The notes: generated from the letters alone by a model not told the origin. Shown: positions 1-64,000, counted from the stretch's first letter. The stretch: 64,000 bases of DNA from an uncultured Bacilli bacterium (GCA_910576925.1 CAJTKB010000005.1:3139-67138); one strand, 5' to 3'. Program-made: numbers and translations.

Positions 1-1910
1 TGACTATTATAATATACTTTATTAGTTACCCAGTTTCCATTAGCAAATACAACTATATTCTCATCTTTTATATTAAAAATATCATGTCCTAAAGCATATT
101 TACTCTTTTCTACTCCAAACATATTAGCAAGAGTTGGCATAGCATCATACATTCCCATAACATCAGTAACTTCTCTGTTAAGAACTGTTCCCTTACTATC
201 TTTTGTCCAAATAATAAATGGTACCTTTCTATTTAACTCATATTGATAACTTCCAAACTCTTTATAGTCTTCACTATCTTTATCTTTTAAAGAGTCAGTA
301 TCTTTATCATAATTATATAATCTAACAAACTCTCTTTCTGGTAGTCTTGCATCATGATCACCATAAATAATAATCGCTGTATTATCAAGTAAACCTTTAC
401 TATCTAGTTCATTAAAAAACTCCTCTAAAGCGCTATCAGCATAATGAACTGACTTAAAGTAGTTACCAAGCTTTGTCCCTTCCATAAATGGATAACTTAC
501 TTCTTCTACTACTCCTTCTTCATTAATAACACTTTCTTTTATATCAACTGGAAATTCTCCATACTTATCAAGATCAGAAAATGGTGTATGATTAGTAAGT
601 GTAATAAGTTGACCATAAAATTTAGAATGTTTTTTTCTAATATCTTCTATTTTTGAAACTGATTGATGGAAAAAGGCTTTATCACTTATTCCTAAACCTA
701 TTGAATTTTCTTCTGTCACATCATAATCTTTTTTACTATAAAATTTTTGATACCCAAGCTTCTCATGCATTGCTCGTCTATTCCAAAAATCAGCATTATT
801 TCCATGCATACTAAATGTATAGTAATTATTATTATTCATAATTTGAGGCATACTAACATAAGTCCTATCAAAATAAGAAACAAAAGCTGTCCCACTTTGA
901 GTCGGCATCAAACTAGTTGTAAATGTAAGTTCAGCATCACTACTAGTACCAACACTAACTTGTGAATAATAATTAGAAAAATATAATCCTTCTTTAGCAA
1001 TTTTATTTAAAAATGGAGTTACTTCTTGACCATTAAAAGCAGTGTTCATCGCAAATGTTTGTAGGCTCTCAGCATGTATAACAATAATATTTTTATCTTT
1101 CAAGATATTAGTATAATCATTTGTTCCCTCATACTTAGCTTCATTAACACTTCTTTCTTTATAATAGTTCTCAAAACTACTTAGCGCTTGCTCAAGTCCA
1201 AACATTGAATTAATTTTTGGTTTTAAACACGTAATTCCATCGTTTATCTGATATACATAAATACCAAATTTCATTACAATATACTCTTTATTCCATTGTT
1301 TAGTAAATCTACTAATATCAATTGATGATAAACTAACTAGAAAAACAACCGCGATAATAACACCTATTATTAAAGACTTAAGTGCATTTTTCTTTCTTGT
1401 CTGTTTTAATTCTACCTTTTTATAATAGCCCTTCTTTTTAAGTTTAAATCCAACAATAAAAAATAAAATAGGAGCATACAAATACACTAGATCTTTAGGT
1501 TGTAATACATTTTCTACAACAGCATCTCCAACAGAACCTAAAAATTGAGTCAAACTAAGCATTGAAAAACTAGCAAAAGATGTATAAAAAGTATAATATA
1601 TAGAATTAATCATACAAGCTGCTGTAAAAATAATAGTAAGAACCATTAAATATCTATATCTTGCCTTAGACTTCATTAAGAAACCAAAAGAACCAAGTAT
1701 TACAACTATTGCTAAATCAGCTAAAATAGGTTTAAAAGATAAATAATTTTCTACTGTATTCATAGTAAAAAATCTAAGCATAGTAGAATTTATAACATTT
1801 ATAACAACATAAATAATAAAAAGAGGATTATCTTTTATATAGGCACTAATTAAGTGTTCATTTTTAATTTTTTTTAAGTACTTATATACATTATTAAAAA
1901 TTTTCTTCAT
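1..1910 (-). CDS. ltaS: LtaS-family lipoteichoic acid synthase / sulfatase-domain membrane protein (partial: C-terminus runs off the window start)
   Basis: Manual reverse-complement translation is open from the ATG at 1910..1908 (MKKIFNNVYKYLKK...) down to position 1. N-terminal multi-TM region followed by a sulfatase-type domain (TNHTPF, GDHDARL, YNSQ at the edge). Absent from the ORF track because no stop codon lies inside the window. Confidence 0.7.
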   Translation of the reverse strand, partial: MKKIFNNVYKYLKKIKNEHLISAYIKDNPLFIIYVVINVINSTMLRFFTMNTVENYLSFKPILADLAIVVILGSFGFLMKSKARYRYLMVLTIIFTAACMINSIYYTFYTSFASFSMLSLTQFLGSVGDAVVENVLQPKDLVYLYAPILFFIVGFKLKKKGYYKKVELKQTRKKNALKSLIIGVIIAVVFLVSLSSIDISRFTKQWNKEYIVMKFGIYVYQINDGITCLKPKINSMFGLEQALSSFENYYKERSVNEAKYEGTNDYTNILKDKNIIVIHAESLQTFAMNTAFNGQEVTPFLNKIAKEGLYFSNYYSQVSVGTSSDAELTFTTSLMPTQSGTAFVSYFDRTYVSMPQIMNNNNYYTFSMHGNNADFWNRRAMHEKLGYQKFYSKKDYDVTEENSIGLGISDKAFFHQSVSKIEDIRKKHSKFYGQLITLTNHTPFSDLDKYGEFPVDIKESVINEEGVVEEVSYPFMEGTKLGNYFKSVHYADSALEEFFNELDSKGLLDNTAIIIYGDHDARLPEREFVRLYNYDKDTDSLKDKDSEDYKEFGSYQYELNRKVPFIIWTKDSKGTVLNREVTDVMGMYDAMPTLANMFGVEKSKYALGHDIFNIKDENIVVFANGNWVTNKVYYNS

Positions 1911-1992
1911 ATAACTTTTACCTCACCTATTATATTATAGCACTCATAAACGCATTTTTCAATTCCTAATGTAAACTAAAAGATAGAACAAA

Positions 1993-2026
1993 AAAAGGCA
2001 AAAATTTTAAAATCTTGCCTTTTTAT
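1993..2026. terminator. Terminator-like GC hairpin (GGCAA...TTGCC) flanked by A and T runs, usable in either direction
   Basis: aaaaaaaGGCAAaaattttaaaatcTTGCCtttttat. It lies 80-115 nt upstream of the ltaS start and about 400 nt downstream of the glycosyltransferase stop. Confidence 0.35.
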
Positions 2027-2263
2027 AACATTTCCAATTAATTATCATACTTTTTACAAATATAAATCTAAAAAACTCCACCAAACTTTGAACTTTCTTT
2101 AGATATAAGAGAAATAAGACTACAACACCTTATATTTTTGCAAAATAACAATACAAATCACAAAAAATGATACTTATAAAAATATTGAAATTGTAAATAA
2201 TATAATACTTATTTTTTCTTTGTGAAATAAGGGTAAAATCATTTATTCATAAACTGAAAAATA

Positions 2264-2290
2264 GTACCAAAGTTGGTACTAAATAAAAAT
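2264..2290 (-). terminator. Perfect 8-bp inverted repeat AGTACCAA/TTGGTACT followed on the minus strand by a U-run; putative terminator for the upstream glycosyltransferase gene
   Basis: agtaccaaagttggtact. The reverse complement reads AGTACCAACTTTGGTACTATTTTTCAG. Confidence 0.35.
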
Positions 2291-2298
2291 TATTTTAG

Positions 2299-2340
2299 GA
2301 TAGTACCTAACTCTTCAAAACTAGGTACTCCTTTTTTATT
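2299..2340 (+). terminator. Second AGTACC-type hairpin (AGTACCTA, 12-nt loop, TAGGTACT) followed by TTTTTTATT on the plus strand
   Basis: agtacctaactcttcaaaactaggtactccttttttatt. Shares the AGTACC half-site with the hairpin at 2264. A plus-oriented terminator shape between two minus-strand genes. Confidence 0.3.
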
Positions 2341-2419
2341 GTAATGAATTTCCCTTCATCTATATACAATATATCATAAATTTATTAAAATCTCAATAAC
2401 TGTGTTCATAGAACCTCTA

Positions 2420-3466
2420 TTACTTTTTAGTAAGTATCTTGCTATTTTTCATAAATTCATCTATTTGATAATCTAAATTTTCTATCTTAACTTTAGACAT
2501 TCCAGATAAAATATCTGCTACATCAAATAATTTTTTAAATAGATTATGATTAACATAATAAGAATTAGCAATACTATCATTTCTAAAATTAGGATAATAT
2601 CTTTCTAATTTTATAATAAAATACTTAAGAATAATCTTTTTATCTTTTAAAGACATATTAACCCATAAAGGAACAAAAGAAGCATCAAAATGTCCATGCA
2701 TAGAAAATAATCCTAACAATTCTTTTTCATATTTTTCCTTAATTCCGCGTCTTCTAAAATTATTATTCAATTCATCATAAACATCAAAAAAGTCAAAAAT
2801 ATTATTCGCAAATAAACAACCACTTATAGATGTATTATTAAGTCTCATTCTATAACTATATACAATCTCATCTAAAAAATACAATCTATTAGAGTCCGCC
2901 ATAAGAACTGGAGTAAAAGAAAGATCTTCCCATTTTTTCATAGGAAAACGTATATCTCCAATATGAGATCTTTTAAATAATTTGTCTCCTATCCCTGGCA
3001 TTTCTTGAAAAGGATATGACTTATATACCTCTAAATCAATTATTCCACTTTTTTGGCGACCTAAAGTATCATAAGAACCACTTAAATTTATATTTCCCAT
3101 ATGAGTATAATTTTTTCCTATCAATACATCAACATCATTGAAAGAAGCAACATTATACATTAATTCTAATGTATTCTTATCGTAAAGTTCATCATCTGAA
3201 TCTAAAAACTTAATATATTCACCTTTTGCTAATTCAAGCCCTATATTACGTGCATTTCCTGGTCCATAATTTTCAGTAGTTATAATCTTAAAATTAGGAA
3301 GTACAGAAGAATATTTTTGTGCAATTTGTAATGTTCTATCAGTAGAACCATCATTTACTAAAATAACTTCAATATCTTTCATACTTTGATTAAGTACACT
3401 ATCAAGACATTGTTTTAAATATTTTTCAGCATTATATGCTGGAATAATAACACTTACTTTAAACAT
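2420..3466 (-). CDS. Family 2 glycosyltransferase
   Basis: VSVIIPAYNAEKYLKQCLDSVLNQ...EVILVNDGSTD...FLDSDDEL, the classic GT2 (GT-A fold, DxD) N-terminus. Confidence 0.8.
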   Translation of the reverse strand: MFKVSVIIPAYNAEKYLKQCLDSVLNQSMKDIEVILVNDGSTDRTLQIAQKYSSVLPNFKIITTENYGPGNARNIGLELAKGEYIKFLDSDDELYDKNTLELMYNVASFNDVDVLIGKNYTHMGNINLSGSYDTLGRQKSGIIDLEVYKSYPFQEMPGIGDKLFKRSHIGDIRFPMKKWEDLSFTPVLMADSNRLYFLDEIVYSYRMRLNNTSISGCLFANNIFDFFDVYDELNNNFRRRGIKEKYEKELLGLFSMHGHFDASFVPLWVNMSLKDKKIILKYFIIKLERYYPNFRNDSIANSYYVNHNLFKKLFDVADILSGMSKVKIENLDYQIDEFMKNSKILTKK

Positions 3467-3599
3467 AACTTATACACCTCTTTACACACTATTATAAATG
3501 ATTATTAAAAAAAAAGATCATATGTAAAATATTTTACTAACTTAAAGTATTACACAAATATCACAAATTATGTTAAAATATCTATAGGAAGTGATAAGT

Positions 3600-4601
3600 A
3601 TGAAAAAAAGAATTCTAACAGGAATTAGACCAACTGGAAACCTACATCTTGGTCATCTATTTGGTGCTGTAGGAAATTGGGTAAACTTACAAAACGAATA
3701 CGATATTCATATAGAAATTGCTGATGTTCAAGCTCTTACAGATAATTTCAATAATCCAAAAAAAGTTAGAGATAATGTAACACAACTTGTCCTTGACTTG
3801 TTATCAGTAGGAATAGATCCTAATAAATCTACTCTATTTATACAATCCCAAATTCCAGAAATTGCTGAACTTACAGTCTTCTATTCAAATTTAGTAACAG
3901 TTTCTCGCTTAGAAAGAAATCCAACTGTAAAAACAGAAATTGCTCAAAAAAAAGAGCTATTTGGAAATAATGGTGAAAGTATAACATATGGCTTTTTAGG
4001 ATATCCCATCTCACAAGCTGCTGATATAACTATCTTTAATGGAGAATTAATACCAGTAGGAGAAGATCAATTGCCTCTTATTGAACAATGTCGTGAAATT
4101 GTCAGAAAATTTAATTCAATATATGGTGAAACATTAAAGGAACCAACTCATCTCTTAAGTACTACTTCAAGAGTAAAAGGCTTAGATGGTAACGAAAAAA
4201 TGGGTAAAAGTCTAGGAAATGCTATCTTTTTAGTAGATAATGATGAAACCATTAGTAAAAAGATTATGGCTGCTATAACAGATCCAAATAAAATAAAAAA
4301 AGATGATAAAGCTAATCCAAATATATGTATGGTTTACTATTATCACCAGCTAGTAAATAAAGAAAACTTAAAAACTGTATGCGCAGAATGTAAAAATGGA
4401 ACTCGTGGATGTGTAGCATGCAAAAAAGAATTGATAACTAAAATGAATGAATTTCTTCAACCTATTAGAGAAAAAAGAAAATATTATGCTGAAAATCCTG
4501 ATATCGTAAAAGAAATTTTAGAAGCTGGAACTAAAAAATCTCAACAAACAGCCAAAGAAAATATGAAAAAAATAAAAAAAGCTATGATGATAGACTATTA
4601 A
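3600..4601 (+). CDS. trpS: Tryptophan--tRNA ligase
   Basis: TGIRPTGNLHLGHLFGA (HIGH motif) and KMGKS (KMSKS motif). Length is about 333 aa. ATG at 3600 with an AGGAAGTGA RBS; the ORF track starts 9 nt earlier at a GTG. Confidence 0.9.
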   Translation: MKKRILTGIRPTGNLHLGHLFGAVGNWVNLQNEYDIHIEIADVQALTDNFNNPKKVRDNVTQLVLDLLSVGIDPNKSTLFIQSQIPEIAELTVFYSNLVTVSRLERNPTVKTEIAQKKELFGNNGESITYGFLGYPISQAADITIFNGELIPVGEDQLPLIEQCREIVRKFNSIYGETLKEPTHLLSTTSRVKGLDGNEKMGKSLGNAIFLVDNDETISKKIMAAITDPNKIKKDDKANPNICMVYYYHQLVNKENLKTVCAECKNGTRGCVACKKELITKMNEFLQPIREKRKYYAENPDIVKEILEAGTKKSQQTAKENMKKIKKAMMIDY

Positions 4602-4605
4602 AAGT

Positions 4606-5244
4606 CTATTTTTTATTAGCTAAAGAAATTATTTTTACAAGACCTTTCAAATTTGCAGAAAAATTATTTTCAATGTCTCTTATAAGTTTTTTATATCTAT
4701 CATCTATATCTAGAGAATCATCTTTATAAGCCTCATTATATAAATAGTTTAACTTCTCATACTCCTTATACTCATATGCCGAAATAATCTCCCTTTTAAT
4801 AAGATTAGCATCTCTTTCTTCTTTCCTAGTTAGTACCCTATTTATATTACTAGTTCTCTTAATAATTTTATAATCTATAATTGAATCAGGAAGCCTATTA
4901 CAACAACTAACAACATCTTCCTCTTCATCAATTAACAAACTACTCCTAAATATAATATTACCAGCTTTATTAAATTCAACAGCAAAACATCTCTCACTAT
5001 TTACAATCAAACAAGCATATTCTATTTTTTCTTTATAAGTAGCAGCCTTATTTTTTATTAAATCTAAAAACTCATTATCAACAATTACCTCATTATACAT
5101 AAAATCACTAAATACTTTGTCATCTACTTTTATAGCAGGAATTTGTTTTATATGCTCAACCATATCCTTATATTCCCACTCAAAAAATTCATACATTACA
5201 TCTCCATCCATAAAATTTAATAGTATATCATAAATGTATAGCAA
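4606..5244 (-). CDS. Hypothetical cytoplasmic protein
   Basis: 212-aa ORF with coherent composition and no recognisable motif. Confidence 0.5.
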   Translation of the reverse strand: MLYIYDILLNFMDGDVMYEFFEWEYKDMVEHIKQIPAIKVDDKVFSDFMYNEVIVDNEFLDLIKNKAATYKEKIEYACLIVNSERCFAVEFNKAGNIIFRSSLLIDEEEDVVSCCNRLPDSIIDYKIIKRTSNINRVLTRKEERDANLIKREIISAYEYKEYEKLNYLYNEAYKDDSLDIDDRYKKLIRDIENNFSANLKGLVKIISLANKK

Positions 5245-5245
5245 T

Positions 5246-5449
5246 TTATCTCCTCCTTATATAAACAGACAAAATAATAAAAATAATTCCTATTATAGAA
5301 AAATAACACTCATATCTAGTAAATATATATTCTAAATATTCAATTATAGTATAACCAAAACTAAATAAATTAATGTATACAAATATATAAAAATTTCCAT
5401 ATATCATAAAAAAGAATCCTATTATAAATAATATTATTCGAAAAAACAT
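5246..5449 (-). CDS. Possible small hydrophobic membrane protein (may be spurious AT-rich ORF)
   Basis: 67-aa F/I/Y-rich ORF that fills the rmuC - hypothetical intergenic gap. Confidence 0.25.
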   Translation of the reverse strand: MFFRIILFIIGFFFMIYGNFYIFVYINLFSFGYTIIEYLEYIFTRYECYFSIIGIIFIILSVYIRRR

Positions 5450-5487
5450 AAAAACTCCTCATTTAACTTTATGAAGAGTTTTAAATT

Positions 5488-6612
5488 TTAGTCCAAATAA
5501 TTTTTATCTAGTTCTTCTTCTATGAATTTTTCAACTTCAACTTTATTAATAAGTTGAAATTTCTTAGATAACTTATCAGTTGTTATCGAAAAATTTTCTA
5601 CATCTTTATTAACAGTTTGTATACTACGAGATAGTTTATCCCATCTTTCTTTATATCTAGTAAATTCAATACCTAATTTATTTAATTCATCATGTATTAC
5701 TTTAGTATACTTATCTCTTTCCATATTTTTTATTATCATTTCAATTACAGTAAGTGTAGAGATAAGTGTTGTAGGAGAACATAACCATACTCTTTTTTTA
5801 TAAGCATAATTAATAATATCAGAGTGATAAGCATTAATTTCAGCAAATATAGCTTCAGCAGGCAAAAACATAATGGCTTGTTCAGCTGTTTCACCAACTA
5901 TAATGTATTTATTACTAATCGCATCTATATGCTTTTTTACATCTTGCTTAAATAATTTAGTATAATATTCTCGTTTTTCACTATCAAGATTTTTATCTAC
6001 CATATTTTGATAGTTTTCTAAAGGAAATTTCGAATCAATTGCAATAACTCCAAGAGGCTCAGGCGCAAATAAAACACTATCTGCTATAACTCCAGTAGTT
6101 AAAGTATATTGCATTCTATATATCCTATCATTTTTCTCTCCAAAAACACTAGCAAGTATATGTTTTAAATTAACTTCTCCAAATATACCTCTACTTTTTT
6201 TATCTGTCAAAATGCTTTCTAAACTTACAATATCACTAGATAAATGTTCAATTTTTCTTTGAGCCTCATCTATTTTACTAAGACGTTCAATAACATTAGA
6301 AAAAGTCTCATTAGTCTTTTCAAAATTTTTATCAAGACGTTCATTCACTTTATCATTTATTACCATAAGTCTTCTCTCAACATTTTCATTTAATGTTATA
6401 AAATCTTTACTAATACTATTAGAAAAACTATCTCTAAATTCATTTAACTCTTTCATAACATTTACTTCAAATCTTCCAAGACGTTCAGTAATATCAGCAT
6501 CATTTATTCTATTTCTTTTAATACTAAAAAAGATTATTACCAATAATATTATAATAACTAAACAACATCCAATAATTACTATCTCCATACAACCACCTAC
6601 TATCACTATCAT
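5488..6612 (-). CDS. rmuC: DNA recombination protein RmuC
   Basis: N-terminal TM, a long coiled-coil, then SRGIFGEVNLKHILASVFG...YRMQY, which matches the RmuC family. Confidence 0.75.
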   Translation of the reverse strand: MIVIVGGCMEIVIIGCCLVIIILLVIIFFSIKRNRINDADITERLGRFEVNVMKELNEFRDSFSNSISKDFITLNENVERRLMVINDKVNERLDKNFEKTNETFSNVIERLSKIDEAQRKIEHLSSDIVSLESILTDKKSRGIFGEVNLKHILASVFGEKNDRIYRMQYTLTTGVIADSVLFAPEPLGVIAIDSKFPLENYQNMVDKNLDSEKREYYTKLFKQDVKKHIDAISNKYIIVGETAEQAIMFLPAEAIFAEINAYHSDIINYAYKKRVWLCSPTTLISTLTVIEMIIKNMERDKYTKVIHDELNKLGIEFTRYKERWDKLSRSIQTVNKDVENFSITTDKLSKKFQLINKVEVEKFIEEELDKNYLD

Positions 6613-6651
6613 TATAACATAATAAAAACTAATCTTCTATTTATAATCAAA

Positions 6652-6948
6652 TTATTTTTCCATTAAATATCTCTTGTATCCACCTTCTATATTATAAACA
6701 TTATATCCCATACTGTTTAAAATATTACTGAGTCTTAAACTACTACTTCCTGTATCGCAAAATACATAATAGATTTTTCCTTTTTTTAAGTACTTTTGAT
6801 AATTATACAATAATTCCTCAGTAGGTATATTTATAGCTCCTCTAATTGTGCCTAAACTATATTTATAACTATTTCTTGTATCTATCAAGTTAATATTATT
6901 ATTTAATATTCTTTTAAGTTCATCTATACTAATACTGATAATAATCAC
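6652..6948 (-). CDS. Rhodanese-domain protein (single domain)
   Basis: 98 aa with YYVFCDTGSSSLR, an active-site Cys loop-like segment. Confidence 0.6.
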   Translation of the reverse strand: MIIISISIDELKRILNNNINLIDTRNSYKYSLGTIRGAINIPTEELLYNYQKYLKKGKIYYVFCDTGSSSLRLSNILNSMGYNVYNIEGGYKRYLMEK

Positions 6949-6997
6949 CTCATAATATTTTATGAAGAATAAAAAAATAGTCTACTATATGTAGAAA

Positions 6998-8191
6998 CTA
7001 TTTTATCAAATATGGACTATCTATAGTTCCATCTCCACTTTTATACATAGTCTTACTATTAAGATAAATTACTGGTCTTATTTTTTTCCTACTAGAAGCT
7101 CTACCTTCTTCTATATATCCACTACTACTAACAGAATAGACTGAATATGAATTAGAATTTGAAGCTGTTATAAGCCACCAATTTATTTCATCATTTACTA
7201 AATAATTATAATTTTGACAAGATACAGAAACAGTATTATTACAACCACCATCTAGACTAGCTAGCATAAAATCAGATGCTGTTAATAATCCTAATTTTAA
7301 TTTTTCAGTTTCCATATTACATTCTAAAGAATTATCTACACTAGAATCATTTACTCCTCTTTTTCCAATACAATAACTATGAGCTACAATATGTTCTTTA
7401 TCACTTTTTTTAAATAATCCTTCATCTATACTATTATCTAATATATCATCAAGACTAGACTTTAATCTACTTATATTAAAATCATTTATTCCATAATTCA
7501 TTTCTTTTTGAGCATTATATCTATCATCCCAAGTATAAGATTCTTTTTTAGCTCTATCCTCTTTTATTAACATAACTTCATTATTAGATGATACTTTAAC
7601 TACTCTCCATAAATTATTATTTATAGACACATAATTATTAACATCATCACCTCTAAATATATACTGATTACCATAATAATATAATCCTGAACCAGTAGAT
7701 ACTATATTACTACTATCAGTAATTTTTCTAAATAACTCTGTTGTTTTATAATCATCACCACAATCTAAATATGGAATATAAATATAACTATCATCATTAT
7801 TTTCAACAACAACTTTACCAGAACAACTACTTTTTTTACTATACTTATCTAAATCCTTCATATATTTTAAATTACTAAGTTTTTGAGCACTTATTTCAAC
7901 AATACCACCATTGATCTTAGGAAGATCTGAAGCATTTTCTTTATAATATTTTATAGCAGCATTCTTCATTATCTTTTCTATATCTGCATAACCTCTACTC
8001 TTAGATGAAAACATTGAAAGAACAAATAATACAACTACTAATATAGCTGTAAAAATAGCTATTTTAAATAAGTATTTCATCATTTTTTCTTTATGTTCAC
8101 GTTTATCACTATCTTCATATGAGTTATTTTCTCTATCTTCATCTTTTAATTTTTCAATCAATTGTCTATTATTATTATATTTTGGATCCAT
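6998..8191 (-). CDS. Membrane-anchored extracellular protein, member A of the repeated-domain family (NYVxF..LWRV ... GxGTxxxPY), function unknown
   Basis: Charged N-terminus, one TM (IFTAILVVVLFVLSMF), then DVNNYVSINNNLWRVVKV ... RPVIYL ... GDGTIDSPYLIK at the extreme C-terminus. Confidence 0.7.
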   Translation of the reverse strand: MDPKYNNNRQLIEKLKDEDRENNSYEDSDKREHKEKMMKYLFKIAIFTAILVVVLFVLSMFSSKSRGYADIEKIMKNAAIKYYKENASDLPKINGGIVEISAQKLSNLKYMKDLDKYSKKSSCSGKVVVENNDDSYIYIPYLDCGDDYKTTELFRKITDSSNIVSTGSGLYYYGNQYIFRGDDVNNYVSINNNLWRVVKVSSNNEVMLIKEDRAKKESYTWDDRYNAQKEMNYGINDFNISRLKSSLDDILDNSIDEGLFKKSDKEHIVAHSYCIGKRGVNDSSVDNSLECNMETEKLKLGLLTASDFMLASLDGGCNNTVSVSCQNYNYLVNDEINWWLITASNSNSYSVYSVSSSGYIEEGRASSRKKIRPVIYLNSKTMYKSGDGTIDSPYLIK

Positions 8192-8243
8192 ATTTATTCC
8201 TCACTAACCAATATATTATTAATTATATAATAACATATTTTAT

Positions 8244-10556
8244 TTAATTATCAAAGAAATCATCAAAAAAGTCATCATCATCATCTTCATCTGATAAATC
8301 AAGATTAACCTTATCTTGAGATGGATGTTCTTCTTTATCAATTATTGCATCTTTTATAACCTTATTATTATCTACCTCTACATTTGAAATACTAGAAGGT
8401 TTAGCTGCAATCTCGCTCTTATTCTTTTCTTCTTCTGCATTTCTTCTTTCTTCTTCCTCAAGTTCAGCAATTTTAGCATCTATTTTCTTAACTAATTCAT
8501 CTACATTTATTCCACCAGGAGAAGATGAAGAAGCACCAAATGGTGTATCTTTACTACCTCCCATATTAGATAGGCTTTGACTAAACATTGGTGGCATATC
8601 AGCATCTTTAATTCCAAATGGATTAGAAATATCAGAAGTTGGTTTAGGTCTATTAGAAAGACCTGGTACCTCAGGAAGATTCATTGGCATATCAGGGGCA
8701 CTAGGAAACTTAGGAAGTCCTGGCATAGATGAAGACATTCCACCCATACCTGGAAATCCTGGCATTCCAAAAGGACTAGGCATACCAGAACCAAGGAATG
8801 GTGAGTCACCCTTTTTATCAGCAGAATTCATCATCTCTTGTAATTGCTTCTTCTTTCTCTCCTTTACAAATTCCTTTAAATCAAATGTACATACAGGAAC
8901 TTTTTCACGATTAGGATAACTTGCTTTAGGATAATTCTCCTTCCAATCAAGTTTATAATCAGGTGTAAAATGAGTCTTAAAAGGATTCATACGTAAACGC
9001 ATTATAATAACATCATTTTCTTTCATATGTTGTAAATCTGATATTGTAACTAAAGGAGTCGAAGCTGTTTTATCATCCTTTTTGGATTTAACTTCTCCAC
9101 ACATTTTACTAATTTCTTCAAGAGCCTTAAGTTCTGTTGTAACAAGATAGATAAGATTACCACAGTTACCGCGTAAAGTCTCAGCATCTTCTTTACCATA
9201 AACACCATCAAGTTGAGCAAAGTTCTGAATAATCATTGTAAATCTAATTTGTCTAGAACGTGCTGCTGTAATCATTGTTGTAACATCTTTTAAAGGTGGC
9301 ATATTGGCAAACTCATCAAGCAAGAAATTTGTTCTAACAGGAAGCTTACCACCATTTTCTTGAGCAACAGAAATCAAAGTTTCATAGATCTGTTTTAATA
9401 GAATTGTAACTAATGAGTGATATGTCTTTTTTTCATCTTGTATAACAATAAATACAGCAGTTGGTTTTTTACCAATACTTTCTAAATCAACATCACTATG
9501 TGATAACATTTCAGATAAATTTTCACGAGAAGCGAATAACTTAATTTTCTGTTTAAAGACAGATAAAATACTTCCCTTAGTATCAGTAGGTGCATTAATT
9601 GTACTAGAAGCATTAATATAAGCTGTACTTGCAGGATCTTTTGCATTAAAGTATTCCTTTATAAAAGTAGTTCCACCAAACTTATCTTCACCAACATTAC
9701 TCATAAGTGAAATACTATTAATATTGATTTCTTCTTCCTTAGCATCTTCAAAAAGTCCTAAAGCAAGTCCCGAAAAATAATCAGCTGACGTTTTCTCCCA
9801 GAAAGGATCAGCATTTTTATTACTAGGATCATACAAAATATTTAAAGCAAGGTCATCTAGTAACTCAATAGCCTTATCCTGATTACCACTTTTATACATT
9901 TTATATGGTAAATCCATTGGATTCCAAGCACTACCATTTTGTGGATCACGAAAGTTTAATAATAAGATTTGATATCCTTTAGCACGTAGCATCTCTGAAG
10001 TTTTTTCATAAATCTCACCTTTAGGATCAGTAATAACCATACTTTCTCTATGTTTAGCAAGTACTTTAACAGTTGGTAATATAACTGATTGAGTTTTTCC
10101 TGAACCAGTAGCACCAATTACTAAAGTATGATTTTCTCCATTATCTACATAAATTTGATCTCCCTTATAAATTAATGGAGTTCCACCAGCATTACTTTTA
10201 TTTGCTTTAACATCGATTACTTCAACCGCTTTACTATTAATAATCTCTTTGTCCTTTGCCCATCTAGAATATCCTTTATCCTTCTTATCAGTAGTTATTC
10301 CTATACCCTTCTCAAATTCAAATATAGTTGATTTTGCTCCCATCAAACAACCACCAAGAGCAAGAATAAAGAAACATATTGTACTACCAATATATCTAGA
10401 TGAAAAGGCAGGAAGAGGATTAGGTCCTGCTAAATAACCATATTGTGCAAAACTAGACAAATTAACTACAGCTACTGCCACAATATATAATAAAAATATT
10501 GAAAATATTAACAACATCAATAAATCTTCTGAATCAATTCTAATCTTTAACTTCAT
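8244..10556 (-). CDS. Type IV secretion coupling protein, VirD4/TraG/TraD family
   Basis: Two N-terminal TMs. Walker A VIGATGSGKTQSVILP, then ...LLDEFANMPPL...RSRQIRFTMIIQNFAQL. The C-terminal 200 aa are P/G/M-rich low complexity ending in the acidic tail DEDDDDDFFDDFFDN. Confidence 0.8.
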   Translation of the reverse strand: MKLKIRIDSEDLLMLLIFSIFLLYIVAVAVVNLSSFAQYGYLAGPNPLPAFSSRYIGSTICFFILALGGCLMGAKSTIFEFEKGIGITTDKKDKGYSRWAKDKEIINSKAVEVIDVKANKSNAGGTPLIYKGDQIYVDNGENHTLVIGATGSGKTQSVILPTVKVLAKHRESMVITDPKGEIYEKTSEMLRAKGYQILLLNFRDPQNGSAWNPMDLPYKMYKSGNQDKAIELLDDLALNILYDPSNKNADPFWEKTSADYFSGLALGLFEDAKEEEININSISLMSNVGEDKFGGTTFIKEYFNAKDPASTAYINASSTINAPTDTKGSILSVFKQKIKLFASRENLSEMLSHSDVDLESIGKKPTAVFIVIQDEKKTYHSLVTILLKQIYETLISVAQENGGKLPVRTNFLLDEFANMPPLKDVTTMITAARSRQIRFTMIIQNFAQLDGVYGKEDAETLRGNCGNLIYLVTTELKALEEISKMCGEVKSKKDDKTASTPLVTISDLQHMKENDVIIMRLRMNPFKTHFTPDYKLDWKENYPKASYPNREKVPVCTFDLKEFVKERKKKQLQEMMNSADKKGDSPFLGSGMPSPFGMPGFPGMGGMSSSMPGLPKFPSAPDMPMNLPEVPGLSNRPKPTSDISNPFGIKDADMPPMFSQSLSNMGGSKDTPFGASSSSPGGINVDELVKKIDAKIAELEEEERRNAEEEKNKSEIAAKPSSISNVEVDNNKVIKDAIIDKEEHPSQDKVNLDLSDEDDDDDFFDDFFDN

Positions 10557-10600
10557 AAGATACCACCCACTTTCAAAAATGTATTATATCATTAAATCTT

Positions 10601-11374
10601 CTAATTAGAAATAATTTCTTTAAATTTCTCGTTTTTATAGCGATATAATATCACATCTTTACCTAAATTACTATAATATGAGCAATTTATCATAAGATAA
10701 TTTTTATTATCTAATTCTAATATATTAGATACATATGGTTTACAAGTATTATCCAAAGAATTATTATCATATACTTTTTCATATATCATACTAATTTCAT
10801 TATTATCAACCAAAAATATAAATCCAAATGCCTTAGTACTATCATCTTCTGAAAAAACATTAGATATTGTATAAATTTGTTCCTCTACAGAATCACGATC
10901 TATATCTATATTAATAACATTGTTAACAGTTAAATTAGTAGTTACAATATCATATTTAGAAAAAACAGCACTAATGTAACTATCAATATTATTAGTATTC
11001 TTATCAAAACTTCTAATATTATATTTTAAGTCACTACTAATTCCTAACTTATTAGAAAAATCTAAATTTGCTTTTTTCTTATTGTTATCCATTAAATTCC
11101 AAACACCACTATAAATTAAATAATACTTTCCAAGTCCTTCACTTTCATCATAAATATCAAACAAATTCCAATTATAATTTGCCCTATTATTAGTCGGAAT
11201 ATTTCTCCATTCTTTATTTTTATATACAAATAAAGCATCATTTCCCACAGCTAAATTAATATAATTATTTACTCCTCTACCCTTATCTTTCTTAAAAAAG
11301 AATACAAAGAAAATAACAATATAAATAACAGCAATAATCAAAATAATATTATAAATTTTTTTATTCTTTTTCAT
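10601..11374 (-). CDS. N-terminally anchored extracytoplasmic protein, possibly a VirB8/TcpC-like T4SS component
   Basis: A single N-terminal TM followed by a 230-aa soluble domain. Its position between the coupling protein and the hydrolase matches the architecture of Gram-positive VirB8-like proteins. There is no motif-level support. Confidence 0.3.
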   Translation of the reverse strand: MKKNKKIYNIILIIAVIYIVIFFVFFFKKDKGRGVNNYINLAVGNDALFVYKNKEWRNIPTNNRANYNWNLFDIYDESEGLGKYYLIYSGVWNLMDNNKKKANLDFSNKLGISSDLKYNIRSFDKNTNNIDSYISAVFSKYDIVTTNLTVNNVINIDIDRDSVEEQIYTISNVFSEDDSTKAFGFIFLVDNNEISMIYEKVYDNNSLDNTCKPYVSNILELDNKNYLMINCSYYSNLGKDVILYRYKNEKFKEIISN

Positions 11375-11383
11375 ATCTTCTCC

Positions 11384-13612
11384 TTAACCAACAGTATAAT
11401 AAAGTATTCTTGAAGTGTTTTTCCATTTATAAACTTTCCACATATCATTAGAATTACTACCATTTGGTGGATCAGGATCCATTATTTTTATAGTATCACC
11501 ATTAACAGATTCAATAGCAACCCAATGCTGACCATCGTCTCCCATAACTTCTGCAATAACAGCATAATTATTATTAACTACTTCTCTAATAGTAGATAAT
11601 TTCTGAGCTTTTGACATACCTCTAAGTTCTATATTATTGCCAAACTTAAATGATGGAACAATTTCTGTAACTTTTCGCCATTGTAGAAATGCTCTATTAT
11701 CAAATCCACCAACTGCACTTAATGAAGTAGCAAAAGTACCTGGATCTAACTCTCCACTTATTGTAGTTTGAGCATTAAATTTTTTTACTAACATAGCAAT
11801 AGAAGTAGACATACAACCCGAACTACCAACAGTCATATTAGTATTACCAAGTTTTATATTAGACCACTTAGGATCTTTTTGACGCCATGTAGTATAATCT
11901 CCTGTAGAAGAAACACAAGAACTAGAACTTGTAATATCCCACTGTTCTAGATTATACTTTCTGATAGTATTTGTAATCTTAGATACATAATTAACATCTG
12001 TAGCATATCCTGCTTCTTTTATACGCTTTATTTGCTCATATGGATCTGTTGCTTGAGCTACTCCATGTCTAACATAGGTTCCTCCACTAACAAGAAGTGC
12101 TGAATGATCAAGTATTGCTTCCTCCACATTTTTAAATTTTTTAAAAGAAGACATAATAGTATATACACTACCACTACTTGTATTCTCTTGAGTAAGTACA
12201 GGTTCTGTACAACTTCCATCCCAAGTTGAAGGTGAAAGAATGTCCTTAGAACATTTAATTCCAAACAAATTATTAGAATCTGCTGTAGGAGTATGCTTAC
12301 CCCACCCAGCTTCGATAATAGCTTGTGCTATAGTAACTGATGCAAAAATACCTGTTTGAGCATATGCCTGATTAGCAATAGGACCAATAATATTAAAAAA
12401 CTCTTCTTGACTAACAGTTTTAAATATACTAGCTTGTGTATCACCATTAATAACACAAACTCCGCCTCCACCTTTACCACCAACAATATTTTTATAATCT
12501 TCAAGATAAGTAAATACTTCATCAGTTGCTTCCGCACATTCTTCTTTATCTAAATATTTAGGAAAAAATCTATTTTCTAAATAATTTCTAGCTGTACTCT
12601 CATTATAATTATATCTACAATTCTTTTCACCGTTTTCATCCTCTTCCTCACATGCTTCATCAAATAAATTATCAGCAATTTCACGAATTAAGGATTTTGT
12701 CATATCAGAAGGTTTAAATTTGTTACTTCTTGATGCCAATATATGATATATTCCTCCAATAACATCAGCAGAAAAATTTTTTCCATTAGATTGATATTCT
12801 TGTTGCACTTCTAATATATTGTTATACATCTCTTCTAATTTCTCGTCCCCACCTGAGGCTCCTGAAACATCTGCTTGATTACCAGCTGAACCAATTCCAA
12901 TAAGTGTCAAAAATCTACTTGCCGCCATTAAAGGGATTGATAATGCAAATATAAAAAAAATAAATGGTATAACAAAAGCAGCTACATAAATAACTATCTT
13001 TTTAGTAAAGAAACTTTTAGTTTTACTTGAAACTTCTTTTTTATTCTCTTTCGAGTCATTATCCTGATTTGTACTAGAAATACCCTCTTTATCATTTTTA
13101 GAGCTTGTCCTATTAACATATATATTTCTAATATTTCTAGCAAAATTATTTTGTAATTGCTCATTCAGTTTATTATCATTTTTTTCTCTTTCTCTATCAG
13201 CATTTGACTTTGAAGGTTGTGCAATATCTGTATTACTATTAAGGTTTCGCTTACCAACATTATCATCTTTTACTTTTGAATTTTTACTAGTTCCTTTATC
13301 AAACAACTTATTTCTATTAGGATTCTTCATTGACAAAGCCCCATTAGCTGCATTTAAAGCCCCTAAATCATCTGCTTTTTTAGCAACTTTTCCAAAAGTA
13401 CCACCAGTAGCAGTATTAAGAGCTTTTCCTGCTTTTTCTTCCGCTTTATCAATTTTTTTACCCGCTATAGGAGCCTTTTTAAGAGAATCATATACTCTTC
13501 CACCTTGGCCTCCTGTTAAATAGTCAATTCCTCCTTTAGCAGCAACGCCTGCAGCCTTTTTTGATGTTTCATCCTCTTTACGTTTTTGACTACTTTTTTC
13601 TTCATTGTTCAT
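11384..13612 (-). CDS. Bifunctional cell-wall hydrolase (GH73 N-acetylglucosaminidase plus C-terminal cysteine peptidase), CwlT/TcpG-like T4SS hydrolase
   Basis: K/N-rich N-terminus, a TM, then AQAIIEAGWGKHTPTADSNNLFGIKC (GH73/FlgJ-type). The C-terminus carries GSSGCMSTSIAML ... DGQHWVAIESVNGD, a papain-like Cys/His peptidase (C39/CHAP-like). Confidence 0.7.
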   Translation of the reverse strand: MNNEEKSSQKRKEDETSKKAAGVAAKGGIDYLTGGQGGRVYDSLKKAPIAGKKIDKAEEKAGKALNTATGGTFGKVAKKADDLGALNAANGALSMKNPNRNKLFDKGTSKNSKVKDDNVGKRNLNSNTDIAQPSKSNADREREKNDNKLNEQLQNNFARNIRNIYVNRTSSKNDKEGISSTNQDNDSKENKKEVSSKTKSFFTKKIVIYVAAFVIPFIFFIFALSIPLMAASRFLTLIGIGSAGNQADVSGASGGDEKLEEMYNNILEVQQEYQSNGKNFSADVIGGIYHILASRSNKFKPSDMTKSLIREIADNLFDEACEEEDENGEKNCRYNYNESTARNYLENRFFPKYLDKEECAEATDEVFTYLEDYKNIVGGKGGGGVCVINGDTQASIFKTVSQEEFFNIIGPIANQAYAQTGIFASVTIAQAIIEAGWGKHTPTADSNNLFGIKCSKDILSPSTWDGSCTEPVLTQENTSSGSVYTIMSSFKKFKNVEEAILDHSALLVSGGTYVRHGVAQATDPYEQIKRIKEAGYATDVNYVSKITNTIRKYNLEQWDITSSSSCVSSTGDYTTWRQKDPKWSNIKLGNTNMTVGSSGCMSTSIAMLVKKFNAQTTISGELDPGTFATSLSAVGGFDNRAFLQWRKVTEIVPSFKFGNNIELRGMSKAQKLSTIREVVNNNYAVIAEVMGDDGQHWVAIESVNGDTIKIMDPDPPNGSNSNDMWKVYKWKNTSRILYYTVG

Positions 13613-13668
13613 ATAATCACCTACTTACATCAATAGGGTCATAATATCCCCCTTAAAAAATATCTATA

Positions 13669-15459
13669 CTATAGTCCTCCACCACTACCAAATGAGTCCA
13701 ACTCATCATTTGTAATAGCAACATTAATTTGCATTCTACGATTTCCACAAACAAATAAAGCTTCTCCTTGTGAATAACGTTTTATAGAGTCCTTTTCACT
13801 ATCATTTAAATCAATAAGTTTAGCTAAATCTTCAACAGCTTGTTTTTTAAGTCCCATAACTAAGTAATAAGAAGCATTATCAAAAATAGCTTTTCCTTGT
13901 GTAATTACAGATGGATCTGAAAAGTCACTTGGTTGCTGTGTAATTATCATACTAGCAGTATTATATTTTCTAGCACGTCTTTGAATTTGGGCTAAAAAGT
14001 CAGCACCTAAGGCATTATTATCACCTAATATTACGTGTGCTTCATCTACCATTAGTATAGTATTAATTGAAGGATTTAAGCACAAACTCCAAGCATATTT
14101 CAAAATATTAAAGAATAAAGCATTACGAACATTACTATCACTATTCATTAATTCTTTTATATTAAATACCATAAAATCACTATCAGCAGCAAGAGTAGTA
14201 TGACCATCGAAGTAGAATTTTAATTCCTTAGTAATAGGCCTAATTTTTAATTCAAGACGCTCTAAAATATCACGCTCTTGTGTCTGCTCAGTAAGAGACA
14301 TTAATCTACCTTTAATAGTTGCATAAACATCAGTAAATGTTGGATAATCTTGCGAAGTAAAGCGAGAAAAATCTGTATTATAATCAATTCCAAATCTTCT
14401 ATAAGTATCTTGTACTATTTCACTAAACATAGTAAGAACATCTTCCTGTACTGAAGGATCATAATATTTAAGAAATGCTTTTAAAGTTTGAAGTGTTCTA
14501 GTAAGAACAGTATACCCAAGTCCTTGACGAATTTCTTCTTCATCAGCATCAATTACTACTTCTAAAGGATTTATTAGTCCAAAACTTCCACCTTTACCAA
14601 TATCAATAGTATCTCCCCCAAAAGTTCTAGTAATATCACGAAGTTCATCTTCAGGATCAATCGCAATAATTTGACAACCATTTCTAATATGAGTACGAAG
14701 AAGAAGTTTAGCAGCTGTACTTTTTCCTGATCCACTTGTACCTAAAATAATCATATTAGCATTATTTCTATTACTTTCTTTTTTAACTTGATATAAAAAC
14801 TGATTAAATAAAACTACTCCTCCAGAAAAATCTACTCCAAGTAAAGTTGAAAGCCCTGGATCTTTTATACTATCAAATATAAATGGATACATCGCCGCAA
14901 TTGTTTGACTTGGCATAGGTGTACCAATTCTTTCTTCAACATCTTGTTTTGGAAATATTGGAAGAATTGATTTTAAAACTTTTTCTTGTTCAAATCTTAA
15001 AGGAATTGCTCTAAGTTCCATTGCATCTAAATAATTTCTTACATTAGTTTTCATAAGTTCAAGTGTTTCTTTAGTATCACTCGTAATCATAATATGCATT
15101 TGAAAATCAAATATCTGAGCCTGACTAGCAGCAAGCATAGATGTAAAATATTGCAAGCTCTCAGCATCTTGTCTTAATCTTTCTTTGGTAGTTAAATCCT
15201 TTTCATCTTTATATCTATCTTCTAAATCAGCTACTTGTTTATTTAACATCTTAGACATTGCATAAAAAGGAACAGGAATATGTTTTACTACGATTTTTAT
15301 TCCTGGCATACTAGTAAGAGTAGATAAATATCCTGGCATAATATATTTAGGATATGATATTACAGTTAAAATTGTGGCATACTTATCACTTATAAAAAAG
15401 TCACTCAAAGAGAAATTTAATCCTTTTGGAGCAAGTTCACTCTTAATACTTATACTCAT
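13669..15459 (-). CDS. VirB4-family T4SS ATPase, C-terminal ATPase part (TcpF/ConE/Orf16-like)
   Basis: Walker A IILGTSGSGKSTAAKLL, then MVDEAHVILGD (Walker B region). About 600 aa. Its start overlaps the stop of the upstream ORF in ATGA. Confidence 0.8.
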   Translation of the reverse strand: MSISIKSELAPKGLNFSLSDFFISDKYATILTVISYPKYIMPGYLSTLTSMPGIKIVVKHIPVPFYAMSKMLNKQVADLEDRYKDEKDLTTKERLRQDAESLQYFTSMLAASQAQIFDFQMHIMITSDTKETLELMKTNVRNYLDAMELRAIPLRFEQEKVLKSILPIFPKQDVEERIGTPMPSQTIAAMYPFIFDSIKDPGLSTLLGVDFSGGVVLFNQFLYQVKKESNRNNANMIILGTSGSGKSTAAKLLLRTHIRNGCQIIAIDPEDELRDITRTFGGDTIDIGKGGSFGLINPLEVVIDADEEEIRQGLGYTVLTRTLQTLKAFLKYYDPSVQEDVLTMFSEIVQDTYRRFGIDYNTDFSRFTSQDYPTFTDVYATIKGRLMSLTEQTQERDILERLELKIRPITKELKFYFDGHTTLAADSDFMVFNIKELMNSDSNVRNALFFNILKYAWSLCLNPSINTILMVDEAHVILGDNNALGADFLAQIQRRARKYNTASMIITQQPSDFSDPSVITQGKAIFDNASYYLVMGLKKQAVEDLAKLIDLNDSEKDSIKRYSQGEALFVCGNRRMQINVAITNDELDSFGSGGGL

Positions 15460-16076
15460 ACAGGTATCACCGTCCCAAAATTAGTATCCATTCCCCCATT
15501 TAAGAAATTATTAATAATTACTCGCAAATCTTCATTACTAGTTTGACTAGCATTAAGCCCACATCCAGCAAGTCCATTTATTAGTAATCTAATCTTTCTT
15601 TGTAATTCATCATCCTTCTTCTCTTTAAATAAGATATAATATTCAGTATCTACTACATTATTATTAATAAAACTATTAGCTTTCTCTATATCTTGAGAAA
15701 TTAGTTTACGAATAGCAGGAGAGGTTGATTTATTATATTGTAATTGCAACTGTGACATATAAACAGATATATCAACAGGTCTATCAGCAACAACAAGCCA
15801 AAATTCAAAATCTATCATATTATAAAAGTTCTTCAAGCTAATCAAAACACTACTTTGCATATCCTGATCAAGTATAAATATATTACGAGGAGTTATTTTA
15901 ACACCAGTAACTTTATATTTATCATCCGTTATAATCATTCCATTTTGTATTGCTCTAATAGGCAACCAATTTTCTGTAAATGGACTTGTATTATTTTTTG
16001 TCTTTTTCATCGCTAATTGCACACCAACCTTTCCATATATATCTTTGTCTATGGGAAAAAAATTCAACTGCCTCAA
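15456..16076 (-). CDS. Probable N-terminal domain of a split VirB4
   Basis: 206 aa ending ...GTVIPV, immediately followed (stop/start overlap GTATGAGT) by the VirB4 ATPase ORF. 206 + 596 aa is about 800 aa, the usual VirB4 size. Confidence 0.45.
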   Translation of the reverse strand: MRQLNFFPIDKDIYGKVGVQLAMKKTKNNTSPFTENWLPIRAIQNGMIITDDKYKVTGVKITPRNIFILDQDMQSSVLISLKNFYNMIDFEFWLVVADRPVDISVYMSQLQLQYNKSTSPAIRKLISQDIEKANSFINNNVVDTEYYILFKEKKDDELQRKIRLLINGLAGCGLNASQTSNEDLRVIINNFLNGGMDTNFGTVIPV

Positions 16077-16308
16077 TAATTATTACCAGCATATTATGAT
16101 AATTTGGCACTGGTATTACCAAACAACAACAAACAATAGCAGGACTTAGGGCAAATACTACTAGCCCTGTAGAAGTAAGTGGCACAAGTAACATAAATAA
16201 TACAGTTAAGCTTACTCCTGAACCTAAAATTATCAAATCGATTGTTCTAAAAAGTCCAAAGATAAGTTCTCCTTTTTTTGTATTAGCAGGTATTAAATAT
16301 TGATTCAT
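15991..16308 (-). CDS. Small two-TM membrane protein, VirB3/ConD/Orf17-like
   Basis: 105 aa with two hydrophobic helices, directly upstream of VirB4 and overlapping its start, as in Tn916 orf17-orf16. Confidence 0.4.
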   Translation of the reverse strand: MNQYLIPANTKKGELIFGLFRTIDLIILGSGVSLTVLFMLLVPLTSTGLVVFALSPAIVCCCLVIPVPNYHNMLVIIIEAVEFFSHRQRYIWKGWCAISDEKDKK

Positions 16309-16337
16309 TATATATCACACCCTTTTTTATTCTATAT

Positions 16338-18425
16338 CTATTTATTATTCTTTTGTTGAGAAAATCTATCATTTTGTTCATTCATAGAATTTCTTCTCTT
16401 AGTAGCAGCAAGTCTAGTCTGCATAGTATCAATAGTCTTATTAACACTATCTCTATCATCAATTTTAGTAACTCCACCGAATTTAGTAGAACCCTTCATC
16501 TCTGCATCACGAATAAGATCCTTTAATACACTATCATCATAATGTCCTGCAACTACTTCTCTTAGATAAAAATCTTCATTATTTTTAAGTAAAAATCCTT
16601 TTTGCATCTCTGCTTGTTGAACAGTAATAGTTTGATTATGCCCAGTATTATCTACAAAGCTAACAACATCACTACCTGCAGCTTTTGCCTGTTCAATTGC
16701 AGCAATAAATGATTTATAATTTGCTCTAATTGCATTACCAGCATCATCAGTTATACCAGTATCTCCATATGTCCAATCTTGTTTAACCATTTCTCCAGAC
16801 ATACGAGATTTAACAGCTTCCAAAGCAGCCTTATGAGCTTCCATACCAGCAATTTCTCTTTTTAGAATTTCGGCCTGTGATTCACCAAATAAATCACGAG
16901 ATAAACTAGAGCCTAATCTACCAAGACCAGTAGAACCAGCATGCCCCATTGCAAGCTGAGTAGCATTTCTTTGATTTATTGCATTAATTGTCGCTCTACT
17001 TTGATGATCTTTAGCACCAGAGGCTGAAACAAGGCCAGTTCCCACACCAGATACTGTACCAGTTGCTGCAGACATTACTGCTCTTATTCCACTAGTACTA
17101 GATCTAAGACTATTAGCAATTCTTCTTCCTACATTTTTAATATGTTGTCCATCATTTTCTTCAATCAATCTCTCAGTTTCAGCATTTCTAGTAGCAGTTG
17201 CTGCTCTACTTGCTTTAAATGAAGCTGCCGCCATACCAGGCATACGCATAGCAATTGATCCAACAGCCATCATCTTACCAATACCACTAAAGAATCCTCC
17301 AGTATATTTCATACCCATAGATTCAACTACAAACTTTGGAAATTCCTTTGCGAAAAAGAATAGAGCTATAATTATGATTACATATGTAAATTTACCAACC
17401 ATACCAGAAGAAACTGATATAATAATTCCATTAGTTACAAATTCATCTAATAAGAATATAATGAAAAATACAACTATAAGTCTTAAGAACAAATCAATAA
17501 ATGTCTTACTAACAGTTTTTCCCCAAGTATTTAATGAATTATTATCATTTTTAAAATCTACACTTCCTATAATTGGTACAGGAGCTATTAATCTTAAAAT
17601 AGCAAGTTTTAAGGCACGTATAGCAACATCTAATGTAAAACCTATCATAATTATTATCATAATTATAGCAGATACAGTTGATAAAATATATGTATAATTA
17701 AATAAATAACCATCATCACAATGTTCTGTTACTAAATTAAGTATTTCAGTTGTATCATTAGTAGTAAGATATGTATTAATATAACTATCATATTTACTAT
17801 CAGAACACATTCTATTATTACCACCAAAATCAGTTGCATTTTCTTTTCCATGGGCCATATTTACAGTTATAAAACTCTTTAACACAACAGCTGCTAAATT
17901 ATTACCCGCATCTTTCATAGACTCATTACTAGCTAAATCAGATCTTACACTTTCACCATTTCCAAGTACAAGTTTGGCAAGAGTATTGTCAGAAAGTATT
18001 CTATTTTGAAGTTCATATAAAGTTCCAAATAATATACCATTATTATTAAGTTGCGCTTCATAACTACCATCAGCAATATCAGTATCTGGAATATTTAAAG
18101 GAACAATCATTATAAGAAGAATTAAAGCTATAATGATTTTAGAAACAAGTTTACCTGCACCACTTTTATTATCTGTTATTTTATCTGGATTTACTATACC
18201 ACTTATTAAAGTAACTGCAAGTCTAAAAACTATAGCAATTCCTAATATTAGTTGTATTCTACTAAACAATACTTTTATTGTTTCTCCACTGATTAAAGAA
18301 GAACTAGCAACATTGAAAAATATTTGATAAATAAAGCTTATTAGAGAATAAACAACTTTATCAATCGCTGCAAAAAGTTCTAAAAATAAACTTCTAAACC
18401 ATGAATATTTAGTACTATCAGACAT
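16338..18425 (-). CDS. VirB6-like polytopic T4SS membrane channel protein (TcpH/ConG/Orf15-like)
   Basis: 695 aa with at least six TMs in the N-terminal two thirds and an A/G/S-rich hydrophilic C-terminal extension. Positioned between VirB3-like and VirB2-like genes. Confidence 0.6.
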   Translation of the reverse strand: MSDSTKYSWFRSLFLELFAAIDKVVYSLISFIYQIFFNVASSSLISGETIKVLFSRIQLILGIAIVFRLAVTLISGIVNPDKITDNKSGAGKLVSKIIIALILLIMIVPLNIPDTDIADGSYEAQLNNNGILFGTLYELQNRILSDNTLAKLVLGNGESVRSDLASNESMKDAGNNLAAVVLKSFITVNMAHGKENATDFGGNNRMCSDSKYDSYINTYLTTNDTTEILNLVTEHCDDGYLFNYTYILSTVSAIIMIIIMIGFTLDVAIRALKLAILRLIAPVPIIGSVDFKNDNNSLNTWGKTVSKTFIDLFLRLIVVFFIIFLLDEFVTNGIIISVSSGMVGKFTYVIIIIALFFFAKEFPKFVVESMGMKYTGGFFSGIGKMMAVGSIAMRMPGMAAASFKASRAATATRNAETERLIEENDGQHIKNVGRRIANSLRSSTSGIRAVMSAATGTVSGVGTGLVSASGAKDHQSRATINAINQRNATQLAMGHAGSTGLGRLGSSLSRDLFGESQAEILKREIAGMEAHKAALEAVKSRMSGEMVKQDWTYGDTGITDDAGNAIRANYKSFIAAIEQAKAAGSDVVSFVDNTGHNQTITVQQAEMQKGFLLKNNEDFYLREVVAGHYDDSVLKDLIRDAEMKGSTKFGGVTKIDDRDSVNKTIDTMQTRLAATKRRNSMNEQNDRFSQQKNNK

Positions 18426-18445
18426 AACCCCACCTCCTTATATAC

Positions 18446-19252
18446 TTACTTTATACCACAAACTTGATCACCACTAGTGCCAAATACTAAATTAAGTATT
18501 AAATTAGCAAATAATGGTAAGAAAAATAATCCAATAGCACACAAAAGTCTAATTCCAAACTTTTTCTGCACTTTTTTCATATTTTCATCATCATTAGAAA
18601 GAATTGATTTAGTAAAATCAATTGAACCTAAAAGTATCACTAAAATAGGACCTAATATTTTAATATAATTAAATAATTTTTGTAAAAATTCAACTACACT
18701 ATTTCCAAGAACTTGATCACAAGAAACAACTGGATCTCTTGAAATATCTAATCCACCAGATAAATTCCCAGAATTATTATTGTTAGAATCATTTCCATTA
18801 ACAGTTACATAAGCACTATTATTAATACTATTAAGCTCAACTACTTCATGTCCACTTTTTCCAGGAGTTAAAGATTCAGCCTTATCAGTCATATCAGCTT
18901 TATTATAAAAGGCATATACTCTAAAAGTATTAGGTATAAAACCCCAATTTACATTATAAAAAACTAGAGCATAATTTGGGCATACTTCACTAGTCTTCTG
19001 CCCTTTAGCTCGACTTTTATCAAAATTTAATACTTTTTCTCCATTAGTTACAGCCTTACCTTTATAGTAAGTAATAGTTCCTCGAGCTATAGAATAATTA
19101 TCATAAATATCAAACTCATATTTAGTACCACCATCACTACTTGCATATGAACAAGTAGCTAACTTATTTTTTGCATAGGTACTAATTGGAAAAAATAATA
19201 TAAATAAAGCAATAAATATATATATAATTTTTCTACAAATAAATTTATTCAT
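18446..19252 (-). CDS. Secreted protein with a C-terminal VirB2/TrbC-like TM hairpin
   Basis: Signal peptide (ILFFPISTYA), a 170-aa extracellular domain, then LVILLGSIDFTKSILSNDDENMKKVQKKFGIRLLCAIGLFFLPLFANLILNLVF, paralogous to the C-terminus of the next gene. Confidence 0.5.
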   Translation of the reverse strand: MNKFICRKIIYIFIALFILFFPISTYAKNKLATCSYASSDGGTKYEFDIYDNYSIARGTITYYKGKAVTNGEKVLNFDKSRAKGQKTSEVCPNYALVFYNVNWGFIPNTFRVYAFYNKADMTDKAESLTPGKSGHEVVELNSINNSAYVTVNGNDSNNNNSGNLSGGLDISRDPVVSCDQVLGNSVVEFLQKLFNYIKILGPILVILLGSIDFTKSILSNDDENMKKVQKKFGIRLLCAIGLFFLPLFANLILNLVFGTSGDQVCGIK

Positions 19253-19344
19253 CAGTACTCACCCCAATTTAGGCAATATCAAATTTATTATATCAGACAA
19301 AAATAAAAATAGCAATTACAATTACTATTTTCTATATATTATTT

Positions 19345-19725
19345 CTATTCATCAGCTCTGCCCCAACAAGTAGCCCAACTTTCAGCATTTCCTACATCAT
19401 CACTATCACTATAATTAGCAACTATATTAAATACTAAAGAAACAATTGTTGTCATAAAGAAAATAACAACAGCATATAAAATTCTCTTTATTAATCTACT
19501 TTGAGCAGCTTTTACTTCCTTATCTTCACTTGATAAAACAGCCTTACCTAAATCAATAGTACCTAATAAAAGCAAAATTATTGGAATACCCATTTGAATC
19601 AATGGAAAAACTCCAAGTTTAATAACTCTAATAATAGGTAAAATATCCTTACACATATCAGCTTTTGCTGCTATTAGCATTAAACCATTCATTAATATCT
19701 CTCCTTCACTAATATTATGATACAA
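19345..19725 (-). CDS. Small membrane protein with VirB2/TrbC-pilin-like topology
   Basis: ILLLLGTIDLGKAVLSSEDKEVKAAQSRLIKRILYAVVIFFMTTIVSLVF: two hydrophobic helices separated by a charged loop, aligning with the C-terminus of the 18446..19252 product. Confidence 0.5.
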   Translation of the reverse strand: MYHNISEGEILMNGLMLIAAKADMCKDILPIIRVIKLGVFPLIQMGIPIILLLLGTIDLGKAVLSSEDKEVKAAQSRLIKRILYAVVIFFMTTIVSLVFNIVANYSDSDDVGNAESWATCWGRADE

Positions 19726-19755
19726 AATATAACACTTTTTGTCAATTATTATACG

Positions 19756-20730
19756 TTAAATTTTGAATAAACCAAATAATTTCTCAGTTTTTTGTTCTCC
19801 CTTAGTACCCAGTAATCCTAACTTTTGAACTAAATTTGCAATATAGTCACTCTTTCTTCTTTCATCTATTGGTGGTAATGTAAAAAATACTCTTGTATTT
19901 GATTCATATTCAAACTGCTCTACATCTTTACTAGAAAGAATACACTTGTTAAGGATTATTTTCTCCCCCTCTAATGACTTAAATAATTTATTATTAATTC
20001 TCATAAGTTTATTAAGCATAATAGTACTAGGTTCTAATAAATAAAGTACATCTGTACAATTTGAGTAATCTTTTAAATCATTAAGATCAACTAAAATAAT
20101 CTTAGCTTCTAACTTTTCTATTGTCGACTTTAAACTATCTTTATTAGTAGTAATACATCTTTCAACATTAAAATATTCTAAATCATGCCTACTTATTTCA
20201 ATAGCATATACTAAATCCCCATATGTTTTCTCTAATTCCTTCTTTAGCATATATACAAGTGTTGTTGCACCAGCATGACTTGATAAGTTTTTAATACCAA
20301 CTACCACTTTACCAGAATTAGCATCAGCACAAACAGGCGTAGGAACTGGTTCCATTTCCTTGACATATGCCACATCAGCCTCTGAATTATCATGAGTAAG
20401 TAAATACTGAACTCCTTTAATATTATTAGTAAAATTATAAATTCTAAAACTAACTAATTTAGATAAATAAGTAGAACTAGATACTTCTGGTATATTAGGC
20501 AAAAAAAAGATTATTTTACTTGCAACTAATCCCATAGATAATTTCTGAATATTAGAAATATTTAAATAATCTTTTACTGCTGTAATATCAAGTATCATCT
20601 TATTAAAATAGAAATTCTTAAAAGTATTAACAATTTCATCAGCCGAAAAAACACCATTCATACTTTTAATTACATCAATATCTAAATTAGAAAGTTCATT
20701 TTGTCTTTCATTTGTAACAATTACATTCAT
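19756..20730 (-). CDS. TadZ/CpaE-like protein (deviant ParA/MinD ATPase fold)
   Basis: GKVVVGIKNLSSHAGATTLVYML (degenerate Walker A of the KGGxGKTT type) in the C-terminal half. Context is next to CpaF/TadB/TadC. Confidence 0.4.
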   Translation of the reverse strand: MNVIVTNERQNELSNLDIDVIKSMNGVFSADEIVNTFKNFYFNKMILDITAVKDYLNISNIQKLSMGLVASKIIFFLPNIPEVSSSTYLSKLVSFRIYNFTNNIKGVQYLLTHDNSEADVAYVKEMEPVPTPVCADANSGKVVVGIKNLSSHAGATTLVYMLKKELEKTYGDLVYAIEISRHDLEYFNVERCITTNKDSLKSTIEKLEAKIILVDLNDLKDYSNCTDVLYLLEPSTIMLNKLMRINNKLFKSLEGEKIILNKCILSSKDVEQFEYESNTRVFFTLPPIDERRKSDYIANLVQKLGLLGTKGEQKTEKLFGLFKI

Positions 20731-20736
20731 AAACTA

Positions 20737-21219
20737 TCACCTTTTAAGAACTCTTATTTCTTTAGTAGAACCAGTTACTGAAAACTGATTAATATGTGGA
20801 AACAAAAGATTAAATATTGGAATATCTATACTAACAAATGTTTTCACATCTATATAAGTAGTTTTATACTCACTAACATTAGTACCATTAGAATCACCAC
20901 TCATAGTATTATCACTACTAGATTTATGTTCTTTATAACACCAACCAATATTGTTACTATCTCTATCATATCCACTATTACCACAAGTATTAGTATAATT
21001 ACTAGAAGCACTATAGCCAATAGATTTAGCATATTCTCTAATTTCTTCCTGTGCATCATCTGTAATTACATTATTATGCTTTTCAAGTACATTTATAGTT
21101 TTATTTTTCATCTTAAAAGCTTTATTATAGTTAGTATTAAAAGCAAGAAAACCACTTATAAGAATTATTACAAAAAATACAAAGCTTACAATCCAAATAC
21201 TACCTAAAGACTCTCGCAT
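20737..21219 (-). CDS. N-terminally anchored protein, paralog 1 (possibly TadE/pseudopilin-like, non-canonical)
   Basis: MRESLGSIWIVSFVFFVIILISGF..., shared GWCYK motif with the next ORF. No G/xxxxE prepilin motif. Confidence 0.4.
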   Translation of the reverse strand: MRESLGSIWIVSFVFFVIILISGFLAFNTNYNKAFKMKNKTINVLEKHNNVITDDAQEEIREYAKSIGYSASSNYTNTCGNSGYDRDSNNIGWCYKEHKSSSDNTMSGDSNGTNVSEYKTTYIDVKTFVSIDIPIFNLLFPHINQFSVTGSTKEIRVLKR

Positions 21220-21238
21220 CTAATACCTCCTTAAATTA

Positions 21239-21712
21239 TTAATCCATAATAGGAATTTGACTAGTAGTTCCAGACATCCAGAAAAATTTAAATCTACTTA
21301 ACATCTGTTTAATTACTGGAATATTTAAATTAACAAACACTACTATATCAACAGTAAACTTCTTAATTGGTAATTCACCTAATTCAGAACTTGATACTAC
21401 TGGTGCATTTTTCTTATAACACCATCCTATAGGTTCACCATTATATGTTGGACAAGTATAGCCTTCTGCTTCAGCTTTTCCTAAAGCATCTTGACCAGCT
21501 CTATATCCAACAGACCTAGAATATCTATAAGTTGCCTCTAGCATATCATTATAACTAGTATTTCCCTCATATTTTTCTAAATATGATAAAACGTTATTCT
21601 TAACTCTATATGCTTTTGTATAATTGATAGCTAGCGAAATAAATCCGCTAACTAACATTATAAAGAAAAAAAGCAAGGTTAAATTTAAATAAGTACCTTT
21701 GGCATCTCTCAT
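21239..21712 (-). CDS. N-terminally anchored protein, paralog 2 (possibly TadE/pseudopilin-like, non-canonical)
   Basis: MRDAKGTYLNLTLLFFFIMLVSGF..., GWCYKKN. Paralog of 20737..21219. Confidence 0.4.
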   Translation of the reverse strand: MRDAKGTYLNLTLLFFFIMLVSGFISLAINYTKAYRVKNNVLSYLEKYEGNTSYNDMLEATYRYSRSVGYRAGQDALGKAEAEGYTCPTYNGEPIGWCYKKNAPVVSSSELGELPIKKFTVDIVVFVNLNIPVIKQMLSRFKFFWMSGTTSQIPIMD

Positions 21713-21724
21713 AAAACCACCTCA

Positions 21725-21883
21725 CTATGGTTCAGTATAACTATTATTGCTAGTAACATCCCACTGATTATTAATACTGTCCTTAATTCTTGGCCAAAGA
21801 ATCACTGAAAAGAATACAGAAATAGCAGTAATAGCAATAATTGTAACTACTGTCATATTTAACTCTCCTGAAGCTTCTTTCAT
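21725..21883 (-). CDS. Unannotated 52-aa single-TM ORF, candidate Flp-like pilin
   Basis: Found by manual translation: GGAGAG RBS 7 nt upstream of the ATG at 21883, MKEASGELNMTVVTIIAITAISVFFSVILWPRIKDSINNQWDVTSNNSYTEP, stop TAG at 21727..21725. It sits between the TadC-like gene and the two anchored paralogs. Below the 60-aa cutoff of the ORF track. Confidence 0.45.
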   Translation of the reverse strand: MKEASGELNMTVVTIIAITAISVFFSVILWPRIKDSINNQWDVTSNNSYTEP

Positions 21884-21947
21884 GAATCATCTCTCCTTTC
21901 ATACCTTACATTTAAATAATATCATATATTTTTTTTTATTGCAATAA

Positions 21948-22739
21948 CTACATTGCAGAACCAAACATTCCCATCATAGCAATTAAAAGTATTAGCATAA
22001 CAAATACACCAGTACAAACAAGCATTACCATAGTTTGACTTTCCATTTTTTCAAGACGCTCTTTATATTTTGTTTCTCTGGCTTTTTGTTGAAGTGAAGA
22101 AACACTTCTTGAAAACATCATAAGACGTTCCTGTTTTCTCTCTTGAGAACCAATTCCTAAACGATATAAAAGTCTCATCATACGCATAGAGTCACGTACT
22201 GGATATGTATTTGCAAACTCCATATACGGATCAACTGAAGCATCTCCTGAATTAATTCTATCAACCATCTTTTTTAATCCTGGTTGAAATATTTCTGGAG
22301 CATCTTCTATTGATTTACCAATTGCAACAGGAACTGTATAATGTTGTACAAGTATTTCCAAACTCTTTAAATAGTATGGCAACATTATATCGATTTCATG
22401 CAAATGTCTTTTATAATAACTCTTTAAATTCATATAATTGGATTTAAAGACAAAATATGCAACAACAAAGCAAACAACAATATTTAACATACTAAAACTA
22501 TTTAAGAATAAAACCATCATAGCAGCACCACCAATAGCAGCAGTACTTATTCTCTTTTGAAATAAAACATCTGGATCAGCCTTAGTACCATACTTCATAT
22601 AAACTAAAAACTCATAATCATCTTCTCTTAAATTCTTTAAAAGTTTTTCATTATCCTTAGCAAATTTTTTAGTATTAATTGTATTATTATAAACAAGTAC
22701 ACCTAATATTAATGCACCAAATATAAATATCTCAAACAT
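21948..22739 (-). CDS. TadC-like inner-membrane platform protein (T2SS-F-like topology)
   Basis: 263 aa: N-terminal TM, a TM pair around residues 63-100, a cytoplasmic domain, and a C-terminal TM. Adjacent to the TadB-like gene and CpaF. Confidence 0.5.
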   Translation of the reverse strand: MFEIFIFGALILGVLVYNNTINTKKFAKDNEKLLKNLREDDYEFLVYMKYGTKADPDVLFQKRISTAAIGGAAMMVLFLNSFSMLNIVVCFVVAYFVFKSNYMNLKSYYKRHLHEIDIMLPYYLKSLEILVQHYTVPVAIGKSIEDAPEIFQPGLKKMVDRINSGDASVDPYMEFANTYPVRDSMRMMRLLYRLGIGSQERKQERLMMFSRSVSSLQQKARETKYKERLEKMESQTMVMLVCTGVFVMLILLIAMMGMFGSAM

Positions 22740-23641
22740 TATTCAGCACCTACATTCTCATTATAATATTTTTCACCCTTTAACAAGAAACCTGAATTAA
22801 CAAGTATAATTGCATGTAAGAATAATTGTATATACCATTTTTCTAAAAGAATAATATAACTTTCTTTTCCAAGTAAGTATTGAACAAGAAGTGTAAGAAT
22901 ATAAAGCATAACTCCAAATTGCAAAAACTTTCTATGAAATGTTTGTCTATCAATTCTATCTCTATACACTCCTTCAACAAGAGTATCTATATCAAGTTGC
23001 ATTTGTTCCAAACTATCTGCTGTATTTCTTGCACCTTCTTTAGTAATTTGCAAGAATAATTGATGCATATTTTTCACAATATAGTATGGATATAATTGAT
23101 TAAAATATGCAAGAGACTCATCAATACTACCATTTTTATAAGCAAGTTCTATCATTCTATCAACATCTCCTGCTACAGGATCTTCCAAAAGTCCAGATTC
23201 CCTAACTCCTTCAAGTGATTTAACAAATGATTGAGTTGTAGCAAATTCCATAATAGTATTACTAGTATATACTTGTACTTGTTCGAAAATAAACTCACTA
23301 TACACTCTATTACATCTTAAAAACGAAATATAAGGAACTATCATTACTCCAAAAATTACATATAAAATAGCTATAATTAAATTATAAAAATATAAATATG
23401 CAATAAGTCCTAAAAATCCACCAATCAAAACAGCTTGTATAACATATTGTCTAGCAGTATATTCTTGACCTAATTGTTTAGTTTTTTCACGAACTTTTTT
23501 ATATGAATAAGGAGCAAATTTATCATACAAAACAGTTACCTGATCATTTATAAAGTGCACAGCATTTTTACCATTATAGCCACGATATAAGATAACTAAA
23601 ATAGCAATTACTAATACTATAAATAATTCCATAAACTTCAC
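22739..23641 (-). CDS. TadB-like inner-membrane platform protein (T2SS-F-like topology)
   Basis: 300 aa with the same 1 + 2 + C-terminal TM arrangement around a cytoplasmic domain. Its start overlaps the TadC-like stop. Confidence 0.5.
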   Translation of the reverse strand: MKFMELFIVLVIAILVILYRGYNGKNAVHFINDQVTVLYDKFAPYSYKKVREKTKQLGQEYTARQYVIQAVLIGGFLGLIAYLYFYNLIIAILYVIFGVMIVPYISFLRCNRVYSEFIFEQVQVYTSNTIMEFATTQSFVKSLEGVRESGLLEDPVAGDVDRMIELAYKNGSIDESLAYFNQLYPYYIVKNMHQLFLQITKEGARNTADSLEQMQLDIDTLVEGVYRDRIDRQTFHRKFLQFGVMLYILTLLVQYLLGKESYIILLEKWYIQLFLHAIILVNSGFLLKGEKYYNENVGAE

Positions 23642-23649
23642 TCCTTTAT

Positions 23650-25245
23650 TTATTGATTTTCACTAGGTAAAACAGGATTTATCATAGATGAATTAACAGA
23701 ATTAAATGGAACCTGTTCATTATTATTAATGATAGAATCTTCTACTAAATTAGTGCCTAAATTATTTAATATTTGATTATTTTCACTAATATTATTCATA
23801 TTTACTTCAGGAATACCTACATTCATATTAGATATTGCAATATCACTATTATTATCCTGAATGGAAATACCATTATTAGTAACTGGATTAACACTAGTAG
23901 CTTCATATTCTATATTATTTGGACTATTTGGTATCACTTCTTGTACAACATTTTGAACAGCTTCTTCTACTACAGGAGATGAATTATCTATAATATTACT
24001 GCTCGGAGCATATGCTGCATAATATTTATTATCATTATTAATTTCTACACTATTATTTTGAGTAACATCAACTTGCCCACTTTTAGTCTCTATATTATTT
24101 ACATAAACTTGATCATTAAAATTATTGTTATCTAAATTTACTGATTGTAAATCTCCACTTCCCTCATCAGAATCATTTAATGGATCATCCTCCAAATGAT
24201 TTACTATTTGTGAAACATCAACATTCTGATTTTCAAGATATTCAAGTAAATGTTTAGAAGGTTTACTCATAATAGGTGATTTGCCAAATATTTTTCTATA
24301 AATTGTATGAGATTGAGGCTTATTATTCTCATCAACATAAAATTCAACTACTTCATCTAACTCACGATGAAATTTACCATACTGTTTAGAATAATAAGCT
24401 TTAATATGAACACCTAATTGTACATAACGATATATTGTAGTTAAAAACTGATCAACATCTAAATCCGTTTCCATCAAACTATAAAGACGATAAGGAATAG
24501 CACTAGCTTTATCAGCATGAATTGTTGACAAAATATTGTGTCCTGAAGATATTGAGTTACGAACAGCTGAAACGGCTTCAGCACTACGAACCTCTGAAAG
24601 TAGAATCCATTTAGGATTCTGTCTCATACAAGTAACTAAAACATCAGTATAAGAAGCTACATTATTTGTCTTCATTGCAACAATATCTCTTTGTGGAAAG
24701 ATCCTATCTAAATGAAGCTCTAAGGTATCTTCTATAGTAATAATTTTTTCACTCTCTTTAGTATGACTAGCCAAATATTTAACAAACTCAGTTTTACCAG
24801 AACCTGTTTCTCCAGCAACAAGTATATTACAATGGCCCTGAACACATTTAATTAAGAAATCATGTATATCAGCAGTAAAATAGTCATCCTTCAAAAGTTT
24901 TTCTTTCTCTAATCTAATTTTAGCAGGAGTTTTACGTATAACACAAGCTATACCATTAGTAGCAATAGACTCATCTACGAAATTAAGACGTAACTCTGAG
25001 CTTTCAGCATCAAGAAATGGTTTAGCATTATTAAAAGTTGTACCCATAACGTTAGAACATTGGAAAGCAAGCTTTTCCATAAATTCTGGTGTACAACTTG
25101 GAATTTCTACTCGTAAAGACCCCTGAGTTAGAGAACGAATCCATATTTGACCAGCATTACAATATGAGATATCTGTTATATCATCATTATCAAGTAACGG
25201 TTTTAAAGGACCAAAGTCCAATTTATCAAAAATACTCTCTTGCAT
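23650..25245 (-). CDS. CpaF/TadA/VirB11-family secretion ATPase with a long Asn/Gln-rich C-terminal extension
   Basis: Walker A VAGETGSGKTEF, Walker B region WILLSEVRSAEA, His box GHNILSTIHADKASA. The last roughly 190 aa are N/Q/S-rich low complexity. Confidence 0.75.
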   Translation of the reverse strand: MQESIFDKLDFGPLKPLLDNDDITDISYCNAGQIWIRSLTQGSLRVEIPSCTPEFMEKLAFQCSNVMGTTFNNAKPFLDAESSELRLNFVDESIATNGIACVIRKTPAKIRLEKEKLLKDDYFTADIHDFLIKCVQGHCNILVAGETGSGKTEFVKYLASHTKESEKIITIEDTLELHLDRIFPQRDIVAMKTNNVASYTDVLVTCMRQNPKWILLSEVRSAEAVSAVRNSISSGHNILSTIHADKASAIPYRLYSLMETDLDVDQFLTTIYRYVQLGVHIKAYYSKQYGKFHRELDEVVEFYVDENNKPQSHTIYRKIFGKSPIMSKPSKHLLEYLENQNVDVSQIVNHLEDDPLNDSDEGSGDLQSVNLDNNNFNDQVYVNNIETKSGQVDVTQNNSVEINNDNKYYAAYAPSSNIIDNSSPVVEEAVQNVVQEVIPNSPNNIEYEATSVNPVTNNGISIQDNNSDIAISNMNVGIPEVNMNNISENNQILNNLGTNLVEDSIINNNEQVPFNSVNSSMINPVLPSENQ

Positions 25246-25288
25246 CTAACTCACATCCACTCTTTTATTCTTTTTTATTCTTTATTTA

Positions 25289-26104
25289 TTATTCCATACC
25301 ATCTGTCCATACAGTAACACTATTAATGAAATCTTTTATATCATTACTTGAAAGTTTTAAATCACCTGGGTTTGTTTTTAAACTTTCAGCTGTTGGAACA
25401 GGACTAAGTTCAGTACTATAATTCTTTAAGTATCCTGCTTTCTTTAATAATATATAATGTTCTTCAGGAACAGCAAATATAAGCATTGCTGGAACAGAAT
25501 TCTCTTCAACATTAGAGAAAACATTTTTACCATTAGCATCTCTTACCGCAAGAACTTTTACATTCTCAAGTAATCTACCAACCATTACTTTACCATTATT
25601 AGGATCATTTTCATCAGTAGATGAAGCATAAGTAGCTTTAAAATAAAGATCAATATAATTACCTGGATAAATTGAATTACTGTAAGTAGTTGTTATATTA
25701 ACTGTCATATAATATAGAACATATCCTTTTGGATAATCAAGTATTATACTATCTGGTAACTGATCCTTTTCAACAACTACACTTTGATAAAATAAACTTC
25801 CTTGAGGTATAACAGTATCTGCCCTAGCATATTTATCAATAACTTGTTGTTTAGATCTAACAACTTCACTCTTTAACATTGCTGGAGGAACCTGTGTTTC
25901 TCCTACCATATCCTCAGTAATTTGAGTACTAGGATTAATTTCTTGTAAAGCATAAGGTACAGTTATAGGATGTGTTGCCTGTTGCACACGCCAATTATAA
26001 AATATATACAACACAACAATTGCCGCAATTACTCCGACAATTGTTACTGTATTTTTATTCGCTAAAAACTTTTTCAAGCCAACCGTAATATTATTCATTT
26101 TCAT
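25289..26104 (-). CDS. CpaB/RcpC-like pilus assembly protein
   Basis: N-terminal TM, then a SAF-like region and VLAVRDANGK...AMLIFAVPEEHYILLKKAGYL, typical of the CpaB C-terminal domain. Confidence 0.45.
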   Translation of the reverse strand: MKMNNITVGLKKFLANKNTVTIVGVIAAIVVLYIFYNWRVQQATHPITVPYALQEINPSTQITEDMVGETQVPPAMLKSEVVRSKQQVIDKYARADTVIPQGSLFYQSVVVEKDQLPDSIILDYPKGYVLYYMTVNITTTYSNSIYPGNYIDLYFKATYASSTDENDPNNGKVMVGRLLENVKVLAVRDANGKNVFSNVEENSVPAMLIFAVPEEHYILLKKAGYLKNYSTELSPVPTAESLKTNPGDLKLSSNDIKDFINSVTVWTDGME

Positions 26105-26117
26105 TCTCCTTCATTAA

Positions 26118-26606
26118 CTAGTTAATATTATTAACACTTGTTATCTTCAAATCTTTAATATATTCTTTATTTTGGTTTGTAATAGCAATATTAGTTTTAT
26201 TCTTACTTTCTAATATCATATCAACATTAGTAGTAATATCAAAAGATTCGCCTTCCTTAAATTTTTTTATAAGTTGAGTTTCCTTCTTAGATTCAATCTT
26301 AACACTCACTTTAGGAGGAGTCTCATTAATATCATATACCTTAATATTATAATCTCTTGAGCCATCTACAGAAACAGCAAATCTTTTTATAAAACTCTCC
26401 ATAAATTTTTCTTTATCCATTCTAATAGCACCAAACTGGCGATAGTATGCAAGATCTGTTGCATCATTCATTGCAGCTTCAGTTGTTTCTTTCAAAAGAT
26501 AATAATCAAGTTCTGCACCAGTCTGTTGACTATTGATAAGACTTATACTGTAAAATCCAAGAACAGCTATCAAAATAATTCCGATAGATAACATCGCTTT
26601 ATTCAT
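26118..26606 (-). CDS. N-terminally anchored hypothetical protein
   Basis: 162 aa with a single N-terminal TM. Function unknown. Confidence 0.5.
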   Translation of the reverse strand: MNKAMLSIGIILIAVLGFYSISLINSQQTGAELDYYLLKETTEAAMNDATDLAYYRQFGAIRMDKEKFMESFIKRFAVSVDGSRDYNIKVYDINETPPKVSVKIESKKETQLIKKFKEGESFDITTNVDMILESKNKTNIAITNQNKEYIKDLKITSVNNIN

Positions 26607-26626
26607 ATAGTATCACACCTCCTAAA

Positions 26627-29600
26627 CTATCTAATACTCTGAGCACTAGATAAGAAACTAATTAACTCATCATCTGAATTGGTACGTCCACCTAAAGTAA
26701 TATCACAGCCATTACCACCAGATGCTATATTATTACAAGAAAGACCATTATCAGAAGGATATTTAGTAGCACCATGACTTCTTATATAACTACTTCTATA
26801 GTACTTGAAACTAGGAATAGTATTTTCATTATACTTTTTAGTATTGTCACTCTTAACAACAGCTAAATACTTTGTACTATCACCTTTAATTTCTTCAAAC
26901 TTTCCATCAGTATAAGATGTATATGAAAATTTAGAATCTTTAGCTTCATTTTTTATTTTTCTAATTTGTTCCTTTGTTAAATTAATTTCATAATCTACTT
27001 CACTCTCATCATAAACGTTAGAGTTTTCTATTTTTTTAACAAGTGTTGAAGGAGTAACTGGGTATCCTGCAATTGAAAGATTTGTTGCATTAACACTCCA
27101 GTTAAACCCTTCTTTTCTTGTTCCTTCTGCGGCATCAGCCATTTTATCAACATAACTTAATCTTGTTGGTGAAACACTCTCAGTACTTAAAGAGCTTGTC
27201 TTAGTTTGTGGAAACATAGTCTTTGGTGAAATTGATTTAGTTGTATAATTATCAACTGGTGTTTTTCTATTTGCTTCACAACTAGATCCTGTACAAGGAC
27301 TACAAGAGGCACCTTCACATTTATTTGTAATATTGTCACAACCTTCAGCAAACTCACATACATTATCACAAGAGTCACCTTTACAAGTTGGAGTATAATC
27401 ATTAGCAGCATAGAAACATCCAGAATTTAAATTCCAATTATATTTACCAAAATCAGTAATCTTAGCAAATATATTATAAGTTATATCTTTTGATTTATTT
27501 CCAGCCCATTCATCAAATGTTTTATTAGTAGTACCAGCTTTATAATATTGATACCAAGTCCACCAATGAGCATTAACATTCTTAGCAGTAAGTGGTGTAC
27601 AATAATTTCCTATCTTAGAAGTGTACCATTTACCTTCAGACTCTTTTGGCTTATCATATACAACTTCGCCATTCTTATTATTAATCCAAGCACCAGGGAA
27701 AGTAATTATACTATGATACATATCTGTTTTAGTTCCACTACCTGAATTATTAAATCCAGTTGAACAAGTTCCACCATTATATTTAAGAATTCTATTATAT
27801 TCTAATTTAGAATTATCAATAAATGTATTTTGTTGATTATTATCATCTTTTCTAATACAGTTTCCATTACTATCATAATTTCCACTATCACATTTTTGTT
27901 TATCTGCACCAGTTTCTACATCATTATTTACTGCTATTGTAAAGTTTGTAGTTTCTGTATTACAATTAGCTACTACTGCTTCAATACATTTAGTAAGAGC
28001 ATCTATATATTTATTAACATTAGATACATAATCAGATTCCGCTTTTTCCTTGTCTAAGTAATAACAATTTCCTCCAGTATAACTTTTTCCGCTATTTATC
28101 CATTCACAAGTTTCTTGACAAACTGTACTTCTCTTAAATCCATTACTATCTGGATAATAATGACCAGTTCCACCAGGTCTACCTTTGTAACAACCATTTG
28201 CAGCACGACAACTAGCAGCAGGAGTAGAACTACAAGTAGTAGAACCCCAAATCCAACTATAACCATAAGCATTACATACTGTTCTAGCAGTTATTGATTT
28301 ATCTCTAAAATAATAGTATCCATATTTATTCCACTCACAAGAACCTTTAGCAGTATATGAAATTGTCTTACCATTCATAGAATAATTACCAGTAATATTA
28401 TCATTAACATACTCATAGATCTTACTAATTACACTAGGATCAGATAAAGGATCTCCTCCTGGGCAACTATTACCTCCAACACTACCACCAGATAATAATC
28501 CCATCCTAGTAGCAAGTGTTATTGTATCAATACTATATATTTTTCTATTAATTTCATCTATTGTTAATTCAGACGATTTTACTAAATCACTATAATTTTT
28601 ATTATCAGTAGAAACATTATCAAGAGTAGATGTCTTTTTAGTAGTACTTTTCTTTGTACTTTCACTAGTTTTAGTTTTCTTATTATAAACAGAATTATAA
28701 CAACTATCTATACACTTTTGAGAATATTTACCACCATCACAAGAACTAATACAACTATCAAAATCTTCAGTTGGACCTGCTTGATTTTGATAACCTGAAC
28801 CACCTGCAGGAACTCCATTAGAACCATAACAATAAGGATATACCTCACAAGGAACATAATTATTAATATCAGGGAAATTATTGAAGGCATCATCACCATT
28901 GCCACCATTACCATCTCCACCTAGACCAGTAACAACACATTCCACATTACTTTTAACCTCAACTTCATAGGTAAAACACTGACCTGCAATAACTGCAACA
29001 GGAGGTCCATAAGATATAGTAAGAGTTTCTCTACATTTAGTACCACAAACTTTCTTAGTAGTAGTTTTTCTATCTGCTACTACACCATCTCCTAATACTA
29101 TATCAGCATTAATATTTTTTGTCTCAATATGATATAAATATTGGAATGTTTTCTCATTTTTAGTACTACAAGTTAACATAGAACTACTATTAGCTCCAAG
29201 AGCTTTATAATCCACCTTTTTAGTATCTTTAATTTCTTTCCATTTTGAATCTAATGCTGGAAGATCTTTAGAAAAAGCAGTATAGCTTCCATCACCTTTA
29301 GTAGAATCTGCAAACTTTTTATAAGTATTATTATAAAAATCTTCTAATGATTTCTTTATTTTATTTAAATTATCTTTAGACATATTATAACTACTACCAA
29401 AACAAGGAGCCATAGCCTTCTTTACAAGAGTAGCCATTCTACTATCAACAGTATTAACAAAAGATGTAGCCCAATCACATGCCTCTTTATTAGCAAGAGT
29501 CTTTTCAATAGTCGCATTACTTCTTTGATTATCATGTGTAACATGTTCTATTTTTAGCCAATAACTACAATTAGGAATATTTTCATCTACTTCTAACATA

Positions 29601-30034
29601 ACGATTACATAAAAGTCAGATACTCCATTAACTGTATAAGGGCTTTGCTTAACCTCATTATGTTTAATAACATAATTACCACTAACTCCATTAGCAATAT
29701 TTCTAGAACCAGCTCCTTTAATAGCTTTATTTGCAATCTTTTTGAGTTTAGTATTAGATTTATCAGAAAGATCAGAATCACTTATTAAATTTTCTGGAAC
29801 TAACCATATAGAATATTTACCATTTCCTAATTCTACTTCAACGTTTTTTAACTTTTCTCCATCTGAACTAGAATTCATAGAAAATTTAGCACTAGCACCA
29901 GAGCAATATCCTTCTTTTTCAGCTTCAGCATAAACGTCAAAATTTTTAACGATAATATTCATAGATAAAATTAATGTTAAAAATAAACCAACCCATTTTT
30001 TATTCATAAAATTATATTTATGCATAATCATCAT
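26627..30034 (-). CDS. Large secreted, extremely cysteine-rich protein (about 60 Cys); putative adhesin or effector
   Basis: Signal peptide (MNKKWVGLFLTLILSMNIIV, probable start near 30007), then dense Cys clusters (SGCFYAANDYTPTCKGDSCDNVCEFAEGCDNITNKCEGASCSPCTGSSCE...). No C-terminal LPXTG/NPQTN signal and no hydrophobic tail. Confidence 0.7.
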   Translation of the reverse strand: MMIMHKYNFMNKKWVGLFLTLILSMNIIVKNFDVYAEAEKEGYCSGASAKFSMNSSSDGEKLKNVEVELGNGKYSIWLVPENLISDSDLSDKSNTKLKKIANKAIKGAGSRNIANGVSGNYVIKHNEVKQSPYTVNGVSDFYVIVMLEVDENIPNCSYWLKIEHVTHDNQRSNATIEKTLANKEACDWATSFVNTVDSRMATLVKKAMAPCFGSSYNMSKDNLNKIKKSLEDFYNNTYKKFADSTKGDGSYTAFSKDLPALDSKWKEIKDTKKVDYKALGANSSSMLTCSTKNEKTFQYLYHIETKNINADIVLGDGVVADRKTTTKKVCGTKCRETLTISYGPPVAVIAGQCFTYEVEVKSNVECVVTGLGGDGNGGNGDDAFNNFPDINNYVPCEVYPYCYGSNGVPAGGSGYQNQAGPTEDFDSCISSCDGGKYSQKCIDSCYNSVYNKKTKTSESTKKSTTKKTSTLDNVSTDNKNYSDLVKSSELTIDEINRKIYSIDTITLATRMGLLSGGSVGGNSCPGGDPLSDPSVISKIYEYVNDNITGNYSMNGKTISYTAKGSCEWNKYGYYYFRDKSITARTVCNAYGYSWIWGSTTCSSTPAASCRAANGCYKGRPGGTGHYYPDSNGFKRSTVCQETCEWINSGKSYTGGNCYYLDKEKAESDYVSNVNKYIDALTKCIEAVVANCNTETTNFTIAVNNDVETGADKQKCDSGNYDSNGNCIRKDDNNQQNTFIDNSKLEYNRILKYNGGTCSTGFNNSGSGTKTDMYHSIITFPGAWINNKNGEVVYDKPKESEGKWYTSKIGNYCTPLTAKNVNAHWWTWYQYYKAGTTNKTFDEWAGNKSKDITYNIFAKITDFGKYNWNLNSGCFYAANDYTPTCKGDSCDNVCEFAEGCDNITNKCEGASCSPCTGSSCEANRKTPVDNYTTKSISPKTMFPQTKTSSLSTESVSPTRLSYVDKMADAAEGTRKEGFNWSVNATNLSIAGYPVTPSTLVKKIENSNVYDESEVDYEINLTKEQIRKIKNEAKDSKFSYTSYTDGKFEEIKGDSTKYLAVVKSDNTKKYNENTIPSFKYYRSSYIRSHGATKYPSDNGLSCNNIASGGNGCDITLGGRTNSDDELISFLSSAQSIR

Positions 30035-30827
30035 CTACTCCTTTCAATATTTCTTTTATTTCTTTATAATTACTTTTTTCAGTAACATCATAATCATAAC
30101 CTTTATTCTTTTCTATAAGTTTTGCATCAACTCTAAGTTGCATATCGCTTCTTCCATTAAATCTAGTACAAGTAATTAATGAAATTATCTTATCACTTTC
30201 TGAAACATCAACATCAAACTCAAAATAACTACTTTTCTGCGACTTTTCAATGTATTTCTTCAAATCTTTTTTAGTATAAGAAGTTATAGAAGTATCAACA
30301 TCATCTTTATCAATAAGAGATACAGAAAATATTTGATATAAATCATTTTTACCATTTAATGTGTATTGAACATATTTATTTTCTTTACTAAAGTCATAAT
30401 ATATAAATGACATTAGCTGTTCAAACTGATTCATTCTTTCATCTCCTACCAAAGGCTGACTTGAGACATTTCTAACATTGTGTCCTAATATTGTAAGAAA
30501 GTTTTCATCATCTTTAGGTGAAACATTAACCCAAACATAACCATCACTTTTAAAAGTTTCCATCATAGTATCGCTATACTCAATTATTGGATAATCAATA
30601 TTAGTTCCTTGTACTCTTATCCAACCAACAACTTTCTCATTACTATATTTTTTCTTTGCTTTAGTAACACTACTTGTCCTCTCTTCTATTTTATAAATAG
30701 GAAATAAAACTCTTCTCAAATTCATTTTCCTAAATAAGTAAAATAAGATAAGTAGTATAAAAAGAGATATTAATATCATAATAAGTAAGTTTTTAATCAT
30801 TTTGCTTCTTATACCTTTTCCCATCAT
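30018..30827 (-). CDS. srtB: Class B sortase
   Basis: N-terminal TM, then VGWIRVQGTNIDYPIIEYSD, LTILGHNV (His), ISLITCTRF (TLxTC Cys) and MQLRVDAKLI (Arg). These align with the S. aureus SrtB motifs. Confidence 0.75.
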   Translation of the reverse strand: MMGKGIRSKMIKNLLIMILISLFILLILFYLFRKMNLRRVLFPIYKIEERTSSVTKAKKKYSNEKVVGWIRVQGTNIDYPIIEYSDTMMETFKSDGYVWVNVSPKDDENFLTILGHNVRNVSSQPLVGDERMNQFEQLMSFIYYDFSKENKYVQYTLNGKNDLYQIFSVSLIDKDDVDTSITSYTKKDLKKYIEKSQKSSYFEFDVDVSESDKIISLITCTRFNGRSDMQLRVDAKLIEKNKGYDYDVTEKSNYKEIKEILKGVDDDYA

Positions 30828-30838
30828 AACACCCTTAA

Positions 30839-32611
30839 CTAATCACTAACTTTATATGGCTCTTTCATAGTACCTTTTCCACTTTTTATAGTAATACCTT
30901 CTTTGAAATATGCTACAAATCTAAGATTTGCTGTTCCAGACATATAATCATTAGTATCATAATAAACTGTACCATTATCAGATGATAAATATCTAACATT
31001 ATTTTTATTAGATGAATTAATATACCAAGTAGGTATTACAGAACTACTATACATATCATATAAGTTAGGAGCTGAAAATTTGACATTATATTTCTTTTCA
31101 GTCTTTTTTCCACTATAAGATGATTTATTTTCATATATTGGAACTACAACAGAGTGCTTTTCAAAATATGATGTTTTAATATAACTGCTAACTGTATTTT
31201 CTAAATTATAACCTATATTTCCTTTTTTATTTGGATTATAAACCTTACCATCACCATATTCGAACTTATCTTCTGAAATATCTCCTGCCACAATTACTTT
31301 AGCATTTTTTCCATCAGTCTCAACAATACGATATAATATTCCAGCATATTCTACATATTCTCCACTGTATCTTTTATTTAAATCTTCTCCTGGCTTACCT
31401 GTTTTAAAGTCACCTATATCATATGGATCATCTGCAGTACCACTACCATCAATAATTTTTATATTCTTTTTTAAAACTATACTAGGTCTTACATTAAAAT
31501 GATTTTTTCTACTATATTCTAAATATTTAGATTCTTGATTGAAGAAATTTTTTCTAGTTGTCCAAGCATTCTTATCATCTAAACTATTAGAAGTCCAATT
31601 AATAGTATTAGTATAAAGATAACTCTCCCCCTCCTTTTGGGAACTATTATACTCATTTATCGACAAAAGTCCAGCATTTTTTTTGTTTTTCTCTACTTTA
31701 CAGTCAACTTTGGTGTCAACTGAATTTTTACCAACATCATCACTACACCATACACTTCGCTCTTGAACAAAGTCTTTTGAGCTTTCAGCTAAATGCTCAT
31801 AATAATAATCATTTAACCATTTATCAATTGAGTTATAATCAACTTGACTAATATCTTCTGCACTAACAATTTTTACTGTACCATCATCATTTAAGCGAAC
31901 TATTCTAAACAATTGTCCAGAAAATTTAATATAATTATTAACATCTAGTCCTTTATATATTCCATCATTATTAGTACCATTTAATATTGTTTGTTTTAGA
32001 CTCTGACTAACTGTTACTTTTCTAGTAACTGAAGTTTTATTTTCAAAACTATCAGTAGCTGAATAAACTATTGTATATTCACCAACCTTTGTTGTATCTA
32101 TATCACTCTTAATTATAACTGATGAAATATCTATATTACCATCTGTTTTATCCTTTACACTTTTTACTCCAGGATCCTTAAAATTAGAACCTTTTTCAAC
32201 TTCCATTTCAACATTACCATTAAGTTTTATTTCAGGGCCTTTATGATCAACTCTAGAACTCATAAAGCCACATTGTAAATATACATAATATTTAAGTTCA
32301 CCAGATTGTTTTTTTACTTTAACCCAACTTTTTTTCAAATCACACTCTTCACCACTATAGGCGCCTTTTAAAGCTTCTTTGATATAACTTTTATCTAAAA
32401 GTGTTATTCCACTAACTGTAGCCATTTCCCCTTCTCGTGGAACTCTGTTAGCATTAAGTTGAAAAAATCTTTCTCCAGCTTTTCTCATAATATTTTCATT
32501 TGAATTAAATTTTACTAGTGGATAGATAATAATTACCCATAATCCAAGAACAATAACTAATGCTATAACTAAAATAGATAATATACTTTTATTATTTTCT
32601 TTCTTTTTCAT
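30839..32611 (-). CDS. Membrane-anchored extracellular protein, member B of the repeated-domain family (two tandem domain copies)
   Basis: N-terminal TM. Copy 1: VNNYIKFSGQLFRIVRL...GSGTADDPYDI. Copy 2: EYVEYAGILYRIVETDG...GKGTMKEPYKVSD at the C-terminus. Confidence 0.7.
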   Translation of the reverse strand: MKKKENNKSILSILVIALVIVLGLWVIIIYPLVKFNSNENIMRKAGERFFQLNANRVPREGEMATVSGITLLDKSYIKEALKGAYSGEECDLKKSWVKVKKQSGELKYYVYLQCGFMSSRVDHKGPEIKLNGNVEMEVEKGSNFKDPGVKSVKDKTDGNIDISSVIIKSDIDTTKVGEYTIVYSATDSFENKTSVTRKVTVSQSLKQTILNGTNNDGIYKGLDVNNYIKFSGQLFRIVRLNDDGTVKIVSAEDISQVDYNSIDKWLNDYYYEHLAESSKDFVQERSVWCSDDVGKNSVDTKVDCKVEKNKKNAGLLSINEYNSSQKEGESYLYTNTINWTSNSLDDKNAWTTRKNFFNQESKYLEYSRKNHFNVRPSIVLKKNIKIIDGSGTADDPYDIGDFKTGKPGEDLNKRYSGEYVEYAGILYRIVETDGKNAKVIVAGDISEDKFEYGDGKVYNPNKKGNIGYNLENTVSSYIKTSYFEKHSVVVPIYENKSSYSGKKTEKKYNVKFSAPNLYDMYSSSVIPTWYINSSNKNNVRYLSSDNGTVYYDTNDYMSGTANLRFVAYFKEGITIKSGKGTMKEPYKVSD

Positions 32612-32643
32612 CTTTATCCCTCTTCAATTATCTTTCTAATATT

Positions 32644-34224
32644 TTATTTAATTTTTAAAGTATACCTTTTATTTCTAAGTGTATATAAAATCGATATATC
32701 ACTAGAATCAAGTATTTTACTATCAACCATTATAAAAATATCCCTTCCTTGATAGCTAATTCCAATAGCATCAACTATATTTGCATAACGTACTCTACCT
32801 TTACTATCTTTATATTTAATTCTACCATATTTAGTAGAAAAGTCAATAAATTCTTCTCCCTCAAAATCACTAGATGAAAAGCTAATTTTCAAGATTTTCT
32901 TACCTTCTCTTGCACTAACTGTTTCTACACTAGTTGCACAAACTGAATCACTTGGACAAAAATATCTATTATAACTAAAACTTGTATTAATATCTGTTGA
33001 AGTTGTTCTAATCTTTTTATCCTCTAAGTATATATAATCAAAGTTTATTTCATCACCTATCTTATATTCACCTGTATCTTTAACTTCTGATACATCAGTC
33101 ATTTTAAGTTTTACTTTTCTAAGATGACTACCAAGCTTTCCACCAAGCTCCTGATAATATAATACAAATCTATTTTTTCTTAACTTTTCCTTTACTCTAA
33201 ATACCAAGTACATTTCCCTTGACTTCCCTCCATACAAACTCACCTTTCCATCCGCTGGCTCTCCAATATCTGTAAAATATGAGTTATAGAAGGATTTATA
33301 TGTATAATCACTACCCCCATTCATTAAATGATATCTATCAAGATTAGGAGAAACTCTTTTATTACTTGTATTTTTTATATTTACAATAAGTACTACAAAA
33401 TTGTATCCCTCTTCTATCTTATTACCTGCTAAATCTTTATCTGTAATATAACTATCTTTTACTGTAATTTCATACATACCAGACTTAAAAGTCTTTCCTT
33501 GTTTATAGCTTCTATTTGTAACTGCAAAAAAGTAATATCCTTGATATAGTATATAAATAGATGATACAACAATAAGTATATTACAAATAAATGTATGTTC
33601 CTTATAAAAATAATATAGATTTCTCTTAGTCCTATTATATAATCTTATAATAGAATTTTTATCAAAATCAAAACTAATTTCAAATTCTTCTCTATCTTCA
33701 CTTGATAATTCTAAATATTCTTCATCTTTTTTAAAGTTAAACTTTTTAATATCTATTCCTAGTACTCTTATAATTAGTAATATAAGAATAGGATACTGTA
33801 AAAATTTACCTATTGTCAAAATATCTCGATATATTAAAACACCACTAACAGTTGTTCCCAAACTATAAGTATTAAAAAAATTACTAGTTAGTATTACTCC
33901 TATTAATAGTAATAAATATTCAAAAATATATAATATATATATCTTCCAAGGTTTTTCCTTTTTTCTAAGAAGTACAAGTAAAAGAAAACTTCCAACAATT
34001 ATAACAATTAACGCCAAATAAAGAAAAACTCCTACACGTGATGAAAATCTTTCCATACTAGCATTATAAGTACCATAACTAATATATTGTTTAACAAAAG
34101 CTGTAATAGAATTAATCTTAATCCAGACAAAAAACCAAAGAAAAAGAATAACAATATGTATTTTTCTAAAGTTCTTAATCAAAAAGGCATATGGCTTTCT
34201 AAATACCATAAGTAACCCCTCCAT
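32644..34224 (-). CDS. Polytopic membrane protein with a C-terminal extracytoplasmic domain, function unknown
   Basis: 526 aa with at least five N-terminal TMs and a large hydrophilic C-terminal half. It is the first gene of the co-oriented island gene string. Confidence 0.55.
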   Translation of the reverse strand: MEGLLMVFRKPYAFLIKNFRKIHIVILFLWFFVWIKINSITAFVKQYISYGTYNASMERFSSRVGVFLYLALIVIIVGSFLLLVLLRKKEKPWKIYILYIFEYLLLLIGVILTSNFFNTYSLGTTVSGVLIYRDILTIGKFLQYPILILLIIRVLGIDIKKFNFKKDEEYLELSSEDREEFEISFDFDKNSIIRLYNRTKRNLYYFYKEHTFICNILIVVSSIYILYQGYYFFAVTNRSYKQGKTFKSGMYEITVKDSYITDKDLAGNKIEEGYNFVVLIVNIKNTSNKRVSPNLDRYHLMNGGSDYTYKSFYNSYFTDIGEPADGKVSLYGGKSREMYLVFRVKEKLRKNRFVLYYQELGGKLGSHLRKVKLKMTDVSEVKDTGEYKIGDEINFDYIYLEDKKIRTTSTDINTSFSYNRYFCPSDSVCATSVETVSAREGKKILKISFSSSDFEGEEFIDFSTKYGRIKYKDSKGRVRYANIVDAIGISYQGRDIFIMVDSKILDSSDISILYTLRNKRYTLKIK

Positions 34225-34321
34225 TCTAATAGTATTTTATCAAATCGAAGAAACTAAATCTATAGTTTATAGAAAAAAAGAAAAATATGTGTTATAATTT
34301 TCTAATGAAAGAAGGTAGTAT

Positions 34322-34732
34322 ATGAAAAACAAATTTACTAAAATATTTACAATTTTAATAATATTATTATTAACAACAGGTTGTAAAAATTCAATTATAG
34401 AGATGAAATACCAAGATATAAATAAAATGATAAAAGATAAAAAAACTTTTATCTTAATAGTAACTCAAGATAGTTGCATCCACTGTGAGGAATATAAACC
34501 AAGAATAAAAAAGATACTAAAGAAAAATAATCTTACGGCGTATAATTTAGATATAACTGATATTAGTGAAGATGACTATAATAAATTTAAAGATAATTAC
34601 GATTTTAAAGGAACTCCAACTACAATGTTTTTTAAAAAAGGAAAAGAAAATATGAGTGCAAGAATTATAGGAGCAGTTAATGATGAAAAAATAAAAAATA
34701 CTTTAAAATCACAAGGATATAATATAAAGTAA
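34322..34732 (+). CDS. Thioredoxin-fold lipoprotein (extracytoplasmic thiol-disulfide oxidoreductase-like)
   Basis: Lipobox LLLTTGC, CxxC motif SCIHCEEYKP, 136 aa. RBS GAAGGTAG. It is divergent from the island gene string. Confidence 0.7.
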   Translation: MKNKFTKIFTILIILLLTTGCKNSIIEMKYQDINKMIKDKKTFILIVTQDSCIHCEEYKPRIKKILKKNNLTAYNLDITDISEDDYNKFKDNYDFKGTPTTMFFKKGKENMSARIIGAVNDEKIKNTLKSQGYNIK

Positions 34733-34733
34733 A

Positions 34734-34766
34734 AAAACATCTCCAAAAATAAGAGATGTTTTTTTA
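34734..34766. terminator. Bidirectional rho-independent terminator shared by the lipoprotein gene and the convergent acidic-protein gene
   Basis: AACATCTC-caaaaataa-GAGATGTT with a T-run on the plus side and an A-run on the other side (read as a U-run by the minus-strand gene). Confidence 0.7.
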
Positions 34767-35072
34767 AAATAACCCGACATCATCAAAAGAGTCTGTATTA
34801 CTATCATCTTCTACAATAGCACTACTAACTGAAGTTGTATCAGAACTATCTAAAGTATCATCAGAATAATCAAATACACTCATACCATCTTCATCACCAT
34901 AATCAACAGAATCATAATTATCAAATCTATGTTCGTTTAAATAATTGATAGCACTCTTAAGTTCATCAGACATTTCTGGCAAAATATTTATAAAATCTCT
35001 TCTAGCTTGATTATTATTAGTAGTATTAATATCCTCTTCTATAATATTAGGCTCAAAATCATTATACGGCAT
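34764..35072 (-). CDS. Small highly acidic protein (D/E/S-rich), function unknown
   Basis: 102 aa, C-terminal DSSDTTSVSSAIVEDDSNTDSFDDVGLF. The acidity is reminiscent of DNA-mimic or anti-restriction proteins, but this is speculative. Confidence 0.5.
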   Translation of the reverse strand: MPYNDFEPNIIEEDINTTNNNQARRDFINILPEMSDELKSAINYLNEHRFDNYDSVDYGDEDGMSVFDYSDDTLDSSDTTSVSSAIVEDDSNTDSFDDVGLF

Positions 35073-35126
35073 ATTCCCTCCTATATATATTTATATAAGA
35101 AAAGATCAAGCAAATTGATCTTAACA

Positions 35127-35414
35127 TTAACCTCCAGTAGGAAGTTTCTTAGCCATTTCCCAAACTAATGTTGATAATTTATCTAATTCTTTATTTATTT
35201 CTCTACAACTAATAATAGTCTTCTTTAAATTGGTATAAACTTTTGAACTACGCTCACCACCATACCACAAATTTTTCTCCATATATATAACATCATTTTC
35301 TAAAACATTTATATCATTACCCATAGTAGTATTTGCAAAATTAATCTTATCACGTGCTTTTAAAATTACATTAACATCTAATTTAAATTTAGCGTTTTTA
35401 CTTCTACTTGCCAT
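35127..35414 (-). CDS. Small helical protein, possibly WXG100-like
   Basis: 95 aa with a central LWYGGERS (W-x-G at about residue 50, the position seen in WXG100 proteins). Size fits. Confidence 0.35.
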   Translation of the reverse strand: MASRSKNAKFKLDVNVILKARDKINFANTTMGNDINVLENDVIYMEKNLWYGGERSSKVYTNLKKTIISCREINKELDKLSTLVWEMAKKLPTGG

Positions 35415-35441
35415 CTATAAAATCTCCTTTCACATATTTAG

Positions 35442-36122
35442 TTACTGTTGTTCCGCTTTTGTTTGCAGCCTATTTAAGCTAGCTTCTACATCTTGTGCCA
35501 TTCCTTCAATAGTAGCTTGAAGCATAGCATTATATTCCATATCTTGATCTATGTTTTGGCTAATCATTTTATATTTATTAGCATTCCAAGAAATTCTCTT
35601 ATTTATACTCTTGCTTAGCCTTTCAATTTGTAAATTAATCTCAGAACTTTTTATACCTGAATTATTCAAGATTTTTAACTGGCTTTGAATTTCTTTTAAG
35701 GAATCATTGATTCTATCAAAATCTTTTTTTATTTTCTCCTGATACTCTCCAATTTTAGCACTCTCTACTACAATATTACCATTTTTTGAAGTTGAGGAAC
35801 CACTTGAAGAGCCAGATGAGCTACTACCTGTACTTGGAACAGAATATGATTTAGTAGTATCCAAAGTATTAGTTTCTGGATTCCAGTTTCCTGCTTTTGC
35901 TTGATCAACAGTTACAATAGTACCATTAGCTTGCCTGTCAGCTAAACTCTTATCACCATTATTTTCATATATTAAAAAACTAGTTGTAATTCCATCATTA
36001 CCTTTAATAGGATCTATTAAATAATCTGAACCACCTTTTACTGGATTTTGAAAATATTGGTTAAATATTTTATCACCATCTGGCAAAATATCTGTAAAAG
36101 ACTTTATTCCACCATAATTCAT
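35442..36122 (-). CDS. Hypothetical protein with a Ser/Gly linker and a C-terminal helical hairpin domain
   Basis: 226 aa. Its C-terminal 100 aa are predicted coiled-coil (ISWNANKY...ATIEGMAQDVEASLNRLQ). Confidence 0.45.
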   Translation of the reverse strand: MNYGGIKSFTDILPDGDKIFNQYFQNPVKGGSDYLIDPIKGNDGITTSFLIYENNGDKSLADRQANGTIVTVDQAKAGNWNPETNTLDTTKSYSVPSTGSSSSGSSSGSSTSKNGNIVVESAKIGEYQEKIKKDFDRINDSLKEIQSQLKILNNSGIKSSEINLQIERLSKSINKRISWNANKYKMISQNIDQDMEYNAMLQATIEGMAQDVEASLNRLQTKAEQQ

Positions 36123-36464
36123 AATAAAATTCCTCCTATCCTTATATTTTTATTACATTCTTATCATATCTAAAAATGAAAATTTAGTCAATAACTAACA
36201 ATTACCTTTACACCAATTTTACAAGTATAATCATACTATTACTATTATTTATTATATTAATCTAATTACTCAGTTATTTTAAATAAGATTATTAACAATA
36301 GCTATTATATTAAAACATATTGATTAAATATATCTATAGTCTCCCATCAAATAGGCTAATTAATATAAAGAAACTGCCTATTAAAATATAGTTGTATTAT
36401 AAACATAAATTCATATATACTTATCAAGCAAAACACTAATCATAAAATAATATAGTATAGAAGA

Positions 36465-37250
36465 TTAAGAAAAAAAAGAGTATATTTTAACAAAAAGAGC
36501 TTGTCCGAAAGGAACTCTAATATTAAAACCAGGTTTAGCTTTCTCCATCTCTTCTACTATTCTATCTGAAAGACCTTTAAAACTCGTCTTTTCTATTAAC
36601 GAAAACAACTTTCTCTGTCTTTTATTTATATTTTCAATATTATTATAAAAATAACTATCTCTTTCTAAAAACTTATCTTTATTATCAATCATTACTTCAT
36701 TAAAACCAGTTTTATAAGCCCCAGGTTCTATTAAAGAAATAGTAATATTTTTATTTATTTTTTTTAGTTCTATATTAAGAGTTTTAACAAGTATTGATAA
36801 AGCAGCTTTTGAGGAAGTATAACAAGAAAGATATGGCAAAACTAACATACTAGTAAGAGAAGAAGTTACAAAAATTTTTCCTATCTTCTTATTATTACAA
36901 AAATTATTATATCCTCTTTTAACCACTTCCATTGTACCGAAAACATTTACCTCATAATTATTTCTTAATACATCTATATCCATTGCAAGAAGACTTCCAC
37001 CATAACCAACCCCAGCATGAGCCCATAACACGTCATAAGATAAAGTACTTAATAACTCTAAATCATGTTTATTTGTAATATCAAGCTTATATACCTGAAC
37101 CCTATCTCCATATATTTTAACTTTTTCCTTTAAACTATTTTCTTGGTTTTTCGTATGAACACATAAAATAACTTCATGGCCTCTTTTAATTAACTTATTA
37201 AAAGTAGCATATGCTATTCCACTTCTTGCCCCTGTTATTAAAACTTTCAT
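36465..37250 (-). CDS. Short-chain dehydrogenase/reductase (SDR)
   Basis: MKVLITGARSGIAYAT (TGxxxGxG) and YTSSKAAL (YxxxK). ATG at 37250 with an AGGTGA RBS; the ORF track extends 9 codons further upstream. Confidence 0.8.
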   Translation of the reverse strand: MKVLITGARSGIAYATFNKLIKRGHEVILCVHTKNQENSLKEKVKIYGDRVQVYKLDITNKHDLELLSTLSYDVLWAHAGVGYGGSLLAMDIDVLRNNYEVNVFGTMEVVKRGYNNFCNNKKIGKIFVTSSLTSMLVLPYLSCYTSSKAALSILVKTLNIELKKINKNITISLIEPGAYKTGFNEVMIDNKDKFLERDSYFYNNIENINKRQRKLFSLIEKTSFKGLSDRIVEEMEKAKPGFNIRVPFGQALFVKIYSFFS

Positions 37251-37295
37251 CTTATCACCTACAAATATTATTAACAAAAAAAGAAAAAATCAACA

Positions 37296-38576
37296 CTATT
37301 TATTTTTGCGTTGATTTTTCATAATTATAAAGGAAACTCCCTTTTTCTCGTTCTTAATCTTAATATCATAACCAATAATACTTAAGGTCTTTTTAACTAT
37401 TGAAAGACCAAGTCCAAATTCTCCTTTAATTCCCTTACGAAACGGAGTAAAAATTCCTTCAAGCAAATCATTGTCGATATTTGAACCATCATTATATAAT
37501 ATAAGTTTATTTTGTTTGGCAGTAATTTTTATTTTTTTATTAGCATATCTCATAAAGTTGTTTAATAAATTATCTAATATTGTTTCCCAGTGTTCAACTG
37601 TACCAACAAATGATAATTTATTATCTATATCCAAGATAAATTCTACATCCTTTCTTTTCCATTTAAATTTATCTACTTCATCTGTAAGTATTTTCTTAAT
37701 ATCTACTGGAACAATTTCAACTTTAGTATCTTTGAGATATTCTAATTTATTTAAGTAAAGAAGTGAGTGTACTTTATTTTCTAATTTATTTGTCTGTTCC
37801 TCAATGATTTTTAGAGCAACATTAGGCTCTTCCACTTCATCTGAGACAGCTTCTATATATGACTTTATAACGGTAAGAGGTGTTTTAAAATCATGTGAGA
37901 TATTTTGATACATTTGATTGCGATACTCCTCCTGATTTTTTAAGGATATTCGCATATCTTCAATTGCCAAACCAAGAGATTTTATTTCATCATCAATAAT
38001 AAAATCTATCTTATGGTTATAACTTGCATTATCAATATTGTCTATTTTATATTTTAATTTTTCTATCTTAAATACAATCATACTACTCCATATAACTAAG
38101 ATAAGTCCAATTATTAAAAACATTATCAAAACTATTGGAATAACAGTATTCAAAATTTCTTCTTTAGTTTGTCTAATATAAGAGTCTCCTGTTAGGGCAA
38201 CACGAATTACCCCTGAAGTTTGTATTTTATAATAATAATAGGTTTTATGTTTATAGATAAACTTTCCATAATCACTAGTTAAGTATTTTCTTAACTTATT
38301 TGTATCTTCAATTTCCAAAACATCAGACAAATTGTCACTATTTACAATCTTTCCATCTATTATATAAAGATAAGCAACTGTAGAATTAACTAATTCTTTA
38401 TTAAAATCTTGTTGCATTACTTTTAGGGGTTCACTTAAATAACTATATATATTTTTCTCAGCAACTGGTATTAATACTTTAGGAAGTACTACTCCAATTG
38501 ATATAAATAAAATTATAAAAACAGTTATTATTATATAGAATAGTTGACGACTTAAACTTATTTTTTTATAACTCAT
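37296..38576 (-). CDS. Sensor histidine kinase
   Basis: Two TMs flanking an extracellular domain, H-box ISHDFKTPLTVI, and a C-terminal HATPase region (NLLNNFMRYA...GLGLSIVK). Confidence 0.8.
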   Translation of the reverse strand: MSYKKISLSRQLFYIIITVFIILFISIGVVLPKVLIPVAEKNIYSYLSEPLKVMQQDFNKELVNSTVAYLYIIDGKIVNSDNLSDVLEIEDTNKLRKYLTSDYGKFIYKHKTYYYYKIQTSGVIRVALTGDSYIRQTKEEILNTVIPIVLIMFLIIGLILVIWSSMIVFKIEKLKYKIDNIDNASYNHKIDFIIDDEIKSLGLAIEDMRISLKNQEEYRNQMYQNISHDFKTPLTVIKSYIEAVSDEVEEPNVALKIIEEQTNKLENKVHSLLYLNKLEYLKDTKVEIVPVDIKKILTDEVDKFKWKRKDVEFILDIDNKLSFVGTVEHWETILDNLLNNFMRYANKKIKITAKQNKLILYNDGSNIDNDLLEGIFTPFRKGIKGEFGLGLSIVKKTLSIIGYDIKIKNEKKGVSFIIMKNQRKNK

Positions 38577-39232
38577 GATAGCCTATACCCATAACCATAA
38601 ATTGTACTAATTTTAAGCTTTGGCATCTTCTTTCTAAGACGCCGTACAAGATCATCTACCACTCTATCTGTACCAAAATAGTCAACTCCCCAAACTTGCT
38701 GTAAAATTTCATCTCTAGAGAAACCTTTACCAATATTATTAAGAAATAGGAGTAATAAATCAAATTCTAAGGTAGTAAGATTTAAAATTTTAGTTTCTCT
38801 ATAAGCAATTCTTTTTTCAATATCTACTTTGTAAATATCATAATCAATTTGTTTAACATCTTCACATTTATATACTCGCTTTATAATATTATTAACTCTT
38901 AAAACGAGTTCTTTACTAGAATAAGGTTTAGTTATATAATCGTCACTTCCAAGTTCAAGTCCAAGTATCTTATCAAGTTCTTGATCCCTAGCAGATGTAA
39001 ATATTACAGGAACATTTTCATCTACTTTCCTAATAGCACCGATTATATCATAGCCATTAATATCATCTCCTAACATTATATCAAGAATCCACAAATCTAC
39101 TTTACAACCAATATAATTTATGGCATCATTTCCTTTTGTAAAGCAAATAACTTTATAGCCTGCTTTTTCTAAATATAGTTTTACTAAATTGGAAAGATCT
39201 ATTTCATCTTCTACTAAACATATTGTATACAC
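38573..39232 (-). CDS. OmpR-family response regulator
   Basis: Receiver domain (LVEDE...DIMLGDD) and a C-terminal winged-helix (DRVVDDLVRRLRKK...YGYGYRL). Overlaps the kinase gene by 4 nt. Confidence 0.85.
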   Translation of the reverse strand: MYTICLVEDEIDLSNLVKLYLEKAGYKVICFTKGNDAINYIGCKVDLWILDIMLGDDINGYDIIGAIRKVDENVPVIFTSARDQELDKILGLELGSDDYITKPYSSKELVLRVNNIIKRVYKCEDVKQIDYDIYKVDIEKRIAYRETKILNLTTLEFDLLLLFLNNIGKGFSRDEILQQVWGVDYFGTDRVVDDLVRRLRKKMPKLKISTIYGYGYRLS

Positions 39233-39609
39233 AAAATCACCTACTAATTATAGTATAACATACTTTAATTTATCTGTATTATCACCTCCAAATATTTATG
39301 TATTTATTAAATATAAGTTAATTTCAAAAAACATTTTATCTTCTTCTTATAAGCATCATCTCCCTTTGACACTTTAATAATATCTAAAAATTATAGAATA
39401 AATATAAAAAAAATATGGGAAATTATGGGATTATAAATATATTCATATTATATATTTGATCAAATACTAGTTATAGTAAAAGAAAACAATTTGTTAATTA
39501 CTATATTCTTAATTAAACTATAACTTCAATTTTTATTATTATAAAGTATTTATTGTACCTTTCTTATACAAAAAAAATCCCTAAGACTTAGTTTTAAGGA
39601 AAATTTTTT

Positions 39610-40164
39610 TCATTGCATATTACTATTTTGATCATTCAGTTGTGCATTAGGATCTTTACTATTATCTATTAATGGTTGCATTAGTTGAGAATTCATATCA
39701 AATGATGATTGAGAATTCTGATTTGAAACTGTTCCTAATGTATTATAACTTGGCTGCATAGATTCATTCTGTTGATTATTAATAACATTTCCATTTTTCA
39801 AACGAACATATTTAACAATCGCATAAACAAATAATCCAATAATTCCTAGTCTATACAATATAGACACAATAGAGTTTAAAGCTCCTGGTAAAATAGAATG
39901 AGTTGTAGTCACTCCATTAATAGTAGTTGTAGTATTTGCAGTTAATATAGAACAAGCAACTAGAATCCAACCTACTGTCTTATTTACTGTTAACTTACCA
40001 AGCAAATAAATATTACAAATAGGAATCCAAGCTAAAGCTGTTCCCTTCCCATACATTAATTTATTAAGTTTACTTAAAAATATAGCCAATGCAACATATA
40101 TTACTATTATTACTATAATAAATATAAGAAAAAGCCCCATAAAAGCCCCTAAAATTGTTTCCAT
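39610..40164 (-). CDS. Membrane protein with a Q/N-rich C-terminal tail, function unknown
   Basis: 184 aa with three or four TMs. Confidence 0.5.
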   Translation of the reverse strand: METILGAFMGLFLIFIIVIIVIYVALAIFLSKLNKLMYGKGTALAWIPICNIYLLGKLTVNKTVGWILVACSILTANTTTTINGVTTTHSILPGALNSIVSILYRLGIIGLFVYAIVKYVRLKNGNVINNQQNESMQPSYNTLGTVSNQNSQSSFDMNSQLMQPLIDNSKDPNAQLNDQNSNMQ

Positions 40165-40562
40165 AAATCATACTCCTTTACTATTTATAATATAATATAA
40201 ATTTATAACTAATTCAATTCAAATTAACATATTGTATACTATAAATTAACCTTTTAATAAAAAATACTATAACAAAAATTTCTATCCTCTAAATAATACA
40301 AGCATATATACCATTACTTTCTAAGTTAAACAAGAAACTATCTATAAATATCAAATAATACTAAAAATTTTCTTACATTAGAAAAAATTTTCAAGATAAA
40401 TAAAAAAATACCAGATTTACTAATATATGTTATAACATACTAGTACTGATATTATCTCAATAATCGATTCACTGCCAAAACTTTAATCTTCAAGTTAATA
40501 ATGATAATAAGTATTAACAAAAAATCAATAATAAATTAAATAATAAAAATAATACTAAAAAA

Positions 40563-41867
40563 TTATTCAAATAACCTTTTATATGCATTTATTAAATGAG
40601 AAACTGGAGCACATCCCATAAAGCATATAACAGCATTATCTATATTTTTTAATTTATCAATTGATTCATCTCCAATTATTTCAGCTCCTTCAATCTTATC
40701 CGTTATAATATGTGAACTTATTCCTGGATAATCCTCACTATTTTCTCTATTACAATCTATTTCTGTTAAATAAACCTTATCAGCATCTTTTAATACTTCA
40801 ACAAATTCATTTGTAAAATCTCTTGTTCTAGAATAAGTATTAGGAACAAAAATTGCAATAATTTTTTTATCCTTATATTTTTCTCTCACAGCATCAAGTA
40901 CTGATTTTATTTCAGTTGGATGATGAGCATAATCATCAATTATAATATTAGAACCAACTATCTCCTCAGCAAAACGTCTTTTAGCATTTTTAAAAGTTGA
41001 AAGTAAATTCTTTATATCTTCTACTTCTATTCCTTGATTTAAACAAGTAATTATAGCAGCAGTAGCATCTAAAATCATTGGTTTTCCAAAAAGAGGAATA
41101 TTAAAAGTACCAATCAGTTCACTACCCTCATATAAGTCGAATCTACTACCATCTTGTGTTGTTTCTTTACCTCTTATAATATAATCATTATCATTATTAA
41201 AACCATAATAAATTATAGGAATATCACACTTTAATTTTCTAACATTTATATCATCACCGCAAGCTATTACTTTTTCTTTAGTATGACTTACAAACTCACT
41301 AAAAGTATCTATAATATCATCTAAATCCTTATAACATTCCATATGTTCTCTTTCAATATTAGTAATTATTGAATACTTAGATTCATACGTTAAAAAATGC
41401 TTATTAAATTCATCTGATTCTATTACAAACAACTTATTATTCTTCGTAACCTTACCATCACCTGCACCTATAAAATAATTGCAACCAATAGTATTATTTA
41501 TAATATGTTTAATTAATGAGGAAGTTGTAGTTTTACCATGTGTTCCAGCAACTGCAATAGTATCAAACATCTTAGTAATTTCACCAACTACTTCATTATA
41601 TTTCTTTATTTTAAGACCTAATTGTCTTGCTCTTTGTAACTCATGATGATCTTCTCCCATTGCAACAGAATATGTTACAATCACATCTTTTTCTAATATA
41701 TGTTTACTATCTGAATAAATTCTTATTCCTCTATCATCTAACCCTTTTTGTGTAAATTTATAATCTAAAACATCATCATAACCAAATACATCATATTCTA
41801 AATCATAAAGTATCTGTGCAAGAGAACTCATACCAGTCCCTTTTATTCCCAAACAATAATATTTCAT
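40563..41867 (-). CDS. murC: UDP-N-acetylmuramate--L-alanine ligase
   Basis: MKYYCLGIKGTGMSSLAQIL and AVAGTHGKTTTSSLI (Mur ligase P-loop). GGAGG RBS before the ATG at 41867; the ORF track starts 6 codons earlier at a GTG. Confidence 0.8.
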   Translation of the reverse strand: MKYYCLGIKGTGMSSLAQILYDLEYDVFGYDDVLDYKFTQKGLDDRGIRIYSDSKHILEKDVIVTYSVAMGEDHHELQRARQLGLKIKKYNEVVGEITKMFDTIAVAGTHGKTTTSSLIKHIINNTIGCNYFIGAGDGKVTKNNKLFVIESDEFNKHFLTYESKYSIITNIEREHMECYKDLDDIIDTFSEFVSHTKEKVIACGDDINVRKLKCDIPIIYYGFNNDNDYIIRGKETTQDGSRFDLYEGSELIGTFNIPLFGKPMILDATAAIITCLNQGIEVEDIKNLLSTFKNAKRRFAEEIVGSNIIIDDYAHHPTEIKSVLDAVREKYKDKKIIAIFVPNTYSRTRDFTNEFVEVLKDADKVYLTEIDCNRENSEDYPGISSHIITDKIEGAEIIGDESIDKLKNIDNAVICFMGCAPVSHLINAYKRLFE

Positions 41868-41922
41868 AATACTCCTTCTTCCCACTTAATATAATCTATG
41901 AAAAATAGTTATTAAATATTAT

Positions 41923-42774
41923 TTAATTAGTAACTCTTCTAATTGCCACAATATCTCTATATTTAGCATTAGCACTTATTTTAATACCATCTCTTTCATT
42001 ACTAGCATGAATAATTTTCATTCCATCTCCCATGAACAATGCAACGTGCCCATTATAACAAATTATATCTCCAGCACGAGCCTGTGATATATCAGATACT
42101 GCTTCTCCAACAGTTCTAAGACTTGTAGAATTTCTGGGAACATTTATATTAAAATTTTTATAAATTAAATGAATAAACCCACTACAATCAGTCCCTGCAG
42201 TTAAACTATTCCCACCATATACATAAGGATTACCAACAAACTTTTTAGCATACTCGATAACACTACTACCAGCAGTCGTATTTACTCCACTAGAAGAATC
42301 TCCTCCTGAAATACCTCCAGAATTAGTATAATTATTACTACCAAGTATTGCTTTATTTTTAGATGCTTCTGCTGATATTGTAGAACTAAGTGAACCACCT
42401 GCATCTCTAACAGAATCCATAACATCCTGCTTTTCTTTTACTGAAGTCCAACAACTAGATAAATCAAGAGACACAATTGTTCCACTAGTTCCTATACCAA
42501 CATCTCCATACTCAGTAATTAAATCCATAGCTAAATTAATGATAACTGGAATAAAAAATACTATTATAGCAGACATAAAAGAATTAAATATTTTTTTCTT
42601 TCCTTTCTTATCATCATCTGGATTAATCATTAATTTAACAAATTGCCAAACTCCTACCACTAATAAAATAATGGGAACGACCATTTGGATTAAATCAAGA
42701 AATCTTCTAACGATTGTAAGTATAGATGCTAATACATAATCATCACATATTTCATTTGCCAATATTAAAAACAT
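41923..42774 (-). CDS. NlpC/P60-family cell-wall peptidase with an N-terminal membrane region
   Basis: GNPYVYGGNSLTAGTDCSGFIHLIY (catalytic Cys) and GHVALFMGDGMKIIHAS (His). Confidence 0.8.
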   Translation of the reverse strand: MFLILANEICDDYVLASILTIVRRFLDLIQMVVPIILLVVGVWQFVKLMINPDDDKKGKKKIFNSFMSAIIVFFIPVIINLAMDLITEYGDVGIGTSGTIVSLDLSSCWTSVKEKQDVMDSVRDAGGSLSSTISAEASKNKAILGSNNYTNSGGISGGDSSSGVNTTAGSSVIEYAKKFVGNPYVYGGNSLTAGTDCSGFIHLIYKNFNINVPRNSTSLRTVGEAVSDISQARAGDIICYNGHVALFMGDGMKIIHASNERDGIKISANAKYRDIVAIRRVTN

Positions 42775-42790
42775 TGTTACACCCCCAAAC

Positions 42791-43507
42791 TTATTTTACA
42801 ATAAACTTGAAATCATTTCTAGTATAATATTCTTCTTCACCATATATAGAAAATACAGAAAATGCTCTATAAACAACTAAATGCCCTTCTTCTATATAAT
42901 AATTTGCACCATCTATATAATTATCAATATTTCTCATTTCTAAAAAACATTTATAATCGCACTCTTCCTTTACGATAAAACCTTTTTCTACTTCATCACT
43001 ATATTTACTCTTCATAACACTAGCCATAACATCATTAACATCACTATATGTCATATCAAAACTTTTTACAATTTCATCATTTGTTAATAATTTACAACCT
43101 TTATTTAAATCAAATACATAAGTCTTAAAAGAATAAATCAATCTTTTTTCACTATCAATATCTCTAAACATCAATACAACTGATAAAATATTTCTATTTT
43201 GATTATACCTATATGTCACAGTTTTATTAATATCTTTAGAAACTAAATATTCTTTAGAGATTTTCTCTATTTCCTCATTTACTGCTTTAGCATAATCTCC
43301 TACTATATTGATATATGGAATTACTGCCTTATTAGTACTTGATGAATATTTAGTATATACATACCCTTTTCCTTCATCAATTCTATAACCATTATACTTT
43401 GCTTTATTAAAATATCTAAACATAAATAAAATAAAAGCTACAACTAATATTATACATAAAATAACAAGTAATTTTTTATTTATTTCAATACTTTTACGTT
43501 TAATCAT
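42791..43507 (-). CDS. N-terminally anchored hypothetical protein
   Basis: Start moved to the internal Met (MIKRKSIEINKK...) to avoid overlapping the methyltransferase gene. The ORF track extends to 43576. Confidence 0.5.
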   Translation of the reverse strand: MIKRKSIEINKKLLVILCIILVVAFILFMFRYFNKAKYNGYRIDEGKGYVYTKYSSSTNKAVIPYINIVGDYAKAVNEEIEKISKEYLVSKDINKTVTYRYNQNRNILSVVLMFRDIDSEKRLIYSFKTYVFDLNKGCKLLTNDEIVKSFDMTYSDVNDVMASVMKSKYSDEVEKGFIVKEECDYKCFLEMRNIDNYIDGANYYIEEGHLVVYRAFSVFSIYGEEEYYTRNDFKFIVK

Positions 43508-43511
43508 AAAA

Positions 43512-44099
43512 TCATTTCCTTTTACTAACAGATACTCCATCACCAAGCTTATAAAATATTGTTTCATATTTATCATTATTATTTAAAAAATCAATATAAT
43601 CTTTTATCTTTCTTACAAGAGCTTTTATATTCTTACTACCTATATCCTCTATATTCATTGAAACATATCCATGAAAATCTAAATTATCAGTAATAATATA
43701 ACCATTATCACATAAATTATTTTCATATTTCAAAAATAATTTTTTATTTTGTGCTTTAGCAGCATCTATAAAAATAAGATCAAACTTATCAGTAATTTCT
43801 ACATCTAAAGCATCCCCAAATATCAAAGTTATTTTATCAGCTAACTGTAATTGGTCAATATTCTTCAAAGCTTCCAAATATCTTTCCTTATCTCTTTCAA
43901 TTGAAACTACTTTAACATTATCAAAACTAGAAGCCATTCTAATTGCAGAATATCCTATAGCAGTACCTATTTCTAAAATATTTTGAATATTTTTTTCTTT
44001 TATAAATTCAAGAATAAATTCTATTCCATCTCTTTGCATAATAGGAATATTATTAATTTTAGCATATTCTTCTAGTTCTTTAATTTTATTATCTACCAT
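43512..44099 (-). CDS. Class I SAM-dependent O-methyltransferase (YrrM-like)
   Basis: ILEIGTAIGYSAIRMA (SAM motif I) and DLIFIDAAKAQ. It holds the position YrrM has in the Bacillus yrrK-yrzB-yrrL-yrrM cluster. Confidence 0.75.
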   Translation of the reverse strand: MVDNKIKELEEYAKINNIPIMQRDGIEFILEFIKEKNIQNILEIGTAIGYSAIRMASSFDNVKVVSIERDKERYLEALKNIDQLQLADKITLIFGDALDVEITDKFDLIFIDAAKAQNKKLFLKYENNLCDNGYIITDNLDFHGYVSMNIEDIGSKNIKALVRKIKDYIDFLNNNDKYETIFYKLGDGVSVSKRK

Positions 44100-45175
44100 A
44101 TCCAGTTACCTGCCTCTTTTATCTCCTGTACCTTCTTTAAATGTTCACCATTTGTCTTAGTATAATATATATTACCAAGCTTGTCTGCTACAAAGTATAA
44201 ATAAGAACTATTAGTTGGTTTTAAAGCTGATTTTAAAGATGATAAAGATGGCATACAAATTGGTCCAACAGGTAATCCTATTAAATTTTTACTTCTAGTA
44301 TTATATGGATTATATTTTTCAAACTCACTAGTAGTTAGATCACCAGTCATTGGTTTTTGAAAAGCATAATAAGTAGTAACATCACTTCCCAAATTCATAG
44401 CCTTACTAAGCCTATTCTCAAATATTCCAGCAATCATACTCCTATTTTCATCATTTGTACCCTCAAGTTCAAGCATACTAGCAAGAGTAATGAATTCGTG
44501 TAATGTATGTCTACTATTTAGAGAAATATCAAGACTATCAAGCATTTCCTTTTCTCTATCTAACATTTTTTCAATAATTGTTTTAACTGAAACATCTTTA
44601 TTAATAAACTCATAAGTATCTGGAAACAAATAACCTTCTAATGAGTAATATATATCATCATTTAAAATATCTTCTGTTAAGAAATAATACTTTTCTATTA
44701 AACTCTTAAGATACTCTTTATCATTAACTGTATTAATAACATCATCATATGAATTACTTGTTTCTTTACTTATCAACTCAGCATAATCTGTAATTCTATA
44801 GCCCTCTTTAAAAGTAAGTCTTATAACACCTTTATTTAAAGTATTGCCTCTACATACTTGCTCAAGTATCTCTGACAAGTTCATACTTTTTCTAAATTCA
44901 TAAGTAGCAGCTTTCAAAGACTTACAATTATTTAGTTTGGAATATAAAAGGAAAAAGTCACCATTCCTAATAACACCTCTTTTTTCTAATAACTTTCCAA
45001 TCCCTCTAGAAGACATTCCACTTTCTACTTCAACTTCTATAATAGAATTTGAATTTTTATCTACAGGGCTTGCTAAATAACAGTAAATTACACTTGTTGA
45101 AATTAAAAATAGCCCTAATAATACAAGTATCACTATAGTTATTCCTACCTTTTTTTTAACTTTTTTTCTTGCCAT
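44093..45175 (-). CDS. mltG: Endolytic murein transglycosylase MltG (YceG family)
   Basis: N-terminal TM, then LIGLPVGPICMPSLSSLKSALKP and YLYFVA, YceG-family signatures. Confidence 0.8.
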   Translation of the reverse strand: MARKKVKKKVGITIVILVLLGLFLISTSVIYCYLASPVDKNSNSIIEVEVESGMSSRGIGKLLEKRGVIRNGDFFLLYSKLNNCKSLKAATYEFRKSMNLSEILEQVCRGNTLNKGVIRLTFKEGYRITDYAELISKETSNSYDDVINTVNDKEYLKSLIEKYYFLTEDILNDDIYYSLEGYLFPDTYEFINKDVSVKTIIEKMLDREKEMLDSLDISLNSRHTLHEFITLASMLELEGTNDENRSMIAGIFENRLSKAMNLGSDVTTYYAFQKPMTGDLTTSEFEKYNPYNTRSKNLIGLPVGPICMPSLSSLKSALKPTNSSYLYFVADKLGNIYYTKTNGEHLKKVQEIKEAGNWIW

Positions 45176-45195
45176 ATTAGTCCCCTTTTATCTAA

Positions 45196-45480
45196 TTATT
45201 GTTTGTCAGTAGAGTTTTCTCTAAGTTCTTCTTGAATAGTATTTAATATAGTTTCAATTACTTTCCATTCCTTATCAGTTTCAATCGCCTCTAATCTAGG
45301 ACTACTTTCTTCAGGATGATAAATTGAAGCATAAACAACTACGTTTCCTTCTTCATCTTTTGAATTATCAGTATATACTATATAATTTTTTAAATTTTCT
45401 TCGCCTTGAAAAGTAAATAAAACATCATATTTTGTTTCAATACCATCCTCATTTTTCATAATAAAACTATTTTCTTCCAT
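45196..45480 (-). CDS. DUF1292-family protein (YrzB-like)
   Basis: 94 aa, acidic, located between ruvX and mltG as in other Firmicutes. Confidence 0.7.
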   Translation of the reverse strand: MEENSFIMKNEDGIETKYDVLFTFQGEENLKNYIVYTDNSKDEEGNVVVYASIYHPEESSPRLEAIETDKEWKVIETILNTIQEELRENSTDKQ

Positions 45481-45485
45481 CTCTA

Positions 45486-45902
45486 TTAATTTCCTTTCTT
45501 ATTCAAAAAGCTTTGTAATATTATAGTAGCGGCCAAACTATCAATTACTTTTTTTCTTTTTTTCCTAGACGTATCATTTTGAAGTAATATATTAGTAGCT
45601 TCTCTGGTAGTAAGTCTCTCATCCTCCAAATAAACTGGTATCTTAATTTTTTCTTCAAGCCTCTTTTTAAACTCTTCACTAAGTATTGCTTTTTCTCCTA
45701 TTGTATTGTTCATATTCTTTGGATACCCTAAAACTATACCATCAACTTTTTCTTCTAAAACAAGCTTAGAAACCTCTTCTATTAGAAAATCATAATTTTC
45801 ATTATGTCTGATTATCTTCATACTTCTAGCAACAATTCCTAGTTTATCAGAAATTGCAATTCCCAAAGTTTTTGAACCTAAATCAAGTCCCAAATAACGC
45901 AT
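45486..45902 (-). CDS. ruvX: Putative pre-16S rRNA nuclease / Holliday junction resolvase-like YqgF
   Basis: MRYLGLDLGSKTLGIAISD, the canonical N-terminus. Confidence 0.85.
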   Translation of the reverse strand: MRYLGLDLGSKTLGIAISDKLGIVARSMKIIRHNENYDFLIEEVSKLVLEEKVDGIVLGYPKNMNNTIGEKAILSEEFKKRLEEKIKIPVYLEDERLTTREATNILLQNDTSRKKRKKVIDSLAATIILQSFLNKKGN

Positions 45903-46153
45903 TATCTCTTTTTTTGAAACTCCTCTAATAAAACTTCTACAATCTTAGCTCTATCCATACTTTGCATCTTTTTTCTTGCATCTCTATGACTAGAAATATA
46001 ACCCAAATCTCCACTTATTAAGTAACCTACTATTTGATTAGTTGGATTATATCCTCTCTCTTTTAAAGCTTCATAAACTTCTTTTAATGTATAACGTATT
46101 TCCTCTACGTTCATATCTTCTATATGAAATAAACAAGTCTCTTCTAAACTCAT
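45902..46153 (-). CDS. ireB: UPF0297 / IreB-family regulatory protein
   Basis: 83 aa with NPTNQIVGYLISGDLGYISSHRDAR. Confidence 0.75.
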   Translation of the reverse strand: MSLEETCLFHIEDMNVEEIRYTLKEVYEALKERGYNPTNQIVGYLISGDLGYISSHRDARKKMQSMDRAKIVEVLLEEFQKKR

Positions 46154-46214
46154 AATATATCACCTCGCTACAATTACTTCTATTCTATCATCAATTAAAA
46201 AAATTAGCAAATTA

Positions 46215-47363
46215 TTATATTATTTTAGACATATATAATAAAAATACTAAATACATAATTGACATTATAAAACCATTTATTTTTTCAAAAGTAGATGTTT
46301 TATACTTAACTCCTACAGCAATAGTAATCAAAAGACCACCAATAAGACCACCAATATGAGCAAAATTATCTATTCCAGTAATCATAAAACCTAAACATAA
46401 ATTAGTAACAATTAAAGGAACTATTTGCGTTCTTACAACATTTCCTAAATACACTCTATAATGATATCCAAAATATACTAAACTACCCATAAGACCAAAT
46501 ATTGCACCACTTGCTCCTACACTTATATTATTTCCTAAAAAGATAATAGACATAAGAGAAGATGCTATTGCACTAAACAAATAGATAACTAAAAATTTTA
46601 CTTTTCCTAAAAAGCTTTCTAATTGACGACCAATTACTAATAAAGCATAGCAATTAAACATTAAATGAAAAATATTAGCATGAATAAAGGCTGCACTTAA
46701 AAGTCTATAATAATCTCCACCTCTAACGTAAGGTCCAAAAAGGGAAAATTTTTCTATAAAATAATTACTTTGATTAAATAAAACTGGAATTAAATAGATA
46801 AAAATATTAAGAGCTATTAATAAAAATGTAATCATAGGATATTTCTGTTTAAATATCTCTTCTACTTTTTTATTATCTGTAACATTATGTTTATTTATAT
46901 CATTAGTTATTTTAATAAATAGTTGCATTCCTTCTTCTGTATAATCAAAAGTATCAATAATATCAGGGAAAGTTGATTTTATAATATCATTTTTTATAAT
47001 ATCATCTTCATCAGTCACTTTTAAACAAGTAATATCTTTAGCTGGAGACTCTTCTACTTCCTCATCTAAATCTAAAAATATACTAAGAGTATTTATTTTA
47101 AAAGACAATGTTCTAGATTTAATTTTTTTTACAATTCTCTTTGTTTTAAAAACATCAAATCCAAATTGTTCTTCATTTAAAATATGGCCAGACACAATTC
47201 TAACTATTTTATAATTTTCTTCCATATTTTCTAACCAAATTTCATTCTCAACACCTTGAAGTATTACAGGATTATAATTCTTTTTAGTAATAAAATAATG
47301 AAGTAATTTCATAACTAACATATTCTTATTATCTAATAAAGCTTCACTTATATTATTTTTCAA
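46215..47363 (-). CDS. Rhomboid-family intramembrane serine protease with an N-terminal cytoplasmic domain
   Basis: GASGAIFGLMG (GxSG) and AHIGGLIGG (catalytic His), with six C-terminal TMs. Confidence 0.8.
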   Translation of the reverse strand: MKNNISEALLDNKNMLVMKLLHYFITKKNYNPVILQGVENEIWLENMEENYKIVRIVSGHILNEEQFGFDVFKTKRIVKKIKSRTLSFKINTLSIFLDLDEEVEESPAKDITCLKVTDEDDIIKNDIIKSTFPDIIDTFDYTEEGMQLFIKITNDINKHNVTDNKKVEEIFKQKYPMITFLLIALNIFIYLIPVLFNQSNYFIEKFSLFGPYVRGGDYYRLLSAAFIHANIFHLMFNCYALLVIGRQLESFLGKVKFLVIYLFSAIASSLMSIIFLGNNISVGASGAIFGLMGSLVYFGYHYRVYLGNVVRTQIVPLIVTNLCLGFMITGIDNFAHIGGLIGGLLITIAVGVKYKTSTFEKINGFIMSIMYLVFLLYMSKII

Positions 47364-47508
47364 ATTATCCCCTCCTCCTGTAAATATATTATATACTATA
47401 AGTTAATTTTAGAAAAGAACATATGTGATGTTTTTCTAAAAAATAAAAAAACAATAAATAGCAAAAATTTTTCTATTATTGTTTTAAATAAGTTTATTTA
47501 TCTAAAAT

Positions 47509-48198
47509 CTATTTTTCTAATAATATAAGGCCTAAATCATAAAATGTTCCATCAGCTCTTTGAGCTAGCATAGTAACTCCTCCAAACTGCATAGCATCAG
47601 CAGTATAGAATTTTACTACTCCTGAAACGTTCGGTATTTTTCCATATGACTTAATATTTTTATTATTTGTCATAGCTTCTAATAAAGGAGTATACTCTAC
47701 TGTACCATCACTCATCAAATATAAAATAGTAACACCACTTATATCCTGTCCATAACCACCAATATAAATATCCTTTATTTCTGTTGAAAAATTATTAATT
47801 GTTAAAGATTCTATATCAGAAGACCAAGCAGAAGAACCAGATAGTGGTCCAAATAAAGACCAATTGATACTTAATTTAACACTTCTTCTATCTTCACTAA
47901 GTTTAATTGACAAACCATCAGCATTATCATAAAAAGCTAATGTATAGGTCTCACCTTTACTATTAATACACTTTTTAGAATCAACAGTTAAATCAAAATT
48001 AGATGAAGATTCATTTTGATTATTACCATTGTTTATCAAATTAGAATCTTGATTATTACCTTTCTGATTTGTTTCAGTTTTACCCGAAAGTAACATATTA
48101 TCTTTTCCAATATAATAAGCCATAGAAATAATAACTAATACTAACACTGCAACTACAACACTTAAAACTACTTCTCTTTTAGAATTATGCTTAGACAT
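47509..48198 (-). CDS. N-terminally anchored hypothetical protein
   Basis: 229 aa with one TM and an N/S-rich linker. Confidence 0.5.
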   Translation of the reverse strand: MSKHNSKREVVLSVVVAVLVLVIISMAYYIGKDNMLLSGKTETNQKGNNQDSNLINNGNNQNESSSNFDLTVDSKKCINSKGETYTLAFYDNADGLSIKLSEDRRSVKLSINWSLFGPLSGSSAWSSDIESLTINNFSTEIKDIYIGGYGQDISGVTILYLMSDGTVEYTPLLEAMTNNKNIKSYGKIPNVSGVVKFYTADAMQFGGVTMLAQRADGTFYDLGLILLEK

Positions 48199-48298
48199 AA
48201 ACTCACCTCCAACTCAAAAATAATTATAGTATTTTGTTAACTGTTTGTCAATTTATTCTCGTGTTTTTCTAAATAAATTAGTAAAATTTTCTGTATAT

Positions 48299-51200
48299 TT
48301 ACTTCTCACTATCAGCTGCCAATTTTTCATAATATTCATATCTACTCTTAGCATTATTTTTATTTTCTTCTAATATCTCCTTAAATGATTTATTTATACT
48401 TTTTAAAGTACGATAGCGATCTTCTCCACCAATAAAATCAGAATACTTAGAAAAATCAGCTTTTGAGTCAAGTGAAAACTTAGCAGTTTCAGGATTATAA
48501 TGAAATATTGGGAAATATCCAGATAAGGTTGCATTCTTCTCTTCTTCCATAGTAGTTCCCATTCCTTTAATAATACCCTGAGCAATACAAGGTGCATAAG
48601 CAATTATAATTGATGGACCATTATATTTTTCAGCTTCTTTAAAGACCTTAATAGTTTGATTAGGATTAGCTCCCATTGATGTAGTTGCAACATACACATG
48701 TGGATAAGTTAAAGCAATACGCGCTAGATCCTTTTTACTAGTTTTCTTACCTTTTGACGCAAACTTTGCAATAGCACCTCTTCTAGTAGATTTTGATGAT
48801 TGTCCTCCAGTATTTGAATAAACCTCAGTATCAAGTACTAATATATTAACATTCTCATGACTAGACAAAACGTGATCTATTCCATTATAACCAATATCAT
48901 AAGCCCAGCCATCTCCACCAACCATCCAAATAGATCTAGGCTTTATGAAATTCTTTAACTCTTTTAATTCCTCTATCTTAGTTTTATCTATTATTTCATA
49001 CAAATTAGAAGCAGTCTCCTCATTTATTTCATCAACATAAGCTTTGTATATTTTCTCTTCGCTCTTCTTAACTTCCTTAATATTTTCTTTGATTATATTA
49101 ACAATTCTATTTTTTATTGCAATATCAGCTATTCTCATACCATAACCAAACTCAGCATTATCTTCAAATAAAGAATTAGCCCAGCAAACACTATATGGCA
49201 TCGAAGGATTACTAGCACCATAAATTGAAGAACAACCAGTAGCATTAGCAATAACTAAATTATCTCCAAATAATTGTGTTAAAAGTTTTAAATATGGCGT
49301 TTCTCCACAACCAGCACATGCTCCACTAAACTCGAATTTAGGCTTAACAAACTGACTTCCTTTAACTGTTGTAGTTGGAAGAGGAGTCTTTTCTACCACT
49401 TCATTAAATAGATAATCAGCCTCACGTGTAACAGAATCATAAACAGTATGTTTCTCTACCATTTCTAAAGCCTTTTCTCCTTTTTTTCCAGGACAAACAT
49501 TACTACATATAGAACATCCTGTACAATCATTTACACTAACTCCTATTGTAAACTTTAAATTTTCATCTTTAATATTAGAATCTAGTAATTTATCCTTTAA
49601 AGTATCAGGCGCATCTAATACTTCATTCTCATTAAGTAAAAATGGTCTTATAACAGCATGTGGACACATCAAACTACAAAGACCACATTGTATACAATTT
49701 TCACTTTTATAATTTGGACAAATATCAGAAATATTTCTTTTTTCAAATTTTGATGTTCCTGCTACAGTAGTACCATCTTCTTCATCCAAGAATTTGCTAA
49801 CAGGAAGACTATTACCTTCCATTTTACTAATAGTTTCAAATATAGTTTGAGTCTTTGGCATCTCTGGAATAAAATTAACATCTGGTATCTTTACATTAAT
49901 AAGATTTTGGGTTGATCTATCAATACTTCTAATATTTTTAGTAGCAATATCTCCTCCTTTATCTTTAAAACGCTCTCTAATATTTTCTTTAATCTTTCCG
50001 ACAGCAAAATCATAATCAATAAGTCGACCTAATTTAAATATTAAACATTCTATTATTGAACTAATCTTCCCACCAAGATTATTTTCACGAGCAATTTTAG
50101 AAGCATCTATTATATAAAATTTAATATTTCTCCTTTTTAAAATATTTTTATCATAATTACTCATAGACTTTAAAATTTCATCTTTATCTTTCGAAGTATT
50201 AAGTAAAAATATTCCATTATTTGAAATCCTATCAAGCATTTTAAGGTGTCCCAAATAACTTTCTTTAGTACAAACTATCATATTTGCTTTTTCAATATAA
50301 TAAGTTGATCTAATTGGACTTTTTCCAAATCTTAAGTGAGAAATAGTAACTCCACCACTCTTTTTAGAATCATATTGAAAATATCCTTGTACATAAGCCT
50401 TAGAATAAGTACCTGTAATCTTCATTAAATCTTTTGATGCACTAACCATTCCATCAGAACCATAACCATATATTAAAAATGAAGTATTATTAGTAGGCAA
50501 AACAAACTTTTTATTATAATTAATACTAAGTTTTGTTATATCATCATCAATTCCTAAAGTAAAGTTATGATGTGCTTCTTTACTATCTAAAAAATCAAAT
50601 AAACCTTTAATCATAGCAGGAGTAGTATTTTTTCCAGATAATCCAAAACGCCCCCCATATATTTTTACTTTTTCACTATATTCTTTAACTACATTACAAA
50701 CATCTAAATATAAAGGTTCTCCTGTTGCACCTACTTCCTTTGTTCTATCAAGAACAGCAATTTTCTTAACAGTCTTAGGTAATGCTTTTAAAAAATATTT
50801 TGTAGAAAATGGTCTATATAAATGTACTTCAATTAAACCAACATTTTCACCATTATCCACCATATAAGAAACCGTCTCTTTTATAGTTTCACAAACAGAA
50901 CCCATTGCAACAATAATCTTAGTAGCACTACTTGATCCATAATAATTAAAAGGTTGATAACTTTTTCCTGTAATCTTATTTAGCTCTATCATATAATTAT
51001 TTACAATATCAGGTAACTGATCATAATATTTATTTCTAGCCTCTGTCACTTGAAAATAAACATCTTCATTTTGTGAAGTTCCTCTTATTACAGGTTCTTC
51101 TATATTAAAAGCTCTATTTCTAAATTCTTTAAGAGATTCATTATCAATCAATTTTTTTATATCTTCCATATCAAGAACATCTATTTTCTGAAGTTCGTGA

Positions 51201-51721
51201 CTAGTTCTAAAGCCATCATTAAAATTAACAAAAGGAACACGCCCCCTTATTGTTGATAAATAACTAACAGCAGTTAAATCCATAGAATCTTGTACTGAAG
51301 AACTAGCAAGTATTGCAAAACCAGTTTGTCTAACAGCATAAATATCTTGATGATCTCCAAATATTGATAAAGCATGTGTCGCTATACTTCTAGCTGCTAC
51401 ATTTATTACACAAGGAAGTAATTCTCCAGCAATTTTATACATATTAGGTATCATTAAAAGTAAACCTTGACTTGCTGTATAAGTCGAAGTAAGACATCCT
51501 GATAAAAGCGAACCATGTACCATTCCACTAGCACCCGCTTCACTCTCCATTTCAACTACTTTTACAGGTGTACCAAAAAAATTAAGTCTACCATCATTTG
51601 ACCATTTATCAGTTAATTCAGCTATAGGAGAAGCTGGTGTAATAGGATAAATTCCTGCAACCTCTGTAAAATTATATGAAACATGAGCAACAGCTTCATT
51701 TCCATCCATTATTCTTTTCAT
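48299..51721 (-). CDS. nifJ: Pyruvate:ferredoxin (flavodoxin) oxidoreductase
   Basis: 1140 aa. MDGNEAVAHVSY...IYPITPASP...SEAGASGMVHG...LLLMIPNMYKIAGELLP. Two 4Fe-4S Cys clusters (CIQCGLCSLMCP, CTGCSICSNVCP) and the TPP domain GGDGWAYDIG. Confidence 0.9.
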   Translation of the reverse strand: MKRIMDGNEAVAHVSYNFTEVAGIYPITPASPIAELTDKWSNDGRLNFFGTPVKVVEMESEAGASGMVHGSLLSGCLTSTYTASQGLLLMIPNMYKIAGELLPCVINVAARSIATHALSIFGDHQDIYAVRQTGFAILASSSVQDSMDLTAVSYLSTIRGRVPFVNFNDGFRTSHELQKIDVLDMEDIKKLIDNESLKEFRNRAFNIEEPVIRGTSQNEDVYFQVTEARNKYYDQLPDIVNNYMIELNKITGKSYQPFNYYGSSSATKIIVAMGSVCETIKETVSYMVDNGENVGLIEVHLYRPFSTKYFLKALPKTVKKIAVLDRTKEVGATGEPLYLDVCNVVKEYSEKVKIYGGRFGLSGKNTTPAMIKGLFDFLDSKEAHHNFTLGIDDDITKLSINYNKKFVLPTNNTSFLIYGYGSDGMVSASKDLMKITGTYSKAYVQGYFQYDSKKSGGVTISHLRFGKSPIRSTYYIEKANMIVCTKESYLGHLKMLDRISNNGIFLLNTSKDKDEILKSMSNYDKNILKRRNIKFYIIDASKIARENNLGGKISSIIECLIFKLGRLIDYDFAVGKIKENIRERFKDKGGDIATKNIRSIDRSTQNLINVKIPDVNFIPEMPKTQTIFETISKMEGNSLPVSKFLDEEDGTTVAGTSKFEKRNISDICPNYKSENCIQCGLCSLMCPHAVIRPFLLNENEVLDAPDTLKDKLLDSNIKDENLKFTIGVSVNDCTGCSICSNVCPGKKGEKALEMVEKHTVYDSVTREADYLFNEVVEKTPLPTTTVKGSQFVKPKFEFSGACAGCGETPYLKLLTQLFGDNLVIANATGCSSIYGASNPSMPYSVCWANSLFEDNAEFGYGMRIADIAIKNRIVNIIKENIKEVKKSEEKIYKAYVDEINEETASNLYEIIDKTKIEELKELKNFIKPRSIWMVGGDGWAYDIGYNGIDHVLSSHENVNILVLDTEVYSNTGGQSSKSTRRGAIAKFASKGKKTSKKDLARIALTYPHVYVATTSMGANPNQTIKVFKEAEKYNGPSIIIAYAPCIAQGIIKGMGTTMEEEKNATLSGYFPIFHYNPETAKFSLDSKADFSKYSDFIGGEDRYRTLKSINKSFKEILEENKNNAKSRYEYYEKLAADSEK

Positions 51722-51778
51722 GAGATACCTCCCTAATCTTATAATAATTATATACTAATTTTAAATTAAATTAAATAC

Positions 51779-52987
51779 TTATTCCAATATATATGGATTT
51801 TTTAAAGTTCCAGTTCCTGAAGTAATTTCACTCTTATCAATACATACCACTGGCAAAACCTTCTTAATTATATTTGCACCTTCACTAATAATAGTACCAA
51901 ACTTATCATACGTAAAAGTTATATTAGAATCATCCTTACTAGAATTAATTAAATAATAATCACTCAAATAATTACTAATATTTAAATCAAATATATTCAT
52001 AAGTCCCACTTTTACACTTATCTTAGAATTATATATATTTAAATAATTATAATTATCTAATATATTCCCTGTATAGAATACACATTCTTTTAAATATTTT
52101 TTATACGATAAACTATTATAATAATTGTTATTTAAATAATAAGCAATATTATTTTTATTAAGTGGATTAAATAAGGATGAAGAATATGAAAAAAGCATTT
52201 TCTTATCAAGTACTTTATTACTTCTTAGTTTTAATATACCTTCACTATCTGAAACTACTTGATACATATCTTGTCCTAACATCACATATTTATTTATATA
52301 ATTATCATGTGTTTCAATAACATATGGATTATTATAAGTTCCACTACCTTTTTTTACAACTAAATCAATTTTTAGATTCATAACTACTCGAATACCACTA
52401 GAAGTATTAAAGTTAACACTTTCTTCTATTTTACCATCATCAGTTTTAATAATTATTTGATCACCATTATTAAGAAAAGAAGATTCTCCATTATCAAGAA
52501 AACTACCCTTATTTTTAGAATTATTATAACTATCTATATCTAATATCGTAAAATAATTATTATCATCAATCTTTTCTAAATACTTTTCTTTATTACTAAT
52601 ACTATCATAATATATTCCAGTATGAATATCTTCATTCTTATTTAACCATAAATCTATGTTATTATCCCCTAAATAAAAAACAGCTTCATTCTTATTTGAT
52701 ATAATTTTTACATTATCGTTTGTAAAAGATACTATCCTATATATCCTATTAAATATTTGAATATAATTATTTACATTCTCCCCTTTAAAATAATATTTAT
52801 CATTATTCTTATATAAACCATCTTTATCTTTAGTTATTTTATTATAATATAAAATTCTTTTATAAAGTTCATCATCATAATTATCAGCTTTTGCCTCTAA
52901 GGTAATACCCTGATATATTAAAAATCCTGATAAAATAACCAGTACTATAACTAGTACATATCTTCTCATATTATCACCTAAACACAA
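51779..52987 (-). CDS. Membrane-anchored extracellular protein, member C of the repeated-domain family (two tandem copies)
   Basis: N-terminal TM. VNNYIQIFNRIYRIVSF...GSGTYNNPYVIE and NKYVMLGQDMYQVVSD...TSGTGTLKNPYILE at the C-terminus. Confidence 0.7.
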   Translation of the reverse strand: MCLGDNMRRYVLVIVLVILSGFLIYQGITLEAKADNYDDELYKRILYYNKITKDKDGLYKNNDKYYFKGENVNNYIQIFNRIYRIVSFTNDNVKIISNKNEAVFYLGDNNIDLWLNKNEDIHTGIYYDSISNKEKYLEKIDDNNYFTILDIDSYNNSKNKGSFLDNGESSFLNNGDQIIIKTDDGKIEESVNFNTSSGIRVVMNLKIDLVVKKGSGTYNNPYVIETHDNYINKYVMLGQDMYQVVSDSEGILKLRSNKVLDKKMLFSYSSSLFNPLNKNNIAYYLNNNYYNSLSYKKYLKECVFYTGNILDNYNYLNIYNSKISVKVGLMNIFDLNISNYLSDYYLINSSKDDSNITFTYDKFGTIISEGANIIKKVLPVVCIDKSEITSGTGTLKNPYILE

Positions 52988-52995
52988 TTATATAA

Positions 52996-53027
52996 TGAAA
53001 AAAGTATCTTTACTAAAATAAAGATAC
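52996..53027 (-). terminator. Rho-independent terminator downstream of greA
   Basis: 9-bp stem GTATCTTTA/TAAAGATAC with a 6-nt loop, followed on the minus strand by TTTTTTCA. Confidence 0.6.
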
Positions 53028-53055
53028 CCTATATTTTGACATATTTATACAAAAA

Positions 53056-53526
53056 CTAATTAATCTCGATAATTTCTACTTCATAGGAACCATTAGGGGA
53101 AGCTACTGTAACTATTTCACCAACTTTATGATCAAGTAATGCTTGTGCAATAGGTGATTCATTAGAAATTTTACTCTCAAATGGATCAGCTTCTTGACTT
53201 CCTACTATTTTATATTCATCAACTTCATCATCATCTACGTATTTAATAGATACTGTACTACCTAGTCCTACAACATCTTTTGGTATATCAGTTATTATTG
53301 ATACATTCTCAAGCATTTTCTCAATTGTTTGTATTCTAGCTTCAATTTGAGCTTGTTCATCTTTTGCAGCATCATAATCAGCATTTTCTGATAAATCTCC
53401 CAAACTTCTAGCTTCTTTTATAGAAATAATATTTTCTGGTCTTTTTACATTTATTAAATTGTCAAGCTCTGCTTTTAATGAGTCTAATCCTTCTTGTGTT
53501 AAATAAACAGTATTCTTGTTTTTCAT
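53056..53526 (-). CDS. greA: Transcription elongation factor GreA
   Basis: LTQEGLDSLKAELDNL and GDLSENADYDAAKDEQ. 156 aa. Confidence 0.9.
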   Translation of the reverse strand: MKNKNTVYLTQEGLDSLKAELDNLINVKRPENIISIKEARSLGDLSENADYDAAKDEQAQIEARIQTIEKMLENVSIITDIPKDVVGLGSTVSIKYVDDDEVDEYKIVGSQEADPFESKISNESPIAQALLDHKVGEIVTVASPNGSYEVEIIEIN

Positions 53527-53611
53527 CTTTCTTTCACCTCTAATTTTTTCACATAATTATGTGTATTCCATAACATTGCTTAATTATACTACAAATTAAC
53601 AAAAAAATCAA

Positions 53612-54720
53612 TTATTTAGAAGTACTTTTTAATACTTTTTGAAAAATCTCAGTCTCCCTTTTATGTTCATCAGCAAGAAAAAGCATCCTTTCTCTATAAT
53701 ACCCTATTAAATCCATTGCTTCATAAAAACATTTATTATAATCATTTAATGTAGCTTCCACAACTCCCTTAGCACCATTATTAGATATTTCATATATCTC
53801 GTTTCTTTGATAAGTACTATGCCTATTTTCTATAATTTTATTTCTATACATATAACTAAGAATATAATTAGCTAACATACTATGACCAGTTGATGAAATA
53901 TGAAAATTATTTTTACTCTTAATGAATTCTTTTCCTATTTCATCAGTATTAATAAAAGTAATACCATATTGGTTACATAAATCTTGTAAATTTTCATTAT
54001 AAGAAATAGCTAAATCTCTAAATATATTCATTTCATTTTTTTGTAAAGATTTAGGAACATAAGCACCTAAAGTATATATATCTGTTTTATCATTAATACT
54101 TAATATAGAATTATAATTTTTCTCAATAGATTCCATAACATTTTCTAAAGTTTTAGGATCACTAGTTTTTTCTAAGGTATAATAATAATTAGGCTTTATT
54201 TCACGATACTTGTAATCTTTTTTTATTCCAAATGGGTTAGCTCCAATTTCTCTCATTAAATCATTTACACCACTAGAACAAATCACTACAGGTTCCTTTG
54301 AATATTTCAATAAAGATGATATTCTTATATTTTTATCTCTTTCATTAATATTATAAATTAATCTATAAATGTTGCCAATTTTTCCAAAAAACTTAGGAAA
54401 TCCAAGATCAGTCATTACTTTAGAAAAAGCACTAATAGCACTATAAATTTGTGATAATTTTATTTCTTCTACACTTAAATTATTTTTTTTAAAGTAATCT
54501 ATATGTTCCGTTTTATTGATAGTAAGTGAAAAAGCATTAATAACTTCTGGTAGTAATTCATCATCAGTTAAAGCTAAAGACAAATACTCTAATAAACTCT
54601 TTTTAAAAAATGTTATAGTAACATTAACACCCTGTGAATCATTTAATCCAATTATAACTAATCCATTTTTTTATAGTACTCTATCAAGCTTTTTATTTTC
54701 TCATAATCTATAACCTGCAT
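53612..54720 (-). pseudogene. SGNH/GDSL-type hydrolase gene interrupted by a +1 frameshift in an A7 homopolymer tract
   Basis: A strong GGAGGAG RBS plus the ATG at 54720 open a 19-codon frame (MQVIDYEKIKSLIEYYKKMD*) that ends inside AAAAAAA at 54666..54672. With eight A residues it reads on as ...YYKKNGLVIIGLNDSQGVN... (block I-like NDS) into the 323-aa ORF (SSGVNDL block III, TGHS block V), which the ORF track starts at a TTG at 54583. Confidence 0.55.
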
Positions 54721-54792
54721 TATTTTTCTCCTCCAAAAAATATAACTCATCATAATACATAAATAGTATTTTTATAAAGTTATATTAAAATT

Positions 54793-55926
54793 CTAATTAT
54801 TTAACTCTAATTTTTTCACTTCACTATTTAAGAATTCATCTGTCATACCAGAAATAAAATCTATAACCATTCTCTTATTACTGGTATTACTAGTATAGTC
54901 TAATACTTTATTATCTAAAAATAACTTATAAATAATACTTTCCTTATTACATATCTCTATATCACTCAAATATTTTTTATAAAGTTTATTTATTCCAACT
55001 CTATAATATTCTTTTTCTTCATTACTCATTGCAACATTATAAAGCTTTTGATAGTTAAACTTTTTTAAATCATAAATAGCATTATAAACTTCATCACTCA
55101 TTTTTATATAAGGTTTATCAAGGCTATTTTTTATTATATCCAATGTAATATTATTAATTATATCTCTATTATTATTACCAAGTATTTTAACTATATTTAA
55201 AGGTAAATCTTCTCTACTTAATAAACCTAATTCTATAGAGTCTTCTATATCACGTCCTAAGTACGCAATAATATCAGATATTCTTACAACACATCCTTCT
55301 AATGTCATAGGAGCATAGGACTTAGACTTTTTTATATCAGAGTAGCTTTCTCTATATTCTCTTAAAACTTCTTCACAAGTTTTTTTCATAGGTTTATAAA
55401 CAGAGCTAACCATTTCACCATTATGACACATAATACCATCAAGTGTTTCAACACACAAATTAAGTCCACGTCCATTATTATCTATATAAAGATAATGTCT
55501 AACACTTTGAATATTGTGCGAAAAATATTCTCCTATTTCCCTAAGTGATATTTCATTTAAAACACTTTCTCCAAAATGTCCCAGAGGAGTATGTCCAATA
55601 TCATGCCCTAAAGAAATTGCTTCTATAAGATCTGTATTAAGCCGTAATGCTCTTCCTATTGTTCTTGCAATTTTACTAACAAATTGCACATGAATTATTC
55701 TCTTTGATATATGATCATTATTTTTAAATGAATAAACTTGTGTTTTATCCATATATCTAGTATATGAAAGAGAATGTATTATTCTATCTGTATCTCTTGC
55801 AAATGGTGTTCTAATATCAATATTTTCTTCCCTTAATCTATGATATTCAAGAGACTTTCTTGCATATTTACTTAAATTATTATCTATTAATAAAAAATTA
55901 TCTTTAGCTATATCTAACTCTTTCAT
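54793..55926 (-). CDS. dGTP triphosphohydrolase-like HD-domain phosphohydrolase
   Basis: HVQFVSKIARTIG and LGHDIGHTPLGHFGE (HD motif). 377 aa. Confidence 0.75.
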   Translation of the reverse strand: MKELDIAKDNFLLIDNNLSKYARKSLEYHRLREENIDIRTPFARDTDRIIHSLSYTRYMDKTQVYSFKNNDHISKRIIHVQFVSKIARTIGRALRLNTDLIEAISLGHDIGHTPLGHFGESVLNEISLREIGEYFSHNIQSVRHYLYIDNNGRGLNLCVETLDGIMCHNGEMVSSVYKPMKKTCEEVLREYRESYSDIKKSKSYAPMTLEGCVVRISDIIAYLGRDIEDSIELGLLSREDLPLNIVKILGNNNRDIINNITLDIIKNSLDKPYIKMSDEVYNAIYDLKKFNYQKLYNVAMSNEEKEYYRVGINKLYKKYLSDIEICNKESIIYKLFLDNKVLDYTSNTSNKRMVIDFISGMTDEFLNSEVKKLELNN

Positions 55927-55941
55927 ACTACACCTCTAATA

Positions 55942-56340
55942 CTATTTTCTTTTACTAAATTTTTTCACAAAATTAAACTTTTTGCATATATCTAATTCAT
56001 TTTTCATACAAAATGTATCACTATCATAATTATCAATATATGCATCCATTTCTTTCTGACTAACTACATTTTCATCATTCAAATCAGCTCCATTTATATA
56101 CAAATCTCTTCCAAATAAATCCTGCTTATATATATCAGGAACTACTTCATCACTGTCTAAAGCTATATCGATACTAAAACCAGTTAATAACTCTCTTACT
56201 TTAAGTCTCCCTTTTACAACAATTATTTCACCAATACATTTACTATCAGAAGTAGGATTAAATTTATAATCAACATGCTCTTTTTCAAAAACTTTAACTT
56301 TATAATACTTCTTCAAAAATATCACCTCCAAATAAAACAA
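55942..56340 (-). CDS. Hypothetical protein
   Basis: 132-aa ORF. Confidence 0.45.
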   Translation of the reverse strand: MFYLEVIFLKKYYKVKVFEKEHVDYKFNPTSDSKCIGEIIVVKGRLKVRELLTGFSIDIALDSDEVVPDIYKQDLFGRDLYINGADLNDENVVSQKEMDAYIDNYDSDTFCMKNELDICKKFNFVKKFSKRK

Positions 56341-56351
56341 ACACTATTCTA

Positions 56352-57527
56352 TTATACTTTTCTTATCATAGAATATTCATATATTTCTATATTTGTGTCT
56401 AAATAAATAAAATATATACTATCAGGATGCCTTGCTCTTTCTTTAGAATTCATCTCTTCATCATATAACTTTGTAATTGTAAATGATATAACATCACCTT
56501 TTGGTGTAAATAACTCTACCTCATCCCCTACAGAAAAGTGATTTCTTTCATATATTTTAATAAGACTATTTTCTTTATCATAAAAAATAACTTGACCTAA
56601 ATAGTCTTGATTTGATAACTCCTGTCTACCAGTATAATATTGATCTCTATGATCAGCTTTTTTATTAAAAAATTGAGTTGTAGTCTCTCTATTAGCAACA
56701 CGTGATAATACAAATTTTTCTCTATTCATTATATCACTATTTAAGACTTTCTCATAATATGCATCAATTATTTTTCTATAGGAAGAAACAACTGTCGCTA
56801 AATAATAAATTGACCTCATTCTTCCTTCTATTTTTAAACTCTTTACTCCCATTTCTATTATTTCTGGTATACATTCTGCCATATTTAAGTCTTTACTTGC
56901 CATCGTAAAATCATCATTACTTGTCTTAAAATTAAAGCGACATACTTGACTACAACCACCACGATTAGCATCTCTATTAGTAACATAGTTTGAAAGAGCA
57001 CATCTACCACTAAAACAAGTACACATAGCCCCATGAATAAATATTTCAATATCCATTCCAGTTTTATCAATTATCTCTTTTATTTCATCTTTAGAAAGTT
57101 CTCTAGCAAGAACAATTCTATCTACTCCCTCATTTTTAAAATAAGTAGCAGTCTTATAATTAGTTGTAGAATTCTGAGTAGATAAATGGACTTCTACATT
57201 TTTATAATTATTTTTAATATAACTAATTATAAAAGGATCACTTACAATAAATGCATCTACTCCTGCCTCTACTACTAGATCAATATAAGAATAAACTTCT
57301 TCCATATCACTATTATGAAAGACAATATTCAAAGTAAAAAATACTTTTTTTCCTAATTTATGTGCAAAAGTACAACCTTCCTTTAACTCATCTATTGTAA
57401 AATTTACCGCATTCGCTCTAAGCCCATATTTCTCTCCACCTAAATATACAGCATCTGCTCCATATAAAAGAGTAACTTTAAGTCTTTCCAAATCTCCTGC
57501 TGGTGCAAGTAATTCTATTTTATCCAT
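56352..57527 (-). CDS. Peptidase U32 family protein (YrrO-like)
   Basis: MDKIELLAPAGDLERLKVTLLYGADAVYLGG, the U32 N-terminal signature. Contains a Cys cluster. Confidence 0.8.
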   Translation of the reverse strand: MDKIELLAPAGDLERLKVTLLYGADAVYLGGEKYGLRANAVNFTIDELKEGCTFAHKLGKKVFFTLNIVFHNSDMEEVYSYIDLVVEAGVDAFIVSDPFIISYIKNNYKNVEVHLSTQNSTTNYKTATYFKNEGVDRIVLARELSKDEIKEIIDKTGMDIEIFIHGAMCTCFSGRCALSNYVTNRDANRGGCSQVCRFNFKTSNDDFTMASKDLNMAECIPEIIEMGVKSLKIEGRMRSIYYLATVVSSYRKIIDAYYEKVLNSDIMNREKFVLSRVANRETTTQFFNKKADHRDQYYTGRQELSNQDYLGQVIFYDKENSLIKIYERNHFSVGDEVELFTPKGDVISFTITKLYDEEMNSKERARHPDSIYFIYLDTNIEIYEYSMIRKV

Positions 57528-58368
57528 TTTTCTTCACCTTATATATTGTTTGTTTATTTAAAAAACCGGTATTATTTCCGATTAATTCTTCTATTCTTTC
57601 TATATTTTTATTGTCTTTTATAATATCTAGTACTTCTAAAAATACTTTATGTTCTATTTTTTCTTCATTAAGTATTACATATGGAAAATCTACCTTTCTA
57701 AGTATATTTAAAGCTTCACTATTATTTAGAACTTTACCATACTTAAAAGTAGTACCAAATAAACTTTCTTCTATAATATATTTATCTTTTGTAACAAATT
57801 CTTCAACAACTAGATTATTACTAACTTCTAAATTATGCATCTTATTATAATTTGTTATCAAATTTCTATAACTATTAGCAACTACAGGATAGCCTATTAA
57901 ATTAAACATAGGAGTAATCATAGACTTTTCTTTTATTTCAAGTACTTCATCCAAGGTTATTTCATTAGCCAAAAGAGCATACTTAACACCTTTTTCAAAA
58001 TAGTAATTACACGTATTATAATTAGTTACCATATGAGTAGCATTCCATACTAAATCAGTTTTTAAGTCAAGCTCTTTTCTTAATTGTAATACTGCTAAAT
58101 CATAAAAGAAAATACCAGTTAAATTTAATTTTTCTAATTCTTTTAAAACATCACTTAATGAGTCTATATCACTATTAAAAAACATTCTATTTAATACAAC
58201 AAATATCTCTCCATTATACTTTTCTCTAATACTTTTAATATCTTCAATACTAAAATATGTATCATAGTCTACTGAATATTTATCAAGTGGCAAAATAAGA
58301 CCATCTATATCTAAATAATCATCTATATCTAAACTTGGTTTTACTAAAATTTTCATACTAAAATTCAC
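57520..58368 (-). CDS. Peptidase U32 family protein (YrrN-like, second subunit)
   Basis: 282 aa with an overlapping start. Paired U32 genes as in the Bacillus yrrN-yrrO arrangement. Confidence 0.6.
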   Translation of the reverse strand: MNFSMKILVKPSLDIDDYLDIDGLILPLDKYSVDYDTYFSIEDIKSIREKYNGEIFVVLNRMFFNSDIDSLSDVLKELEKLNLTGIFFYDLAVLQLRKELDLKTDLVWNATHMVTNYNTCNYYFEKGVKYALLANEITLDEVLEIKEKSMITPMFNLIGYPVVANSYRNLITNYNKMHNLEVSNNLVVEEFVTKDKYIIEESLFGTTFKYGKVLNNSEALNILRKVDFPYVILNEEKIEHKVFLEVLDIIKDNKNIERIEELIGNNTGFLNKQTIYKVKKNG

Positions 58369-58369
58369 C

Positions 58370-59218
58370 TCAATGTATCAATGTATATGTTTTTCTATAT
58401 ATATTTTCTGGTCCATTATCAGTATAAGAATATTGAAAAAATTCTAATTCAACATTGCCATACCTTTTCTTTGATTCCATCACCATAAACCCAGGAATAA
58501 AATCTTCAATTCCACACGGATTTTCATCACAAGAAGCTGGCAAGTAGACTTTGCCCTTCTTAAATTTAGACCTATGAGAATGACCTAATATCCTTAATGA
58601 TGGGCTTTTATCAACAAATGAGTCCATTTTACAATTATGTTCAAGGGAAATAAACTTGTCATATACTTTAAAATAAGCTTTACTATAACCTAGACTATGA
58701 ATATTAGATGAAAGATTCGATAGTTTAGTTAAAATATCTATTTCATAAAACATTTTATATTTTTCATCATGATTACCTCCTAAAAGATATTGTGATGTAT
58801 TTTCAAATACTGGATATGTTTTTAAAATATATTCTATTTGCCTACTACAATTTTGTTCTTTTCTGTTTTTAACCATACCATCACATATATCGCCACAATG
58901 AAATAATAGTGAAATTTTTTCTTTTAATATAAAATCCTTAAATTGTTCTAAATATTCTATATTTTCTTCTCTACTCCCAATATGAGTATCTGCTAGAAAT
59001 ACAACCTTATTGTCAAATAAGTTAATAAAATAAAAATTCTCTTTATAATCATTCATCATATCTCTATACAGCCATACATCACTATTTCTTATATTACTGT
59101 TGTATAAGGCCTTTTCATATAATTTAACTAACATCATTTTATCCATACCACTAACTTTTAATATTTTTTCAAAAGATAAACCTTCTAACTTTAAATCAAT
59201 TAACATTTCCTCTGACAT
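58370..59218 (-). CDS. Metallophosphoesterase (calcineurin-like)
   Basis: VVFLADTHIG, FHCGDICDG, GGNHD and ILGHSH metal-binding motifs. Confidence 0.75.
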   Translation of the reverse strand: MSEEMLIDLKLEGLSFEKILKVSGMDKMMLVKLYEKALYNSNIRNSDVWLYRDMMNDYKENFYFINLFDNKVVFLADTHIGSREENIEYLEQFKDFILKEKISLLFHCGDICDGMVKNRKEQNCSRQIEYILKTYPVFENTSQYLLGGNHDEKYKMFYEIDILTKLSNLSSNIHSLGYSKAYFKVYDKFISLEHNCKMDSFVDKSPSLRILGHSHRSKFKKGKVYLPASCDENPCGIEDFIPGFMVMESKKRYGNVELEFFQYSYTDNGPENIYRKTYTLIH

Positions 59219-59319
59219 CTTATTGCCCCCCCAAACCGAATTTATAAAAATTATAGCATCTTTTTTTATTTTATACTAGCTAAATAAAAAAGTAAAATGA
59301 TTGTAATAAAATACTCATT

Positions 59320-60180
59320 TTACTTTTCATCAACTTCTACTGAATAAAAATAATATTTATTATTATCTAATCTAAAAGTATATTTATACTTTGTAAGTTT
59401 ATTATAATCAATTATCTTTTTTACTTGCTCTAAACTTTCAGAAAATGTACCTATAATCTCATCTGTATCCATATTCCTTTTTACTATAATCTTTCCAGTA
59501 TTTTGATAAACTCCTTCATCAAGAAGCTCCTTTTCTTCTTCATAATATCCTACTCTTGCAATAATTTCTATTCTATCACTATACTTATATGCTTCTATAA
59601 TTTTATCAAAATAATCATCATTACCATCTTTTGTAATTTTACAATTAGAATCAGTATTTACTGTATAGTTACTTAAAGTAGAATTATACTTAACAATAGA
59701 ACACTGAGTTTGAAAAGTTCTATTTTTATAAGTAGTATTATTACCTACAATATCTTTATACTTATCTTCTAATATACTAGCACTAAAACTATTAGAATCA
59801 GTTAAAACTAACTTAGATAGCGCCATCTCCTTTATAAAAGCTTCATCCATATATCTAGCAAATACCTTATCATAACTATAAAAATAATAATGTCTTAAAG
59901 CATTATAGCTACGACCAAGTTCAACATTTTTATAAAGACTAGTAACAAGAGTATCAGTAATTTTTAATTTTTCTCTATCTTCAACATCATCTATTTCCTC
60001 TACAGTATCATTATTATTAGTATTATTTCCATTAGGTGAAATTTTTATAACTCCAGTCAAAAAAAGAGAATAAATAAGAAAAGCCAAAACTGAGACTAAT
60101 AAAATATTACTTATAAATCTATCCTTATGAACTTTTTCTTCCTGCTTGCTTTTATTCTCTTTTTTCTTAGCATGTCCCAT
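59320..60180 (-). CDS. N-terminally anchored hypothetical protein
   Basis: 286 aa with one TM following a basic N-terminus. Confidence 0.5.
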   Translation of the reverse strand: MGHAKKKENKSKQEEKVHKDRFISNILLVSVLAFLIYSLFLTGVIKISPNGNNTNNNDTVEEIDDVEDREKLKITDTLVTSLYKNVELGRSYNALRHYYFYSYDKVFARYMDEAFIKEMALSKLVLTDSNSFSASILEDKYKDIVGNNTTYKNRTFQTQCSIVKYNSTLSNYTVNTDSNCKITKDGNDDYFDKIIEAYKYSDRIEIIARVGYYEEEKELLDEGVYQNTGKIIVKRNMDTDEIIGTFSESLEQVKKIIDYNKLTKYKYTFRLDNNKYYFYSVEVDEK

Positions 60181-60201
60181 AAAAATCGCTCCTTAAATTA
60201 A

Positions 60202-61077
60202 CTAATTTTCATCTACTAATTTTTTCAAATAATTACCATAGGCATTTTTACTAAGTAATTCTGCTCTAATTCTTAACTCATCCTTACTTATCCAGGAATT
60301 TCTATATGCAATAGCTTCAGGACAACAAATAATTTCATCTTTATTATTTTGTATAGACCTAATCATCAAAATAGCATCTACTTCACTATCAAACGTTCCT
60401 GTATCATACCAAGTAAAACCTTCTCCTAACATACTAGCTTTCAAAAGTCCATCATTAAGATACATCTCATTTAATGTAGTAATCTCAATTTCTCCTCTTT
60501 TAGAAGGCCTAACCTTTTTTGCTTTTAAACTTACACCCTTAGGATAAAAATATAAACCAGTAACAGCATACTTACTCTTAGGAATCTCAGGCTTTTCTTC
60601 TATGCTTAATACATTCTTATCTTTATCTATTTCCATTATACCAAATCTTTCAGGATCTTTTACCTTATATCCAAATATTGTAGCATACCCATTATCAGCA
60701 TTCTCACGAGCACGAAGAAGCTTTTTACTAAATTTGTCACCATAAAAGATATTGTCTCCAAGTATCATACAACAACTATCATCACCTATAAACTCTTCTC
60801 CTACTATAAATGCATCAGCAAGTCCTCTAGGACTTTCTTGAACAGCATAGCTAATATTAATTCCTAAATGTTTTCCATCTTTTAAAAGTCTCTTAAAATT
60901 TTCTTGATCAACTTCAGTTGTTATTATTAAAATATCCCTTATTCCAGCATTCATCAAAGTTGAAAGTGGATAAAATATCATTGGTTTGTCATATATTGGC
61001 ATTAACTGTTTACTAATACCTTCCGTTATTGGATATAATCTTGTTCCTGTTCCCCCTGCTAAAATAATTCCCTTCAT
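60202..61077 (-). CDS. rfbA: Glucose-1-phosphate thymidylyltransferase
   Basis: MKGIILAGGTGTRLYPIT, the canonical N-terminus. 291 aa. Confidence 0.9.
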   Translation of the reverse strand: MKGIILAGGTGTRLYPITEGISKQLMPIYDKPMIFYPLSTLMNAGIRDILIITTEVDQENFKRLLKDGKHLGINISYAVQESPRGLADAFIVGEEFIGDDSCCMILGDNIFYGDKFSKKLLRARENADNGYATIFGYKVKDPERFGIMEIDKDKNVLSIEEKPEIPKSKYAVTGLYFYPKGVSLKAKKVRPSKRGEIEITTLNEMYLNDGLLKASMLGEGFTWYDTGTFDSEVDAILMIRSIQNNKDEIICCPEAIAYRNSWISKDELRIRAELLSKNAYGNYLKKLVDEN

Positions 61078-61078
61078 T

Positions 61079-61933
61079 CTAATACCTCCTAAAAAGACAT
61101 CTTATATATAATATTATTAAACTAAATTTATTTGTAAGCCATAGTAACATAAGTTGAAATTTATTAGCTTCTAAGTATTCTTTAACATAATACTTTTGAC
61201 TTTCCTTTAGAATTTTATACTTATTCACCCTTTTAAAAGATTTGTCAATACTAACAGAATGATTATGAATAATTGAAACTTTATTATCTACTACAGTCTT
61301 ATATTTAGTATTACTTACCTTTTTTGCAAGTATATTCTCTTCATAATATAAAAATGTATTAATGTCAAAATAATCAATTTCTTCTAAAACATTACTACTT
61401 ACTAGAAAAAAACACCCTGATACTACGTCAACATAAGAGATTTCTTTCTCATAATGACTATCATCATAATATAAATATTTTTTCTTAAAATACTTATGAA
61501 CAACTGGCAAACTATACAAAATTTCTTTCCATACATTTGAAAGAAGCCAACCTCTATTAATTTCACCACACTGCTCTATTACTGGTCCAACTATTCCTAT
61601 ATCGCCAATAATATCTGATGAAAGCCTAATCAAATCTTTTTCACTCTTTATTATTATATCAGAATTAGAAAAAATAATATTACATTTTCCAAATTTTTTT
61701 ATAACATATTTTGCACCAAAATTAAGACCTGCAGAAAAATTTCTACTTTCAGTATTTCTAATTATCTGAATTTTATTAGTAGCTAACTTCTTCAAACATT
61801 CATATGAACCATCACTTGAATTATTATCAACTACTATAATGCCATTTAAACACTTATAATCTTTAATATTATCAATTAAATCTTTAGTTGTCTTATAGTC
61901 ATTATAATTAACAATTACCATTACAAGCTTCAT
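61079..61933 (-). CDS. Family 2 glycosyltransferase
   Basis: VIVNYNDYKTTKDLIDNI...IIVVDNNSSDGS. Confidence 0.7.
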   Translation of the reverse strand: MKLVMVIVNYNDYKTTKDLIDNIKDYKCLNGIIVVDNNSSDGSYECLKKLATNKIQIIRNTESRNFSAGLNFGAKYVIKKFGKCNIIFSNSDIIIKSEKDLIRLSSDIIGDIGIVGPVIEQCGEINRGWLLSNVWKEILYSLPVVHKYFKKKYLYYDDSHYEKEISYVDVVSGCFFLVSSNVLEEIDYFDINTFLYYEENILAKKVSNTKYKTVVDNKVSIIHNHSVSIDKSFKRVNKYKILKESQKYYVKEYLEANKFQLMLLWLTNKFSLIILYIRCLFRRY

Positions 61934-62637
61934 TTAATCAACTACTTTCATTATCTTAATTATAAATCATATTTAATATTAAAGCAAACAATATAAGAAT
62001 ACAAAAAATCTGAATACAAGAAAAGAAAAAATTAACTATTAATCTCTTCTTTTAATAAAAAGTACATCAAATTGCTTATCATTATCAATAAATTAAAATC
62101 GTATATTCATCTCTCTCAATAACATCACAGTCTTTTATTTTTCCTCATAAATATTTATGTTGTATCACTACACAAGAAGCTAAACATTTCTTATTTTTAC
62201 ATAACATTTACATCTTTACATAAAATTTTAATCATTATTATAATTGTTATTTTACTTAAATCACTTTTATTATACCATTAAATACAAATCTGAGATTTTT
62301 TAATAAACAAAAGTTTTTAAATATTATAAAAAGTTTATTAAGACCCTTATTAACTTTTAGAATTATATTATTAATGTATTCGATTATGAATTGTCTAATG
62401 GGATTGTTGAGGGCACTAATAATAATATTAAGGAATTTAAACATAATACATGTGATTATAGAAGATTTTCCTATCTAAAAATTACAATTATATTGATTAA
62501 AAGAATTCATAAATCTATTATGATATAAGAAAAGAGAACTATATTGAGCCCTCCATTTCAGTTCATTTATCACTAATTCTTACTACACTAGCACTATTTG
62601 ACATTGAATGCCTCACATTAATACTTTTTTATAAAAT

Positions 62638-64000
62638 TTAATACTGCATAGAAAATCTATATGGTTTCTCTATACTACCATCACCATCTATTATTCCTAC
62701 ACTTGGATTTAAATAAACAGCTGGCTTAACAACAGCATTTTGATTCTGTGCACCACATACCACATTTCCACCACAACCTATCACTCTTTGAGTATCAAGA
62801 ATTAGAGGAATTGTACTTTCATTCTGTATACTAATTGTCCAAGTTGGAGTAATTGTGCCACCTGTGGTTCTTGTATCAATACTAGCAAAATCAGTTACAA
62901 AAAACCAGTCATCTTCATATGAAGAACTAGATAATTCAAGATACTCACTTGCATAAACTAATCCTACGTTACCCTTCCAATTACTTCTAGTAGATCTTTC
63001 TCTAACATATACATCCAATTCTGGGTTTAGATCAAGCATTCCCAAATACCAAATAGAAGGCATTATCATCTCTTTAGCTTCTTTCTTTAGTCCGTAATCT
63101 TTATATTTACCTGTTCTTGTATAATAATCACCTACATTTAAAAGATTCATTAGTGATGATTTAGACCAGTCAGCTTTATTATCACTATCAAAAGGAAGTT
63201 CTTCTATTCCTGTATTTCTAACCAATTTAATACTATTTTTAAAAATTCCTGATCCATCATCTACTCCAAAAACTCCTAGAATTCTCCATAACTCATCATT
63301 AAACTCTACATAGTTATTTGGAGTAGATCCTATATACACATAATCAACTAATTCTGGGGTTTGATCAGTAGAAGGTTGATTATTCACATACATTTCCTTT
63401 GGATCACCAAAAGTATTAAAACTAGGCATATTGGAATCATTAGCCTTATCTATTAAAATTTCTACTGCCGTTTTTATGTTTTTTACTGTTATTGTCAAAC
63501 TTGCTGTTAATCCATTTACTGTTGTTGCTATTATTGTTGCTTCTCCTTCTCCTACCCCTGTTATCTTTCCCATTTGATCTACTTCTGCAACTGAAGGATT
63601 ACTACTTGTCCATATAATTGTTTTATCTCTAGCATTTGGTGGTGTTACTGTTATTATAGGTGTATGTGTAGCTCCTACTTTTATAGTTACATTACCACTT
63701 AAAACTATATCAGAAATTTCTGGATTTTTTACTACTATATTAGCTACTGCGCTATAACCATTTACTGTTGTTACTGTTACTTGAGCAGTTCCTACTCCTA
63801 CACCTGTTATTTCTCCATTATTTACTGTTACTATACTTTCATCACTGCTTACCCAACTAAGTATTCTATCTTCTGAGCTTTCTGGTGTTATTGTTGCTAT
63901 TAATCTTGTGATATCACCTGTTACTATCTCTGCTGTTACTTTATCCAAAATCACTCCTTCTGATACTGAATCCCTTACTGTCACGTCTACTTCTTTTATT
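62638..64000 (-). CDS. Surface protein with tandem Big_2 Ig-like domains plus a C-terminal copy of the repeated-domain family (member D; N-terminus beyond the window end)
   Basis: The frame stays open to position 64000 (…IKEVDVTVRDSV…). Big_2-type repeats (ITGVGVGTAQVTVTTVNG, ITGVGEGEATIIATTVNG). Then NYVEFNDELWRILGV … IDGDGSIEKPYRFSMQY. Confidence 0.7.
   Translation of the reverse strand, partial: IKEVDVTVRDSVSEGVILDKVTAEIVTGDITRLIATITPESSEDRILSWVSSDESIVTVNNGEITGVGVGTAQVTVTTVNGYSAVANIVVKNPEISDIVLSGNVTIKVGATHTPIITVTPPNARDKTIIWTSSNPSVAEVDQMGKITGVGEGEATIIATTVNGLTASLTITVKNIKTAVEILIDKANDSNMPSFNTFGDPKEMYVNNQPSTDQTPELVDYVYIGSTPNNYVEFNDELWRILGVFGVDDGSGIFKNSIKLVRNTGIEELPFDSDNKADWSKSSLMNLLNVGDYYTRTGKYKDYGLKKEAKEMIMPSIWYLGMLDLNPELDVYVRERSTRSNWKGNVGLVYASEYLELSSSSYEDDWFFVTDFASIDTRTTGGTITPTWTISIQNESTIPLILDTQRVIGCGGNVVCGAQNQNAVVKPAVYLNPSVGIIDGDGSIEKPYRFSMQY

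Follow-up and report, generated by a model that had tools for sequence, protein, structure and literature searches.

We propose that a Cys-rich protein of 1135 aa, encoded within a 64,000-nt stretch of DNA from an uncultured Bacilli bacterium (hereafter the window), is an exported, disulfide-stapled surface subunit of a hybrid machine probably composed of a Tad-like pilus module and a monoderm T4SS, and that its most likely function is contact or adhesion (specificity), a reading to which we assign a probability of about 50%. The initial annotation had reported an 1135-aa ORF of a Firmicute at 26627..30034, and both points were borne out: the gene lies on the minus strand with an ATG start (Table 1), and the closest contigs carry the label uncultured Bacilli. 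Comparison with an 89% identical ortholog gave a dN/dS of 0.15, and an exhaustive profile search yielded a family of 659 clusters whose representatives are mostly full length; for these reasons, the ORF is a real gene under purifying selection. The family is confined to metagenomes from gut and rumen and to MAGs of uncultured Bacilli, and further word-index homolog searches with two alignments added one new sequence (P0168).

The N-terminus comprises a K/R-rich n-region, a hydrophobic core and V-x-A preceding the cut, that is, a Sec/SPase-I type signal (approximately residues 1–36, predicted cut after V-Y-A), and this pattern is kept family-wide. Neither a C-terminal TM segment or sorting signal nor any TM segment in the mature protein was found, which agrees with the earlier description of a signal peptide without an anchor; an LPXTG/NPQTN-type motif with a hydrophobic segment and charged tail is absent from the protein, and no ORF of the 87 loci collected carries a canonical sorting signal. 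A prepilin-type (class III) signal was rejected, as the family shows a V-x-A cut site and no conserved Gly, and the Gly-ending leader, retained helix and usual Glu+5 of type IV pilins and pseudopilins were not found at the family N-termini, the N-terminal segment of this protein being the least hydrophobic among all those of the locus. An internal sortase motif (‘SPKTM/FPxT’) in the linker 918–975 was likewise discarded, only ‘LFP’ being conserved and PxT occurring in 51/150 sequences.

Table 1. Features of the locus (nucleotide positions in the window) and segments of the Cys-rich protein (residues).
Feature	Position	Strand	Remarks
Lipoprotein thioredoxin	34322..34732	plus, divergent	lipobox LLTTGC, active site CIHC
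Polytopic membrane protein, 526 aa, extracellular DUF4352-like domain	32644..34224	minus	conserved first operon gene
N-terminally anchored surface protein, 590 aa, Bact_surface_Ig-like domain	30839..32611	minus	two conserved Cys pairs
Class-B-like sortase, N-terminal membrane anchor	30018..30827	minus	invariant His116 and Cys220
Cys-rich secreted protein (target ORF)	26627..30034	minus	ATG start, 1135 aa
DUF5411 protein, 162 aa, one N-terminal TM helix, 0 Cys	26118..26606	minus	directly downstream of target
CpaB/RcpC-like protein, 271 aa	25289..26104	minus	matches 27 and 36 bits, below curated cut-offs
Secretion ATPase, T2SSE/TadA/VirB11 family	23650..25245	minus	T2SSE 96.7 bits
Two polytopic membrane proteins, 300 and 263 aa	21948..23641	minus	TadB/TadC-like size, position, topology
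Flp-like small hydrophobic protein, 52 aa	21725..21883	minus	
Two pseudopilin-like proteins, 157 and 160 aa, N-terminal TM helix	20737..21712	minus	
Monoderm-type T4SS block	8244..19725	minus	
Two T4SS_pilin-like proteins	19345-19725 and 18446-19252	minus	
VirB6/TrbL-like protein	16338-18425	minus	TrbL_4 match, weak
VirB3-like protein, 105 aa	15991-16308	minus	
VirB4, in two ORFs	13669-16076	minus	AAA_10/TraG P-loop in 596-aa protein
Glucosaminidase	11384-13612	minus	Glucosaminidase domain
257-aa protein in T4SS block		minus	
VirD4 coupling protein, 770 aa	8244-10556	minus	PF02534/PF12696/PF10412
Variable N-terminal beta-sandwich/helical region	residues 37-280		
Conserved beta-rich core	residues 281-415		7 Cys
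Twin-Cx3C helical hairpin	residues 423-450		
S/T/K-rich linker	residues 451-520		
Domain with 5 core Cys	residues 520-700		C657 pairs with C396
Domain with invariant triad	residues 701-875		C757/C812/C873
Clade-specific Cys knot, then linker	residues 873-919		
Conserved C-terminal domain	residues 976-1135		

The protein contains 41 Cys (3.6%), fewer than the approximately 60 first reported, and all lie C-terminal to the signal peptide, giving an odd mature count. Dense CxC/CxxC clusters had also been described, and the sequence holds no CxC, a single CxxC (C911-C914) and five Cx3C motifs, with no CxxCH; the 50-residue string quoted as an example is present with nine Cys (residues 871–920), and falls outside the conserved core because it is a clade-specific, gap-rich insertion with 1 to 9 Cys across the family. 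Members of the family have 25–51 Cys per protein. Among 150 representatives with a mutual identity of only ~27%, 13 Cys are invariant and another five occur in 90% or more. The mature Cys count was odd in 140/145 members (p = 2e-35), compared with 65–73/145 (~50%) for the control residues W/H/M/Q/R, as counted on alignment-trimmed sequences, since raw metagenome ORFs were too noisy from start-codon choice. Conservation at ~27% identity, parity and covariation statistics together indicate that the Cys pattern is more than chance.

Region-wise, Cys counts are fixed at 7, 4 and 5, and individual positions come and go together. C432 and C441 were both present in 143 sequences and both missing in 7, and the same held for C396 and the only Cys lying between C643 and C683 (143/143 present, 7/7 absent). 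Perfect or near-perfect co-occurrence was observed for C432/C441, C396/C657, C715/C726 and C1100/C1110. Both the twin-Cx3C hairpin and the inter-domain pair C396-C657 were co-lost in at least four independent lineages, and the extra Cys in 701–925 are also paired (132/150 members fit). Gain and loss of Cys in pairs, and with it the extensive extracellular disulfide bonding that the initial annotation had postulated, is therefore strongly supported statistically, and a CIHC thioredoxin is encoded alongside. Covariation suggests that C432 is bonded to C441, C428-C445 would be the remaining hairpin pair, and C396-C657 probably acts as an inter-domain staple. As shown by parity, one Cys of the invariant triad C757/C812/C873 is unpaired, with one left over in at least 132/150 members. 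This invariant unpaired Cys had gone unnoticed before. Parity and covariation thus provide a testable partial disulfide map in which the free thiol is narrowed to C757, C812 and C873.

Along the family alignment, the most conserved core stretches were residues 321–480, 761–880 and 961–1040; variability peaks in the N-terminal part and the C-terminus is conserved. Besides Cys, K787, N821, N978 and E336 are invariant among the 150 sequences, which hold no invariant His or Gln and no near-invariant Gln either. The structure model was mediocre (pLDDT 60.7), its AF2 input alignment comprising 24–25 sequences although the profile search reached 659 representatives, and a separate AF2 prediction of the C-terminal half (residues 700–1135) was poorer still (pLDDT 42) and was set aside. 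The N-terminal region was modelled as a beta-sandwich, for which the sole Foldseek matches were FN3/Ig/adhesin-like and non-significant, and no known fold was matched by the model as a whole.

The recommended search for homologs and their context returned the 659 clusters and a conserved locus, and no match in Pfam, NCBIfam, PHROG or PDB, with Pfam at E<=0.1 also empty for 24 members. No homology or fold match to an adhesin, PilY1, TraN or a pilin was obtained, nor any match to an enzyme family or toxin domain by sequence profiles or to an enzyme fold. The EGF-like or Kazal-like spacing that had been suggested for checking was not recovered, as judged by six-Cys spacing patterns, self-BLAST for internal repeats and Pfam. 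A thioester-domain (TED) adhesin would carry a conserved Cys-Gln pair as an internal thioester; the 150 sequences lack an invariant or near-invariant Gln, and neither Pfam nor Foldseek gave a TED match. A literature search found no published description of a Tad+T4SS+sortase system or of the Cys-rich family; the family is undescribed.

The gene had been placed between a pilus-like module and a sortase gene, and this position was confirmed: the sortase stop codon lies inside the target ORF start (overlap of 8–17 nt, depending on the start used), and the DUF5411, CpaB and ATPase genes lie on the other side. The Tad-like character of the module and the complete monoderm T4SS to which it is joined had been missed. 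In the pilus part, the closest PDB entry to the ATPase is CpaF (2.7e-19), while its matches to NCBIfam TadA and VirB11 lie below equivalog cut-offs. The 300- and 263-aa polytopic proteins have no Pfam/T2SSF match, and the 52-aa protein has no Pfam match and lacks the Flp motif G/XXXXEY, a gene of 49–52 aa occupying the corresponding position in L003, L005 and L007. An A24/TadV prepilin peptidase was not found in the 64-kb window. Two components of Tad systems, a TadA/CpaF ATPase and CpaB/RcpC, are both encoded, with CpaB below curated cut-offs; on the ATPase, the sub-threshold CpaB, DUF5411 co-occurrence and gene order, the module is probably Tad-like. Extracellular Cys were even in number in 18/18 and 29/29 homologs of the two pseudopilin-like proteins. 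Another exported locus protein with odd Cys was also sought as a disulfide partner and rejected, all being even except for the sortase catalytic Cys.

For the T4SS part, the components expected of a monoderm conjugative system, namely VirB4, a VirD4-type coupling protein, a VirB6-like protein and a cell-wall hydrolase, are all present, L007 yielded TraC-like and TrbL_4 matches, and gene order is kept through VirB6/VirB4 in loci at ~25% identity. No relaxase or integrase was found among the window ORFs scanned, and 72,556 plasmids carried no relative; a plasmid or phage origin was rejected. The locus flanks are housekeeping genes, a peptidase U32, PedC-like and SpoU flank being common to the distant loci L005 and L007. 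The locus is chromosomal and conserved, and joins a Tad-like pilus module to a monoderm T4SS. PFOR and rubrerythrin genes are located in the neighbourhood, and the host is anaerobic.

Adjacency to the Cys-rich gene was found for the sortase in 80/87 loci, for DUF5411 in 83/87 and for CpaB in 76/87, most of the missing cases being loci truncated by a contig edge. The cassette of sortase, Cys-rich and DUF5411 genes is tandemly duplicated in L025, L027, L035 and L036, where the paralogs are 56% (sortase), 48% (Cys-rich) and 100% (DUF5411) identical. Median identities within the locus were 26.7% for the Cys-rich protein, 42% for the sortase, 52% for DUF5411, 58% for CpaB and 84% for the ATPase, and the Cys-rich protein is the fastest-evolving component. 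The DUF5411 protein has a pilin-like N-terminal helix, and we propose it as an adaptor. The CIHC lipoprotein thioredoxin is a candidate extracytoplasmic thiol-disulfide oxidoreductase; a Trx/PedC-like ORF was found within 4 kb in 19/39 judgeable loci, that is, about half.

Based on these data, the family-wide signal pattern suggests that the protein would be exported by Sec with cleavage after V-Y-A and would then fold oxidatively outside the membrane, forming at least nine conserved disulfides plus clade-specific pairs (20 are possible in the 1135-aa protein), possibly under catalysis by the adjacent thioredoxin. It may dock to the machine via its neighbour DUF5411, with a dedicated, co-evolving sortase acting on or with it, as suggested by gene linkage, co-duplication and co-divergence. 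The fast-evolving N-terminal beta-sandwich would touch the target cell or surface, the disulfides would stiffen the scaffold and shield it from gut proteases, and the unpaired triad Cys could engage in an intermolecular disulfide or react covalently in some other way. The obligatory sortase/DUF5411 linkage, the fastest evolution in the locus and the variable beta-sandwich all point to surface specificity; an outer component of antigenic or structural nature might evolve fast as well. A tip adhesin or secreted effector had been envisaged earlier; the adhesin is compatible with our data, which favour a broader surface specificity subunit, and the effector is disfavoured.

A structural channel or pilus-base part, such as a wall-spanning conduit or cap, is a possible but unlikely alternative to a recognition subunit. 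Obligatory linkage to machine genes at one copy per cassette, the conserved core domains, large size and disulfide rigidity would suit such a part, and monoderm T4SSs have no known wall-spanning parts (PMC4027160); nevertheless, a core channel part would unusually be the fastest-evolving protein of its locus, duplicated and diversified within genomes, and this one has no TM segments. More speculatively, the locus might be a vertically inherited, lineage-wide contact machine of uncultured gut Bacilli rather than a mobile conjugation element, a new hybrid of Tad-like pilus, monoderm T4SS and orphan sortase, with the Cys-rich protein as a covalently acting recognition subunit that links to the machine or target cell via a free thiol or a non-canonical sortase reaction. 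We consider this doubtful; if true, such a link would lack a described precedent among pilus or T4SS adhesins. That the protein is an extracellular enzyme (protease, transpeptidase or cell-wall hydrolase) working with the sortase, its unpaired invariant Cys being the nucleophile, appears improbable: the leftover triad Cys, the other invariant residues and the coupling to a Cys transpeptidase gene speak for it, but the family has no invariant His or Gln and matches no enzyme family or fold, and the locus already has a dedicated glucosaminidase. The signal peptide without an anchor and the position inside a secretion locus could also indicate an effector or toxin that the apparatus delivers or that is released together with it, a reading that we regard as very improbable, given that Sec export makes T4SS delivery unnecessary, that variability lies at the N-terminus and conservation at the C-terminus, the reverse of the arrangement in polymorphic toxins, that the downstream gene encodes a conserved machine part rather than a variable immunity protein, with no toxin domain or toxin/immunity architecture, and that the gene co-duplicates with machine parts. 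Binding of a metal or cofactor by the Cys, as in a metalloprotein or redox protein, is hardly credible despite the abundance of Cys, an invariant triad whose members cannot all pair and an anaerobic host (PFOR, rubrerythrin nearby), because Cys that come and go in twos under strict parity are a hallmark of disulfides and not of metal sites, and since CxxCH and invariant His are lacking, CxxC is single, and Sec export is combined with an adjacent thioredoxin-fold lipoprotein.

Firmicutes are regarded as ‘cysteine excluders’ in their exported proteins (PMC2823432), a rule that this family breaks with its 25–51 Cys, their paired gain and loss and, in this clade, the thioredoxin lipoprotein gene alongside. 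The family also marks an undescribed, widespread chromosomal machine of uncultured gut and rumen Bacilli, which combines an orphan sortase with a Tad-like module and a complete monoderm T4SS. Little is understood of the way in which monoderm T4SSs establish cell contact and traverse the wall; as an exoprotein that is conserved, fast-evolving and disulfide-stapled, the Cys-rich protein offers a concrete candidate for this task.

Sortase-dependent adhesins belong to Gram-positive conjugation systems such as pCF10 (PrgB) and pCW3 (CnaC/SrtD), and carry LPXTG, a TM segment and a charged tail and are Cys-poor. The present locus resembles these in having a sortase gene among transfer genes, but its Cys-rich protein has 41 Cys and no sorting signal. 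The non-pilin PilY1 has ~1000–1200 aa and a Sec signal, and its gene lies among those of minor-pilin-like proteins. Size and Sec signal are thus similar to PilY1/PilC, the neighbours here being DUF5411 and the 157- and 160-aa pseudopilin-like proteins, whereas the Cys-rich protein is disulfide-rich and tied to a sortase and T4SS; neither a PilY1/PilC Pfam match nor a beta-propeller Foldseek match was obtained, the fold comparison being weak owing to the poor C-terminal-half model. In general, monoderm T4SSs depend on surface adhesins for mating-pair formation (PMC4027160). DUF5411 has been described next to a CpaF-type ATPase in a predicted secretion operon of gut Clostridia (Roseburia, Ruminococcus and Eubacterium; CpaF/PilC operons) (PMC9523054); Cys-rich proteins, sortases and T4SS genes do not feature in that description, which concerns another class than Bacilli.

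The chromosomal, conjugation-derived Trw T4SS of Bartonella has tandemly amplified surface parts, TrwJ/TrwL, which diverge faster than the rest (PMC2883598). Here as well, the cassette is duplicated and the Cys-rich protein evolves fastest, although the proteins are unrelated, and Trw lacks a coupling protein and belongs to a diderm pathogen, whereas the present locus keeps VirD4 in a monoderm gut commensal. TraN of the F plasmid is adhesin-like, has ~20 conserved Cys, is accompanied by the disulfide isomerase TrbB, and is suspected of intermolecular disulfides (PMC7555446). Its Cys content (22 in 602 aa, 3.7%) is close to that of the Cys-rich protein (41 in 1135 aa, 3.6%), and the likeness extends, as analogy only, to an exported T4SS component with 18 Cys invariant or in at least 90% of sequences and a locus-encoded thioredoxin-fold partner. 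Homology to TraN (PF06986) was rejected (hhalign comparison of F TraN with the 150-sequence profile, probability 0.06%, E 0.77; no Pfam match in 24 members), and TraN is a diderm outer-membrane protein, whereas the Cys-rich protein belongs to a monoderm, is soluble, has double the length and is linked to a sortase and a Tad-like module. By analogy, and although not homologous to F TraN, the Cys-rich protein may functionally parallel TraN with TrbB, PilY1 on type IV pili and Bartonella TrwJ.

The cysteine-rich protein is encoded by a real, ATG-initiated 1135-aa ORF, as the initial annotation had it, whose start overlaps the 3′ end of the sortase gene that precedes it and whose ATG cluster has an AAGGAG Shine-Dalgarno directly 5′ of it. 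Its dN/dS was 0.15 against an 89%-identical ortholog, which indicates a functional gene. The proposed signal peptide was borne out as well: the N-terminus (MMIMHKYNFMNKKWVGLFLTLILSMNIIVKNFDVYA/EAEK) shows the n/h/c organisation typical of Sec signal peptides, V-x-A follows the hydrophobic core across the family (VYA, VDA, VNA, VLA and similar), and the segment has the lowest hydrophobicity among all N-terminal segments of the locus, which fits a cleaved signal and not an anchor. Also in line with that annotation, neither a C-terminal TM segment nor a sorting signal was found in the protein.

Searches of Pfam, NCBIfam, PHROGs and the PDB returned zero matches for the protein, Pfam domains were absent from all 24 homologs scanned, and neither a name in any source searched nor a description of the family in the literature was found; the protein founds an unannotated family. 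A word-index search yielded 24 clusters of homologs, and an exhaustive profile search yielded 659 representatives at 50% identity, mostly full length (900-1150 aa), with E<=1e-30 for 529. Every member is from a metagenome or a MAG: both genome matches are "uncultured Bacilli bacterium" MAGs, 79 more loci were found on metagenome contigs of up to 578 kb from human gut, rumen and rodent caecum, and no relatives were detected in IMG/VR or among 72,556 plasmids. The AlphaFold2 model based on a 24-sequence alignment was mediocre (mean pLDDT 60.7), its confident blocks being a beta-sandwich with helices at ~60-250, long beta-hairpins at 290-400, and residues 520-700, and Foldseek against PDB and BFVD gave nothing significant (best E 0.15), the non-significant matches being generic FN3/Ig/adhesin sandwiches only.

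Counting gave 41 cysteines (3.6%) instead of the about 60 first estimated, and the dense CxC/CxxC clusters ascribed to the protein were not recovered, with CxC absent, one CxxC (C911-C914) and five Cx3C. The string quoted as an example does lie at residues 871-920 with 9 cysteines, but its cysteine knot is a clade-specific insertion; EGF and Kazal spacings, suggested for comparison, were both missing, as were internal repeats. Extensive disulfide bonding, by contrast with those claims, is well supported by parity and co-occurrence. Among 150 representatives (~27% identity with the query), 13 cysteines were invariant (C330, C334, C353, C366, C402, C428, C445, C643, C683, C691, C757, C812 and C873) and five further ones (C289, C396, C432, C441 and C639) were kept in at least 90%. 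The mature region holds 25 to 51 cysteines per member, and this count was odd in 140 of the 145 full-length members (binomial p = 2e-35), whereas the control residues W, H, M, Q and R were odd in only 65-73/145, which indicates that cysteines are gained or lost two at a time. By region, the count was even and usually 4 at 37-280, exactly 7 at 281-415 (135/145), 4 at 416-455 (2 in seven sequences), even and variable (0-8) at 456-630, 5 at 631-700 (129/145), and even at 926-1135.

Individual pairs could be resolved through co-occurrence in the 150 representatives: C432/C441 (143 both, 7 neither, 0 discordant), C715/C726 (17, 133 and 0) and C1100/C1110 (84, 59 and 7). The first gives a twin-Cx3C helical hairpin with C428/C445 as the leftover pair, in agreement with model helices 423-433 and 439-450. 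C396 is absent in seven sequences, and the same seven lack the single cysteine between C643 and C683 (C657 in the query), which is kept in 143/143 sequences having C396; this joint presence and absence points to an inter-domain disulfide C396-C657. Co-loss of C432/C441 and of C396/C657 each arose at least four times in separate lineages, as the pair is intact in the sequences closest to those that lost it. After removal of the resolved pairs, the only odd region, and with it the unpaired cysteine, was 701-925 (odd in 133/145). Extra cysteines there pair up too (132/150 fit even-pair patterns), and C757, C812 and C873 are its sole cysteines in ten sequences. Thus, either one of these three is unpaired or the triad is a ligand site, and a metalloprotein is a rival reading of the protein. 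It might also be read as an enzyme using its free cysteine; the 150 representatives share no invariant His or Gln, evidence against both a protease dyad (Cys-His) and a thioester (Cys-Gln).

The gene lies within a chromosomal block of ~28 kb that combines a Tad-like pilus module with a complete monoderm-type T4SS (VirD4, VirB4, VirB6-like, glucosaminidase). It runs from a polytopic DUF4352 protein, an Ig-like surface protein, a class-B-like sortase, the cysteine-rich protein, DUF5411, a CpaB/RcpC-like protein and a secretion ATPase (nearest solved relatives, in order, CpaF, FlaI and VirB11) through two polytopic TadB/C-like proteins (assigned by topology only), a 52-aa hydrophobic protein and two pseudopilin-like proteins to a 324-aa protein, two T4SS_pilin-like proteins, a VirB6/TrbL-like protein, a VirB3-like 105-aa protein, VirB4, a glucosaminidase, a 257-aa protein, the VirD4 coupling protein and a DUF6273 protein. 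The 52-aa ORF sits where a Flp-type pilin would be, lacks the G/XXXXEY motif, and has a conserved 49-52-aa counterpart in three homologous loci (L003, L005 and L007). No locus combining Tad-like, T4SS and sortase genes was found in the literature, and the cysteine-rich protein marks a hybrid machine so far undescribed. The block is flanked by housekeeping genes (TrpRS, RmuC, Mur ligase, YceG, RuvX, GreA and PFOR), and no relaxase, integrase, prepilin peptidase or Rfam match was found in the 64-kb window. Nearly every gene of the window is on the minus strand, at a GC content of 24-32%; GC skew is negative across all 2-kb windows and cumulative skew is monotonic, which places the window inside a single replichore. 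DUF6273 segments are present in both the 397-aa protein and the glucosaminidase, and in many loci the former also matched, by tblastn, inside the region of the Ig-like gene, which suggests that a surface domain is shared. Three small genes upstream of the thioredoxin gene are conserved only in L003, the closest relative, and are thus lineage-specific additions.

Coordinates of the features discussed (window positions, except for locus L036)
Feature	Position	Strand	Remarks
Pilus/T4SS block	roughly 6998-34732	-	one strand except thioredoxin gene
397-aa protein	6998-8191	-	DUF6273 segment
Glucosaminidase	11384-13612	-	DUF6273 segment
VirB4 homolog	13669-16076	-	two ORFs (206 aa; 596 aa with P-loop) overlapping by 4 nt
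52-aa hydrophobic ORF	21725-21883	-	MKEASGELNMTVV...; below ORF-list threshold
Cysteine-rich protein	26627-30034	-	1135 aa
Sortase stop codon	30018-30020	-	
ATG cluster, cysteine-rich gene	30034-30025	-	
Lipoprotein thioredoxin	34322-34732	+	lipobox LLTTGC, active site CIHC; divergent from operon
Three small unannotated genes	34764-36122	-	102 aa (very acidic), 95 aa, 226 aa
T4SS_pilin-NlpC/P60 peptidase fusion	41923-42774	-	283 aa; T4SS_pilin domain PF18895, E 6.7e-9; 7 kb outside locus, adjoins Mur ligase gene
Cassette copies, L036	8206-12328; 15765-19782		sortase, Cys-rich, DUF5411

Paired cysteines recur in the locus's other exported proteins: extracellular cysteines are even in 29/29 and 18/18 homologs of the pseudopilin-like proteins, and conserved pairs number one in the DUF4352 protein and two in the Ig-like protein, the sortase nucleophile being the only other consistently single extracellular cysteine. 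A thioredoxin or PedC-like gene lies <=4 kb away in 19 of 39 judgeable loci. The thioredoxin gene is the sole plus-strand gene near the locus; related loci have orthologs with CSHC or CVHC at the same position, and more distant ones a PedC-like protein without CxxC in its place, or nothing within 4 kb. These paired cysteines and the thioredoxin matter because Firmicutes are reported to exclude cysteine from exported proteins (PMC2823432).

Linkage of the protein to its neighbours is obligatory: up to the contig ends, virtually all loci keep the gene order, down to ~25% identity of the cysteine-rich protein and on through VirB6 and VirB4, with sortase, DUF5411 and CpaB in place in 80/87, 83/87 and 76/87 loci, respectively. 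The distant loci L005 and L007 have the same upstream flank (peptidase U32, PedC-like and SpoU methylase), suggesting that the locus is passed on vertically and stays at one fixed place in the chromosome. Four loci that first seemed rearranged (L025, L027, L035 and L036) carry a tandem duplication of sortase, cysteine-rich and DUF5411 genes. Paralog identities in L036 were 48% (Cys-rich), 56% (sortase) and 100% (DUF5411), indicating that each sortase diverged with its own cysteine-rich partner and DUF5411 was held constant, as expected of a shared adaptor to a conserved machine; the identical copies suggest gene conversion or very strong constraint. DUF5411 has been seen beside CpaF/PilC in an uncharacterised predicted secretion operon of gut Clostridia (PMC9523054). 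The sortase has invariant His116 and Cys220, and its closest relatives are the class B enzymes of C. perfringens, C. difficile and S. aureus. No canonical sorting signal was found in any ORF of the 87 loci and no conserved PxT-type motif in the cysteine-rich protein, whose 918-975 linker conserves only "LFP".

Compared with the window proteins, those of 21 distant loci with a full set of core genes had median identities of 26.7% for the cysteine-rich protein, 35% for the 160-aa pseudopilin-like protein, 37% for the Ig-like protein, 39% for DUF4352, 42% for the sortase, 52% for DUF5411, 58% for CpaB, 66-67% for the TadB/C-like proteins and 84% for the ATPase. The cysteine-rich protein is therefore the fastest-evolving component of the locus; its N-terminal region 37-280 is least conserved, local dN/dS peaks at 0.48 (residues 77-151), and regions 321-480, 761-880 and 961-1040 are most conserved.

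A channel component of the machine is a further rival reading, as is an effector, which the initial annotation had offered beside a tip adhesin; the latter is plausible, yet unproven. The evidence best supports reading the protein as a surface subunit that is exported, folds oxidatively and confers the machine's contact or adhesion specificity. In the gut its disulfides would give it a rigid scaffold that resists proteases; DUF5411 would dock it as an adaptor, the dedicated sortase may act on or with it, and it may depend on the thioredoxin. Its closest functional analogue is F TraN, which is alike in cysteine density but not homologous (hhalign probability 0.06%); PilY1 is a further one. F TraN is adhesin-like, with ~20 conserved cysteines, and its disulfide isomerase is the tra-encoded TrbB (PMC7555446). 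Bartonella TrwJ/TrwL are further analogues (PMC2883598), and monoderm T4SSs are thought to rely on adhesins, not pili (PMC4027160).
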